Shown here: positions 1 to 64,000 of the stretch, piece after piece | How positions within the stretch are numbered: the first letter of the stretch is position 1 | Layout of the letters: each line of letters opens with the position of its first letter | Assembly: GCA_964016885.1 (NCBI GenBank) | Contig: OZ024740.1 | Span: forward strand, 51,026,001-51,090,000 | Direction of reading: 5' to 3' | DNA: 64,000 nt | DNA from: Eledone cirrhosa | Lineage: Eukaryota | Notes under the pieces: model-generated | Told to the model about the DNA's origin: nothing | The model's database searches: none | The model's input: only the letters and a program-made list of their open reading frames with translations | Program-made: the position numbers and the translations under genes

Positions 1-49
1 CATTTGTTCTATATATATATATAGAACAAATATACAGTTTACTATATAG

Positions 50-267
50 TTTACTCAGCTGTAGAAATGAGATGATAGGGACTGGGTTCCCTATCATTCC
101 ACTGCAAAGTGGACGTGTAGGCGCCACAGCAAAAAAGCACCCAGCACTCACTGTAAATGAGGTTGGTGTTAGGAAGGGCATCCAGCTGTAGAAATCAAGC
201 CAGAATCAGTTCCCGTCCCACCCTTGCAAGCAGGGAAAAGCGGACATATAATGAAATGATGATGAAA

Positions 268-270
<3 letters not shown>
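50..270 (+). mobile_element. SINE-like fragment carrying the RTE 3' tail
   Basis: ACTCAGCTGTAGAAATGAG (shared with the SINE at 57413) is joined to the RTE 3' UTR motif and a tail ending in (TA)n. Confidence 0.7.
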
Positions 271-352
<82 letters not shown>

Positions 353-1424
353 CAAAGAGATTGTCTTAAGAAGCACTGGGAACATTTGAGATGAATGTAT
401 CACAATGCAAATGACCATAATAATATTAATAGTTAACCACTATAAATAATGGTTAAGGAAAGTAAACTTTTTTCATTTCCAGTGGCATTTTATTATTATT
501 TATAAGGATTGACTATTATTATTATGGTCATTTGTATTGGGGTGCACACATTTAAAATTCTTCTCTCTCTATATATAAATTAATGTTAAGACAGATATTA
601 TGGTTACATAATCGTATTTATTGCATAATACGTATTTCAGTCGCACCAGTGTGTCATAATCAGATGTTAACACAATTATGGGAAGAAATTTAGGTAAGTT
701 GATATATTTGTATATTGCTTTATGCTTGATAAATAGTATAAAAAATATCAAAAATATATAGCACTTGATACAGAAATATAGAGTAATGAATTTGTATTTA
801 TAAAACAATACAGGTTAACTTCTTGTGTAGTCTACCATTATTTTTAAGGTTTCAGTCTTGTTTATCTAAAAATGCTACAAAAAAACTATACTTTATAGAT
901 ATAAACAGGGCCTAAAGACTAAGACTGCAAAACCAATGGTAGTCTGAACGATATATTATCTCATATTGCTTTATAATTACAAATATATATTTGCATATAT
1001 ACAGGGAACAACTTTTATTTGAGAGATGTTGGATTGAAAACATGATTGTGTTTTACTTTCATCTTTCTTGATTCTTTTTCTTATGAATGATTGATTTATG
1101 TCACTGAAACATATACCTTCCTAATGGCATATAGGTCTGCTGTCAAGATTCAAATCCCAGCAGAGCAAACATCAATCACATTGATCCTGTCAACTTTAAG
1201 AAGGCAGTAAAACAAGTCAATGTTGTCTAACTATAATGATGAGACTATAGGTATCTAGAAACATTGACAATACATTTAGGAATTTTACTGTTCAAAACAA
1301 ATTTTAAGAAAATCATATGAAAATATGAAAAGAAAAACAAATAGTTGTGTTGTCTATTCAATACACACACGTATATACGTGTGTGTGTATATATATACAC
1401 ACACACGCATATATATATGTATAT

Positions 1425-1626
1425 GTATAGAGGTAGAACTCTAGGAGGTTATAGCCGCAATAGTAGAGCACTCAGTCCATGAGACGAGTTCGGTAGAAGT
1501 TAGTTCCACAACAGTTAATTAACCATTGCCAAGGACAATTTGTTTCACCTTAACGGATCTTCGGCTCAGCGGAATGGTTTTCATCTGGATGTAAACCATG
1601 GTAAATTAACTGTTGTGGAACTAACT
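1425..1626 (-). mobile_element. PLE-like terminus with ~28-bp inverted arm
   Basis: 1499-1526 pairs with 1598-1625 around the hammerhead motif; TA-rich flanks. Confidence 0.65.
1528..1570 (-). ncRNA. Variant type I hammerhead motif
   Basis: GCTGAG CCGAAGA T CC GTTAA GG T GAAA CAAATTG TC CTTGGC; stem I is 6 bp including two G-U pairs. Confidence 0.65.
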
Positions 1627-1734
1627 ATGTATAGGTATATATATATATTTAGTAATCATTTATATGTGTGTATATATCTATTATCTGTAGAGTAGAATAA
1701 CATTTTATTAGACATTGTCAAAAAGAGAAAACTA

Positions 1735-2690
1735 GAATATTCTGGACACTTAACTAGAAATATATGGTTGGCTGTGCTGAGTCTGTGGTGAAACCTGCGC
1801 TTTTCATCAGCTAGCCTTGACTTAACAATCTCCCTGCTTCTCTTTGCCAGACACTTTACCAGGGAGGCTTAACAAGGAAATCCCTCTGTAATTGGAGCAA
1901 TATCCCTTGTCTGATCATCATCGTCATCTTTTTGAAAATTGGGATTATCACTCCCAATTGCCATTGTTTAGATGCCTTTCCAGAGATCCAGGCCGCCCAG
2001 CACACACAAGTCAGCCAGCCTTCTCTATTTAAGGCTTTTAACATCTCAGATAAGATTTCATCTTCCTCAGCAGCTTTGCCACATTTGAGCTCTTTAACGC
2101 TTTTGTGACCTCAGCCTCCGAGAGATTAGTCATCTCTCCCAGATGCAACTAGTGTACATCAGAAGATGCCAAACTTTGTAGGCCTCCTTCTTTGCTTGTC
2201 TGAACCAAGGGGTCCTCATCCATCCGGTGCCTCACCAAGCCTCTTTTGCTCAAAGAAACTGCCGAGCTGAACAATTTCCACTTCGTCTCAACATCCTCAG
2301 TTTGCTCAGGGAGTTCTCTGAATTTGGATGTAATAGCATTTGCATACCTGGTTATGACTTCCTTATCTACCAACACTTCCCACTTTATCCTGTAGGTCAC
2401 CCTGGACCTGCTGCCAGTTTTGTGGGCTTCTTTGGCTTTAGGTAGTTTCAAGTTGCAGATAACTAGATGGTGATCAGTTGACAGCTCAGGCTCTCCCTTA
2501 GCATGGTTACATTGTGCTATGAGAAGGGTTCTGAAAGGACAAAATGGTTTAATAACATCCATGAGATTGGCTGGTCTTGCTTGAGGATCCAGCCGGATCA
2601 TTTGGAGACGGTTGCTCCTGACGGGATCCATAGGAAGGAGTGTTTGAGGACTCTACCCCCACGACCCTCTCAGGAAGGAGGAGGAGGAAT
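1735..2690. mobile_element. Rearranged Expander/Rex3-type RTE remnant: minus-strand EN/RT pieces plus a plus-strand 3' end
   Basis: Minus strand: ELSTDHHLVICNL, GKAAEEDEI, WQLGVIIPIFKK. Plus strand 2503-2690: RTKWFNNI...LRTLPPRP and a GGA tail. Confidence 0.8.
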
Positions 2691-2848
2691 ATTTTTTTCA
2701 ATTCAAGTGTCCAAAATATTTTAGTTTTCTTTTTTAGTTTTGATAATGTCTAATAAAATGCTATACTACTGTACAAATATCAGATAATTGTATTGAAAAA
2801 TCAAAATAAATACAAATATAATAATAATAATAATTATTATTATTATTA

Positions 2849-2889
<41 letters not shown>

Positions 2890-2890
2890 A

Positions 2891-3078
2891 AGGGCAGTGG
2901 CAGTATCGGTAGAGCATCAGACACCATGCTTTGCAGCATAGAGTTATGGCCCTTTACGTTCTGAATTCAAAGCCGCCATCGTTAACTTTGCCTGTCATTC
3001 TTACGGGGTCGATAAAATAAAGTACCAGTAATGCACTGGGGTAATTGCTGGCTTTGTGCCAAAAGTAGAAACATTATT
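2891..3078 (+). mobile_element. tRNA-derived SINE with Meta-like central domain
   Basis: A-box TGGCAGTATCGG, B-box-like GAATTCAAAGCC, TTTGCC..TCAT.CTTACGGGGTCGATAAAATAAAGTACCAG and an (ATT)n tail. Confidence 0.8.
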
Positions 3079-3574
3079 ATTATAAAAAATTATATTATTT
3101 TAATGAACAAAATAGTAAATGGACCTATTAATTCACTTTTGGAAAAAATATTCAATTGCCTTCTGATATTATTGTTAGAATGCCATGTGTCCATCAGGAC
3201 TTAGTCTTCATCTCTCTATTGTTTATCATAATCTTCCAAGCCATAACAGAGTGGCTGCCCATGGGAACTATTGTATGTTGTATGCTAATTGCTCAACTTA
3301 GTTCTAATAGTTGAATCAGTGGAAAAATTAAAGAAAGAGTTCAAAGCAGTGAAGAAGAGCCACAAAGTAGCAAAACATGAATCTTAATTCATATGTGTGA
3401 ACATTAGAAAGAAAGTAGTCAAATTTGCTCTGCAAGATGTGTAATGCTACATGTGCATGAACGACAGAGCACAAATGAGCTAAGCAAAAAAATTGGGTAT
3501 AAGAGGAAACAGCAGCCATTTGTGAGAGAAGAAAATTGCACTGGTATGGACATGTGATGCATATGAGGGATAAG

Positions 3575-3810
3575 AGTTAGATAAAATGGATGCTATAGTA
3601 TCTGCAGACCTAGTCATGACCTCCTCATCAGCCAGCACTTCCCATTTTATCTTGTAGGTTGAACTGGACCTACTAGTTTTGTGGGTCCTCTTGACTTTAG
3701 GTAGTCTCAGGTTGCAGATAACAAGATGGTGATTGGTTGAGATCTCACCCTCTCCCTTGACATGAACATCCAGCACAGAACTGAAGAGATCAGAGACAAT
3801 TTAAAACAAT
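3575..3810 (-). mobile_element. Expander-type RTE endonuclease fragment
   Basis: LDVHVKGEGEISTNHHLVICNL...IKWEVL, paralogous to 2340-2500. Confidence 0.75.
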
Positions 3811-5280
3811 TTCCCTTATACTATGTGTATTTATGGATGTCTTTGTGCTGGGAGGTGTTCATATTAGAGAGCCCATTACTAGAACAGAAGTCTACCAAGA
3901 AGTGTCACATGAAACAGAGCAGTGAAATCATGAAAAAGAGGTGAAGGCTGATCTCAGGGACTGAACTTCAAAAAGGTAAAACAATGAAGGGTTGCAGTAA
4001 ATGATGAGCTGTGCTGGAGGAAACTCCTTTAACTCATGTAAGTAAGGAAATATGGACATAAAATGGTGATGGTGATAATAATACTGCTAACTTAGCTAGA
4101 ACTAGGAGTAGTAAAAATAACAATTAAAATAAATATAGGCCTCATTCTATAGACAAAAGTGTCCAAATAAGTAAATACAGTTAATAAGCTCATTTGAAGG
4201 TAAACAGTAACAAAAAAAATATATTATAATTTATAATTATGATTAAAGATGTTTTAAAAGGAACTTCATAACCATTCCAGCATGCTTGTGTCCATAGAGC
4301 ACATGCATGTATATAGAAATGTATTGTAAGGTATATCTTGGAATAATGCACAAGATACAAGGTGAAACCATTCTTAAGCACATATACAATTAGAAAAACT
4401 AGAGAGTGCACTGACGCAATCTTTGCACTGAGGCAGATGTGTGAAAGGGATTTCAACCAGAACCAGGATGCTGAACCAAACCTTCATAGAACAAGAAAAG
4501 ACTTTCACCAAGTTGAACAGAAACATTAGCTTAACCTTTAGGATATTGAAATGTTTAATGAATTGCTTCCCTTGACACTATATTATGTATTAAGGGGAGA
4601 TTACTCTATTGGTGACTTATGTCGCTGACAGTGCCAAGAGGATTAATGATCTAATCTGTTCAAGAAAGGTAACAACTCATTATTTTACCTAAAAATAATT
4701 GAAATATGTAGGTAATGCATCAGATATGTAGGTAGTGAGTCAGATCTTGACATGTTTCAGACTTATTAGTTTATCTCAGCAAAATATAGCCTTGACAAGA
4801 ACTGCCAGACAAAGATGACTTGTGAGAGATAATTAACATTAAGAGGTGGGGGAATTTAAGCTATGGACTGGAGAAAAATACCTAGGGACACATTCTGCAT
4901 GAGACCAAAATAGTAAGATCAGTGTTAACAAACTTAATATAGTAATCCAAGAAATGTTTAATTAATTAAAAATTACACCCAAAGTGAGAAGAAAAATATC
5001 ATTAGCTTATCTCTAGTCTAGACTGGAAGGATGCTGCCTCTTCACTTTAATCTAATGAAACAAATGATTAGTCAATACATAATATGCAACATATACTGCT
5101 AATACCCTCACAAATGGCATAAATGTCATAGTCTTGTTTCCTCTCTCCAATCATAAATTTTTAGCTTTGATCTATATAAGAAATGAATAGGGGTTATTTC
5201 TTCATTGTTTATGAAGCTATAAAAAGGCCAAATATTTTTTTAACAATACCAGAAATATCTATATCTATATATCTATATAC

Positions 5281-5479
5281 ATTTTGAATGTATGTTAGCT
5301 AAAAGTTACTGTTTCAATGGTATGAAAAATAGCCAAACGTGTTGGGTATATAAGCCTCTATAGATTCTATCCACTTTTTTTGTCTCTAGGCACTTATATG
5401 TCCAACTTGTTTGGCTGTTTTTCATATTGAAAAACCTGCTCTGAAATAGTTAAATTTAAACTAACAAACATTCAAAATT
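5281..5479. repeat. Degenerate palindrome
   Basis: ATTTTGAATGT...GAAAAATAGCCAAAC..GTTGG..ATATAAG is mirrored by CTTATAT..CCAAC..GTTTGGCTGTTTTTC...ACATTCAAAAT. Confidence 0.7.
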
Positions 5480-5703
5480 CATAATTTGCTCAACACTCCT
5501 TAAAATCCGATATAACTATTTATCTATGAAATTGTGTGCATCCCCGTATGCTGTAAGAAACAAGTTCTGGTGACAGAAAGAGCATCCAGCTGTAAGACAT
5601 TGCCTCAAAAGATCTCCACCAACCCAGACATGGAAAACTGGAGCTGCTGCTGATTTATATATATATATGCATTCACACACACACACACGCACATATGTGT
5701 GTG

Positions 5704-5753
<50 letters not shown>

Positions 5754-6615
5754 GCACATATGAATGTTCTAGAATATAAGCATACACACATCTACTCATT
5801 ATAGGAAAGACCTGTTGACTTAAGAAACTATTTTTTCCTAATAATTTGTTTAAGAAGCATAAAGGCTTTAGCTTACAGACTACGAAAGTTCTGGAATTAA
5901 AACAAACAAAAAGAAATTAGTATGATTCTGAATATTATATCATTTATATGTGAACAGCTAACGTCTTTATTGACCTTCAATTGTTGGAAGAAAGCAGAAT
6001 GAAATCTCTTTAACAATGCATACAAGAATCATTAAATGAACTTAGATCAAGTGTCTGAAAGAGAAAATGCATGGAATGATGTGAAATATGCGCAAAAAAA
6101 AAAAAAAAAGTAATAGAAACACAGTACAAGAGAATGAAGGATACAGCTGTAGATGAAATATTTTTGTTAATTGTAGCACAGGAAACCATCAATGATATGG
6201 ATAATATGATATTGAAAAATTTCTCAAGTATCAGCAGATATTGTAGGAGTTTTCTTAATTGTACATTTGTTGAGTTTTGAGTTTAAAGATACAAAAAAAG
6301 AGAAAATGATGAATGTAATAAATGCATAAGCATATAAAGAAACAAATTATAAACCAATACATTACACAGATGTAAACATGCATTCAAATAATACTTGTAT
6401 CCACTTAAGTGTGTGTATGCATGAATATATGTATATGGTAGATATTTGAGTAACTATAGATATTACAGGTGGTTTGTCAGATAAACACTTAATGCTGTAA
6501 TGCGATTCCATCTCAGACAGAGTTTATACTTAAGTGTACTCTAGAGCTAAGGTGGCTGTAATATACAAAGTGTAAATACAAGTGAGCAGGAACAAAGTCA
6601 AAGTCACACTATATA

Positions 6616-6852
6616 TAAACAAGTAAGACTATTATTCAGCAGAGTACTCGATACTTGGGATAGTAGAGTAACTAAATATTAAAGAGAGTCAGAGCCTGAC
6701 GGCTGAGCTCTTGCCATTTCGAAAGCAATTTGCTGGAATTTGCTGTTGAAACAGCAAGAGCTCAGCCGTCAGGCTCTGACTCTCTTTAATATTTAGTCAC
6801 TCTACTATCCCAAGTATCGAGTACTCTGCTGAATAATAGTCTTACTTGTTTA
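6616..6852. repeat. Long palindrome of a PLE family-A terminus
   Basis: Arms of ~98 bp with one mismatch seen; imperfect pairing continues toward the centre at ~6733. Confidence 0.9.
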
Positions 6853-6914
6853 AAACTGGTAAATTCCTGAACTATATATATGGTAGTTTGTCAACCAGTA
6901 TTTTGTGTTGTTTC

Positions 6915-7146
6915 TTAACCTTTTCATTGCTATATTTATAATGAAACCAGTTGCCATGTTCAAATAATTTTTTAAATAATCAAGAATTTGCTAGATTTAG
7001 TATCTAACTTTCTAATTATTAAGTTGGTGGTCAGAGTATAAAATCACGATGAAAGGTTTTTAGGTAAATATAAACACTTTAAAATATACAACATTGTATT
7101 GTAGAACCAGTGGTGGTTTCAGGTGATATTATAGCAAAAGGGTTAA
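6915..7146. mobile_element. piggyBac-like MITE, second family (relatives at 9227-9468, 10278-11225, 23367-23520, 54183-54616)
   Basis: TTAACC(C)TTT...AAAAGGGTTAA termini; shared internal sequence. Confidence 0.7.
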
Positions 7147-7500
7147 GTATTGTCTTTGTGGATAGCATGTTTCCTTATACCTATGTGCATGCATGATATG
7201 CTTAATTAGATACGTATATGCTTGTATTTGTCTCTGTATATATGAGTATTTGATGCATTTCTATCTCTATCTCTCTCTCTGGATATATTTAAGAAAATCA
7301 ACAAGGAAAAATTACACAAGTGAATAATACAATACAATAAAGGTATATTAGTTGAGTACTTGATACACTATGAAAAAAGGTCCTATATATATATATATAT
7401 ATGTATAGATAGATACCCATGTATTATTAATGAATGTGAGAATGAGGACTCAATATCGCAATAGAGTTTAAATACTCATTTATTATAGCTAAGTGGTGAG

Positions 7501-7552
7501 ATCTTTTACTCTGGAGTTTCATCTGTACACTCACTGGATCACCAGACAAGAC
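7501..7552 (-). ncRNA. Degenerate type I hammerhead motif in a PLE terminus (~7420-7700)
   Basis: TCTTGT CTGGTGA T CCAGT..ACAGA T GAAA CTCCAGAG TA AAAGA, followed by AATAAA. Confidence 0.55.
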
Positions 7553-7718
7553 ATAGTGATAGCAGTCCCACTACCAGTAAGCATATCAACTAAGGTGGCA
7601 TAAAAACATACCAAGGGGTTATTATGTAATCACTTTGATGTCTTTGAAATACATATAACAGGATTATATAATAAACCAAGGATGTATACTTAAAACCGTC
7701 TCTCTTCTTTATAATATA

Positions 7719-8885
7719 CTAGCTGGCCCGTCTGGCTGGCGCCCGGCTAGGTATACCGGCATTTTATCTTTTCAGGAATTCCCCCTCCACTCCAGTGCAA
7801 AGATACTGCACGCCCTCTCAAGTCAGCAAGGGGGGAGGAGGCGTTAACATGCTCTGATGTTGGGTTTGAATAGTTTTTAGGATTCCCCAGTTCAGCAGCC
7901 AGTACGTTAAAGAAAATTGATAGTTACAACAATAAAGGCTGAACAGAGAACACATTTTTTACATTTTGTACAACCATAATGGAAATTCCAAGTAACAGAA
8001 AATACATAAATTACATTGTTAGAGCCTCAGAGTATACAATATTTTTTGTTCGGCCCTTGGGAGCAAAGATGAAGAGATTGTTTGGCGAGCTCACCCTAGA
8101 GCATCCTACATACAATTGACCATGGGATAAGCATGGTTTTCCCAGATGAAGGCCAGCCACTTTTAGGGTTTGACCCTGAGCTTTGTTGATGGTAATCGCG
8201 AAGCTTAGTCTCTCTGTTGCTCTAGTAACATTTTTTCTTCTGGAAAATCTGATATTGCGGCCAGGCTGGGACTATTTGGGTGGCATATCGGCAGTAACAA
8301 TGGCGATAAGCCGTCTGTGCTTTCGTGAAATAAATACGTTTGTTTATATTTTGTTTTTGTGTATGCAAAAATATCTATACATGAATATATAATTATATAT
8401 ATTAAAATAACAGATTAAAGTTTAAGCAAAGAATCGCTGCTTTCACCCTTGACGGGATCTTCTGAAACGGAAAAAATCCATCTGTGAACGCAGAAGTAAA
8501 TATTTCGAAAAACGTTACACACTATATATATATATATATACACACACACACAGATAGTGTCATAATGTCGTAATGCAGACAGCCAGACATACAGACAGAT
8601 ATTATAAGGGCGCGATGTTATAGCTATGTATCTATCTAAAAAGACAGACTAAGAAAGATAGAGGAATGTTGTATAATCGGAAGTGTTGACATTTTAAAAT
8701 TTTTAAAGAAGTGAATATTTAAATAAACGATAAAATATCTTTAATCTTTTAACTAAATTTAGTAGACAAACATACCCTCACTTTCTTGGAAAAAGTTACA
8801 TCTATGGTGAAAATTTGGTGGTTTGGTCCAGTCATTTGGCGAAAAGTTTGTTACATACATACGGCCATCAGCTTTATAATATAGA
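7719..8885 (-). mobile_element. Non-autonomous Helitron with helicase remnant
   Basis: Starts 5' TC, ends CTAG 3', inserted between A and T; GC-rich subterminal stem-like sequence; Pif1-like C-terminus inside. Confidence 0.88.
8020..8215 (-). pseudogene. Helitron RepHel Pif1-like helicase C-terminal fragment (not in the ORF track)
   Basis: Manual translation: RLSFAITINKAQGQTLKVAGLHLGKPCLSHGQLYVGCSRVSSPNNLFIFAPKGRTKNIVYSEAL. Confidence 0.9.
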
Positions 8886-8897
8886 TATATGTCTGTG

Positions 8898-8951
<54 letters not shown>

Positions 8952-10353
8952 AGTATATACATACACAAAATATTTCCCATGTGAAACAAGATTTAATTCT
9001 ATGGACAATAAATGTCAGTCTGGTAGTCTAGACAGTCTGTAAATAGTTAAATGTTTAAAAACCTTCAACAACTTTTATCTGGTTATCTACTTTTAAAATC
9101 AGAATATCAGCTTTTAATAAATATTCTGACTCTAACTTCTTCATATCTAGCAGAGAGGATATATTTCCGTATTTTAGTTCTGAACCCATTTTTGAGATAA
9201 TGAGTGCTGGTGGAACCGTCAAAGAATTAATCCCTTTGTTACAATATTGCCAATGATTTACAAATAATTTTTTTAAATAAAGAGATATTCAGTAATATAA
9301 CTAAATTTCTCATCATTAAGCTGATGTTTGGAACTTAATTCAACAAAAGTTCTTACATAAAATCATGAAGGAAAGTGTTTGATAAACAAAAACACATTAA
9401 AAAAATAGGGTTTTTATTTTAGAACCAGGAGGGGGTGTTTTCAGACAGTTTGATGTCTAGAGGGTTAATCTTCATATGATGATGCAGCTCGGACAAGTTA
9501 AGTCTAGTAGAATCTATCCCTCTCCAGACTTCACTCATGTCAGGATTTGAACTTGCACTCTTAGTTTTTAAAAATGCTCATCTATTACATACTCTCTGAC
9601 AGAAATGGTAGAAAATCAATATTTAGTTTTGTTCCAGCTTTGTCTTGAGTTCAAATCCTTTGCTCTTGTTTGTTTCATTTCATGCTATGGAGTGGGAGAA
9701 ATTAAAATCCACCTGGATACAGGCAAGTCTATTCAAAGTAGAGGTGCGTGGCTTAGTGGTAACATTTTTGGACACACAATCACAAGATTGTGAGTTTGAT
9801 TTTCATACTGAGTGGTGCATTGTCTTAACTTAGCTGGAAAAAATTAATTTTGATGTCACTGGGGCAAACTGTAACAGTTGTTGCTGTTGACAACATCAAT
9901 GGTGTGGAGAGGAGAGACTGGCATGCATGGACGATGACTAGTCTGTCACAAAAACATCTTGCCCTGGCTTGGGCCATGCCAAGGAAACTTTTTAGATGCA
10001 AACCTATAGTCAGCCATGACTGAAGAGGGACTCCTCCTCCTTCTCATATTCAAGGTGGAGGTGGGGGTACCTACCTCCCTCACCAACTAAGTGAACTGAA
10101 ATACATATATTTTAACTCAGAATTCTTGGTGTTGATAGTTGAATAACCTAACTATATAACCCTTCACTTCTATTAGATTTATAACACTATGTATATTGGA
10201 CTTAAACGATTGATAAAACCCAAAATTAAATAAATATATAAGTGAATAAATAAACTTTTAAAAGTTCTAAAAGAAAATTAACTCCTTTGATACCAATTTG
10301 CTCCAAACTGCCTCTGTTTTTATGAACCCAAATCATCCATTTTAAATTGTTCA

Positions 10354-11115
10354 TCTATATATCTAAAACAGAGAATGTCTGTCTGTACCCCTAAAACTCG
10401 AGAACCACCCAACCGATCCTTTTCAAACTTTACACATGTAATACTTATGGTCGTGTGAGTGTTTTGAGCAAACAATATTTAAAATGTTCAATGCCCTAGG
10501 GACCGCATCAGGCGCCGGTTAGCGATCGCTCTCTCTTTCTTAGTCTGTCATTTTAGAAAGATACATAGCTATAACGTTGTGCTCTTATAATATCTGTCTG
10601 TATGTCTAGCTGTCTGCATTACGACATTATGAAAACATTGACTTCGCTATCTGTGTGTGTGTATATATGTATATATATAGTATGTATATATATTTATATA
10701 GTCTGTAACGTTTTTCGAAATATTTACTTCTTCGTTCACAGATTGATTTTTTTTAGTTTCAGAAGATCCCGTTTGCTTAAGCTTTAATCTATTATTTTAA
10801 TATATATATATAAAATACAGATATTTTTGCATACACAATAACAAAATATAAACAAACGTATTTATTTCACGAGGCTCGATAAGGATAAATATATATCAAA
10901 TATCGTCTTGGCTTTTGTGGGTTGAACATTTTACTCTCAGGCACCCAATTAAATTAAGCCCCTGGTAATCTACGACAATTTTTTTTTATAAGCACAAAAT
11001 GTAGACACCATCCCAAGGCCAAGGTATTCCATACTTCTCTGTACTGTTTTAGAAAGGAGGGATAAACATGCCAATCTATGTTTAGAATCAGAGCAATGCC
11101 GGGCCATTCTGCTAG
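10354..11115 (+). mobile_element. Non-autonomous Helitron (mosaic) inserted in a TTAA MITE
   Basis: A|TCTATATATCTAAAACAG...GGGCCATTCTGCTAG|T; both ends are shared with 57679-58524. Confidence 0.88.
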
Positions 11116-11639
11116 TATTTATATTAAAACCTTCCATCATAATTTTATATAAGGACCTTTATTAAATTATGTTTCAAATACCAGATTAATAATGAAAATG
11201 GTAAATATATTACTAAATCCCTTAAAATCAACTTGTATCTAATTAATTATAACCATGAGGAATATTTTCTGAAAAAGAAAAAAAATTAAAGAAAAGAAAC
11301 ATTCTGAAATGTTTTAAAATAAAAATTAAAATAAAAAGAAGACAATATTAGCATTAGTTGCTTATCCTTTCCAATAAGTATTATTTCAAGTTTTCTGCAG
11401 ATTTTTTTTACTGGAATTTAAAGAGAAAAGTAAATTTAGTGAAATAGCTTAGCTTAGTAAAAGATTATTTTGTTTTCTTAATACAAATTTCATTGCTGCT
11501 TTGTTTAGAATAATAATTTCTTTACTTATATATAATAATTGCTTTACTTATATATAATAATTGCTTTGTTTAGAATAATTATCATGAAATATTTGGTAGT
11601 TATTTTTCTTTCTTTTCTTTTTGTCTCGGACATTTTCTC

Positions 11640-11880
11640 AATGTCCAATGTCAGTGTGTATGAATGATGAAGCACAGATAAGTTGAGAGAAAAACTGGGT
11701 ATAAGCTGAATCAGATGTTATGCACATGAGAGAATACTGCACTGTAGATAGATGATGACAATTGTGTAAAGAAGTATTAGGAGTTCCAAAGGGAAAGAAA
11801 CCACTGAAGAAAAAAATAAGAAAAGCAAGGAAGACATAGGCAGAAGAGATGAAAATTGACCTCAGGTTGCTAAATCTCCT
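11640..11880 (+). mobile_element. Highly degenerate RTE C-terminal fragment
   Basis: LREKLGIS-IRC and RKTWAEE-like remnants, recognised by eye. Confidence 0.55.
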
Positions 11881-14698
11881 GTTTTGGAGAAATTTTATTA
11901 GTTATCTTTAATCTTTGTGTCCAAATTTAGGTTTGGGGACCTGTTTATATTACATTCCATAACATATCATAAGTTAATTTCATCTCTAGTTCTTCATTAA
12001 ACTATATTAGAACTTTGTAGAATAATAAGCACCAGAATGTAACAAAATGATGTTGTGAGAGATATCAACTAACCATCTTCAGGATATTAGTGAAGGATTT
12101 TTGATAAAATGAAGCAAAAGGAAAATTCAGAAAGAACTCATGTGAAAAATATTTCATTCTTATTCAAAAGCTTTTCAAAAGGTTAACAGATTTTTAGGTT
12201 ACTCCAAGAAACAACCTTTTCAGTTCAAGCAATATATTCTAAAGTTTTTAGCAATATCCTGTAAAGTCTATTATTACAAAACATTATGCTAAAATATGAA
12301 GAAAGATCTCATAAGTTTAATGATATATTTTCAGAATTATTTTAAAGTAGAAATTGAGTTAGTAGTTGTAGGGCAGAGGGGATGAAAAAAAAAAAAACAG
12401 GTGTGTAAAAGCGAAGCTGTGCAGATCATTAACAGACAACTTACTACAAATTTGATAAACAAAACTTTCTTGAACATATTACATCACACAAATAATTGAC
12501 AAAATAAACCAAGGAATTAAACCAATTAATTACATAAAAATGAAATCAATAAAATAATGCATAGATTAAAAAGGAAACTCTTAGAAGTGTAATGGTATCA
12601 TCGACTTTAATTTTGACCCATTCACCCAGCCAAAAATCTTAGAAATACTTCAGCTTCAAAAATGTAAATTTAGAACATCACCACACTTTGTATATTTTCC
12701 CATTTCTACATGGCTGAATTAATCATTAAGAAAAATAAGTACATGCTTAAAACATCAAGGGAAAAGAGATACCATTTTATTCAAATTAATTGTATTTCTC
12801 ATTCCCCAAAAAAGTTTTTTCACAGACTTTATATAAGGATAGGGGAATGGAGGAACCATCACAATTTTTTAAGTACTAAGGGCCCCAAAAGACTTAATCC
12901 AGTCCTGGATGTAAAGATCAAGGGAGGAAAACATTCTTCCAGTTCGAAATTTCTATCTTGTAGGATGGAAAAAGTATTTCAAAAAGATTATCAACCATAC
13001 CCAGTTTTCATTAACATATTTTAGATTATAGAAATGTGCGTATGAACTGATTTTTGTTTACTAAATAGGTTTACACTTACCCCCAGAGAACCTCTAAAAC
13101 TTTAAATTCCCTTTAAAAGACATATTGAAGAGATAATATCTCTGCTATAAGCCAACATCAAACCTAAGGTTTCTATAATACACGTTTCATAAGCTATGCT
13201 TTATCACATGCCACACATTGGCATTTAAAATACAATTTGGTATTAGTTCACAATAATAAACTAAAATTATGTGAAACCAGGTTATCAAGGACTTTATAAA
13301 TACTCCTTTTCATCCATTTTCAGTAAGTAGATATGTCCTAGACTACTATAGGCAAGTTTCGGAATCTGGAATAATTAGCTCACATCAAACAGAAGATAAG
13401 TAACTTTAAATTTCAATAAATGCAAGGTGGATTTATCAAAATGTATTTTAACATACTTAAATTTTATTTATATCAAAGTAGTTTTACATAGGCATAGAAC
13501 TTGGAATTTTGATGTAAGAGGAAATGGGAAGTTGCCATTTTTATACATTTTTCAAGATTATTAATGACGTAAGCTAAGTAGAATGGTTCTAACAGGAAAC
13601 AGAAACTGAGATATTGATACAACTTGTAAAGAACTAGGTTTCAGTATCCACCACTCTACTAAATAAATAATATAATTATTTGAATGGTATTTTCATGGGT
13701 AAGTCTTGACAGAATAAATTTAGTAAAAAATAAAGCATTTTGAAACAATATCCTTTGGTAGCACATGTTACTAAGTATAATGTTATTGTAGGAAGTACTT
13801 TTATTTTTACTATTATTGTTCATAGTTTATATACACATTTTTCCACTTTTTACCATGTTTACATGAAGGGGAGTTGAATCTATAAAATTAGATATTTGAT
13901 TGTTTGAGGAAGCATTTATAACAGCTCAATGATACATCATATCCTTGACAGCTCAGCTTTTAATAGAATAAAGATTTAACCCTTTAATGTTCAAACCGGC
14001 CAAAATTCTCTACCTCTTTCTGTTGAAACTGGCTGTAACTGGTCACTCAAACTGATGTTAAGGTATTCTTCTCAAAATAAATACTTTCAAAATCTCATAG
14101 ATTCGATATTATGTGAGATAATTATGTGAGGTAAAGCCTTTACCATGAAAATACAATAGTATATATAGAGTAATGTAAATGCTAAAGGGCTAAAGTTTAT
14201 GCAGTCAAATTTTTCTATATGGAAAACATTTGTTTTAGGTAGAGTTTTGTTCACATTAACTGGCTTGAAAATTATTACAGCCTTCAACCCCCAGAAACGT
14301 TACCTAGTTTTTGAGACACCACTATATTCCAATTACCTTCTCTATGTTAATAATTTAGCTCACCATTTCAGGTTAAAGAAACGCAAATGTCTGCAGTGCT
14401 CCTGCTGCTTATCATAGTAAATTGTACCAAAACTTTTAATCAAACACTGTTTTATTGACTTGATTTTTTAACTAACATCTTTTCATCAAAACTTAAGTAA
14501 AAATTCATCATTAATAACAAATATATATATATAAACATCGATGTCTCTTGTTGAGACATGGCAAGAGTATATTAGAATTCATAGAAGAGTGAGAAAACTC
14601 AACACTAGTCAGTGTTGAGTTTTCTCCTTTTTCTAAGAATATATATATATATGTGTGTGTGTGTGTATACATATGCATGCATGCATGTATGTGTGTGC

Positions 14699-14737
<39 letters not shown>

Positions 14738-15250
14738 GAAAATGTGAGTGTCCCAATAAATAATAGTTGAGAAAATTGGATAAAATACCCTTAGTGATGG
14801 AAAATTGTGGACAGAAGTGCCTGTAGTATTTGCATGGTATTCAATATCTCACACATACTTCTGTTCACATCTCTCTCTAATAATATATAACCTGATGTTG
14901 TTAACTATTATTTCTAGGCATTTTCTGTGTTGGGATGCTTACATCTTCAAATTTAAAACCCTCCCAACGCTTCATAACTCATAAATTTATATATATATAC
15001 ATATATCATCATCATCATCATTTTAACATCTGCTTTCCCTGCTAGCAAGGGTTAGATGGGTCTACATGAACTAAGTCAGTACTGAAGCAGAGCCACTGAT
15101 CTTTCAGGTAGGCCAGGGATATATATATATATATATATATATAGGAACCAGTAAGACCCCGACTGCTGAGCTCAAGCCGTTTCGACGGCTAATTTATATA
15201 TATATATAACCATCAAGAGCGTTGAGGTATGTGATACATCAATTCATGTA

Positions 15251-15312
15251 TTTTATCTGACGAGGACGTACTGAAAAAACAGCTCAGTACCTTCGAAATA
15301 TATATAATAAAA
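15251..15312 (+). ncRNA. Minimal type I hammerhead ribozyme (PLE-type), canonical core
   Basis: Stem I TTTTAT/ATAAAA; CTGACGA; helix II G..C with GTACTGA/TCAGTAC; GAAA; stem III T-A with palindromic loop ATAT; ATA cleavage triplet (after 15306). Confidence 0.8.
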
Positions 15313-15357
15313 CATATTTTGATTATGTGAATGTCTTCATTTATTACTATTTTGAAT

Positions 15358-15390
<33 letters not shown>

Positions 15391-15486
15391 ATATATCTAT
15401 TCTTTTACTCTACCTGTTCCAGCCATTCGGCTGAGGCCACGCTAGAGCACCACCCTTATATATATATATATGTATATATATGTATA

Positions 15487-15524
<38 letters not shown>

Positions 15525-15592
15525 CATGGAAAAACAAACATAAAAACGATATGATATATATATGGAAGCATGGAAAAACAGACATAAAAACG

Positions 15593-15643
<51 letters not shown>

Positions 15644-17365
15644 AGAGAGAGAGAGAGAAGAATAAATTATTTTAATATCTATAAAGGTTAAGGAATGGAA
15701 GAAACAGCTGAGTGCCAAACTCCTATTCCTTTTTAGTATTAATTACATTCCTTTTAATTATGAGTTCAAATACTGCTAGGAATGACTGCTTTGGATTTCT
15801 CTAGGTTTGATTTATATAGATACCAGTAACACACTGTAGGCAATTCAAATGATATTACCCCTCTCTTACAAACTCCTGGCTTTGTGCTATTGTTAGAATT
15901 CATTATGTAGGAAGTTCTTAACTGAAAAATGCTTCTATATAAACATAAGATTACAATGCATTCTTCTCTTTTTCCTATGTCTGACTTAAAATAATTCTGA
16001 GCTGTCTTAGCATTTATTTAACATGTCTTATAAGACTTAAATTCAACTAATAACCAATCTTAATAAAGCAATATCTTTTATTATATTTTTTGCTCTTTTT
16101 CTTCTGGGTGGAGGGCAGCGTTAAGATATATCCAGAGTAAGATTGTATGGTTTCTTTTGATGGAATTATTTGCAATCCTTGTCAAACACACTCTACTCAA
16201 CATATAGTATCAACAGAAAACATAACATATGTAAGGCTTCTTGGTTAAGCTGGCATAAGTAAATTCAAAAAAACAAAAACAAAAGGAAAAAAAATGTTGG
16301 TAGAAATAAGAGTTATCCAAAAGCCGGGAGGAAATCAAAGGAAACCAGTAAACAAATATATTATTATTATTATTATTATTATTTGGTGCTTGTGGCCAAT
16401 AAATGAAACAATTATTATTATTATTAAAATATATATAAAAAAAATAAAAACAAATAAAATATAAAACAAAAATAAATAAAAGAAATTATAATCATTGTCG
16501 GTATTATTATTATTATTATTATTATTATTGGAAGGGTGGTAGAGTGGTTGAAAATGAAAGATTTTATCTCACCACATTTCACATTCCAAATTAAAATTCA
16601 GCAAGGATTAGCTTTATCTTTAATCCCTTTGTGGTTGATTAAATAAGTACCAGTAAAATACCTGGAACCAGTCAATCCTTAATTCTCTTTTTCTACTAAT
16701 TTACAGTGTTATACCATTTATACCATTTAACTTTTGCCCCTTCATTTCTAAGCTCAAATCCTGATATGGTTAATTTTTAGAATTAATAGAAATAAATTAT
16801 GTATTATGGCCAATTCAATTGAAAATTGGTTCTGTGAAATTTGGTTTGTGATTATGGAATCGATAGAGTATTCAATGAAATGTTTCGCAGTATATAGTGA
16901 TGTTCTTGTATATTCTAAGTTCTAATTCTGCTAAGGTTAACGTTGCCTTCCAGAATCAATGAAATAACACACTAGACAAATACTAGGATCAATTTAATTG
17001 ACAAAACCTGTAAGCCCTCACCTCACCCCACCAGATTATGACTTTATGGCTATTTAAGAAATTATCAGTATTTGAGCACTCCTAGCATTGATAGGCATCA
17101 AATATGTAGAGAACTCGGCTTAGTAGACAATACTAATTTTCTACAAAATTGCTGTTATACTCAGTGGAAAGAAATTATTATGAAAATTTTCCTCAAATTC
17201 TTACATATTTTTATAGCAACATCCCTAAACAACAAAACAAAATATCTTTTTTCTGTGTTTTATTTAATTTATTTATTTTTCTTTACTTATAATTGCATAT
17301 ATACAGTATATAACTTTGATAGGTTTCGGCCAGTATTGGCCCCGGCCTTGTCTAACTTAATAGCA

Positions 17366-17852
17366 CCATATACATGAATATAAGCCAAGATTTATGAGAC
17401 AAAAAAAATCGATGGTAAACAGGGGTCAGCCTATATTTTGTTGATTTTCACTAACTTCAAATTCTACGTAAATGAGGAGCTAAAATTTTTCCTTTGGAGG
17501 TTACACTTTGGAGATGAATATTACAATGGTTTCACTTTGGAGGTAAAATTTGTTTGTCCTATCATTTTTAACATTTTGAATGAATATGGCTTTCAAAACA
17601 GTCAGAAATTAGTAAAAATTCATTACATAATGGAGTTGTGAAACAAAAACGATACTCTAAAAGACATCTAAAATATTTTAAATATCAAAATATTAAAACA
17701 TCATAAATATATTCTCCACTCATGACAATTTCTAAACTGCACCATTTAAACATAATATGTTGATTAGCTGCTTTGGTTTATACACAAGGTTTGGATTTTT
17801 GCCCACTTCTCAGACATAAAACGGAGGTCGGCTTATATTTGTGTATATACAG
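17366..17852. mobile_element. Tc1/mariner-pogo-like MITE (partial copy at 32845-32990)
   Basis: Termini ATATACATGAATATAAGCC and GGCTTATATTTGTGTATATACAG|TA. Confidence 0.65.
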
Positions 17853-18924
17853 TATTTATTTAACTGTTTAATTTGTTATTTTTCATCAGAGGGTTTTTGA
17901 AGGAATTTCAATCTTAAATAGAACTCTAATTCTAACTTAGAAACTACATTTGACCAGGCCTGTTGTCAAGCTTTGGTGTTTGGCATTGCTTTGGAACATG
18001 GGCACTCTAATTCACAATCATTCTAAGGCAGAGATTTGGTATCAGCATATCTACATGATTTTTTTCTAAAATTGAAAAGGGAGTAGTGCCATTTAGTGAC
18101 CCCCCTCTCCTCAAGTGCTTCCCTTTCATTGAGTAACAACCCCATTTTTTACTTTTACTTTGGTAATATCATTAGGTTACTGTTGCTAATGTTGGTGATT
18201 ATGCTGATAATAATATCTTGGTTTAGTTTTAATGAGTAATTGGGAAGAAAAACTCAAAATTCTTTTTAAGTAGAAAGCCATTTTGAGAATAATAATTTGT
18301 AATTAAAAAAAAAAAAATTAAATGTTATTTTGTTGTTGTTGGTAATTATAAATCATAACACAAAGGAACTAGTTGCTAAATATAGATTTTGATGTACCTA
18401 TCTACTTGTGATTGGGTTGATATTGGATTTTTAATGTATGTTGAGTCATTTTATGAACTGAATGAAGAGTAAGAAGTAGGGATAGATAGATAAAGATGTT
18501 ATGTATGTATATACGTATGTATGTTCCCTTTTTCTCTTAATTTTTTGTTTACTTTTGACTAGCCATCCTCCCAGTGACAAGGTTATAAAGAAAAGGAAAT
18601 TGTCATCTCTTGTGTAAGCATTCATCCTTTGAATTGTAAAAATATATGTATGTCTGTATGTGTATATGTTCTTCTGGTTTTATTATTTTATAAATGTTCA
18701 CCAATAGAGAGAGAGCCAGTTTCTAACATAGAAACAAGACTCTTTCATTGGAATTTAGACAACACCAATTAGGTAAAAATGTATGTCAATCTTTATGCGC
18801 TTATATGTACATGGGTGCTGGTATGTATGTTACTGCATGTGGGAATCTGTATGTTTTGAGCTATATGTGTGTATATGTATATGTTTCTGTATCTAAACAT
18901 GTATATACAGTTATTATATGCTGA

Positions 18925-19400
18925 TTTCTGAAATATTTTACATATTTTTACAATTCCATTAATGGACTGTACTTGCAGCTTCTTAACTAGCAGTGCTCTT
19001 TTCAAGATTTATAGTGAGACAGTTAGTTACATATACAAGAGCCCTAATGATCACAGTTACAAATTTAAAGCTATAGTCAAGGTAGAGTATCTACAGATTC
19101 CTCATTAATTCAGCATAAATGTTCTCCTTTTCACTAATCTTTAGTGTTGATGTTGTCATATCTAGCCATGTTGTTTGTAGAAAATCCTTGTAAGGTGAAT
19201 TCAATTTTTAGACTGATATTTCTTCTACGATTTTGAATAAAAAGTGGCTTCAATGAATATCATCAGAAGAATATCCAGTTATTTAACAAGGCTGGTAGTT
19301 GTGGCATTATTGTTGGAGATACTAGTCATCTTAAATTTCATGAATAGTCTCTCTTGCCAAATGTCTGACTTCTCACATTAAGTATCTCATGCAAGTATGT
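18925..19400 (-). pseudogene. Second R4/Dong-like 3' fragment
   Basis: KLQVQSINGIVKICKIF and VIIRALVYV match the end of the 36566-37345 remnant. Confidence 0.6.
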
Positions 19401-19425
19401 ATTTATTGCTATGAATGTTTATACA

Positions 19426-19490
<65 letters not shown>

Positions 19491-19761
19491 GTATGTGTAT
19501 ATTTATTTATTCAGTTGGAATGCAGAATGGCTGTTCATTAAATCTTAGTTCCTTAAGAACAAATATTCCAACTAAATGTATGTACATGTGTATACACACC
19601 CACACACACACACATATATATATATGCATATATATGTATATATGTATCATCATCAGCATTTAACGTCCATTTTCCACGCTAGCATGGGGTATATATATAT
19701 ATATATGTATGGATATATGCTTATATATATATATATGCATATATATATAATATATATATGC

Positions 19762-19833
<72 letters not shown>

Positions 19834-19842
19834 TATATATAT

Positions 19843-21460
19843 ATCATCGTTTAATGTCTATCTTCCATATCTTCCACGCTAGCATGGGTTAGACGGAAGT
19901 TCTCCCACTTGAGGCAAGATTGGTCGGGTGACCGTGTCTTACTCGTATAGGACTGTCTGGCAGATTTCTACGGCTGGATGGCCTTCCTAACACCAACCAT
20001 ATTTACAGTGTGGACTGGGAACTTTTTACCATGTTACCTACACGGCCACATTACAGCGTGGACTGTGTGTTTTTTTTTTTTGTCGTGACACCTACACGAT
20101 CTCATTAGTTTGGACTGGATGTTGTGGTACCAACATAACTTTATAGAGAAAGGGCGGTGTTGGTGGGAGTGGGAGGATGGAGTTGGGTAGTGGGTTGGGG
20201 TATAGGTTTGGTTTGGAGGGACCTACTGACTGTAGGTTAACTTTGCACGTAAGGAAGCCAGGTCTTCTGTAATACTGCGTAGCACCAAAGATCTTGATCC
20301 AGTGACATTGTCTTAGAGAGGTGCAAGTGTGCAACATGATAAAGTCCGACCTTGCACACTTGCACCTCTCTAAGACAATGTCCCTGGATCAAGATCTTTG
20401 GTGCCACGCAGTATTACAGAAGACCCGGCTTCCCTACGTGCAAGTGTGCAAGGTCGGACTTTATCAAGTTTATCTGGGTCTACCTACTCTATAACTTCCA
20501 TCAATTTTGATCGCCCTGCACTTTTTTATACAGCTGTCGTCTTTCATGCCCATCACTTGACCATACCAACGTAATCTTCTCTTCAGTAAACAGCATCTGA
20601 TCCCTCTTATTCCTAATTTCTCACTTAGTTCATTTATGTTTTGCTGTTTGTGTATTACTATTACACATCCAACGGAGCATGCATGCTTTGTTCCTTCCAG
20701 TCTGCACAGGTCCTCTGTACACAATGCCCATGTCTTACTGCCAAGTAACATTACTGTTCGTATGCAGGCATCATACAATCTGCCTTTCATTTTTAGAGAG
20801 AAACCTCTTGTGGCCAACAGCAGTATAAGCTCTCTGAACTTTTTCCATCCCATTCTTACTCTGGCTACTGTACTTTCAGAACACCCACCACCACTGCTGA
20901 TTTTGTCACCCAGGTAACGGTAAGTGACCACTATTTCTATGGAACCATTTGGGCAATAGAAAGAGCTAGTATCTTGTGGGCACTTGCTACTTATTGCACC
21001 TGAGGATCGGCCACATATAAAATCTACGTTCTTAGATACCTTGTCTGTGATCCCACTACATCTTTTATGTACCCATCGTTTACATTTGGGACATAAAATG
21101 GAATTTCTGCCTACTCCTTTCCTACATATTAAGCATGGCCATTTCCCAGAGGGCACCTGTGCCCTATTTTCCTTTCTACATACTAGAACTTTAGTCTTAG
21201 ACAAGTTAACTTTAAGGCCTTTTGATTCTAGGCCATGCTTCCATGTTTGGAATTTCTTCTCTAGTTCAGCCATAGATTCAGCTATGAGAGTTAGATCATC
21301 TGTGTATAGAAGTTCCCATGGGCAGCCGGTCTTAAACTCTTCTGTTATAGCCTGAAGGGCAATAATAAATAGGAGGGGGCTAAGGACAGAGCGTTGATGA
21401 ACACCAACTTTTACGCTAAATTCTTCACTATATTCATTGCTAATTCTACTGATACTGACT
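19843..21460 (-). mobile_element. 5'-truncated RTE copy with internal inverted duplication
   Basis: ORF 20470-21504 (YTDD, GVHQRS, PHD); 3' UTR 19843-20240; both ends in (TA)n. Confidence 0.93.
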
Positions 21461-21470
21461 ATATATATAT

Positions 21471-21705
21471 ATAGGAAAAGTATGACTCCGGCGGCAGAGC
21501 TCAAGCCATTTCGACGGCTATTTCTGGACTAAATTAGAATTTTTAGATCAGGCTAAAAATTCTAATTTAGTCCAGAAATAGCTGTCGAAACGGCTTGAGC
21601 TCTGCCGTCGGGGTCATACTTTTTCCTATTTCCCACTCTACTACTCTAAGCATTCAGTACTCTGGTGCGTTATGGTCCATCTGGTTCCTTACCACATTTC
21701 CTTTG

Positions 21706-21708
<3 letters not shown>
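21471..21708 (+). mobile_element. PLE family-A terminus with 5' inverted arm (palindrome 21471-21629)
   Basis: Arms of ~76 bp; contains the hammerhead 3' half GAAA CGGC TTGAGCTCT GCCG TC; both ends in (TA)n. Confidence 0.8.
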
Positions 21709-21757
<49 letters not shown>

Positions 21758-21789
21758 TCATCATCATTTTACGTCCGCTTTTCCCTGCT

Positions 21790-21834
<45 letters not shown>

Positions 21835-21958
21835 CATATATATATATATATGTGTGTATGGATAGGTAGATATATGAAGCCAGCAGACAGAAACACATGG
21901 AGCGGGACGCTAAGGAACGTTGTCAGGCATATTAAAAAACTGGATGATGATGATATAT

Positions 21959-22003
<45 letters not shown>

Positions 22004-22399
22004 TGCTGTGTGTGTGTAAAATGTAGTAATCTTTAGCTTTAGGGGGATTTTTCATAATAGGAAAAATATGAAAGGAATTTGTAGCTAAAGTGGTTTAATT
22101 GTGGGTGTGGTTGATGACAAGATACACATATATTTGTTTTGTACATATATAGCATGTAAGCCTATCCATATTCCTGCTTATAGGCACATATTAACACACA
22201 TAACCACATATACATATATATGGATAGATTTGTGCACATACTTGACACGAAAATGTATGCATCAAATACACACATTTATGCAAATGCATATATGTAGATT
22301 CATTCACCTATAAGTGCATATATACTAACGCCCACACATACATCACACAAACACTTGTACATAAACACAGTTACATATGTATATATGTAAGTGTGCTTA

Positions 22400-23240
22400 T
22401 ATACCAGTGCTTTGAATGGCAGTGTTGCATGGAAGTGAGACCTGAACAATGTGTGCAGAGGACCTGCGAAGATTGGAAAGAAATGAAGCTTGCATGCTCT
22501 GTTGGATGTGTAACAGTAGTGTGCATAAACGGCGAAAATTCAGTGATCTGAGAGAGAAACTAAGCGCAAGAGGGGTTAGATTCAGTGTACAAGAGAGGAT
22601 GACATTGTATAAATGGTGCAGGGCACTGAAAGTCGAGGGAAACTATAGAAGAGGAAGACCTAAGAAAGCTTGGGATGAAGGGATAAAAGCTGACTTTACC
22701 TAATTAAATCTCACAAAGGAGATGACACAAGATCAATATCTGGTGTTATACTGTACTGCAGAAGACCTGCCTCCCCATGTGCACAAAATGAAATGAAACA
22801 CACATGTAGAGAACACACTTGTCTGCACGAATCTTCTCTTTTCCCCTCCCCATTCCCTTTCTCCAGTCTTAATACCGTGCCCTCACCAACTAAATATCCC
22901 ATGCACCACCTCCAAATCCTCACCACTGATATCCCTCTTGCCCAACCCACACTTGAAAGCTGAACATGCTCTACATCTGATCTCCCACAATACCATTACT
23001 ATGACAAAAATCACTAAATCTACCCACAACAACAAAAGCACCCAGTCCTGTAAGTTAGTGACATGATAAAAAGTACCCAGTTCACACTCTAACATTGTTG
23101 GCATTAGTAAGGGTATCCAGCTGTAGAAACCAAGCCAAAATATAGATACGTATGAGTAAGATATGGTCTCTGAACTTGACTTGTCTCATAATGTGACAAC
23201 CCATCTAACCTATGCAATGGATGTTAAATTATGGTGATGA
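22400..23240 (+). mobile_element. Old degenerate RTE 3' fragment
   Basis: CAEDLRRLERNEACML, GRPKKAWDE and a degenerate 3' UTR and tail. Confidence 0.85.
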
Positions 23241-23623
23241 TATATATACGGGTGTGTCTTTGTGTGCATATATGTATTTATTCATATCTAAAATTATGCT
23301 GATATCCCCAAAATTAACTATGCTAAGTGTTGTGCCTATGATAACTAAATATCTAAAATAGTAAGTTTAACCATTTTGATACCAGCCCACCTGAAACCAC
23401 CCTGGTTTTAAGATAAAAACCATCCATTTTAAAATGTACCTAATTATATCATCATGTTAAGTAATGTTCAAAACACTAGTCTACTAATGGAAAATTTAAA
23501 TTCTCAATAACTATTCTTTATTCATAATTCCCATACAAGTGAGAAATCTGATAATTAAACAATATCAAAGAAGAGAATAACATACTTTTGACTCCAAATA
23601 TCTCTTAACTCTTTAGCATTTAC

Positions 23624-23990
23624 ACACGTGGGCATGCCCACAAAGTCAGAAAACAGCACAGTTCCCATGACTTTTGGGAATTTCTTTTCATGCTCAGAGT
23701 TGCTGAAGCATGGAACAAACTACCGGCATCAGTTATTAGCTGAACAAACTACCTGCATCAGTTATTAGCTGTCGAGACACTGCATCCTTTAAAACCACCA
23801 TGCTTCCTGAGATTCGCCAACACTACACCTAATATTCCCCCTCCATACACACATGTATATCATGACTCACACTATTCACTTCCCTAACATTTGTATATTA
23901 TTCTATGTACTATACATGCACCATTGACGAGTTGTAGTGCACCTGAGCACTTTACACAATAATTTCATTATTATTATTATATTATTATTA
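23624..23990 (+). mobile_element. CR1-like LINE 3' end inserted in a TTAA MITE
   Basis: TRGHAHKV...RVAEAWNKLPASVI...SFK; (ATT)n tail; internal ~29-bp duplication at 23712-23770. Confidence 0.8.
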
Positions 23991-26030
23991 CTCTATATTT
24001 ACTATTATATTTTCATGGTAAAGTTTTTACCTCCCATAATATTAAATCTATGAGATTTTGATAATATTTATTTTGAGAACAATACTTTCACATAAGTATG
24101 AGGGGCTGGTTATGGCTAGTTTGAACAGAAAGAGGTGAGAGAATTCTGGCCAGATATGGCCGGTTTAAACTTCCTTTTGGAAGAATCAAGAAGTCTAGAG
24201 AAGATTCCAACAATTCTTGGTATTTGATAACTAAATGTGAATTATGCCAATTTAGGCTTGATCATATCCAGTTGAACAGTAACAAAGTTCTTGATTTGTA
24301 TCTTAGAGGCGAAAGATTTGCATAAAAAGTAAAAAGATTTCTCCATTTTATAAATAAAGGAAGCCCTTTGGCTGTTTCATATTTTGCTTAATGCAAAAAC
24401 ACCTGATCTATTTTAATCCCATGAAAGTATAAATAGATTTATAACTGAAAACTATATACATTTATCTAACTTAAAACACATGTATAGAAATATGAAATAC
24501 AAAGTTTCTTTCTTTGAAAGAGTGAAAAGTTGTTTTAAAAGAAATTAAAATACATTATAAAATAAATATATGGGAAGAAAAATGACTAATAGTGAACTTT
24601 ATAAGAGCCTAGTGGTTATGTAAAGTAGTAAGGTGCAGTCATGTAAGGAAATCTTAATGAGAAATTAAGTATTCTATTTTCATTGGTAAGTACAGAAACA
24701 TGAGATGAAAAGAATGTGTAAGCAGTGAAAAAATAAAACAAGTAAAAGAGAAAACTAGTAGGTAGAAGAGTAAAATGGAAAAGGAAAAAATGAATGATGA
24801 TGATGATTGCAGTTTCATAATATTCCTTGAGGAAGTAAATTATATATTCTCATTGCAGTGTTTTTCTATTTAGTAGTTTAGGGAGATACATATAGACCCA
24901 TAATCTATCATCTATGCTGCATTGTATTGCAGGGAAAGACATTCCAAATAGACACTATTACAAGAATAAGCAATACATGGAGGCTCAGATCACTGTAATA
25001 AGCAGTAGGGATAATATAGGATTGATGAGTGTTTTGTTAGCTTCTAATGCTGAGCTGAAATTATTCAACAAGCTGATGAAGATCAGTTGGATACTTCCAA
25101 TAAAGATGTTTCTAACATTGGCACAAGGTAAACAATTTTATATTGGAGGAGATACAGTCAATTATGGTACCAGCTTTAAGCCTGGTGCTTAATTTTTGTT
25201 TAGTTTTTCCTTTTTATTATCAGACACAGAAGACTAAAAGTCTAAGTTAACTGTAGCCGAGTTTGAACTCAGAATGTTGATGGGTGTAACCAAATACAAT
25301 GCATGAGTCTGCACTACCATTCCAACCACTAATTATGTCAATCAACTACTTTTACCATTTACCAGTAATGCCTGAACCAACAACAGAACTTTTACTTAGT
25401 TACTTAACATGCTAGAAAAAGTAACCAAATCTCCCCCATTTCACACTCTAACATTTATAAAAAAAAGATCTAGATGGGATGAACACCTTTGATCATAGGC
25501 TAACCTGAGGCTAAACAATATCAAGAACAACATCCAGTAATACTAAATGTGAACATTACAGGGCAGCAGTAGACTATCAGAGAACTAAATGAATATCCTT
25601 CTTTCAATTATAAATTGTAACCATACTTCTTAATGTAAAGTATAAAATGTATCTGAGTACAGCATAAACAGCTCAGCTCCCATTTCCCTTTTCTGGAAAT
25701 CTTAGGCTTGAAGCATACATAGGGAAGACACCAGAGGGAATATTCCAGTATATTTTCCTTAGGGGTGCAATCATAACATTGCTACAAACTATTTATGGAG
25801 AGAGAGAGGGGGGGTGCTGAGTAAATAGATAAAAAGATAGATAGATATTGCTTTCCTTTCCCTCCCTTGGAATTCCTAGGCTTCATACACACATGGAAAA
25901 GCCATCCAGGTATTTTCACTGGAGATACAATAACACTATAGTAAGTATACTGTATACATACAGTGTTTTATAATGTTGTTGCATATAGGTTTTTAGGGAA
26001 CTTAAAATAGCATCCCTTATATATATATAT

Positions 26031-27398
26031 ATCATCATCATCATCATCGTTTAACGTCCATCTTCCACGCTTGCATGGGTTTGGACGGGAGTTTTCCCAC
26101 TTGAGGCAAGATTTGTTGTCCTGCTCGTATAGGACTGTCTGGCGGGTTTTCTACGGCTGGATGCCCTTCCTAACACCAACCACGTTTACAGTGTGGACTG
26201 GGAGGTTTTTACCGTGTTACCTACACGGCCACATTACAGCGTGGACTGTGTGTTTTTTTGTCGTGACACCTACACGACCTCATTTGTTTCGGACTGGATG
26301 TTGTGGTACCAACATAACTTTACATTGAAAGGGGTGGTGTGGGTGGGGTGGGGGTAGTGGGACGGGGGTGTATTTTTGTTAGAGGTGCCTACTGATTGTA
26401 GTAGGTTTCACTTTGTACTTAGGTAAGGCGGGTCTTCTGTATTACTGTGTAGCGCCAAAGATCACGGTCCAGTGACATTGTCTTGGAGAGGTGTAAGTGT
26501 GTGAGGTCGGAATTTATCAAGTCGTCCCAGGTTTTTCTGGGTCTGCCTACTCCGTGGTTACCGTCTATTTTTATTGCTCTGCACTTTTTTATACAGCTGT
26601 CGTCTTTCATGCGCATCACGTGACCATACCAACGTAGTCTTCTCTCGAGTAAACAACATCTGATCCCTCTTATTTCTAATTTTTCCCTTAGTTCGTTTAT
26701 GCTTTGCGGTTCACGTATATTACTATTACACATCCAGCGGAGCATGCAAGCTTCGTTCTTCTCCAGTCTGCATATATCCTCTGCACACAATGCCCAGGTC
26801 TCACTGCCAGTAACATTGCTGTTCGTATGCAGGCATCATACAGCCTGCCTTTCATTTTTAGAGAGAACCCTTTAGCGGCTAATAGTGGTATAAGCTCACT
26901 GAACTTTTTCCATCCGGCTCTGACTCTAGTTACTGTACTTTCAGAGCACCCTCCACCACTGCTGATTTTGTCACCCAAGTAACGGAAGGTGTCCACTATT
27001 TCTATAGAACCATCTGTGCAATGGAATGAGCTAGTATTCTGTGGGTACTTGCTGCTACTTATTGCACCAGAGCACCGGCCACATATAAAATCTATGTTCT
27101 TAGTTAGCTTACCTGTGATCCCATTACATCTTTTATGCACCCATACTTTGCATTTGGGACATAAAATGGAGTTTCTACCTACGCCTTTCCTACACACTGA
27201 GCATGGCCATTTCCCGGATGGAACCGGTGCCCTATTTTCCTTCCTACAAACTAGAACTTTAGTCTTAGACAGGTTAATTTTAAGGCCTTTTGATTCTAGG
27301 CCATGCTTCCATCTTTGGAATTTCTTCTCTAGTTCAGCCATTGATTCAGCTATGAGCGTTAGATCATCTGCGTATAGGAGTTCCCATGGGCAGCCGGT
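26031..27398 (-). mobile_element. 5'-truncated RTE copy
   Basis: Starts at TGCPWELLYADD; PHD and C-terminus present; frameshift at ~26810; full 3' UTR and tail next to (TA)n. Confidence 0.95.
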
Positions 27399-27556
27399 GA
27401 AGGAAGTATGGTAAAGAACCAGATGGACCATAACACACCAGAGTACTCGATACTTAGGGTAGTAGAGTGGGTAATAGGAAAAGAGCCAGGACCCTGACGG
27501 CTGAGCTCCAGCCATTTCGACAGCTAGATCTGCTGAAATGGCCAGAGCTTTTTTCG
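27399..27556 (-). mobile_element. PLE family-A terminus fused to the RTE 5' junction
   Basis: Reverse-complement homolog of 21580-21703 with a short fold-back (CCATTTC..GAAATGG). Smaller pieces occur at 15143-15195 and 28350-28392. Confidence 0.75.
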
Positions 27557-27569
27557 CCTATATATATAT

Positions 27570-27831
27570 CAGTGGCGAAGGGTAACCTGGAAAGCAGGGC
27601 ATGCAGTCCAATCCCCATGGCAGAAAGTGGAGCTGTGCAGCCTCCCCACCCCCTCCAATTCCCTCTAAATGACCCTCCCGGTCAAAGCCACATGTAGTGT
27701 TATCTAGTGTGTGTGTGTGTTATCTTTTTATGTGTCTATGATTTAGTAAACAGTCAAAATTCTGCTTGCTTCAACCGAAGCAATTGATTAACTCAAGATT
27801 CTATAACGCATGCACGGACCCTTCGCCCCTG
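27570..27831. mobile_element. hAT-like MITE in (TA)n
   Basis: 14-bp TIR CAG(T/G)GGCGAAGGGT, 13/14 match. Confidence 0.72.
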
Positions 27832-28052
27832 ATATATATATATATATATATATATGTATACACATATATATATGATGTTATGTGTATCCTAGTCCTCAGA
27901 ATAGACACACCATATCCCTGCATGTTGTAAGAGGTAACTAAAAGGGTTGGAGTCAAGAAGAGCACCTGGCTATAAAACATTGTCCAGAACGACATGTTCA
28001 ACACATGCAAGCAAGGAAATGTGGACATAAAAACAATATGTATATACACATG

Positions 28053-28090
<38 letters not shown>

Positions 28091-28110
28091 GTTATGTAAT
28101 AAAGTACTTC

Positions 28111-28164
<54 letters not shown>

Positions 28165-28404
28165 GTATATATATGTATAGATATATATTTACATAGGAAG
28201 AGCATCTAGCTGTAAAAATCCCAGCCAAAATATAGTTCCGTTTGAGCAAAGTACAGCACGGCCAACTGGCCAGACTTGTCTCATAATGTGGACAACCTGT
28301 CTAACCCATGCAAGCATAGAAAAATAGATGTTAAACAGTGATGATGATGTGCGTTATGGTCCACCTGGTATCTTACCACACCCTTTTTGTTATATATATA
28401 TATA

Positions 28405-28835
28405 TACACACAATAAGGATAATTGCAAAGATCCAATGTAGATGTTCAAAATTCCTTTATTTATAAAGTTGTAATACATATTTCAATGGCATTCATAGTT
28501 ATTTGATGTTTCAATCTCACAACCATTAAGGCTACATCATGAGAGAGCATCTTTTGCAATAAGGTTATATTGCCAATACATTATAAGCTATAGACAGAGG
28601 AATGAACCAGTATGATGTTTTCACTAGAGGATTGTTCCCTTGTCTTTAGCTTATATTGCATTGGCAATGTAACTTTATTGCATAAGATGCTGTCTAATGA
28701 TGTAGCCTTACTGGGTGTGAGATTGAAGCATCACATAACCATGAACAGAATTGAAATATGTATTACAGCTTTATAAATAAAGGAATTTTGAACATCTTGA
28801 ACATTTTGATCTTCACAATTATCCTTACTGTGTGT
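28405..28835. repeat. ~430-bp degenerate palindrome of a PLE-like terminus
   Basis: Arms of ~190 bp; the right arm has GCTGT CTAATGA...GAAA T ATGT ATT ACAGC followed by AATAAA. Confidence 0.8.
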
Positions 28836-29034
28836 CTAGTGATGGAAATGGGTTTTAAAAACTAGGGATATGCTAAAGTCCATGAGGCTGAGATTGTGAA
28901 GGAATGTGCGGTACACACTATAAGCTCTCCCTCCTTTCTGTAAACTGAAAGGTTGGGGAACCTTGCATATAGCTACTCATTTTCCTCACTGTATACTCAT
29001 ACACAGAACTGCAAATAAGAAATGAGTACTTTAA

Positions 29035-32000
29035 CCGACAGTGACTATATAATTATTGCTGGCGACCTAAATGGTCACGTTGGACAACACCGTGACGGCT
29101 ATGACAGAATCCATGGAGGCTATGGGTTTGGTACTAGAAATGAGGAAGGCTCCAGAATCCTGGAATTCTGTGACGCAAATAATCTAACTATCTGTAACAC
29201 AAACTTCAAAAAACGAGACAATCACTTGATCACCTATAGATCAGGGGAACACGCCAGTCAGATAGATTATATCCTTACCAGAACACGGGACAGAGCGTCT
29301 GTTGTAAACACCAAATCCCTCCCCCATGAAGAATGCACCTCCCAACATAGCCTCATAGTTAGCGACCTCATAGTCAGGACGAGACATATTCGACAACAGA
29401 GGAAGACTATTCTTAGGAGAAAAATATGGAAGTTAAAGGACCCCACAGCCAGAAATAAATTTAAAAGCATATTACTTGATGCTTTTGACAGTAAGGAAGA
29501 GCAATTAGAGTCGTACAATATAGAGGAACAGTGGGAATTCCTGAAAGCTAACCTGCTGAAGGTGACAGATGAAATCTGTGGCTGGAGCAGACCTATAGGC
29601 AGGAGGAGAGTAACTTGGTGGTGGAACAGTAAGGTGGAGGAATCGATCAAGGCCAAAAAGCAGGCTTGGAAAGTATGGCGGGATGGGAGAAGTAGAGAAG
29701 ACTATCAAGTGGCCAGGAGGGAAGCTAGGAGACAAGTGTACTTCGCAAGAAGGGAAGCAGAGGAAAGAAAGTTCAAGCATGTTCTACAACGCGAGGACCA
29801 AAAACGTGAGGTGTTCAGGATTGCTAGGCAATGTGTCAAGGAAAACCGTGATATTGTCGGGGAGAAGTGTGTCCTTAATGATGATGGTATACTTGCCATC
29901 ACTGACGCTGATAAGAAGGTAGCTTGGAAGTGTCACTACGAAAGGCTACTAAATGAGGAGAATAAATGGGAGAAAGACAGTCTCCCCCACATCGATCCAA
30001 TAGAGGGACCAGCAGTGCAAGTTGAAGGTAGTATAATAAGTAAGGCAATCAAAGACATGAAGACAGGCAAGGCGGCTGGGCCTTCGGAAATAGTTGCTGA
30101 AATGCTGAAAGCATCTGGAACGGTGGGACACACTATGGTCACCCGGATAGTAAACCAAGTCATACAGAATGGAGTCGTTCCGAAGGAATGGCACAGCATC
30201 ATCATCATTAACTGCTACAAGGGTAAAGGAGATGCCCTAGATAGGGGAAACTATAGAGGCATTAAATTAATTGACCCAGTCATGAAGGTCAGAGAAAAAG
30301 TAATAGCACAACTAATCAGAGAGCGAATTGATCTAGATGAAATGCAGTTCGGGTTTGTGTCAGGTAAAAGTACAACAGACGCTCTTTTCATTGTACGACA
30401 ACTACAGGAGAAGTACCTAGCTAAAAGTAAACCCCTATACTTAGCTTTTGTTGACTTGGAGAAAGCCTTTGACAGAGTACCCCACTCGATTATCTGGTGG
30501 GCCCTTAGAAAACTAGGTGTTGATGAATGGCTTGTGAGAGCTATACAAGCCATGTATAAAGAAACAGTCAGCAAGGTTAGACTTAACAACGAATATAGTG
30601 AAGAGTTTAGCATAAAAGTTGGTGTTCATCAGGGCTCCGTCCTTAGCCCCCTACTATTTATTATTGCCCTTCAGGCTATAACAGAGGAGTTCAAGACCGG
30701 CTGCCCATGGGAACTTCTATACACATATGATCTAACGCTCATAGCTGAATCAATGGCTGAACTAGAGAAGAAATTCCAAACATGGAAGCATGGCCTAGAA
30801 TCAAAAGGCCTTAAAATTAACCTGTCTAAGACTAAAGTTCTAGTTTGTAGGATGGAAAATAGGGCACTGGTCCCATCTGGGAAATGGCCATGCTCAGTGT
30901 GTAGGAAAGGAGTAGGCAGAAACTCCATTTTATGTCCCAAATGCAAAGTATGGGTGCATAAAAGATGTAATGGGATCACAGGTAAGCTAACTAAGAATAT
31001 AGATTTTATATGTGGCCGGTGCTCAGGTGCAATAAGTAGCAGCAAGTGCCCACAGAATACTAGCTCATTCCAGTGCACAGATGGTTCTATAGAAATAGTG
31101 GACACCTTCCGTTACCTGGGTGACAAAATCAGCAGTGGTGGGGGGTGCTCTTAAAGTACAGTAGCTAGAGTCAGAACGGGATGGAAAAAGTTCAGAGACC
31201 TTATACCACTATTGGCCGCTAAAGGGTTCTCTCTAAAAATGAAAGGCAGGCTGTATGATGCCTGCATATGAACAGCAATGTTACATGGCAGTGAGACTTG
31301 GGCATTGTGTGCAGAGGATATACGCAGACTGGAGAAGAACGAAGCTTGCATGCTCCGTTGGATGTGTAATAGTAATATATACATGAACGGCAAAGCATAA
31401 ATGAACTAAGGGAGAAATTAGGAATAAGAGGAATCAGATGTTGTTTACTCGAGAGAAGACTACATTGGTATGGCCCCGTGATGCACATGAAAGACGACAG
31501 CTGTATAAAAAAGTGCAGGGCAATAAAAATAGACGGTAGCCACGGAGTAGGCAGACCCAGAAAAACCTGGGACGACTTGATAAATTCCGACCTCACACAC
31601 TTACACCTCTCCAAGACAATGTCACTGGACCGAGATCTTTGGCGCTACACAGTAATACAGAAGACCCGCCTTGTCTATGTACAAAGTGAAACCTACTACA
31701 GTCAGTAGGCACCTCTAACAAAAATACACCCCCGTCCTACCACCCCCACCCCATCCACACCACCCCTTTCGATGTAAAGTTATGTTGGTACCACAACATC
31801 CAGTCCGAAATAAATGAGGTCGTGTAGGTGTCACGAAAAAAAACACACAGTCCACGCTGTAATGTGGCCGTGTAGGTAACACGGTAAAAACCTCCCAGTC
31901 CACACTGTAAACGTGGTTGGTGTTAGGAAGGGCATCCAGCCGTAGAAAACCCGCCAGACAGTCCTACACGAGCAAGACAACCAATCTTGCCTCAAGTGGG

Positions 32001-32070
32001 AAAACTCCCGTCCAAACCCATGCAAGCGTGGAAGATGGACGTTAAACGATGATGATGATGATGATGATGA
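29035..32070 (+). mobile_element. 5'-truncated, inactivated RTE copy (includes ORFs 29022-31154 and 31478-31708)
   Basis: Highly similar to the full copy from mid-endonuclease onward. YADD is changed to YTYD; stops at 31152 and ~31269; frameshift at ~31378; (GAT)n tail runs into (TA)n. Confidence 0.95.
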
Positions 32071-32599
32071 TATATATATATATAGTATGTATATGTATGT
32101 ATTGGCAGATATATGGGAATATTTTCTCTATCTGACACCGCATTTTTACAGTATTTCTCTACAGTATCTTTGTAATTGAATACATAGGAAAGTAAGTATT
32201 TATGGTGAGATAGCAAAATAACCCTTAATACCTTTAGGATTACTGACTGATTTTCAACCAATCTAAAAAGAAAGAAGTAAATTAAGGTAGATAACTTTAG
32301 GAATGGGGTTACAGAGCTTTATTAACACAAGTGTCAAAGATTAGATTAGATTTTAAGAAACCTTTTTGGCAGAGTTGAAGTGTGACCAACATAGCCAGGA
32401 ATAAATAATAAGATATAGCAGATAATATTGTGTTAAGTAGGGCAGAATTTAATGGCAAACACCTGATGAAACTGAATATTTTGGTGAGTAATTCTCTAAC
32501 TTATAGTTCTGTGTTCGAATCATACCAAAGATGACATAAAATATCATCCTTCCAAGGTCATTAGAATAAACATATGTGATTTATAGTGAAGTAATTTGT

Positions 32600-32845
32600 A
32601 AAATATGCGCTCTCTGTGAGATAGTAGTGCAATGCATAACAACATCTGCTCTGTGATCAGAGTAAAGGGTCACCTCTTGGAACTGTTCAACATCATGCAC
32701 TCAGTCTGCCAATGTTTTCCTCTCTTGTCCCTATCGCATGTATTGACTCTCGAGCCACTTTTCCAAAAATTGGAGACATTGTGGGGCATACTACTACACA
32801 AACTAGGATGTGGGAGATCTGTGTCAGCATATGCCGAAACAGCTC
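32600..32845 (+). pseudogene. L1/Tx1-like RT fragment
   Basis: IRVKGHLLELFNIMHSVCQCFPLLSLSHVLTLEPL resembles the VNG..S..F.I.RSVRQGCPLSPLLYVL.LEP motif. Confidence 0.6.
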
Positions 32846-33789
32846 CAAAACAAAAATATTTTAGCCATTTATTTACATAGAATTTGAAGTTGGAGAAAAT
32901 CGACAAAATAGTGACCTTGAATATAAGCTAACCCCTCCATTTTACAGTCAATTTTTTTGTCACATGTTTTCAGCTTATATACGAGTATATAGAAAACACA
33001 CATAACAAAGGGAACAAAGTATGTCAGTTGATTTAAAAAGAAGTTAAAGAAATGCGCAACATAGCATCACAGAAACATTCTATATAATTCATCACCCTAT
33101 AAAATATAGAACTAGGCTTGACCTGCTGATCTACAATATTATTTCTGTTAAAGGCATTTAACAACTTCCTCTCTCCCCTGCATTACTTGACATGACATCT
33201 CATAGCACTAACCATATGATTAATTGCTGCAGCACCTGATGCCTTTGTTTCTCTTCATTATCCTCACCAAATTTGTAAGAGGTAATGTTTTTGAAACCTG
33301 ACTACAGCTTGAAACCTCCAGTATTACACTCAAAGAAATATTTTCCAGATTTTACACACTTAAATCACTAGGTTGTCTTGAGCACTTTTATATTTTGGTA
33401 CTAATGCATTTACAAACGTTTGTATACACATTCACATATATACATCTTTATATGTATATATGTCTTGAATAAGACCCGTCCCACCCTTGCAAGCAGGGAA
33501 AGGTGGACGTAAAATGATGATGATGATGATATATAGAGATGCAGAGAAGTAAGAACTAAGGGCAGATGTAAAGTAGATTCTGTCAGCTGACAGGGAGGCT
33601 CCCAAGAGATTTTTGACAACTTTTTTTACCTAAAATGTAATTTGTAGTGGAGGAGGTTGCTCAAAAGTGTATTAAGTAGCCAGTGTAAGGACAGACTGGT
33701 AGGTGTCAGAATGAAGGGCAGACTATATCATGTCTGCGTATGAACTACAATGCTACATAGCAGTAAGACACAGGCTTTGACTGCAGAAT

Positions 33790-34130
33790 AATAGCAAAAG
33801 CTAGAAAGAAATGAAGCAAATATGCCTCGGTGGAAGTATAATGTTAGTGTGCAAAAACAACAAAGCATGAGTGAGCAGAGAGATAAAGTTGAGAGGAGTT
33901 GAATTTAGTGTGTAAGAGAGAAGACTGCATTGGTATGGACATGTAATGCATATGGAAGATGACGGATGTATAAAGAGGTGCAAAGAGATCTCAATACTTG
34001 TAGAAGAGGCAGACTCAGGAAATCATGGAATGGGTGAGGCTGACTTAAAGAAGTTGAACCTTACACCAGAGATGACAACGGGCTGTGAGGATTGGTGACA
34101 TGCTATACTGGTGAAGACTCAACTACCAAC
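33790..34130 (+). mobile_element. Old degenerate RTE C-terminal fragment
   Basis: Frameshifted ERRLHWYGHVMHMEDDGCIKRC and GRLRKSW. Confidence 0.75.
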
Positions 34131-34658
34131 ATAAAATGTGACCAGACCTGACCAAACCATATGCCACCCCTTAGTAGCTATTCTCAGCATCACTATATAC
34201 TGTATACTCTACCCATACTCAATCAAGGATCACCTCCACCCCTCTTAAATCCTAACACCTACACTTTCCCCCACTCTACCCAGAATCACCCATACTCTAA
34301 ATTCTTGGCATACCAGTCATAACCCATTAGTAGCTGTTATAATTATTGTAACTTCCATGCTATCTATTGGAGATTACACCTTCTTCTCAAATCCCACCAC
34401 CTTACCACACTTGTCATATAGCCATGACACCATACTTATCATCCTTCTAACTCAACCTCAAGAGGTAGACATTCCAGCTTAAATTGTCATTGACAGTTAC
34501 TTTTAGTGTTATTACACTAGTGGAGGGTTTCCCCTGAGAGAAGAGAATATATATACATATTGACAGTCTGCGGTACAGGGGACTGGGAAGACCACAAACC
34601 AGAGAAGTACTCCATGCATGATGCAGAATGGGTATAACAGTGAAAGTACATAAACCAG

Positions 34659-36234
34659 TCATCATCATCATCATCATCATCACCGTTTTACGTCCGTTCT
34701 TCCACGCTAGCATGGGTTAGACGGGTTGTCCTGTTGTGGGCAGTGTCTGGTCGGCTGACCATGCCTTGCTCATACAGGAACTGATCTGGCTTGATTTCTA
34801 CAGCTGGATGCCCTTCCTAACACCAACCTCATTTACAGTGAGTGCTGGGTGCTTTTTCGTGGCGCCTACACGTCCACTTTACAGTGTGGGCTGGGTGCTT
34901 TTTTGCCGTGGCACCTCCACGACCACCTTGCGGTGGGGGGGGGGGCATATTGTTTATATGCTTCAGCATGTACCCATGGGAGGTCGGGTACCCTGTATTA
35001 CTGCGTGACGCCAGAAGTCACGGTCGTGTGTCATTGACTTTGAGAGGTGTAGTTGGGTAAGGTCGGCTTTTATCACCTCATCCCAAGTCATCTTGGGTCT
35101 CCCCACTCCGCGGTTTCCATCAACTTCTAGTGCTCTGCACCTTTTTATGCAGCTGTCATCCTTCATACGCATCACATGTCCATACCAGCGTAACCGCCTC
35201 TCCTGCACGCAGCATTTGATTCTTCTTATGCTCAGTCTCTCTCTCAATTCCTTTATGCTTTGTCGTTCACGTATATTACTGTTACACATCCATCGGAGCA
35301 TGCAGGCTTCGTTTCTCTCTAATCTACGTAAGTCTTCCACCTTCAGCGCCCAGGTCTCACTACCATGCAACATCGCTGTTCGGATACACGCATCATACAG
35401 TCTGCCTTTCATTCTGAGGGAGAAGCCTTTTGCAGCTAGCAGTGGTAGTAGTTCCCTAAACTTCTTCCATCCCGTTCTTACCCTAGTTATTGTACTTTCT
35501 GAGCACCCACCTCCGTTGCTAATTCGGTCACCTAGGTAGCAGAAGCTGTCTACTGTTTCTACAGGGCCCTCCCAGAGATTGGTGGTACTTGTTTCCTGTG
35601 GCTGTTTGCTTGCTGTTTCAGCACAGCTGCTGCATGTGAATCCTACATTCTTAATTAAGCTTCCTGAGATCCCGCTACATCTCTTGTGTACCCATTGTTT
35701 GCATTTGGGGCAGAGAATGGAGTTCCTACCTACACCTTTCCTACATACTGAGCAAGGCCATTTCCCTGAGGGGATCTGGGTTCTGTTTTCTCGTCTACTT
35801 ATAAGGACCTTAGTCTTTGTCATGTTGACTTTGAGGCCCTTTCTCTCTAGTCCCTGCTTCCAGGTTTGGAATTTATTCTCTAGTTCTACCATAGATTCAG
35901 CTATGAGTGCGAGGTCATCAGCATACAGGAGTTCCCATGGGCATCCGGTCTTAAACTCCTCCGTTATTGCCTGCAGGACTATGATGAACAGGAGAGGGCT
36001 AAGAACAGAGCCCTGGTGGACCCCAACCTGTACGCTAAATTCCTCGCTATACTCATTGCCAATCCTAACTTTGCTGACTGCTCCCCTATACATGGCTTGT
36101 ACCGCTTTCACAAGCCATTCATCTACTCCTAGTTTTCTAAGAGCCCACCAGATTACTGCACGTGGAACTCTGTCAAAGGCTTTCTCAAGGTCGACAAATG
36201 CCAAGTAGAGTGGCTTACTTTTAGCTAGGTACTT
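34659..36234 (-). mobile_element. 5'-truncated RTE copy of a second subfamily (ORF 34963-36204 open)
   Basis: FVDLEKAFD, YADD, PHD, FCYLG, RRLRWYGHVMR; shorter, diverged 3' UTR; (GAT)n tail; 5' end abuts (TA)n. Confidence 0.94.
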
Positions 36235-36524
36235 ATATATATATATACTGAAAATAGTGTAATATCAGGGCATATGAACCCCTATGGAGCAGCAGCATGT
36301 GGGACCCCATTTGCTTATAATAGTGAAAGATGGGGAGAGCAAGAGAGACAGAGGCAGTGATAGTATGAATTTGATTCCATTATATTCAGACCTAATATAT
36401 GTAAACATACATATGCTCCTACCACCAGGCTCTTCCCTCATAAACAACACCTGATTCTCCTCATTCCCATGGAAAAAAGTGGACATTAGAAGCTAATTCC
36501 CATTTTTCCCCATTATGGCTATAT

Positions 36525-36565
<41 letters not shown>

Positions 36566-36568
<3 letters not shown>

Positions 36569-37345
36569 CAGTTCAGTGAGAAGGTTGTATTGAATAGATG
36601 GTTGCTTGAAACGAAAAAAATCACAGGCTATAGAGGGAATAAACAATACTAAAAGCCTGATATGGAGTTCTGATAAATTCATAACATCCCACCTTGAAGG
36701 ATACATCTATACAATCCAGGAACAAGAAATTCCCACCAAGTACTAGTGCACAAAAGAAGAAAGTCATCAGTTGACAATAAATATAAGTTGCACAAAACAA
36801 AAACCGAATACGTTAGCCATATTATTACCAACTGTGAAAGAACACCTCATTACTACCTCCTCATGAGTCATGATCTGGTAGCCAGAACATCAAGAATGCA
36901 CTATGGAAGATGAAAATAACAACAAATAAGAAGGACTATGTTGAGACTGATGACTCACAGGAATATTGGTGGAACTTAAAAATAAAAACCACCACCAAAT
37001 TAAATCATAACCTGCTTGGTATTGTTGTTTGTGACCACAGATTGAAAACATGCTCTGCTGAAGTCTGCTGCCCACTCAATGTCAAAATAGTAAGAAAAAT
37101 ACAAGAGAAGAAGGGTATCTAGAAATTATTAGACCATTGATGAGGCGTTTGCAGATCCAATACTCAAAATACATCTTTAGTTTCATATCTATTATTATTG
37201 GAGCTACAGGATATATACCAACTCGCCTGGACTAAAGTATGACTGAACTTGGATTTGTAGAAAAAGAATGTAGTTCCTTAATTCATAAGTTACAATTGGA
37301 CATGCTATCTGGAACATTAAAAATGTGTAAAACATTCTTACTATT
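36566..37345 (+). pseudogene. R4/Dong-like non-LTR retrotransposon C-terminus (degenerate CCHC knuckle + restriction-like endonuclease)
   Basis: SHLEGYIYTIQEQEIPTKY, HIITNC, EYWWNLKIKT...HN..GIVV...EVCCP, IIIGATGYIP, KLQ...GTLKMCKTFL; stops and frameshifts. Confidence 0.75.
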
Positions 37346-38884
37346 CAAAGGATGAACGATTGCACAAGAGATGATGAAAATTCCATTTTTCTTTAGAATC
37401 TTGCCACTGGGAAGGGGACAGGTAAAAAATAAACTCAAAATTAAGAAAAAGAGACAACACACATATATACACATACCTACATGTGTGTGTGTGTGTGTGT
37501 GTGCCTGTTTCCATGTACACCTTCATATTGACACTGTGTATGTCCTGGATATTAGCAGTTTCCTAAATGTCAGTGAAATAATATTATACTTAAAAAATAA
37601 AGTATGAACTGTCGCTGGGAAAAGTGTTTGGCCATAGAATGATACTGCTCAAAACCGTCATCCAACCCATGCTAGCATGGAAAAGCAGTCATATCAACGA
37701 TGGTATATATATACAATCATCATCATTATCATCACCATTTTACATCCATTTTTCCATGCTAGCATGGGTTAGATGAGTTGTCCTGTTGTGGGCAATGCTA
37801 GGACCATGTCTTGCTCTCAAATATATATATATATATAGTAATAATAAATACAAAGACCAAAATTCAAAGCGGGCTTGGTGTGGATTGTATTTATATATAA
37901 AACCATAGAGCAAATATTCATTATTAATACAGATTAAAGTTTAAGCAAAGAATTTCTGCTTTCACCCTATATAAGATCTTCTGAAACTGAGTTTCAGAAG
38001 TTTACTCGCCTTCAGATAATAACATGAGTCAACTGGATGAACTATAATGTTCTGTAAACATTAAATACCACAAATAGATGGGTGTATACACACACACACA
38101 CACACTGACTGAATACACATATGCTTTCTCTCAAAAGAAAACAACTTTTTGTTCCTTCCTTTACTCACTTTTATCTTTCTATTTCTCATTCTATCTTCTC
38201 ATGAAGAAGTAGTGTCCAAAACATAAAAAATATTTTCCTTCTATATCAAGCGTTAAACTAATATATTTCTTCATTGTACTGTGATGTTTGCTTTGTTATT
38301 TCTGTTTACTTTTTACACACACATGCATATATATATATATGCATAAATATATACATAGATATACATACATATATTTATATATACTGTAAAGTGGTCATGT
38401 AGGTACCACGACAAAAAGCGCCCAGTCCACACTGTAAATGTGGTTGGTGTTAAAAAGGGCATCCAGCCGTAGAAACCAAGCCAAATTCAGTTCTGTGTGA
38501 GCAAAACATGGTCATCTGACCTGGTTTGTTTCACAATGGGACAGTTCATCTAACCCATGCTGGCATGAGAAATGTATGTTAAACAATGATGATGATGATA
38601 TATACACATATACATATATAAACATAAAATTCATACACAAACAAACACATATATATACACACACAAACATATACGTATACATATATATATATAAAAATCA
38701 CTGAAACAACCTATCTCTAGCAGTCAACTGACGAGATGGGACTGTCAATATTCACCCATAATTTTTATTCATTATATATTTATAAACCCATGCTAGCGTG
38801 GAAGATAGACGTTAAACGATGTGCTTATATATATATCATCATCATCATCACCGTTTTACGTCCGTTCTTCCATGCTAGCATGGG

Positions 38885-38927
<43 letters not shown>

Positions 38928-38932
<5 letters not shown>

Positions 38933-39360
38933 TAAAATAACAGATTAAAGTTTAAGCAAAGAATCGCTGCTTTCACATGCACCACCTAAGAGAACATTAG
39001 TCTACGACCTCTTTTATACCATAAACGTGGTTCTGTCTTTGCGCGTAATTGTTTTTCACCGCTCCTATTAATGACGTATTATTCGTTTTTTCCCGTTCTT
39101 TGCCAGCGAACGTTTCCACGAACCAAAGTATCGTCTTCCTGTCTTCCTCCGGTTGCAACATTTTTTGAAATATCCAGTTCTGCGTTTACAGATTGACTTT
39201 GTTAGTTTCAGAAGATCCCATTAAGGGTGAAAGCAGCGAAGCTTTGCTTAAACTTTAATCTGTTATTTTAATAAATATTTGCTCTACGGTTCTTATATAT
39301 TTGATATATATTTTCTTTATCGAGCCCTCTTTGGATTTTAGCCTTCAATTTTATTATTAT

Positions 39361-39365
<5 letters not shown>
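38928..39365 (+). mobile_element. PLE family-B terminus with ~50-bp 5' inverted arm
   Basis: 38928-38977 is the reverse complement of ~39227-39276; both ends in (TA)n; relatives at 37835-38000 and 51998-52533. Confidence 0.7.
39204..39254 (+). ncRNA. Variant type I hammerhead motif (copies on the minus strand at 8419-8468, 52019-52069; degenerate at 37938-37989)
   Basis: AGTTT CAGAAGA T CCC ATTAA GGG T GAAA GCA-loop-TGC TT AAACT. Confidence 0.6.
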
Positions 39366-39391
<26 letters not shown>

Positions 39392-39569
39392 AGTACATGT
39401 TTGTAGGTAAAATTATATTCTTTTCTTTTAAAAAGTATTTTTTGCTTGCAATGCTTACTTTTAATACACTACATAATTATACCTAAGTATAATTTGTATA
39501 AATGGAGCCCTACAAAATACAGTTATTATTTTAGTCTATACTTATATCATACACATGCATGCACACACA

Positions 39570-39670
39570 CAGGATGTCCCCCCAAAATGTATGCATACTT
39601 TGATTACCTGTGCAGGCAATATTCATTAGAATGCTGTTGAAGTGTGTATACAATTTTTGGGGACACCTTC
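39570..39670. mobile_element. Short Tc1-like MITE
   Basis: TIR-like CAGGATGTCCCCCAAAA..GTAT / ATAC..TTTTGGGGACACC. Confidence 0.6.
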
Positions 39671-42600
39671 ATATATATATAACTAAATAAATACACACAT
39701 TCAATCTTTTGCAAGCATTTCTGAAAACTGTTAATAATTTGTTTTCCTTTTAATGTAAAAATTTGTCAACTACCAACATACTTATCCTTATCAATTTTGG
39801 AGGAATATTTCTTTCTTTTTTTCCCATCCATTAAATTTAACTCATCAAAACATTTTGTAATCAATATGAATTCAAACAATAGGTTACCCAATAACCAGTA
39901 GGCTATTTATTAATCATTAGTTTCTCGTGTCTATCGCTACATTCTTTCTAAGCACAATTTGCTTGCCATCTCATATTTTTACCCTAATTTAAAAGCAACT
40001 TCTTTTCTACAGTGTTAGTTACCAGGAGAAGAGGAGAATGAAAAAAGTATATTATAATTTTCAGTTGTAGTAAATTAGTAAAAGATAAAAGAATCCAGAC
40101 AACCGTTTATCAAAGCACAACATATCTAAACAAGGCATTGGAGTTCAGTTGATGCAGAAGAGAACAATGATTAAAATAATTAAACAAGAAGCTTACTAAT
40201 AGGTTAAGAACTGCAGATGCAGAACTAGAATATGTAGGTTTGGGTGTATCGGCTTTCCCTAGTACAATTCACATTACTATCTATGTTTAGAGACCAATTC
40301 AAGCAGGCATAGAGAAATACCACATGTTACATACCAGCAGTGAACAGTGGCTTCAGTCTGTATCAGTGATCAAAATTCCATATTTTAACAACGTGAACTT
40401 CAATATAATTGCGAGGTGGCTTATCCAGTTGATGGACCACATCAAATTTTTCCAACAGCTTGTTCCATTCTGGAAATATTATTTCTAATTTTCTAAAAAA
40501 AAGTCATTCTAAACAAAAACAACTTCTTTCAAAAATGATATGGTTGGTGTATATGGATCAGGATGGATAAATGGATAGATAGGAACAATACAAGAACACT
40601 AGGGAAGTGTGAAAAGGTTAACATATAGAAAGTGAGATGAATTGAATCATGGAGGTTAATTTTAATTTTGAAGTTATAAAATAACAATTTAAAAAAAAAA
40701 AAATGAATTGGAAAAAGTTTAAAATAAAAACAATAATAATAATTGAAGAATGAAAGAAAAAATAAAGAATTGCAGAGGCAAAAGCAATTGGGTTAGTGCA
40801 GCTGGTTATAAAAGTTACCCATTTTCATTGAGTCTTGTTTCTTTTTATATTATGTTGCCATTGTAGAATATCTATGTAACTAGTCAGAAGAATTCTCAGA
40901 AACAAATCAAGTCAGGAATGGAAAACTAATGTGATACACTAGTGCAAGGTTAAGAGTAATGCATTTATTAATTTCCACAATGATAAGATTTACTAACAAT
41001 TTGATCTTAAGATATACCAGACTTTGTCAAAGAATGAATATTTGCAGAATGCAGTGTGGGTAGAAATTTAGAAAAAATTAAAATAAACTATAAACAAAAC
41101 TACAGATATGTTTTCTTAGTGGTAGTCTTAAAATATGATACTTGTATTCGTGTCTATACAGGATACAGTTATAATTAGAAACATTTTAAGATCAATTAAA
41201 TTTCAAGAATGCCTGAGTCATAAAGGAAATTCCACCAAACTGTATACTAATAAACATTGCTTTTATACCGAACTGTTTTTTTTTTCCCTTCACCTCGTTT
41301 CTGTTTCCATGATAAACTTTCTTTACACTGCCACATCTATTTTGTTTAATAGTATTTGGACTTAGGTAGGAAGGACAAATATTTGTTTTCAGTTTTTCTG
41401 TTGTTTTACTTAAGTATATTTAAGCAAAAGCTATTTACATAAAATGTCTCAGATAAGGTAACTAGCTAAATTACTAAACCAGATTGATTACATTCTGCTT
41501 AATTTCGTAATCTTTGACTCTTTGATTAGATTGCAATTGAAACTTGGTGAACTGTAAAACTCAATTATCTACACATATTCAAAGAATGGAAAAAAGAACA
41601 ATAAAACAGCTTTTTTTTTTTTTGTCCAGTGTAGAAAATAAAAAGTAGAACTGAGGAATAATAGGCATAAACAACAACTTCCTAGATATGGTACCATAAA
41701 TTAAGAAAGTTTCTTATCTTGAATTACTGTTAGTTTCTCTATTGGAACATATCAATCTAACATTATATCCAAATAAACCCAGTGTGTAACTAGAACATGT
41801 ATAAGATTCTTTTTATTAATGTGATTATTAGATAAAGTTATCAAAAAGAAATATTACAGAGAGTTGTAACTAACCAAGCTGGAAGAATATCAGGTTACTT
41901 TACTTATGCTGGTAGACACCCATCTCACCCCACCTATATATATATATATATATATATACAGCTTACTTAGGTAGGAGCACTATAACATTTAGAAGTGTTC
42001 TATCAATTGGCAGGGCTGAATTCAAATATTCTTAAATACTTAGGCTGTTTGTGTATGTGTTTGACCTCCACTGGTTCCAGTGACAAGTGTTCTAGTTGAT
42101 TTCATCAACAGAACAGCCTCCTCATGAAATCAACTTGCAAGAGACTGAACATTCCACAGACACGTGTACATTTAACATCTTTCTCAAGGAGTTCCAGCAT
42201 GACACAGTGTGTGACAAAGCTGGCTCTTTGAATTACAGGTGCAATCCACTTTGCCAGCTGAGTTGACTGAAGTAACATGAAATAAAGATGTGTGTTGGGA
42301 ATCAAACTCACAACTTTATTAAGCGACATGCCTTCATAAGTACCTGAACTATGGCAGAAATGGTCCCACTGTAGCCCTGCTTCAGTTAATTCTATAAACA
42401 CTCCACTAAAGTGGACTCGTTTTCAATGGAGGACAAAAACAGCCACCCATAAATTAAATATATATATATATATTTATATCATCCTCATCATCATCACCGT
42501 TTTACGTCCGTTCTTCCGCGCTAGCATGGGTTATATATATATATATAAACATATATATAACCCATGCAAGCGTGGAACATAGACGTTAAACGATGATGAT

Positions 42601-44009
42601 GATGATGATATATATATATATATATATATAAACACACAAAAAACTATATATATACATATATACAAATTGAGTTCCAATGAATTCGATGTTAAGAACAGAG
42701 AATTGTATACAATATAAGAAATATCATTCAGTTTTTAACTTTTTATATAATACTCTAATACTCTGTTTTTAATAAGTTCTTTAGTGTGAGCTGAGATTAC
42801 CAGATTGGAAACTAATATACACCAACTCTTCCTTATTGTGTGCTCTATATAGGCACAACCCAAAAAATTGTGTATATACATATATTATATATACACATAT
42901 ACACACACATCCCCATGCATGTGTGCACGCACACAGGTGCACACACACAGGTGCACACATGCACATACACACATTTTTATTATCATTAAAAGCTGAAGAT
43001 TCTTGAACCCTAACTTAGAGTTTCATGTTGACAATTATTTAAATGACTGAGGTAGGGAAGCAATGTGACGATATATAAGCAAAAGTATTTGCAAACATTA
43101 AAATATGGTTAATCATTGTGTTTTTGTTTGCTAAAAAAACTGTTAGAAAATGCATTACATATTCATCTATTCAATTGTTATATGCAGAGCATGTGACATA
43201 TGCATCTATTCACAAGCAAAAACACGTGATGTTTTCATATCTTCAATATTATATGTATAAAACACACAAAAGCAAGAAAAGTGGCTATTGTGAATGAAAT
43301 TTATGAAGAGAATGATTACAATTTTTTTTATAATGGGACCATCTTTCTGGATTTAGAAAATCTATTATCTGATATCTGGAAATTCCTTAATAAACAGCAA
43401 TTAAATCATCATCATCATCATTTCATTTTACGTCCACTTTTTCCCTGCTTGCAAGGGTGGGACTTCAAGAATTATTAAATTCTGATCATTTGTTCAAAAT
43501 TGCAACATGCTGTATAATAGAATGTTACATTTCTGAGACAAGGAAGAATCAAATCTACTGCAGCAATCAATGTAGGAGGATACATGTTCAATAATGGACC
43601 AATTGATTTTATAATTGTTAATATTATCATCCCATAAACTCCAGAGATATTTGAATAATGAGGTGGTGAGGTGTATTACTGAATGCCTAAATCTATAAAT
43701 AATTTAGGAGAATCTTTTCTGAAAGGGATTTTCAGTAAATCCTATATAGCTTTTTGTTTCACAAACAGGGAATATAAGTCAGAAAGAAATAGCAAATAGC
43801 AAGCAGATATTTAGGTTGATGCAATTACATTGAGGGGGAGAGATTTGTATGTTTGTATTGGAAAGTTTTTGGTGCACATATAGCTCACCTTCATGCTATT
43901 TCTGTCAAAGATCTTATAGTATATATAGCCTTTGGAGAAACACTTATAAGGTTTAGAAAGATCCTGGCAACATATGTGTTTGTGTGTGTGGATATTTGAA
44001 GATTTTCAG

Positions 44010-44225
44010 TTAACCCTTTAGCATTTAAACCAGCCATATCCGGCCAGAATTCTCTCACCTCTTTCTGTTTAAACCAGCCATAATTGGCCACTCATACTGA
44101 TTTTAACATATTGTTCTCAAAATAAATCATATCAAAATCTCATAGATTTGATATTATGTGAGGTAAAGCCTTTATCGTGAAAACATAAAAATAAATATAA
44201 AGTAATGTAAATATTAAAGGGTTAA
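44010..44225. mobile_element. piggyBac-like MITE (relatives at 13976-14193, 23605-24170, 63124-63234)
   Basis: TTAA|CCCTTTAGCATTTA...TAAATATTAAAGGG|TTAA. Confidence 0.8.
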
Positions 44226-45671
44226 AATTAAAATAGATATAGTTACTGTATTCTTTTTAAAATTAGAAGCCTTCAGTGTAAAAAGAAAGAAGTGTAAAGT
44301 GATAGCACTTTCAACTATTCTTCCATACACAGAAAAACATTAAAAAATCATCCTTCTGCATTTCAGACATTATTCTGTTCTCATCAGAGAACAACTACCC
44401 TTATGATTGAATGTATATACGATATATGTATGTGTATAAGTATATGCATATAGCTTGCTTGTGTATATAATATAGTCTTAATTATATAATAGCTAAAGGA
44501 TAGATAGTTTGGATGTAATATATGATGTATGTTATATGGTGAATAATAAATATGATATAGTTATATTATGAACAATTAAATCACCCTCAGCAATGAAACA
44601 AGAAGTAATGAAACCTGATAAAGATCCTTAAAAAGAAAAAACATATTTCATTGTTGATAATGAAATTGGTTATACAGATTTCATTACTTCAAATATGAGA
44701 CCAATTTTTGGAAAAAAATAAATATACTAGCAATTATTTTATATGATGAGCAATGGAATTGATGATCTTTATGAAAATGAACTTCAACTTTTCTACTGTG
44801 TAGTATATATTTAATATCAATTACATTTATTTAAAATTTGCAATAATACATGCCCATCCATCATAGGCCTATGTACCTAGCTATAAAAATTGATCTCAAA
44901 ATTAGGAAGTTTATTTTACATAATCAACAATTTGTTCAATATCATAGAATTAATAAAATCAAATAAAAAATCAAAGACAATCCATTATGCCATTTGTCTT
45001 ATGATATATATATATAATCATCATCATCTTCATCACTGTTTAACATCCATTTTTCTTTGCTAGCATAGGTTAGGTGTGTTGTCCCATTGAGACAAGTCAG
45101 ATCAGATGACAGTGTTTTGCTCACACAAAACTGTTTCATATATATATGTGTGTGTGTGTGTGCTATTGGTATCTAGAGTGAATAATATTGAGTGACATTC
45201 ATGTCTTTCTCAGGGGCATTATAAGTCTTTATAAGTGAAGGGAATTTTCTGAAAAAGAAACTTTTTTGAAAACTGAGTCTAATGAATACTTACCTCTTGT
45301 TCTTTGTTGCCCAATTACAATGATGATGATGATGATGATAATCATCATGAAAATGAGGATTTTGATGATAATGGTGATGGTGGATATGGTGTTGGTGATG
45401 AGAATGATAATCAGTGTCATGAAGATGATGCTTATGATTGCAGTGATGATGTATAAGTAAAATAGAAATTAAACAAGTAAAAGATAATATATGTCTGTTT
45501 GATAAGATTAAAGACATTAGCTGTTTTAGTATGAGGGAAATATCTGTTTTACTCATCATTTTTTCTATATATAATTTTAAGTTTCATGAAGAACATATTT
45601 TATTGTGAGCAATATATTCATACATGCATACATACATAATCCTCTTCCTCATCATCATATGTATATATATG

Positions 45672-45858
45672 ATTGTTTCTACGTTAGGCACAAGGCCAGC
45701 AATTACCCAGTGCATTACTGGTACTTTATTTTATCAACCCCGTAAGGATGAAAGGCAAAGTTAACCTTGGTGGGATTTGAACTCAGAATGGCAAGGGCCG
45801 TAACTCTATACATCAAAGCATGACGTCCGACCCTCTACCAATACTGCCAATCCCCCGC
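45672..45858 (-). mobile_element. SINE, same family as 2891
   Basis: Full-length reverse-complement match. Confidence 0.8.
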
Positions 45859-46072
45859 ATAATGAATGTATATAATGTACATAAATGCATGTATACAATG
45901 TATATAATTAACTAATATTTGAAGGACTTGGGATTTAGTGACCACCACAATGACCATGTTTGTATAATAAAATATGAACACAGTATGACTGAGGGTTAAG
46001 GAGTTCATTTCACAATCATTTGGTTTGGGTTTTGATCCCATCATTTGGCATCTTGGGCAAGTGTCATTTACC

Positions 46073-46240
46073 ACAGCTTGGGGTCAAAATGTGAAAACAG
46101 CTTGGGGTCAACATGTGAAAACAGCTTGGAGTCAACATGTGAAAATAGCTTGGGGTCAAGATGTGAAAACAGCTTAGGGTCAACATGTGAAAACAGCTTG
46201 GGGTCAAAATGTGAAAACAGCTTTGGGTCAACACGTAAAA
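46073..46240 (+). repeat. 24-bp minisatellite, ~7 copies, inside a CORE-like SINE (~45985-46290)
   Basis: Unit ACAGCTTGGGGTCAA(A/C)ATGTGAAA. Confidence 0.92.
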
Positions 46241-47062
46241 CCATGAAAGTGAAAACATGTAGGAAACTGTTTGGAAGCCCATTGGATGGATAGTACTTGT
46301 AATTCAAGAGCCCAGTCTTATATCACTATTATGATGAACCTCATATCTTACGGGTACACGTGTTAGTGGAATACTCTGACATTTACATGTTAATTTCATG
46401 AGTTATCTGTCCATTTGATTAAACGATTGATACACTCATTCTTAAAACTGAAGGTGGTCCATTCTTTTCTAAAACAAAAAAGGTTCTCGTCAGGTGTTGG
46501 TCAACCTGAAGTTAGATAGTATAAACTTGGCCAAGGTGCCACAGAGCATGACTATACCCAGGACAACATGATTGTGAAACTAAATTCTTACTAACATAGC
46601 AATGCATGCACACACACATATATATATACATATGCACATATATATATACATACACACACACATAATATATATCATCATCATCATCATCATCAACGTTTAA
46701 CGTCCGTGTTCCACGCTTGCATGGGTTTGGACGGGGGTAGTCCCACTTGAGGCAAGAGTGATTGTCTTGCTCGCATAGGACTGTCTGGCAGGTTTTCTAC
46801 AGTTGGATGCCCTTCCTAACACCAACCACATTTACAGTGTGGGTCTGGGAGGTTTTTACCGTGTTGCCTACACGGCCACATTACAGCGTGGACTGTGTGT
46901 TTTTTTGTCGTGACACCTACACGATCTCATTTGTTTCGGCCTCGATGGCGCGGCACCAACATAACTTTACATAGAACGGGGTGGTGTGGATCGGGTGGGG
47001 GTGGTGGGACGGGGTGTATTTGTTAGAGATGCCTACTGGCTGGAGTAGGTTTTACTATATAT

Positions 47063-50000
47063 TTAGGTAAGGCGGGTCTTCTCTGTTACTGAGTACCGCC
47101 AAAGGTCTCGGTCCAGTGACATTGTCTTGGAGAGGTGTAAGTGTGTGATGTCGGAGTTTATCAGCTCGTCCCAGGTTTTTCTAGGTCTGCCTATTCCGTG
47201 ACTACCGTCTATCTTTATTGCCCTGCACTTTGTTATACAGCTATCGACTTTCATGCGCATCACGTGTCCATACCAACGTAGCCTTCTCTCGAGTAAACAA
47301 CATCTGATCCCTCTTATCTCTAATTTATTCCTTAGTTCGTTTATGCTTTGCCGTTCACGTATATTACTGTTACACATCCAGCGGAGCATGCAAGCTTCGT
47401 TCCTCTCTAGTCTGCGTATATCCTCTGCACACAATGCCCAGGTCTCACTGCCATGCAGCATTGCTGTTCGTATGCAGGCATCGTACAACCTGCCTTTCAT
47501 TTTTAGTGAGAACCCTTTAGCAGCTAATAGTGGTATAAGCTCTCTGAACTTTTTCCAACCAGTTCTGACTCTAGCTACAGTACTTTCAGAGCACCCTCCC
47601 CCACTGCTGATTTTATCGCCCAGGTAACGGAAGCTGTCCACTATTTCTATAGAACCCTCTGCGCAATTGAAAGAGCTAGTAGTTTGTGGGCACTTGCTGC
47701 TACTTATTGCACCAGAGCACCGGCCACATGTAAAATCTATGTTCTTAGTTAGCCTACCTGTGATCCCACTACATCTTTTATGCACCCATACTTTGCATTT
47801 AGGACATAAAATGGAGTTTCTACCTACGCCTTTCCTACACACCGAGCACGACCATTTCCCAGAAGGGACCGCCGCCTTGTTTTCTTTCCTACAAACTAGT
47901 ACTTTGGTCTTAGCCAGGTTAATTTTAAGTCCTTTTGACTCTAGGCCGTGCTTCCATGTTTGGAATTTCTTCTCTAGCTCGGCCATTGATTCCGCTATGA
48001 GTGTCAGGTCGTCTGCGTATAGGAGTTCCCATGGGCAGCCTGTCTTGAACTCCTCTGTTATGGCCTGAAGGGCAATAATAAATAGTAGTGGACTGAGAAC
48101 AGAGCCCTGATGGACGCCGACTTTTACGCTAAACTCTTCACTATATTCGTTGTTAATTCTAACCTTGCTGACTGTTTCTTTATACATGGCTTGTATAGCC
48201 CTCACAAGCCATTCGTCAACGCCTAGTTTTCTAAGAGCCCACCAGATAATGGAGCGGGGGACTCTGTCGAAGGCTTTCTCCAAGTCGACAAAAGCTAAGT
48301 AGAGGGGTTTACCTTTAGCTAGGTACTTCTCTTGTAGTTGTCGTACTATGAAAAGAGCGTCTGTGGTACTTTTGCCTGACACAAACCCGAACTGCATTTC
48401 ATCTAGGTCAATTCTCTCTCTGATTAGTTGCGCTATTACTCTTTCCGTGACCTTCATGACCTGGTCGATTAATTTAATGCCTCTATAGTTACTCCTATCT
48501 AGGGCGTCTCCTTTACCCTTATAACAGTTAACGATGATGCTGCTATGCCAGTCCTTCGGAACAACCCCGTTTTGTACGACTTGGTTAACTATGCGGGTGA
48601 CCATGGTGTGTCCCACCGTGCCAGATGCCTTCAGCATCTCAGCAACTATTTCCGAAGGCCCAGCCGCCTTACCAGTCTTCATATCCTTGATTGCCTTACT
48701 TATTATACTCCCCTCGACTAACACTGCTGGTCCCTCTATTGGGTCGATATGGGGGAGACTGCCTTTCTCCCAATTATTCTCCTCATTTAGAAGCCTTTCA
48801 TAGTGACACTTCCAAGCTACCTTCTTATCAGCGTCGGTGATGGCAAGTGTGCCATCGTCGTTTAGTACACACTTCTCCCCGACAATATCACGGTTTTCCT
48901 TGACGCATTGCCTAGCAATCCTGAACACCTCACGTTTTTGGTCATCGCGTTGTAGAACATGCTTGAACTTTCTTTCCTCAGCTTCCCTTCTTGCTAAGTA
49001 CACTTGTCTCCTAGCTTCCCTCCTGGCCACTTGATAGTCCTCTCTACTTCCCCCATCCCGCCATACTTTCCAAGCCTGCTTTTTGGCCTTAATTGACCCC
49101 TCCACCTTACTGTTCCACCACCATGTTACTCTCCTCCTGCCTACAGGCCTGCTCCAGCCACAGACCTCGTCTGTCGCCAACAGCAGGTTTGCTTTCAGAA
49201 ATTCCCACTCTCCCTCTATATTGTCCGACTCTAAATGTTCTTCCTTACTGTCGAAAGCATCAAGTAATATGCTTTGAAATTTATTCCTGGCTGTGGGGTC
49301 CTTTAGCTTCCATATTTTCCTCCTGAGGATAGTCCTCTTCTGTTGTCGAGTACGTCTCGTCCTGACTATGAGGTCGCTAATTATCAGTCTATGTTGGGAG
49401 GTGCATTCTTCATGGGGGAGGGATTTAGTGTTAACAACAGACACTCTGTCACGTCTTCTGGTAAGGATATAATCTACCTGGCTTGTGTGTTCCCCGGATC
49501 TATAGGTGATCAGGTGATTGTCACGTTTTTTGAAGTTAGTGTTACAGATAGTTAGGTTATTTGCATCACAGAATTCCAGGATTCTGGAGCCTTCCTCATT
49601 TCTAGTACCAAACCCATAGCCTCCATGGATTTCGTCGTAGCCGTCACAATGTTGTCCAACGTGACCATTTAGGTCGCCTGCGATAATTATATAGTCACTG
49701 TCGGATATTTGGGAGGTAGTTAGCATCAGTGTCTCATAGAATCTGTCTTTTATAGTGCCGGGCAGTCCGGATTGGGGTGCGTACGCAGATATTACTGTCA
49801 CCGTAGTTCTATTGAGGACAAGTCGTATTTTAATTATTCTGTCGTTCACTCTATTTACGTCTATTATCTTATCTGCCCACTTTTCTGCTACCATGATTCC
49901 TACTCCACCCAGCCCATCGTCGTTTCCCACCCAGAAAAGCTTATAACAACGTTTTTTACCCTCAATGAACCTAGCAGACCCACCCCTCCACCTGGTCTCT

Positions 50001-50503
50001 TGAATACAACAAACATCGACCTCCTTACGTTCAAGCATTTCTACAACCTCGTTAGTGCGACCCTTTAGGGTGCCTACATTTATGGTACCAACTCTGAAGT
50101 TTTGGATTGCGTTTGGGGGTTGGGGGCGGTGAGGGGCGGGGGGCGATGGGGTTATGTTAGCCGTCCGCGGTCGAAACAATGAGGAGTGCTCGCATTCTCG
50201 TCCAAGGGGTGAATTTGTCTTTATCTTTGGCATTGTCGCTGAGCGTCCAGATTTTTCTCTCTCACCTCCACTCTCCAGGATTCCGCAGTCCATCCATCCA
50301 TCATATATCGTATATCGAAAGGCAACCAGGCAAGCGATAGTATAGGTCTCTGGTTTCTGATTGGTCCGCGTAATAATACTGGTGATACGTGGGGGCTCTG
50401 TTTTATGATTGGTCCACGTAATAGCAATGGTGGTGTGTGGGGGTGGGAGGGAGGGGTGTTGGGTAGCTAGCAAGAAGGTAATGATTGAGATGGGTCTATG
50501 CAT
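47063..50503 (-). CDS. RTE ORF: APE endonuclease + reverse transcriptase with internal PHD-type zinc finger (true start may be a downstream Met)
   Basis: APE motifs GTINVGTL, IQETRW, SAYAPQ, GDLNGHVG, QVDYIL, SQHRL. RT motifs YRGIKLI, QFGF, FVDLEKAFDRVP, GVHQGSVLSPLLF, YADD (48008-48019), FRYLG. RTE C-terminus RRLRWYGHVMR, GRPRKTW. Confidence 0.96.
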   Translation of the reverse strand: MHRPISIITFLLATQHPSLPPPHTTIAITWTNHKTEPPRITSIITRTNQKPETYTIACLVAFRYTIYDGWMDCGILESGGEREKSGRSATMPKIKTNSPLGRECEHSSLFRPRTANITPSPPAPHRPQPPNAIQNFRVGTINVGTLKGRTNEVVEMLERKEVDVCCIQETRWRGGSARFIEGKKRCYKLFWVGNDDGLGGVGIMVAEKWADKIIDVNRVNDRIIKIRLVLNRTTVTVISAYAPQSGLPGTIKDRFYETLMLTTSQISDSDYIIIAGDLNGHVGQHCDGYDEIHGGYGFGTRNEEGSRILEFCDANNLTICNTNFKKRDNHLITYRSGEHTSQVDYILTRRRDRVSVVNTKSLPHEECTSQHRLIISDLIVRTRRTRQQKRTILRRKIWKLKDPTARNKFQSILLDAFDSKEEHLESDNIEGEWEFLKANLLLATDEVCGWSRPVGRRRVTWWWNSKVEGSIKAKKQAWKVWRDGGSREDYQVARREARRQVYLARREAEERKFKHVLQRDDQKREVFRIARQCVKENRDIVGEKCVLNDDGTLAITDADKKVAWKCHYERLLNEENNWEKGSLPHIDPIEGPAVLVEGSIISKAIKDMKTGKAAGPSEIVAEMLKASGTVGHTMVTRIVNQVVQNGVVPKDWHSSIIVNCYKGKGDALDRSNYRGIKLIDQVMKVTERVIAQLIRERIDLDEMQFGFVSGKSTTDALFIVRQLQEKYLAKGKPLYLAFVDLEKAFDRVPRSIIWWALRKLGVDEWLVRAIQAMYKETVSKVRINNEYSEEFSVKVGVHQGSVLSPLLFIIALQAITEEFKTGCPWELLYADDLTLIAESMAELEKKFQTWKHGLESKGLKINLAKTKVLVCRKENKAAVPSGKWSCSVCRKGVGRNSILCPKCKVWVHKRCSGITGRLTKNIDFTCGRCSGAISSSKCPQTTSSFNCAEGSIEIVDSFRYLGDKISSGGGCSESTVARVRTGWKKFRELIPLLAAKGFSLKMKGRLYDACIRTAMLHGSETWALCAEDIRRLERNEACMLRWMCNSNIRERQSINELRNKLEIRGIRCCLLERRLRWYGHVMRMKVDSCITKCRAIKIDGSHGIGRPRKTWDELINSDITHLHLSKTMSLDRDLWRYSVTEKTRLT
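47717..47848 (-). other. PHD-type (C4HC3) zinc finger coding segment inside RT
   Basis: CSVC-x10-CPKC-x2-WVHKRC-x13-CGRC lies between GLKINLAKTK and FRYLG; the same segment is present in all five long copies. Confidence 0.85.
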
Positions 50504-50776
50504 TTAACAAGCTATTAACAAAAATACAAAATTTGTTCAGTTAAATACGTCCAAAAACCTAAACGTATTTAGCACTTAATAGAAACAGAAAATGTAGTTT
50601 GTTTTAGCGATAGAATGGCTATTTGGACTTGAAATACGAAATGTGGATTGTTTTGAGAATACGCTAGGAGAGAGAGAGAGAGAGATGAAGTCTGTACATT
50701 ACGTTTACATGATTTTCGTTTGGACAGCAGGCAAAGAAATGAAATTTGGCGAAGTGAATTCCTATCGTATATTTAT

Positions 50777-50810
<34 letters not shown>

Positions 50811-50880
50811 CGAGGGTAGGGGGCCACATATATATATATATATATATATATATAGATATATATATATATATATATATATA

Positions 50881-51080
50881 AGGAATGGCAGAATTAGTAG
50901 GGTTTGGATAAATGCCATTGCTGTATTTTTTCTGGCTCTTTACATTCAAGTCTTGCTGAGGACAACTTTGCCCTTCATCCTTCTGAGGTGAAAATAAAGT
51001 ACAAGTCAAGTATTGGGTCGATATAATTGACTTTCTGCCTCACCACAACTTGTTGGCCTTGTGCCTAAATTAGAAATCAT
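50881..51080 (+). mobile_element. Older related SINE (further degenerate copies near 15700, 16530, 16860, 25120, 58690, 60050)
   Basis: TGGCAGAATTAGTAG head; ACTTTGCCCTTCATCCTTCTGAGG..AAAATAAAGTAC. Confidence 0.65.
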
Positions 51081-51149
51081 ATGTATATATACATACATAT
51101 ACATAAATATATACATATATATATATACACACACACATACACACATACA

Positions 51150-51464
51150 TTTATTCTGGTGAAGAAAAACATTCCCACTCTTCCACATCTTCCTTACAGC
51201 CCAGATCTAGCTTCATGTGATTTCTACCTCTTCCTTAAATTGAAATCGAAGTTGAAGTGTCATCATTTTGGGACTGTGGGAAACATACAAAATATTGTAG
51301 CCGACAAGCTAAGGACACTCCCAGAAAATTACTTCTGGTACTGCTACAATCAATGGGAAAATCGTTGGAACCACTGTGTGACTTCCCAAGGGTTGTAATT
51401 TCATTTATGTCAAATATGCATTTAAATAAAACACCAGTACTCTTACTTTTAGGACAAACCTCAT
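51150..51464 (+). mobile_element. Mariner transposon 3' fragment
   Basis: LPHLPYSPDLASCDFYLFLKLK...W..RWNHCVTSQG; TIR-like end ACTTTTAGGACAAACCTCA followed by TA. Confidence 0.88.
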
Positions 51465-51480
51465 ATATACATACACACAA

Positions 51481-51950
51481 ATCATCATCATCATCATCAT
51501 CATTTTACATCCGCTTTTCCCTGCTTACAAGGGTGGGATGGGTCAGCTCTCACCACCTCCATCCATGTTTTTCATGGTTTTCCTCTATTGCGTCTTCCTT
51601 CCACTGGGATTTCTTGGCACTTCTTCACCCAGCTGACATCTTCCATGTGCATCACATGGCCATACCAACACAGTCTTCTCTCCCACACACTACAGTTTAT
51701 CCCTCTTATACACAGTTTGACTCTCAACTCGTCTATGCTTGGTTGTTCACGCACATTGATATTGCACATCCACATGCTTGCTTCATTTCTCTCCAGCCAT
51801 CGCATATCCTCTGCAGTTGCTGCCCATGTTTCACTACCATGCAGCATCACGCATGTCACACAGACATCACATAACCGACCTTTCATTCACTTCAATGTCA
51901 ACAGAGGAAGTAGCTCCCTAAACTTCTTCCATCCTGTCCTTATTCTAGAT
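51481..51950 (-). mobile_element. Degenerate RTE fragment with 3' tail
   Basis: MKGRLCDVCVTCVMLHGSETWA...RRLCWYGHVM; tail at 51481-51540. Confidence 0.85.
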
Positions 51951-52194
51951 TCTTATACATATATATAAAGATAAATATATACATATATACATATATATTT
52001 ATTAAAATAACAGATTAAAGTTTAAGCAAAGAATCGCTGCTTTCACCCTTAACAGGATCTTCTGAAACTAACAAAGTCAATCTGTAAACACAGAAGTGGA
52101 TATTTCAAAAAACGTTGCAACCGGAGGAAGACAGGAAGACGATACTTTGGTTCGTGGAAACGTTCCCTGGCAAAGAACGGGAAAAAACGAATAG

Positions 52195-52229
<35 letters not shown>

Positions 52230-52230
52230 A

Positions 52231-52415
52231 TAATTGTTTCTACTTTAGGCACAAGGCCAGCAATTACCCAGTGCATTACTGGTACTTTCTTTTATCGACC
52301 CCGTAAGGATGAAAGGCAAAGTCAACCTCGGCGGGATTTGAACTCAGATCGTAAAGGGACGTAACTATGGTGGAAAGCATGGCGCCCGACCCTCTACCGA
52401 TACTGCCAATCCACC
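52231..52415 (-). mobile_element. SINE, same family as 2891
   Basis: Intact A and B boxes (TGGCAGTATCGG, GAGTTCAAATCC); CpGs retained. Confidence 0.82.
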
Positions 52416-52527
52416 ATATATATATATAATAATAATAATAAATTTGAAGACTAAAATCCAAAGAGGGCTCGATAAGGATAAATATATATCAAATATATAA
52501 GAACCGTAGAGCAAATCTGTTATTTTA

Positions 52528-52568
<41 letters not shown>

Positions 52569-52584
52569 TAGACATATATATATA

Positions 52585-53383
52585 CTAGCCGAATTACCCA
52601 TGCCTTGCTGCATTTCACACATTTTTTTTTTTTGTAAGAAAATGATGATTTATTTTAAATAATTTATGAAGAAAAACTCCATTAGGGTGTCTTAATATTA
52701 TTGAAATTTGCTGAAATTTTGTGAATAGGCATCGTTTTTGTAATATATCAAATCAAAATTTCATTATTAAATCTTATTCTTATTTTGTTTCTTGTAAATA
52801 ATTTTTTTCAAAATATCGATTCAAAACTTTTGTGAATAGGCATCATATCTTGTCATTTACCTATGGTTTAAAATTCATATAAATCAAAGGGAAAAGATTT
52901 TCAGCGGGGGTTTTCAGCTCCCAGAGAACCCTTTGATTAAAATGAAATATACTTATCCAAGTACCCTGGGCAATGTAGTTTCAGAATATGTATGGTTATG
53001 AGGGTCTATCTCCGAAACCATAGGAGGAGTTCGTGAAATCTTGTTCCATTTATTGGCCAAAATGTTCACTATAGGGGGTTTAACCCCCTATAGTGTGTCT
53101 TAATATTATTGAAATTTGCTGAAATTTTGTGAATAGGCATCATATCTTGTCATTTACCTATGGTTTAAATTTCATATAAATCGAAGGGAAAAAATTTTCA
53201 GTAGGTGTTTGAGCCCCCGGGGAGCCATTTGATTAAAATGAAATATACTTGAGAAATCAAATGGGCATGAACCCCACACACGTGTCAAGTTTCATCTAGA
53301 TCGGTTTGGTAGTTTTTGAGTTTTAGTTTCACAAACAAATCCACAAACACACACACACAGAAATTGCCATTTATGTATATAGA
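52585..53383 (-). mobile_element. Non-autonomous Helitron-like element
   Basis: TCTATATACATAAATGG...GGCTAG in an A|T site; microsatellite near the 5' end; internal duplication (52830-52950 vs 53125-53250). Confidence 0.78.
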
Positions 53384-54288
53384 TATAAGTAAACATTAAA
53401 AGGACTAGCATTGAAACCTGGTGGTCTTTAAATGAATACAAATTCTGTAATATTATGTGCAAATATAGGACATTGGAACTCTTTATTGTCTAAATGTACA
53501 GAACAATGTGTGTCATTTATAAAAATATAAGTAACACATAAGTTACTGTTCATTTAGGCTGTTCAAAATAGTATCATCTAAATGCTTCTCATTGTTTTGC
53601 ATATATACTTGCAACCTAGTTTGGAAGTCCTGCATTATACATTACAATATATTGACTGTTGCATCATATACTATATCACAATATTGATATAATTTTCTAG
53701 TGAATAACAGCTTTTAGTTCATCTGGTGTATATGGTTTATTGGTGAATAACTTTGCTTTAAAACAACACTAAGGGAAATAATTACAAAACAGAATTTTAA
53801 TTGATTGCACAGGCTGTGGCATGTTACTGAGAAATGACATTATCAGTAAACATTTAATTAACAACATCCTTGAAAATGTTTACTCTATGAGCAGTGGATT
53901 GTCTGGTTATCTTTCAAAGATATACTGGCCTTGCCTTGCCCTAACCTAAGGAGAGCCTTGATTAGTAGGAGGACTGTCCAATGTGGCTTAAATCAATCAT
54001 GGTCAAGATTATTATCAGCTCATGTTAACCATCAATCACTTTCCTAACAGTGGTAAGCTCTGATTACATATATTGACTGTTGATGAGCTATCCTGCTCTT
54101 ATATTGTCAGAAATGACAGATTTATACCAGTCCATATTGAAAATATCACAGAGAGGTAAGGCATTTTTGATGATTTTAATGATTCATCCCTTTAGATACC
54201 AAACTGCCTGAAACTGCCTCAGATTTATGATACAAAACTGCTTATTTCAAAATGTTTATCTTTATACTAAAATGTTTCATCAAATAAT

Positions 54289-54475
54289 TGTTTCTACTTT
54301 TGGCACAAGGCCAGCAATTACCCAGTGCATTACTGGTACTTTATTTTATCGACCCCGTAAGGATGAGAGGCAAAGTTAACCTCGGTGGGATTTGAACTCT
54401 GTCCATAAAGGGACGTAACTATGCTGCAAAGCATAGCATCCGACCCTCTACCGATACTGCCAATCCACCGTCCTT
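54289..54475 (-). mobile_element. SINE, same family, with 17-bp target-site duplication, inside a MITE
   Basis: ATGTTTCATCAAATAAT at 54272-54288 and 54476-54492. Confidence 0.85.
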
Positions 54476-55592
54476 ATGTTTCATCAAATAATGTTTTAAA
54501 TATCAGCCTAGTAATGAAAAACAGTTATTTTATTAAATTCCTTGTTTCATTATTTTCAAAATTAATTGAAACACAAACAGTGTATTTCATTAGAAACATA
54601 ATATTGATTGGGTTAAGGATTTCTTAGAAAAAAATATAGTAGATTAAATTTAAACTGTTCATTCCGTTTACTAATAATGTAATCATGTAGTGTTCTAGGC
54701 AGTGATGTAATAGAAATAGTAGTGCATTGAACTAAATATTTTGAAGTTTTTAATTTCAATCATGTATTTTCCAGAGTTTAATTTCTGCCAGTATCATTGA
54801 TTTTTACTCTTCATCCCTTTCTGATGGGAAGCATAAGACAATAAAATATCTAGTAAATGAGGGCTAGATGGGATTCAATCAATAATAACAACTCCCCCAA
54901 TATATACGCATGCTCACACATATTTATGGTCTAGTAGTAATGTGTCAAGTTGTTACCCTCAATATTCTAAGTTCAAACCCTCCATTATGTTTAACTGTTC
55001 ATCTGGGTCAATAAAATAGGTATTAAAGCCAAGCATTGAATTTAATTCAATTGAATATTCTTTTTCCATACTAATTCATGACCTTGTTCCAATGTCGTTA
55101 AAGTGAAAGGTTCTCAGATATTTTCAGTTTCAGTTAAACAATCCAAGTATCTTATTATTTTAATTTTTTTAAAACTGTTTTAGCTGTTAAAGGGCCAATG
55201 ACAGGTGGGTGGAAATTTATCCTTAGACTGCAAGAAACCTGGCCTAAATGTTTGCAACATAATGGAATCTAGTAAAGGCACCCTAAAAGAGAGCCAGCTG
55301 GGGCTTCAGTGGATTTCATCATGAGTCAGCTTGTAATATCAAAGTAGATATTGGATTAAGTCTACTTCACAAGAATATAAAGTCCTTTTAATGAGCTACC
55401 ACTCGGTTCCTACAAATTCCATTCAAATTTACTCAACAATAAGATCAAACCAAAAGCCATGTAGCTGTGAAGCAAACTTTATAACTATATGGTCATGTTT
55501 ACTGCCAATTTAACAATAAACATAATAAAATATTTCTCTAAAATCAAAGAAACTTGAGAAAGAAAATTAGAAATAAAAATATAAAATAATAA

Positions 55593-55900
55593 TAATTGTT
55601 CCTACTTTTGGCACAAGGCCAGCAATTACCCCAGTGCATAACTGGTACTTTATTTTATCGACCCTGTAAAGATGAAAGGCAAAGCTAACCTCGGCGGAAT
55701 GGCTTCTGATTTAGGTGCAAGGCCAACAATTTGAAGGTGGGGAATATTGATTAAATCACCCCCCAGTATTTGACTGTTACTTTATCTTAACCCTAAAATG
55801 ATGAAAAGCAAAGTTGACCTCAGTGGAACTTAAACTCAGAAAGTAAAGAGCCACAACAAACACCAAAAGGCATTTTGTTTGTAGCTCAGAATGCTCGAAT
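55593..55900 (-). mobile_element. Two adjacent partial SINEs
   Basis: Meta-like domain twice (55640-55700 and 55770-55840). Confidence 0.7.
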
Positions 55901-56399
55901 AAGTAAAGTAAACAAAGATATATAAGAGAGCAAAGAATTTAGATTTTTTGTGTACTGATTGTAAAGGAGTGAAAGAGGCAGAGAAAGAAAATTGTTGCTG
56001 GAGAAGGAAGGAAGGAGACAATGTAGGAAAGTATAAGAAAATATTCATCTTTAGAAAGAAAAAAAAAACATTAACCAGAAGATTATATAACATAGTACTA
56101 AACTTAGTGGTTGCTGTAAACATATACTAACTGGTACTGAGTTATCTGAAGTACGACATTTGAAGTATTAAATTACAGTATTTGGCTGGGATACAGAATT
56201 ATTTAGTCTGTTGAATTAACCAGAGATGTTAGTTAGTTGGTTTCTGTTAATGACAGATATAACAAGAGTTAGACATACCTGCAATGATTAATGTTCATAA
56301 ATGTTTAATGGCTTCATTATATGGCATACAGATACCACATGCATATACATAAACCCACCTACACATATACATATACCCACATGTATGACTGTATATAGC

Positions 56400-56643
56400 T
56401 AATGTGTATATATATATAATATATATATATATTATATATATTATATATATACACACATATATATATATACTTATATATGTGTGTATATATATAATATATA
56501 TAATATATATATATATATATATTATATATATTATATATATACACACATATATATATATACTTATATATACATTAGTAAAAGTAGAGGATCGATGGCAAGC
56601 TCGGCAGTTTCAGCTAGTTCTCCTATCTCTCTCTGTCTGTCTA

Positions 56644-56715
<72 letters not shown>

Positions 56716-56730
56716 CACACACACATATAT
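56400..56730. repeat. Complex (TA)n/(CT)n microsatellite with a higher-order duplication
   Basis: TA-rich block 56403-56478 is approximately repeated at 56481-56568. Confidence 0.8.
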
Positions 56731-57094
56731 ATGACAGCATTTATGTTTGTGTAACAATGCCTATATGCTATGCAGCAGAACTTAACGTGAGTATTAGTAA
56801 GAATATTTAACTAAATCCTAGCCAGAAATTTGTTTCTTGAAATTAGGCAGTTCTGCTGCAAGCAGAAGAATTTGAGTGGGAGATGAATGGTTATGGCTTG
56901 CTAGCTAAAATACCAGTGTCATAGATATGATAGATACACCTTTACAGGTAACCCCTGTAAAAGTGTATTCAAGTTACCTGTGGATCTTTCTTTTGAAACT
57001 TCACTTACTTCTTCATATTATATATCATCATCATCGTTTAACGTCCATCTTCCATGCTAGCATGGGTATATATATATATATATATATATATATA

Positions 57095-57400
57095 GGCACT
57101 CCATCAGTTATGTTGACGTGTTCCAGTTGATACAATCAACGGAACAACCTGCTCACAAAATTAAAGTGCAAGTGGCTGAGCATTCCACAGATATGTGTAC
57201 CCTTAATGTTCCCAGGAAGTTTCAATGTGACAGAGAATATGACAAGATTCGCTCTTTGAATTACAGGTACAACTTATATTTGCCAGTTGAATGGACTGGA
57301 GCAACATGAAATAAAGTATCTTGCTCAAGGACAAATGTGCTGCTAGGAATCAAACTCACAACCTCAATGATCATGAGCCGAATACTTATACCACAAAGTC
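57095..57400 (-). mobile_element. Third SINE family (another copy at 42090-42330)
   Basis: Minus-strand GTGAGTTTGATTCC and CCTTGAGCAAG..ACTTTATTTCA; body shared with 42090-42330. Confidence 0.68.
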
Positions 57401-57412
57401 ACACACACATAT

Positions 57413-57670
57413 AGGTGAAGGCACATGGCTTAGTGGTTAGAGCGTTGGGCTTGCCATTGAGAGGTTGTGAGTTTGATCCTCAGACTGGTTGATGCAATGA
57501 CACTTTATTTCACGTCCCTCCAGTTCACTCAGCTGTAGAAATGAGTTGCAATGTCACTGGTGCCAAGCAGTATAGGCCATTGCCTTTCCCTTGGACAACA
57601 TTGGTGGCATGGCGAGGGGAGGTTAGTATGAATGGGTGACTGCTGGTCTTCCTCAAATACACCTTGCCTT
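57413..57670 (+). mobile_element. Second tRNA-derived SINE family, interrupted by the Helitron at 57679 (another copy at 9739-10035)
   Basis: TGGCTTAGTGGTTAG A-box, GAGTTTGATCC B-box, CORE-like CACTCAGCTGTAGAAATGAG. Confidence 0.72.
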
Positions 57671-57678
57671 TATAAATA

Positions 57679-58524
57679 CTAGCAGAATGGCCCGGCATTG
57701 CTCGGGATTCTAAACATAGATTGGCATGTTTATCCCTCCTTTCTGAAACAGTACAGAGAAGTACGGAATAACTCAGCCTGGGGATGGTGTCTACATTTTG
57801 TGCTTATAAAAAAAAATTGTCATAGATTACCAGGGGTTTAACTTAATTGGGTGCCTGAGAGTAAAATGTTCAACCCACGAAAGCCAAGTAAAAAGGCATC
57901 AACAAACCGAACATGTATTTGTTGTGCTATGGTACAATGAAAGCAATAGTTACAGAGCAGTAAGCATGTGGGACTGCAGTGGTGGAGAGTATAAAGGAAT
58001 TTAGTTGGATACTTTTAAGGTTACAGGCCCTAACGCAACCAAAATACTAAACAATGCGGCCCCCGGGCAAAAATTTGAAATCGTTTTCAGTCAAGAAAAT
58101 GTGTGAAACATAAGTAATGCATATGCAAAGTTTTTAAAAAATCGGTTGGGTACTTCTCGAGTTACAGGCCCTAATGCAACCAAAATGCTTTAAAAAATCG
58201 GTTTTTCACCTAATGCGGTCCCTAGGGCAAAAAATGAGAAAATCTTTTTGCTCAAAACACTTTAAACGACATAAGTAATGCAAATTTTGAAGAAATCGCC
58301 TGGATTATTGTTCCGTTATGCCTCAAAAAAGCCTTTAAAGCCTAAAATATGCGGTTTTTCGCCTAATGCAGTCCCTAGGGCATTGAAAATTAGAAATATT
58401 TTTTGCTCAAAACACTCACACGACCATAAGTATTACATGTGTAAAGTTTGAAAAAGATTGGTTGGGTGGTTCTTGAGTTTTAGGGGGACAGACAGACATT
58501 CTCTGTTTTAGATATATATATAGA
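57679..58524 (-). mobile_element. Non-autonomous Helitron with internal degenerate tandem repeats
   Basis: TC...CTAG in an A|T site; subterminal CCCG..CGGG stem; about three internal repeat units at 58020-58480. Confidence 0.88.
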
Positions 58525-58873
58525 TGAGAGAGAGAAAGATACAGTTATTTATTAGAGATGTTTCATTGTTGTCAAATCATTGGTTTGCCCATTTTGGAAT
58601 GCGATAGTTGTACTAGTTTACGAGACCTTTAAGTCCTAATGGAGTCATAGTGACATACAGCATGTCTTGGAAATTTTAAACCTGGCAGAATAGGTACTTT
58701 TTTTATCGGCTTTGTAAAGATGAAAAGCAAAGTTGACCTTGGTGGGATTTGAACTCAGAGGGCAGAGAGCAAATACCACAAAGTATTCTATCTGATATGC
58801 TATGCTAACAACTCTGCCAATTCACTGCCTATAATTTCATTAGTAAATATTTTTTATGCAGACATAAAAGATC

Positions 58874-59306
58874 ATATATACATTATATACATATGTGTGA
58901 CTATATAGGGTGTATGTGTGAATATATATACATATGTATATACATTATATACATATGTGTGACTATATGGGGTGTATGTGTGAATATATATATATACATA
59001 TATACATTATATACATATGTGTGACTATGTGGGGTGTATGTGTGAATATATATATATACATATATACATTATATACATATGTGTGACTATATGGGGTGTA
59101 TGTGTGAATATATATATATATTTATATACATTATATACATATGTGTGACTATGTGTGAATATATATATATACATATATACATTATATAGATATGTGTGAC
59201 TATGTGGGGTGTATGTGTGAATATATATATATATTTATATACATTATATACATATGTGTGACTATGTGGGGTGTATGTGTGAATATATATACATATTTAT
59301 ATACAC
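58874..59306 (+). repeat. ~58-62-bp minisatellite, 7-8 copies
   Basis: TATATACATTATATACATATGTGTGACTAT..GGGGTGTATGTGTGAATATATA. Confidence 0.9.
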
Positions 59307-59315
59307 ATTAATCAA

Positions 59316-59565
59316 TATGCAGTGAGGATGAAAAACTCAGAGCTGTACAGGAGCCTCTCAAAAGCCAGCTTGAAAGTGACACAGAGGAGATTGGGGTTAG
59401 CTGGACATACTCACCGACATTCAGGGATGACACTGCACTCAGTGGTCCTGTGGGAGCCACTACACGGACACACAGGAAGAGGGAGAACGAGGATGACATA
59501 TGCCCTAAGGAGAGAGACCACTGGAGAGAACTCGTCCATGGATCTCGGGAATTTTACCCACCCTA
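59316..59565 (+). mobile_element. RTE-like C-terminal fragment (another family)
   Basis: ELY...RRLGLAGHTHRH...VVLWEPLHG...RGRTRMTY. Confidence 0.7.
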
Positions 59566-60714
59566 GATATATATATATATCCATATGTGTGTGTGTGTAC
59601 ACACATACACCAGCACATGCATGTATACACACACACATGTGGAATTTCATAATCTTAATTTTTTCATGGCAATTACTCCAATCAGGGTTCAAATATAAAT
59701 CACAGTAATAGGATGATTGAATAGTTTTTGATTTAAGAATTTCTAAATATTTTATGAATTTCTTTTACTGGTACTTGGGATGCAAAATGTTATGACAAGG
59801 AATTATTTAAATTGGATGTGCTTTATAACAAAGTGTATTTGATGTTGTTGTAAGCCTATTGGGTTATATGACCAACCCTTAAATAACTAGTCTTCATTTA
59901 GTGAGGAGCATTACATTAGACTGGTAGGCAATTATATTCTCCAGACTTTCAGGTTTTAATATCAACACAGCAAACACACTAAATAGTAGAGCAATTTTAA
60001 AGAAAATTTGAATTTCTCACTGGAAATTATTCACCTACACACCCATTGGGTATTGCTTTAAACCCAAGTACAAGTAGGACATTGTATTTTATTGACCTCA
60101 AAATGATGAAAAGCAAAGTTTACTTTGGCTGGATTTGAACACTGAGTGCAATGAGCTGAAACAAATACTGAGGCTTTTTTAATCCAACGCCCTAACAAAT
60201 ATGTCAATTTGCCACCTTCTTGCTATGTTACATAATACAATTAAAAGTATAAGAGGATGTAGCAGTTTCCTTGAAGCATTGAGGAATGTGAAAATGAAAA
60301 ATGAGTATGTTTAGGAAGCCGTACAATACAGGTGGGTTTGAAATGCCAAGACAAGTTCAAAGAGAATTAAGAGAGGTGAGGTAGAAAATGTTCAACTTCA
60401 ACTCTCTCAATTAAAAGTATGTTTATACTTGTTGGCTTTGTGAGATTGAAAACAGCAAGGTTTTAAAATATTTTTTCAAAATCTATTCACATTATTTTAT
60501 ATATATGCTGAGCATAAAATTTAAATCTAAATTATGGTTTACAGATTATATATACAGTGTATAAACTAACAAGAAAAATTAATTGGAAAAGTCCTTGGAG
60601 CATTGGACAGAGGTTAAGTCCCACCAAGTTGAACTTTGTCTTTCAGGGTTTATACAGTATCGGTCAAATACTAATGATGGGGAGGGTCAATTCTCCCCAA
60701 CCTCACTTTCAGAA

Positions 60715-60960
60715 TTTGTTATATTGTGTTATGAGAAGGGTTCTGAAAGGCCAAAATGGTTGGATAACATCCATGAGTTTGGCTGGTCTTGCTTGAGGAT
60801 CTAGCCAGATCATTTGGAGATAGTTGCTTCTGACAGAACCCACTGGAAGGAGTGTTTGAGGACTCTACCCCAAAGACCCTCTCGGGAAGAAGAAGAAGAA
60901 GAAGAAGAAGAAGAAGAAGAAGAAGAAGAAGAAGAAGAAGAAGAAGGAGGAGGAGGGAGG
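60715..60960 (+). mobile_element. Expander-type RTE 3' end with (GAA)n tail
   Basis: Closely matches 2505-2690; ends LRTLPQRP followed by (GAA)n. Confidence 0.85.
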
Positions 60961-61370
60961 AGATCTGTATTAGTGAAAATGTCAATACTATGTTTGATAC
61001 AATTAAAGAATAAATAAGCAAATTTAGCATATGTTTGTGTGTTCAAAGATGACTCTACCCAAATACAGTAAAAACATGGCTTATAAGAATGGTTTATAAT
61101 ATAAACTGTTAGGAATACAAAATGTTTACAATACTCATAGAATATAGCTAATTAGTATTTGATTTAACAAATAGTTAATAGATAAGAAGCCTAATTAGTT
61201 ACAACAATTAACAAACAAATGCCTCCTCCCTTTAGTTCTTCAGTTTGTTTTAACTGTTATGGACGACTAAGGCTATGTTAGAGCACTGCCTGTAATATTA
61301 GTATAATGGAGTTGATTAAATCAGATTTTATTGAGGAGAACTATTTTTAAAATTAGATTGTTTTCCGTTT

Positions 61371-61575
61371 ATACCAACAAATTGCTAGAAATACTACTAA
61401 TATTTTTTTTTTAAATCAAGTTTTTTTTAATTAGTTTGTACCAACAAATTGCTAGAAATACTACTAATATTTTTTTTTTAAATCAAGTTTTTTAAAATTA
61501 GTTTGTACCAACAAATTGCTAGAAATACTACTAATATTTTTTTTTTTAAATCAAGTTTTTTTTAATTAGTTTGTA
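61371..61575 (+). repeat. ~67-bp tandem repeat, 3 copies
   Basis: TACCAACAAATTGCTAGAAATACTACTAATA(T)nAAATCAAG(T)nAATTAGTTTG. Confidence 0.92.
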
Positions 61576-62488
61576 ATGCTTCATGAAATCAAAGTTAATG
61601 ATGATGAGATTAATGTATATAAGAATACATTTTTTAAAAAGCAAGGAAGCAAGTGCTTCAAATTGATATATAAGAGAATCGGTAGATAAGGGATAGTTTC
61701 AAATCAATATATAGAAGTTCAACAGATTTAAAAAGAAAATGCTAATGTTTGACATTATTATGTACAGGAATTAAGGAGGGGATTGATAGGAATTTAGAAC
61801 ATAGTTATCAAGGGAAGTATTGTATTTTCAAAGTAAAGTATGGCTGTCAGAATAAATGTAATAGTTTGGAACTGATGTGAAAACAAATCTAAGGTTTCAA
61901 ATTGCTGTGGAAAAGAATTATGGAAACATGAATAATGATACAAAGTTAGAATGTAGGTGTTGGAGTTAGAGTAATTTTTTCATATTAGAGCATGGATGTC
62001 AGATCAATAGTAATAGTTTGAAACTGGAGTGAAAATAAAAGGTATGATTTGAAATTACAGTGTAAGGAATATATAATATGACAATGTTGATAACAGATAG
62101 CAATAAAAAAAACAATTAGAGTAGACTTTGTTTTAAAAGAAACTTTTTAAAAAACTGTAATGGTTTCCTTCATCAGAGAAATTGTCTGCCACAATACTGG
62201 CAAAGTTCTCTGCTTGCTCTAGTTACAATCAAATGAACATTTGTGCAGTAGCATTTTCTTGTATAATCATATATTTATTTATGTAGTTACTTTCAGTAAG
62301 CATTTGAAACACACACACACTTATTTACATATAGTCACATGCACACATCATCACTATCATTGTTTAACATCTATCTTCCACGCTAGCATGGGTTAGACAG
62401 GCACAATAATATATATCCCTAACCAATGCATATGCACACAACATACACACACATGCACATGTACCCACACAGACACACACAGACACAG

Positions 62489-62590
<102 letters not shown>

Positions 62591-63257
62591 TAATGACCAA
62601 AGAATGGCATTGTAATTTCCACTTTCTTTAGGCAGTTGCAATGCTGAAAATACAAACATTTCTTGAAACAGATAAAAAAATGTTACCAAAATTTTAACCC
62701 TCAGTAACAATATTACCACTAAAATAGAAAAATAATAAAATAACAATAAATGATAATTAATTAGAATAAGCAATTGAGAAAATGATTCAATAACAAATAA
62801 AAAATTTACATGACTGAAATAAGTAAAAAAACAATAAAAGAATATAACAGTCAAAAAAGCATGTTGGAACATTTGGTAAACATCTAAGCTGTGATTGAAA
62901 AAAGCAAAACTGACTGGAAGTTCAATAGTCAAACAGCATTAATTGATTAAACATCAGTGGAATTATTTTGGTTGTTAATGGTAATGTAAAAAAATTAACA
63001 ATCATTATAATAATGTTTCATTGTTTGTCTTTAGGATAAATATAAACAAATATTTTGATTGTTATTAGTAAGAATATTCTACAATCAATATAACAATGTT
63101 TCAGTTGTTGGTCTTGTGATTGTTTATCCCTTTAGCATTTAAACCGACCATATCCATCCAGAATTATGTAAGTAAAGACTTTATGATGAAAATATAATAA
63201 TATATATAGAGTAATGTAAATGTTAAAGGGATAATTTCAACATAATTAATTTGATTG

Positions 63258-63493
63258 TTTTACCCCACCCCCGGCTACCAACAGCTCATGTCCTCCACCA
63301 TTAATCAATTTATCTCTTCCTCTCTCTTAACACCAACTGCAACTAATCTTATAGCACATATCCCTCATACTCCCACCATCTACTTCTTCCCCAAGATATA
63401 CAAGTCCGATAATCCTGGCCACCCTATCATTTCAGCCTGTAACTGCCCTGCTGAAATTATCTCCCAATATCTTGATACCCTACTCGCACCCCC
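63258..63493 (+). pseudogene. Penelope-like element RT N-terminal fragment
   Basis: PHTPTIYFFPKIYKSDNPGHPIISACNCPAEIISQYLDTLLAP matches the PLE motif Y.LPKIHK...PGRPI.S.C.CPTE.IS.YLD. Confidence 0.85.
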
Positions 63494-64000
63494 AAAGTAT
63501 AACCATGTATTATTGTTCATTTTAACACTAACCATGTATGTATTATTGCTGGTTTTAACATTAAATATCAACATAATTATTTTGATTGCTAACAGTAAAA
63601 CAATTTAATAATCAATATAGCCATGCTTCATTGCTGCTTTTAAGGTAAAATAACAAAATTATTTTGATTGTTAATGGTACAAAAAGAAATTCACAACAAT
63701 CAAAGTATGTATGATTGCTGGCTTGGAGATTAGAACATCAACATAATCTATATTGCTTGTTAATTGTAAAACAATATAAATATGATTATGTTGATATACT
63801 AATAGTTTAATGAAACCAACATAAATACAATGCATTTTTTTCTGATAAAACAAAAAATATAATAACAAAATAAAATAAAAAATAAATTAGCAATCAGAGT
63901 GTAGCTATGTTGATTACCATATATACACATATATTCTTAGAAAATTTCAAATGCAGAAAATAACTTTTTCCATCTACAGGGATATTTTACCTGCTTTTCT

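Follow-up and report, generated by a model that had tools for sequence, protein, structure and literature searches.

In the portions of the literature on which we draw, the insertion unit of EN+ Penelope-like elements (PLEs) is described as a pLTR with an adjacent inverted, 5′-truncated copy and an optional tail of 30–40 bp (PMC8557442, PMC3846280), and the palindromes at PLE junctions have been read as the outcome of self-priming (Arkhipova et al. 2013, PMC3846280). An in vitro system for PLEs was called for by Craig et al. 2021 (PMC8557442). In the in vitro reaction described for PAc, the Poseidon element of Anolis carolinensis, both target strands are cut and extended, two adjacent internal RT starts define the tail, and insertion is independent of ribozyme cleavage (Frangieh et al. 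2024, PMC11167929). With respect to the element RNA, the Penelope start site has been located in the pLTR, and Schostak et al. 2008 saw no obvious mechanism for regeneration of the pLTR (PMC2377424). A hammerhead variant with a U3–A8 core has been described in Schistosoma Cercyon (Cervera and De la Pena 2014, PMC4209133).

The element examined here was followed from a 64,000-nt stretch of Eledone cirrhosa DNA (the window). Its coding content and its layout of inverted arm plus tail are ordinary for PLEs, and self-priming is likewise already in print. As in canonical EN+ PLEs, an RT is joined to a C-terminal GIY-YIG domain, the pLTRs are in partial tandem, an inverted copy lies head to head, a tail is present at one end and the targets are microsatellites. 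Unlike the canonical elements as described, its tail measures 78 nt and both arms stop within a 6-nt window, whereas the published truncation is variable. It resembles PAc in that the putative tail-bounding RT starts lie just downstream of the hammerhead at the pLTR–ORF junction, the targets are AT-rich and a dimer is predicted. Compared with PAc as described (PMC11167929), the Eledone starts differ in forming a 1:1 head-to-head genomic pair and in being accompanied by a stop fixed at 60 nt upstream from the inner one; in addition, about 95 nt separate the tail from the ORF that follows it, and the hammerhead has a core of the U3–A8 type. The predicted ribozyme shares type I topology, the U3–A8 core, a long helix II and a palindromic loop III (GAGCTC) with the PLE hammerheads of PMC4209133, and departs from those described there in its full helix III stem of 5–6 bp and in a further stem-loop on helix II.

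The family offers natural reaction products in the tens of thousands, and these carry three landmarks that are sharp to the nucleotide, at −18, +42 and +120 (element positions are counted from the G of the hammerhead GAAA, which is position 0 and corresponds to 21587 of the window in the focal copy). These landmarks argue that a single insertion uses both internal RT starts, one for each target strand. Our preferred reading, to which we assign a probability of roughly 0.55, is that priming takes place from both target strands, at the two internal RT starts, and that both cDNAs run off the RNA 5′ end, which would lie at −18, their ends then being joined head to head. In L1 twin priming, element RNA is also primed from both target strands and an inversion results; there the second start varies and the segments are free of overlap, whereas the Eledone arms overlap and both starts are fixed. 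The minus-strand strong-stop DNA of LTR elements is likewise a fixed short cDNA, made by internal priming near the RNA 5′ end in a process that is tRNA-primed and needs RNase H; the primer for the Eledone element, in contrast, would be target DNA.

Palindromic insertions and their parent element

Sequence comparison places the four window pieces noted in the preliminary description in a single family and bears out the inverted repeats at 21471–21629 (90% over 160 columns) and 6616–6852 (93.7% over 237 columns). The palindromes are thus real, but their extents needed correction, as the 21471 insertion continues to 21707 and the third insertion occupies about 27400–27559, where the minus strand carries the long arm. 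In the focal insertion, the short inverted arm (21471–21546, minus strand) carries element positions +42 to −34, and its outer end abuts (TA)n at what is probably the inner RT start. The long, tail-bearing arm (21547–21707, plus strand) carries −40 to +120; the two arms are joined bluntly, without microhomology, and (TA)n lies on either side. Within the long arm, all on the plus strand, are a TTAGTCC motif at 21567–21573, whose A (21569) is position −18, and the 3′ half of a type I hammerhead at 21576–21629, comprising the 3′ strand of helix II, GAAA (21587), helix III, GUC with a predicted cut after 21609, and the 3′ strand of helix I. The 78-nt tail follows at 21630–21707, spanning the two putative RT starts (+42 and +120); it is present in the long arm only, with no mirror copy, and in long copies of the element it continues into the ORF leader.

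The remaining members in the window differ in age and state. An older-subfamily palindrome at 6616–6852, to which no strand is assigned, has both arms reaching +104. The insertion at 27400–27559 (minus strand) belongs to a third subfamily, its long arm (27400–27532) ending near −14 and being accompanied by a short, internally deleted arm. A solo short arm at 15141–15194 (minus strand) covers +42 to −11 and has a (TA)n run on each side, and a tail-only remnant of the same family lies at 28349–28394 (plus strand), followed by (TA)n. The single turning point that had been proposed for these insertions does not hold in the window, where the centres fall at −37.5 (21549.5), −14 (6734) and −8.5 (27526.5); together with the end of the solo piece, at −11, these points are spread over 29 nt.

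The parent element is a PLE, as had been proposed, with an RT plus C-terminal GIY-YIG coding sequence, the pLTR arrangement, and an inverted arm with a tail. Specifically, long copies L131 and L011 contain an RT-like stretch with LYRDD followed by a C-terminus containing AYIG, and in 12 of 30 loci selected for RT the element 3′ end runs directly into the ORF leader, which is the pLTR arrangement. A Pfam search returned GIY-YIG only below threshold (E 0.069) and no RT match, and a PDB search with the RT gave no match; the Atlas neighbours, at 0.94–0.96, are animal RT clusters. The long copies examined carry frameshifts or stops, with no single intact ORF among them. Ahead of the EN lies a four-Cys linker whose spacing differs from the CX2-5CxxC of Neptune/Nematis; this Cys-rich linker and the (TA)n targeting may point toward the Neptune/Nematis clade. 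Copies L032 and L131 also show an internal deletion, with an AG|GT junction between RT and 3′ UTR sequence, and a large inversion whose centre lies within the RT.

In terms of abundance, the 34-nt 3′ end is found without mismatch at 9,420 places in the 3.0-Gb genome, as compared with 0 for a reversed control, and the family exceeds 26,000 copies genome-wide, with insertions within (TA)n. The palindromes are stumps of an abundant EN+ Penelope-like element. Since the two arms end in one 6-nt window, what is left of most copies measures about 200 nt.

Fixed ends of the insertions

For the analysis of ends, copies anchored at the tail end were taken in position order, from 100 listed places (98 loci plus the window copy) together with the first 30 from each of two further listings; the whole palindrome sample comes from one contig (C1). 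Segmentation gave 162 copies, two of which proved to be an insertion already counted, viewed from its opposite end, and were dropped. An inverted arm is present in 115 of the resulting 160 copies and lacking in 45, and exclusion of four internal fold-backs far upstream left 111 palindromes for analysis. Arm ends were called by script through maximal exact extension, with an uncertainty of 1–2 nt; a few calls are visibly over-extended (L067, L109 and L124).

Two of the landmarks are outer ends. The tail-bearing arm ends at +120, and the outer end of the inverted arm lies at +42 in 84 of the 111 palindromes. Genome-wide, 26,328 junctions of +42 with TATA stand against 26,435 arms that read through toward the tail, a ratio of 1:1. 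In the part of C1 that is common to both lists, a head-to-head read-through partner was found for 53 of 95 +42 ends and another +42 end for 2 of 95, and 42/42 pairing was found at none of the 30 loci read. Conversely, read-through arms face another read-through arm in 6 of 100 cases, with a +42 arm lying between in two of three such pairs. These pairing counts indicate that the +42 and +120 ends are used as a pair.

The third landmark is the inner stop. Among 164 arms that reach −16, 110 end within −16 to −21, a rate of 0.11 per nt that is about 25–50 times that at most other positions. Elsewhere the rate is 0.002–0.005 per nt (windows +84 to +25, +21 to −9 and −54 to −150), and it is intermediate, at 0.010–0.037 per nt, at the predicted ribozyme cut site (+22 to +24) and on the shoulders of the peak (0.037 and 0.029). 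The G+C-rich helices III and lower II show just 0.004–0.005 stops per nt. The same boundary is evident by eye in two diverged subfamilies, where the local sequence is AGTCTGG or AGTTC[AG]G. Copies that have no inverted arm also end at −16 to −21 in 7 of 45 cases, so the stop is independent of fold-back. Public contigs from one study (four runs, of a kind not on record), which by their nature cannot reveal starts, agree weakly with this stop: the bin that contains −18 marks a step of about 15-fold upward in depth, and 6 of 12 joints among those listed hit −18/−17. The boundary is passed in some copies, since 13 of the 111 palindromes extend beyond −25, including the focal one, which reads through −18 (joint −40/−34). 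An apparent cluster of ends at about −265 was not counted as a stop because, judged by eye, it reflects subfamily divergence from the reference copy (upstream letters are shared by L163, L166, L183 and L205).

The hammerhead and the sequence at −18

It had been noted that the CUGANGA half of the hammerhead is missing. No CTGANGA or TTGANAA core occurs on either strand of window positions 21461–21720, so that the 5′ core half is indeed absent from the focal insertion, but full copies have UUGANAA at this place rather than CUGANGA. Complete type I hammerheads are found in long copies, with a UUGANAA (U3–A8) core in which all four bases occur at N; a CTGANGA search would miss them because of this U3–A8 core. 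The lack of any complete hammerhead in the family, which the preliminary description had named as a refuting condition, thus does not apply. A core pattern search gave 54 matches, about 10 of which are palindrome junctions and not ribozymes, with counts of 14 for TTGAAAA, 13 for TTGACAA, 6 for TTGATAA, 3 for TTGAGAA and 6 for CTGAGAA. The CTGAGAA subfamily (L104, L114, L207, L211, L218 and L092) places C3 opposite A8, a mismatch between the canonical and U3–A8 cores, and is possibly inactive or an evolutionary intermediate. An Rfam scan of the window, which holds 3′ hammerhead halves only, returned no hammerhead among the 150 of 216 matches listed, and its matches, of microRNA type, were judged to be chance.

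The unconstrained fold of L151 is a three-way junction (z −2.2), and constrained folds gave a three-way junction in 5 of 8 cases and a partial one in the other 3. Helix II pairing is kept between subfamilies despite sequence change (CGGCTATTT/AAATAGCCG versus CAGCTAGAT/ATCTAGCTG). At the predicted cut site, +22 to +24, there is a weak excess of 5′ ends (6 versus 1.4 expected, p 0.003). In L192 both palindrome arms end at this site (+23/+24), and in L292 and L304 the stretch between −18 and +22 is of main-subfamily type while that from +23 onward is of older-subfamily type, these copies being either an intermediate subfamily or recombinants at the cut site. A recurrent deletion in direct arms, seen in L039, L054 and similar copies, lies between two GCCGTC direct repeats that flank helix III.

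Position −18 is the A of a YYAGTY motif that recurs at −20 to −15 in full hammerheads otherwise differing in the loop. The form TTAGTCC is present in 32 of the 54 pattern matches, and TCAGT and TTAGTT occur in other subfamilies. YYAGT at −18 is initiator-like and fits the RNA polymerase II consensus, and in the main subfamily a TATA-like TATTTAT lies 31 nt upstream of −18 and CCAAT about 92 nt upstream; TATTTAT is also part of helix II, and one older subfamily lacks it. Among 100 TATA-flanked ends listed, 46 have a non-genomic G directly before A(−18), such as the copying of a cap would produce. With four neighbouring rows dropped, the count is 43 of 96, as compared with flank backgrounds of 15% (p 6e-12) and 31% (p 0.003). 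C is equally frequent at this place (47 of the 100 listed ends), and a control at −17 shows a slight G excess of its own (12 of 100 versus 4–8%). The base before −18 in older subfamilies is G in 12, C in 30 and A in 9 of 51 ends, which is no clear replication. The extra-G signal is positive in solo ends of young subfamilies and is confounded in palindromes by templated junction bases. Oligo-T runs abut AGTCC in L109, L231 and L235.

In most folds −18 falls in the 3′ strand of the predicted upper helix II stem, with an apparent compensatory change in L242, and the conserved AGT may for this reason be structural. None of the 12 ORF-bearing copies that have a 5′ pLTR starts at −16 to −21, and 9 start further upstream.

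Joints and competing routes to the palindromes

The joints between arms are diverse, with inserted bases in 52 of the 111 palindromes, microhomology in 37 and blunt junctions in 22. The commonest, −18/−12, is found in 6 of 111 and matches the modal gap of 76 nt; its mirror form occurs in L198. The inverted arm reaches further than the direct arm in 64 palindromes, matches it in 8 and falls short of it in 39 (in 28 of these by at least 3 nt), an asymmetry to which post-insertion deletions could contribute. In 12 palindromes the direct arm starts at or beyond +42 and the arms share no sequence, and therefore neither arm was copied from the other in these cases. The two arms of one palindrome differ by 5.9%, as compared with 10.0% between copies, and arm pairs are concordant in subfamily, with 8 rare variants shared versus 83 and 102 private ones, a pattern compatible with origin of the arms either from one RNA or from two. 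Near-symmetric long palindromes of the kind that fold-back would give also exist (L122, −116/−115; L167, −43/−43).

These data bear on several routes. The preliminary description had nascent cDNA snap back on helix II and self-prime the second strand, with a peak of palindrome centres at that helix. The centres do peak within the stem-loop (median −15.5; 75 of 111 in −44 to −12), as does the stop, so that the predicted positional bias is strongly borne out, and a cDNA reaching −53 would, in predicted folds, form a fold-back whose 3′ end is paired; however, the peak lies at the 3′ side of the stem-loop and not on its axis (−28), to within 3 nt of which only 1 of 111 centres comes. Snap-back further predicts a tail-bearing arm to about −45 to −53 with an inverted arm from −3 to −11, a combination seen in 0 of 111, and it needs the tail-bearing arm to be the longer, contrary to the arm lengths given above. 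As the majority of arms never get to the 5′ strand of helix II, solo arms end at the same stop and the 12 non-overlapping pairs are left over, we consider this route very improbable. Folding back in another register, in which cDNA stopped at −18 loops back over a few bases such as GGAC, or an antisense template primes itself, a route suggested for rotifer PLEs, and later deletions make the asymmetry, fares somewhat better but is still improbable. Head-to-head PLE palindromes have been interpreted in print as products of self-priming (PMC3846280), and such a route suits the closeness of paired arms with their shared rare variants, the single register of the −12/−18 joint and the symmetric long palindromes. 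It leaves unexplained the fixed position of the +42 end at (TA)n and its 1:1 occurrence with tails, the non-overlapping pairs and the many joints with inserted bases, and when cDNAs that end at −17, −18 or −21 are folded as DNA, their 3′ end is unpaired. Descent of the palindromes from a single MITE-like ancestor is contradicted by the finding of 102 distinct joints among the 111, spread over several subfamilies. The broader possibility of one or a few such masters, or of fold-back artefacts of assembly, could appeal to the one recurrent joint, but with arms that differ as they do and the same ends present in public contigs it is hardly credible.

A different kind of rival concerns the stop itself. 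Run-off at the RNA 5′ end is its likeliest explanation, and a structural or protein block is the main alternative: the same two-primer architecture would apply, but the RNA would continue upstream, and the upper helix II stem, or a protein bound to it, would halt RT at −18. The telomerase template boundary provides an analogy for such a block. Were it so, the ribozyme fold would set the turning point, although not through snap-back. The position of −18 within a predicted stem in two diverged subfamilies, the L242 change, the fold of L131, in which the 3′ foot of helix I coincides with the +42 start, the extension of most ORF-bearing copies beyond −18 and an extra-G signal that is not clean all favour a block. 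On the other hand, the stop lies 3–4 nt inside a weak, A+U-rich stem and not at its foot, stronger helices are passed with few stops, and the untemplated-looking bases and oligo-T at the stop suit the end of a template. We regard a block as unlikely overall, though it is the most serious of the alternatives considered here.

With respect to the preferred reading of two primed target strands and run-off, the steps can be set out as follows. By analogy with PAc, the protein would bind element RNA and nick both (TA)n strands. One target 3′ end would prime at +120 and the other at +42, where the ends are observed. Both cDNAs, which usually stop at −16 to −21, would do so probably on reaching the RNA 5′ end. 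The two cDNA 3′ ends would then be joined by template switch or by microhomology end-joining, with trimming and added bases, and the −18/−12 joint could result from two identical cDNA ends annealing over the pseudo-palindromic GGAC. Longer copies would need a template that reaches further upstream, or else a jump to an RNA 3′ end or strand transfer.

The sharp stop is a strong-stop-like signature that is apparently undescribed; a search of titles and abstracts, covering mainly journals outside subscription, found no description of a fixed stop or strong-stop step in PLEs. A search by sequence for comparable fold-back stumps in other genomes returned nothing. An extension of the preferred reading, which we put forward as doubtful, is that PLEs replicate through a target-primed strong-stop intermediate, in which RT would begin close to the mRNA 5′ end and run off a capped start within the hammerhead, and would then have to jump to the hammerhead-cleaved RNA 3′ end, the 41 nt from −18 to +22 serving as a terminal redundancy comparable to retroviral R. 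If this were true, success would rebuild the upstream promoter and give pLTRs and tandems, whereas failure would give palindromes; the PLE ribozyme would gain a role and pLTR regeneration would be explained. The only hint of cleavage is the weak excess of ends at +22 to +24.

Several neighbouring features of the window complete the description. Copies of LINEs that we presume, on the basis of motifs, to be RTE-type lie at 46620–50400 (minus strand), 29032–32102 (plus strand), 26018–27398, 19800–21470 and 34660–36234, and end in (CAT)n; the copy at 46.6–50.4 kb looks near full length, and the PLE pieces at 21471 and 27400 adjoin truncated copies. An origin of the hammerhead half as a 5′ UTR ribozyme of these LINEs was ruled out because family copies elsewhere sit in (TA)n and lead into the PLE ORF. 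Inverted repeats of RTE 3′ sequence are present at 20243–20443, 42458–42630 and 38773–38899, two of which surround (TA)n runs. At 28403–28838 lies a 441-bp imperfect palindrome (83%) that is unrelated to the PLE family, in which no hammerhead motif was noticed and which may be a fold-back element or a MITE. Tandem arrays, one of 62-bp and one of 24-bp units, occupy 58789–59367 and 46051–46266, respectively.

Follow-up and report, generated by a model that had tools for sequence, protein, structure and literature searches.

Truncations of an RTE-like LINE and its partner families pile up on the 5' strands of their shared 3' stem-loop

In this study, we show that the 5' truncations of a LINE and of the families that share its 3' end pile up on the 5' strands of a 3' stem-loop; in other respects they are LINE truncation of the known kind. 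The window, by which we mean the whole 64-kb stretch of DNA analysed here, is 35% GC, rich in (TA)n and part of a genome of 3.0 Gb, and it holds the parent LINE together with a set of very short 3' pieces, called stubs below. Our main reading, to which we give a probability of roughly 0.55, is that the stubs derive by 5' truncation from an RTE-like LINE and from partner families with a common 3' stem-loop, and that the reverse transcriptase would leave them behind on releasing the RNA as it crosses the 5' strands of that structure. Release of the enzyme at the stem-loop is ranked as the likeliest cause, ahead of trimming of the RNA before it is copied, which we consider clearly less probable. 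A sharp peak tied to a 33-nt RNA structure, and common to a LINE and its SINE, bears directly on why and at which step LINE copies lose their 5' part.

Results

The parent LINE and the families that share its 3' end

The parent element and its parts lie on the reverse strand of the window:

46670-50828 (-), near full-length parent LINE of family A, whose 5' end has (TA)n and whose tail is (GAT)n
47063-50503 (-), its single intact ORF of 1146 aa, with an APE endonuclease, a reverse transcriptase and a PHD finger
46701-46733 (-), its two-part 3' stem-loop, with outer stem CGUCC/GGACG and inner hairpin CCAUG/CGUGG

The element is a non-LTR retrotransposon of the APE-type LINE class, since the endonuclease and the reverse transcriptase are encoded in one ORF (Pfam PF03372, PF14529 and PF00078) and the 3' end carries a simple-repeat tail. 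The ORF starts about 325 nt from the element's 5' end, with no separate ORF1, the PHD finger is located after the reverse transcriptase, and the 3' UTR is about 380 nt long. Its best relatives of solved structure are L1 ORF2p and R2, and a search at E<=1e-50 brought up 593 relatives; the top 120 of these are 44-54% identical and in many cases have the same domain set. The features of RTE elements that are present are the single ORF and a 3' end in short tandem repeats, which are (GAT)n in every family. The label RTE-like given to the parent is a putative one that combines this architecture with C-terminal ORF motifs which we take to be of RTE type; no RTE-named reference was among the 120 listed homologs, the 120 cluster members, or the atlas or PDB matches.

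In a survey of 139 unselected 10-kb stretches, 6% of whose bases lie in (TA)5 or longer runs, at least four families (the LINE, a tRNA-headed SINE and two more) share their last ~45 nt and the (GAT)n tail. Family B, about 325 nt long with a tRNA-like head and a 3' end in common with the LINE, is a tRNA-derived SINE; the heads of two copies in L016 score 30.5 bits (gathering 29) and 28.1 bits against RF00005.

The stem-loop is 33 nt long and its 5' strands are the truncation zone. Parent 3' ends have predicted folds of -11 to -14 kcal/mol and stubs fold at about -6 kcal/mol or have no hairpin; taken singly, no fold differs significantly from shuffled sequence (z -0.1 to -1.9). The inner stem is paired in 95% of the alignment and one of its pairs covaries (A-U in 58 copies, U-G in 37). 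The outer stem is 55% paired in a gapped alignment, and its closing pair has no clear two-sided covariation (C-G 61, T-G 27, C-A 5, T-A 3). Conservation of the stem-loop and covariation in the inner stem are the only features of stringent LINEs seen here, and binding of the ORF protein to the structure, as in those elements, is putative. Partial loss of the inner hairpin by a short internal deletion is seen in otherwise normal copies (G000:C1:135882, C1:2053178, L122, L205 and L206).

Truncations peak on the 5' half of the stem-loop

Break positions were counted upstream of the GGACG arm. The genome holds 42,523 exact anchors (21,261 and 21,262 by strand), and 124 exact-anchor copies, 103 of them in the initial 5 Mb of contig 1 and 21 in unselected stretches, were read by script. 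None of them breaks at 0-10 nt, 14 break at 11-30 nt and 2 at 31-60 nt; the bins of 61-90, 91-120, 121-150 and 151-180 nt hold 4, 4, 6 and 6, and the remaining 88 extend beyond 180 nt. The truncation peak anticipated in the initial annotation is thus present, it is genome-wide, and it takes in about one copy in nine (14/124), which extrapolated to all 42,523 anchors gives some 4,800 stubs. A looser profile scan, which retained 114 young copies of 184, overlaps the exact-anchor set and used less clean parents, gave 14 breaks at 10-30 nt and then 4 and 6 in the next 30-nt bins; one of these 14, L104, probably represents a long copy of greater age, and the window stub at 19646 was classed as long. 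These histograms cover the families with the 3' stem-loop, and the counts were confined to young or exact-anchor copies because BLAST alone inflates the peak, older families sharing only the 3' end.

Genome-wide searches for TA-flanked breaks, with one match counted per locus, gave the same picture. The pattern (TA)5-N{0,30}-GGACGTWAAAYGATGATGAT had 1462 matches on the reverse strand vs 0 for its backwards control. On that strand 109 breaks fall at 0-10 nt and 1462 at 0-30 nt, and the number lying further upstream than the outer stem is 257. Corrected for motif retention (33/51), the densities are about 10, 68 and 5-7 per nt; by hand count, 20 of the 39 loci listed from the 257 break at -29 to -32 and 19 further upstream. 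The lower edge of the peak is not a detection limit, because shorter stubs, though rare, can be detected. A tally by hand of 48 TA-flanked loci, two of them from the window itself, placed 19 breaks at -24 to -29, 10 at -21 to -23, 1 at -19, 12 at -16/-17, 4 at -12 to -14 and 1 at -2, with 1 unclear. The commonest break, at ATGC, is located inside the hairpin, and the peak, with the loop (-12) at one edge and the outer stem's foot (-30) at the other, occupies the 5' half of the structure. It is seen in several families, whether TA-flanked or not. The initial annotation had placed the breaks right after the reverse transcriptase passes the hairpin; this is not supported, as 18 of the 48 tallied stubs lack part of the inner hairpin and most are without the outer stem.

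A template trimmed by a nuclease before copying would give a similar peak. The ORF protein would shield the 3' stem-loop from 5'-to-3' decay of the RNA, and the remaining piece of 45-60 nt would be copied fully. The largest group of tallied breaks (19/48, -24 to -29) does lie at the 5' edge of the structure, and stringent LINE proteins are reported, in the accessible part of the source, to bind their 3' stem-loop (PMC4176376). However, 16 of the 48 breaks, at -12 to -17, lie deep within the part that is supposed to be protected, and the common fold point of three mirror insertions described below fits a cDNA end at the loop. In a final step the cDNA would be cut back to the nearest microhomology, which agrees with the finding that joint positions track microhomology. 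We regard this series of steps as a whole as unlikely, although no other alternative comes as close to release of the enzyme.

Stub loci in the window

The stubs of the window and the tracts that adjoin them are as follows:

15522-15596 (+), two degenerate tandem stubs with a 44-bp period, starting at the loop
19646-19688 (-), stub with TA-rich sequence on both flanks
21754-21794 (-), stub of the SINE/family-C type, broken at -17 within the 5' arm of the hairpin
38784-38821 (+), stub of a LINE subfamily (AGACG type), with the inner hairpin kept and the outer-stem 5' arm missing
38826-38835, (TA)5 spacer that separates two tail-to-tail stubs of different families
38835-38887 (-), family-D stub, broken 24 nt upstream of GGACG at TAACCC
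38886-38927, (TA)21 tract where the stub 38835-38887 (family D) has its 5' joint
42478-42533 (-), family-D stub, head-to-head with the stub at 42558-42609
42558-42609 (+), family-A stub, broken at -22
43405-43463 (-), stub without a TA tract on either side, broken at -28, absent from the initial annotation
57024-57067 (-), stub with (TA)14 at its 5' joint
62346-62401 (-), stub without a TA tract at the joint, broken at -29, absent from the initial annotation

A piece of the 3'-end repeat is present at all nine positions first cited (15532 to 57025). These pieces had been described as made up of the terminal hairpin, spacer and (GAT)n, which fails at 21754, where the break lies inside the hairpin and no hairpin remains (-2.8 kcal/mol). 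They had also been placed in TA tracts; the window contains in addition two stubs, at 43405-43463 and 62346-62401, that have no TA tract at the 5' joint. A break at (T)AACCC is found in four of the nine pieces, but the proposal that the TA of the element itself merges there with the tract breaks down at 42558, where the parent sequence is CCAAACCC, the overlap is one A only and the element has no TA of its own.

The stub at 38784-38821 has a tail of one unit, GATG only, a predicted fold of -6.1 kcal/mol and a short, broken TA run upstream, and its neighbour at 38835-38887 is 100% identical to a long parent copy across the aligned part; the two are likely to be successive insertions. The tandem units at 15532 and 15567 are without the hairpin 5' arm, were missed by the profile scan and are probably one event followed by local duplication. 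When contigs of four public runs were compared with 39400-42900, the repeat stretch with the head-to-head stub pair (42478-42533 and 42558-42609) was skipped and no contig spanned it. A contig of run X1, from a second organism, matches the unique part at 39400-41900 with ~93% identity, and given better assemblies an orthologous comparison may be possible.

Other repeats were also seen in the window. A MITE-like element at 38925-39278, with 52-nt terminal inverted repeats (96%), adjoins the (TA)21 tract of the family-D stub at 38835-38887, and related pieces lie at 51956-52193, 37821-37988 and 8371-8519. A fold-back at 20243-20470, inside a LINE copy, with 92-nt arms (96%) and a 33-nt inverted repeat, yields a short inverted segment. 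Near-perfect palindromes are found at 6616-6852 (arms of 116 nt), 21476-21623 (71 nt) and 28403-28838 (163+34 nt), the second of which meets a LINE copy's 5' end at a run of TA.

TA tracts set the landing site and the exact joint

The preference for TA sites noted from the window is family-wide. A (TA)5 run lies within 30 nt downstream of 8669 of 21,261 anchors (41%) vs 9.4% of random positions, and this is a preference, not a specificity, for in microsatellite-targeting LINEs nearly all copies lie in the target repeat. It is also correct that the (TA)n is target rather than tail, because 19 of 24 full-length SINE copies are preceded by (TA)4 upstream of their 5' end. Overlap of TA or AT at the joint is also borne out: of 269 ATGC joints 100 were listed, and 86 of these are seamless (p=2e-7 vs the at most 2:1 expected without overlap), the others, by hand count, being 8 of the form T/TGC, 2 A/ATGC and 4 other. 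Later slippage could be an added source of seamless joints. No target-site duplication of at least 6 nt was found in 48 copies with readable flanks (shuffled 4%), the 27 of 75 copies with TA on both sides having been set aside as unreadable; a duplication starting at a TA step, the Tn-TA signature, was likewise seen in 0/48.

Tail-to-tail pairs number 70 genome-wide vs ~6 expected. In the 15 of 70 pairs examined the partners are mostly of different family or subfamily, which fits later insertion at the junction of tail and AT, as at 38784/38835. For the same reason an origin in which both ends of a TA break act as primers at once was rejected for these pairs.

The initial annotation went further and made TA microhomology the cause of the stubs: the upstream TA end would invade the cDNA at a TA or AT of the element past the hairpin, and joining would be premature. 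The seamless ATGC joints agree with this, as does the excess of 5' (TA)4 in the profile scan, in 9/14 stubs vs 10/38 longer truncated copies (p=0.02), although several of the 38 are internal deletions and not true ends. However, stubs do not appear to be more frequent at TA sites. The 3' flank has (TA)4 in 5/14 stubs vs 61/110 long copies of the exact-anchor set (p=0.25) and in 6/14 vs 50/100 of the overlapping profile-scan set, all of them small samples. Moreover, full-length SINEs are equally TA-flanked on their 5' side (19/24 vs 9/14 stubs, p=0.45), a TA tract is missing from the joint in half of the stubs ((TA)4 in 7/14 exact-anchor stubs), and no comparable peak occurs at AT/TA steps further upstream. 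We therefore hold invasion by the TA end to be improbable as the cause of premature joining; TA sets the landing site and the exact joint, and the stem-loop marks the position of the break.

Mirror insertions and a possible failure in first-strand synthesis

The two sides of the stem-loop are not lost equally. Loss at the stem-loop has removed the 3' end from 1 of ~68 upstream-anchored copies vs the 5' part from 14/114 (p=0.01). Head-to-head searches returned 10 + 12 loci, and when two loci repeating one satellite, two pairs spaced by TA and a fusion of two families had been set aside, 17 independent same-family mirrors that bear a tail and fold at the loop or the outer stem were left. Several of them also mirror 28-119 nt of unique downstream flank (119, 89, 80 and ~30 nt), as would be expected if cDNA attached to the target folds back and is extended, and three independent ones (L225, L229 and L231) have one common fold point at the loop. 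Mirrors of opposite polarity at the same hairpin are about as common (14 loci, 13 independent); 3 of the 13 are fusions of two elements, 8 come back to their own tail and 2 have no tail. The hairpin thus also triggers template switching, whether on the sense strand or in DNA, and because of these 14 loci the tail-bearing mirrors are retained as supporting evidence for cDNA snap-back and not as proof of it. The polarities differ in what is regained: the 5' part in 1 of 17 tail-bearing mirrors vs the tail in 8 of 10 of opposite polarity (p=1.7e-4), in searches that require different mirror lengths. Fold-back is thus provoked by the hairpin on either strand; what is specific to the cDNA side is that the 5' part is lost. 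Failure during first-strand synthesis is supported by these data, not proven.

It might be argued that the stubs result from later deletion, in which long copies, once inserted, would lose their 5' part when the DNA broke or replication slipped between a TA tract and the hairpin, which as DNA is nearly palindromic. Rearrangements centred on the hairpin do occur in both polarities, including the three fusions of two different elements, short internal hairpin deletions exist, and the window contains TA-centred and other fold-back duplications. On the other hand, losing the 40-nt 3' side should be easier than shedding hundreds of upstream nucleotides, yet it is the rarer loss (1/~68 vs 14/114), many stubs are identical to young parents, and 16 of 17 tail-bearing mirrors are without any 5' part. 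We rate later deletion, like invasion by the TA end, as a poor account of the peak.

Some further rearrangements of the 3' end deserve description. L246, L247 (G000:C20, ~9.97 Mb) and L248 are zigzag arrays in which the 3' end alternates between strands with a ~152-bp period and turns at the hairpin and at an upstream site, with up to ~7 cycles in L246; they look like repeated template switching. In L238, L244 and L249 the 3' arm and spacer are replaced by a perfect complement of the 5' arm, that is, a short fold-back with return to the tail. At L222-L224 (G000:C1535) a hairpin-centred mirror stub has been amplified within an AT-rich tandem unit of ~1.4 kb.

Stubs are probably dead ends

The stubs had also been put forward as a minimal mobile unit. 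They have no promoter and no head, their 5' ends are ragged, spreading from -12 to -30, and 38 of them represent 26 different 3' types that match several parent families. Matches in the 5' flanks of the same 38 were found only between neighbouring stubs and in one unrelated repeat. Mobility is unlikely, given that they lack a promoter and that most of the outer stem is gone, and we consider them probable dead ends. For these reasons a self-propagating micro-SINE is largely refuted and very improbable, despite the high extrapolated number of stubs and the retention of the inner hairpin in 30 of the 48 tallied.

The suggestion that stubs may account for some (CAT)n-(TA)n compound microsatellites is not supported. 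Of 22 (GAT)4+ arrays that abut (TA)4, 18 are element tails; copies of all lengths explain them, however, because only one array is a stub with TA on both sides. In the survey sample 71 of 95 (GAT)4+ arrays are tails of these families, an origin that is relevant to the design of microsatellite markers. Stubs of 35-60 bp are likely to be missed by repeat annotation.

Discussion

It seems that the sequence features described above can be accommodated in a single series of events, with release of the reverse transcriptase as its centre. The endonuclease would nick the target at a TA step, with priming by the target's AT against the AU of the GAU tail. The enzyme would then unwind the 3' arms of the stem-loop. 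Once it is past the loop, the new cDNA end would be complementary to cDNA already made, the RNA could refold (predicted at -11 to -14 kcal/mol for RNA and -4 to -6 for cDNA), and the anchor of the protein on the RNA would have been melted. About 1 in 9 reactions would abort at this point. The short free cDNA end would join the upstream DNA through the nearest match of 1-2 nt, which in a TA site would be AT, A or T; on rare occasions it would instead fold back and copy itself. The products would be dead ends.

We tentatively propose, with less confidence than for release itself, that the RNA structure used for recognition of the tail doubles as a barrier at which initiation can abort, so that around a tenth of insertions fail and leave thousands of stubs of 35-60 bp and rare palindromes. 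If this is true, the passage from initiation into elongation has left a genomic footprint, namely the stubs and the hairpin-centred palindromes. A like footprint would be expected in other LINE/SINE pairs with a stem-loop, and recognition structures could be mapped from sequence alone.

Among the papers accessible to our search, no bounded truncation peak at a LINE 3' stem-loop was found. In Lepidoptera, 5'-truncated RTE copies seed microsatellite families (Tay et al. 2010, PMC2887409). According to the accessible part of that paper, the lepidopteran RTE resembles the element described here in being a single-ORF APE and reverse transcriptase element with a short-repeat tail, including (TGA)n, in having many short 3' pieces, and in the sharing of flanks among microsatellite loci, and no bounded truncation peak is reported there. 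In contrast to the 0/48 found here, the lepidopteran copies carry target-site duplications; a long 3' UTR and a PHD finger after the reverse transcriptase set the present element apart (PMC2887409). LINEs and SINEs of the RTE clade are described as having a Tn-TA insertion signature, with a TA dinucleotide at the site (PMC13295347, PMC6007223). They are similar in that LINE and SINE have a common 3' end and a microsatellite-like tail; the signature is read from target-site duplications, which are undetectable here, and the accessible text of these two papers does not address the position of truncation.

The stringent LINEs ZfL2-1, ZfL2-2 and UnaL2, whose ORF2 binds the 3' stem-loop, also have a conserved 3' stem-loop and a short-repeat tail common to LINE and SINE (PMC4176376, as far as its text is accessible). 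They belong to the L2 clade and their binding was shown experimentally, whereas the binding suggested here is drawn from conservation and covariation. With regard to the joints, microhomology-mediated (annealing) 5' joining of truncated LINEs (PMC4245944; PMC2912911), cDNA snap-back junctions in insertions made by R2 protein (PMC11371274) and fold-back junctions of L1 (PMC11702581) have been described, and the accessible part of PMC2912911 describes no truncation peak. The overlaps of 1-2 nt at truncated 5' joints and the priming of a cDNA 3' end on its own cDNA are shared with what is seen here (PMC4245944, PMC11371274, PMC11702581). As far as the accessible parts of these three papers go, those events are scattered over the template or come after full-length synthesis, whereas the events described in this study are found in germ-line copies and centre on one structured zone of 20 nt.
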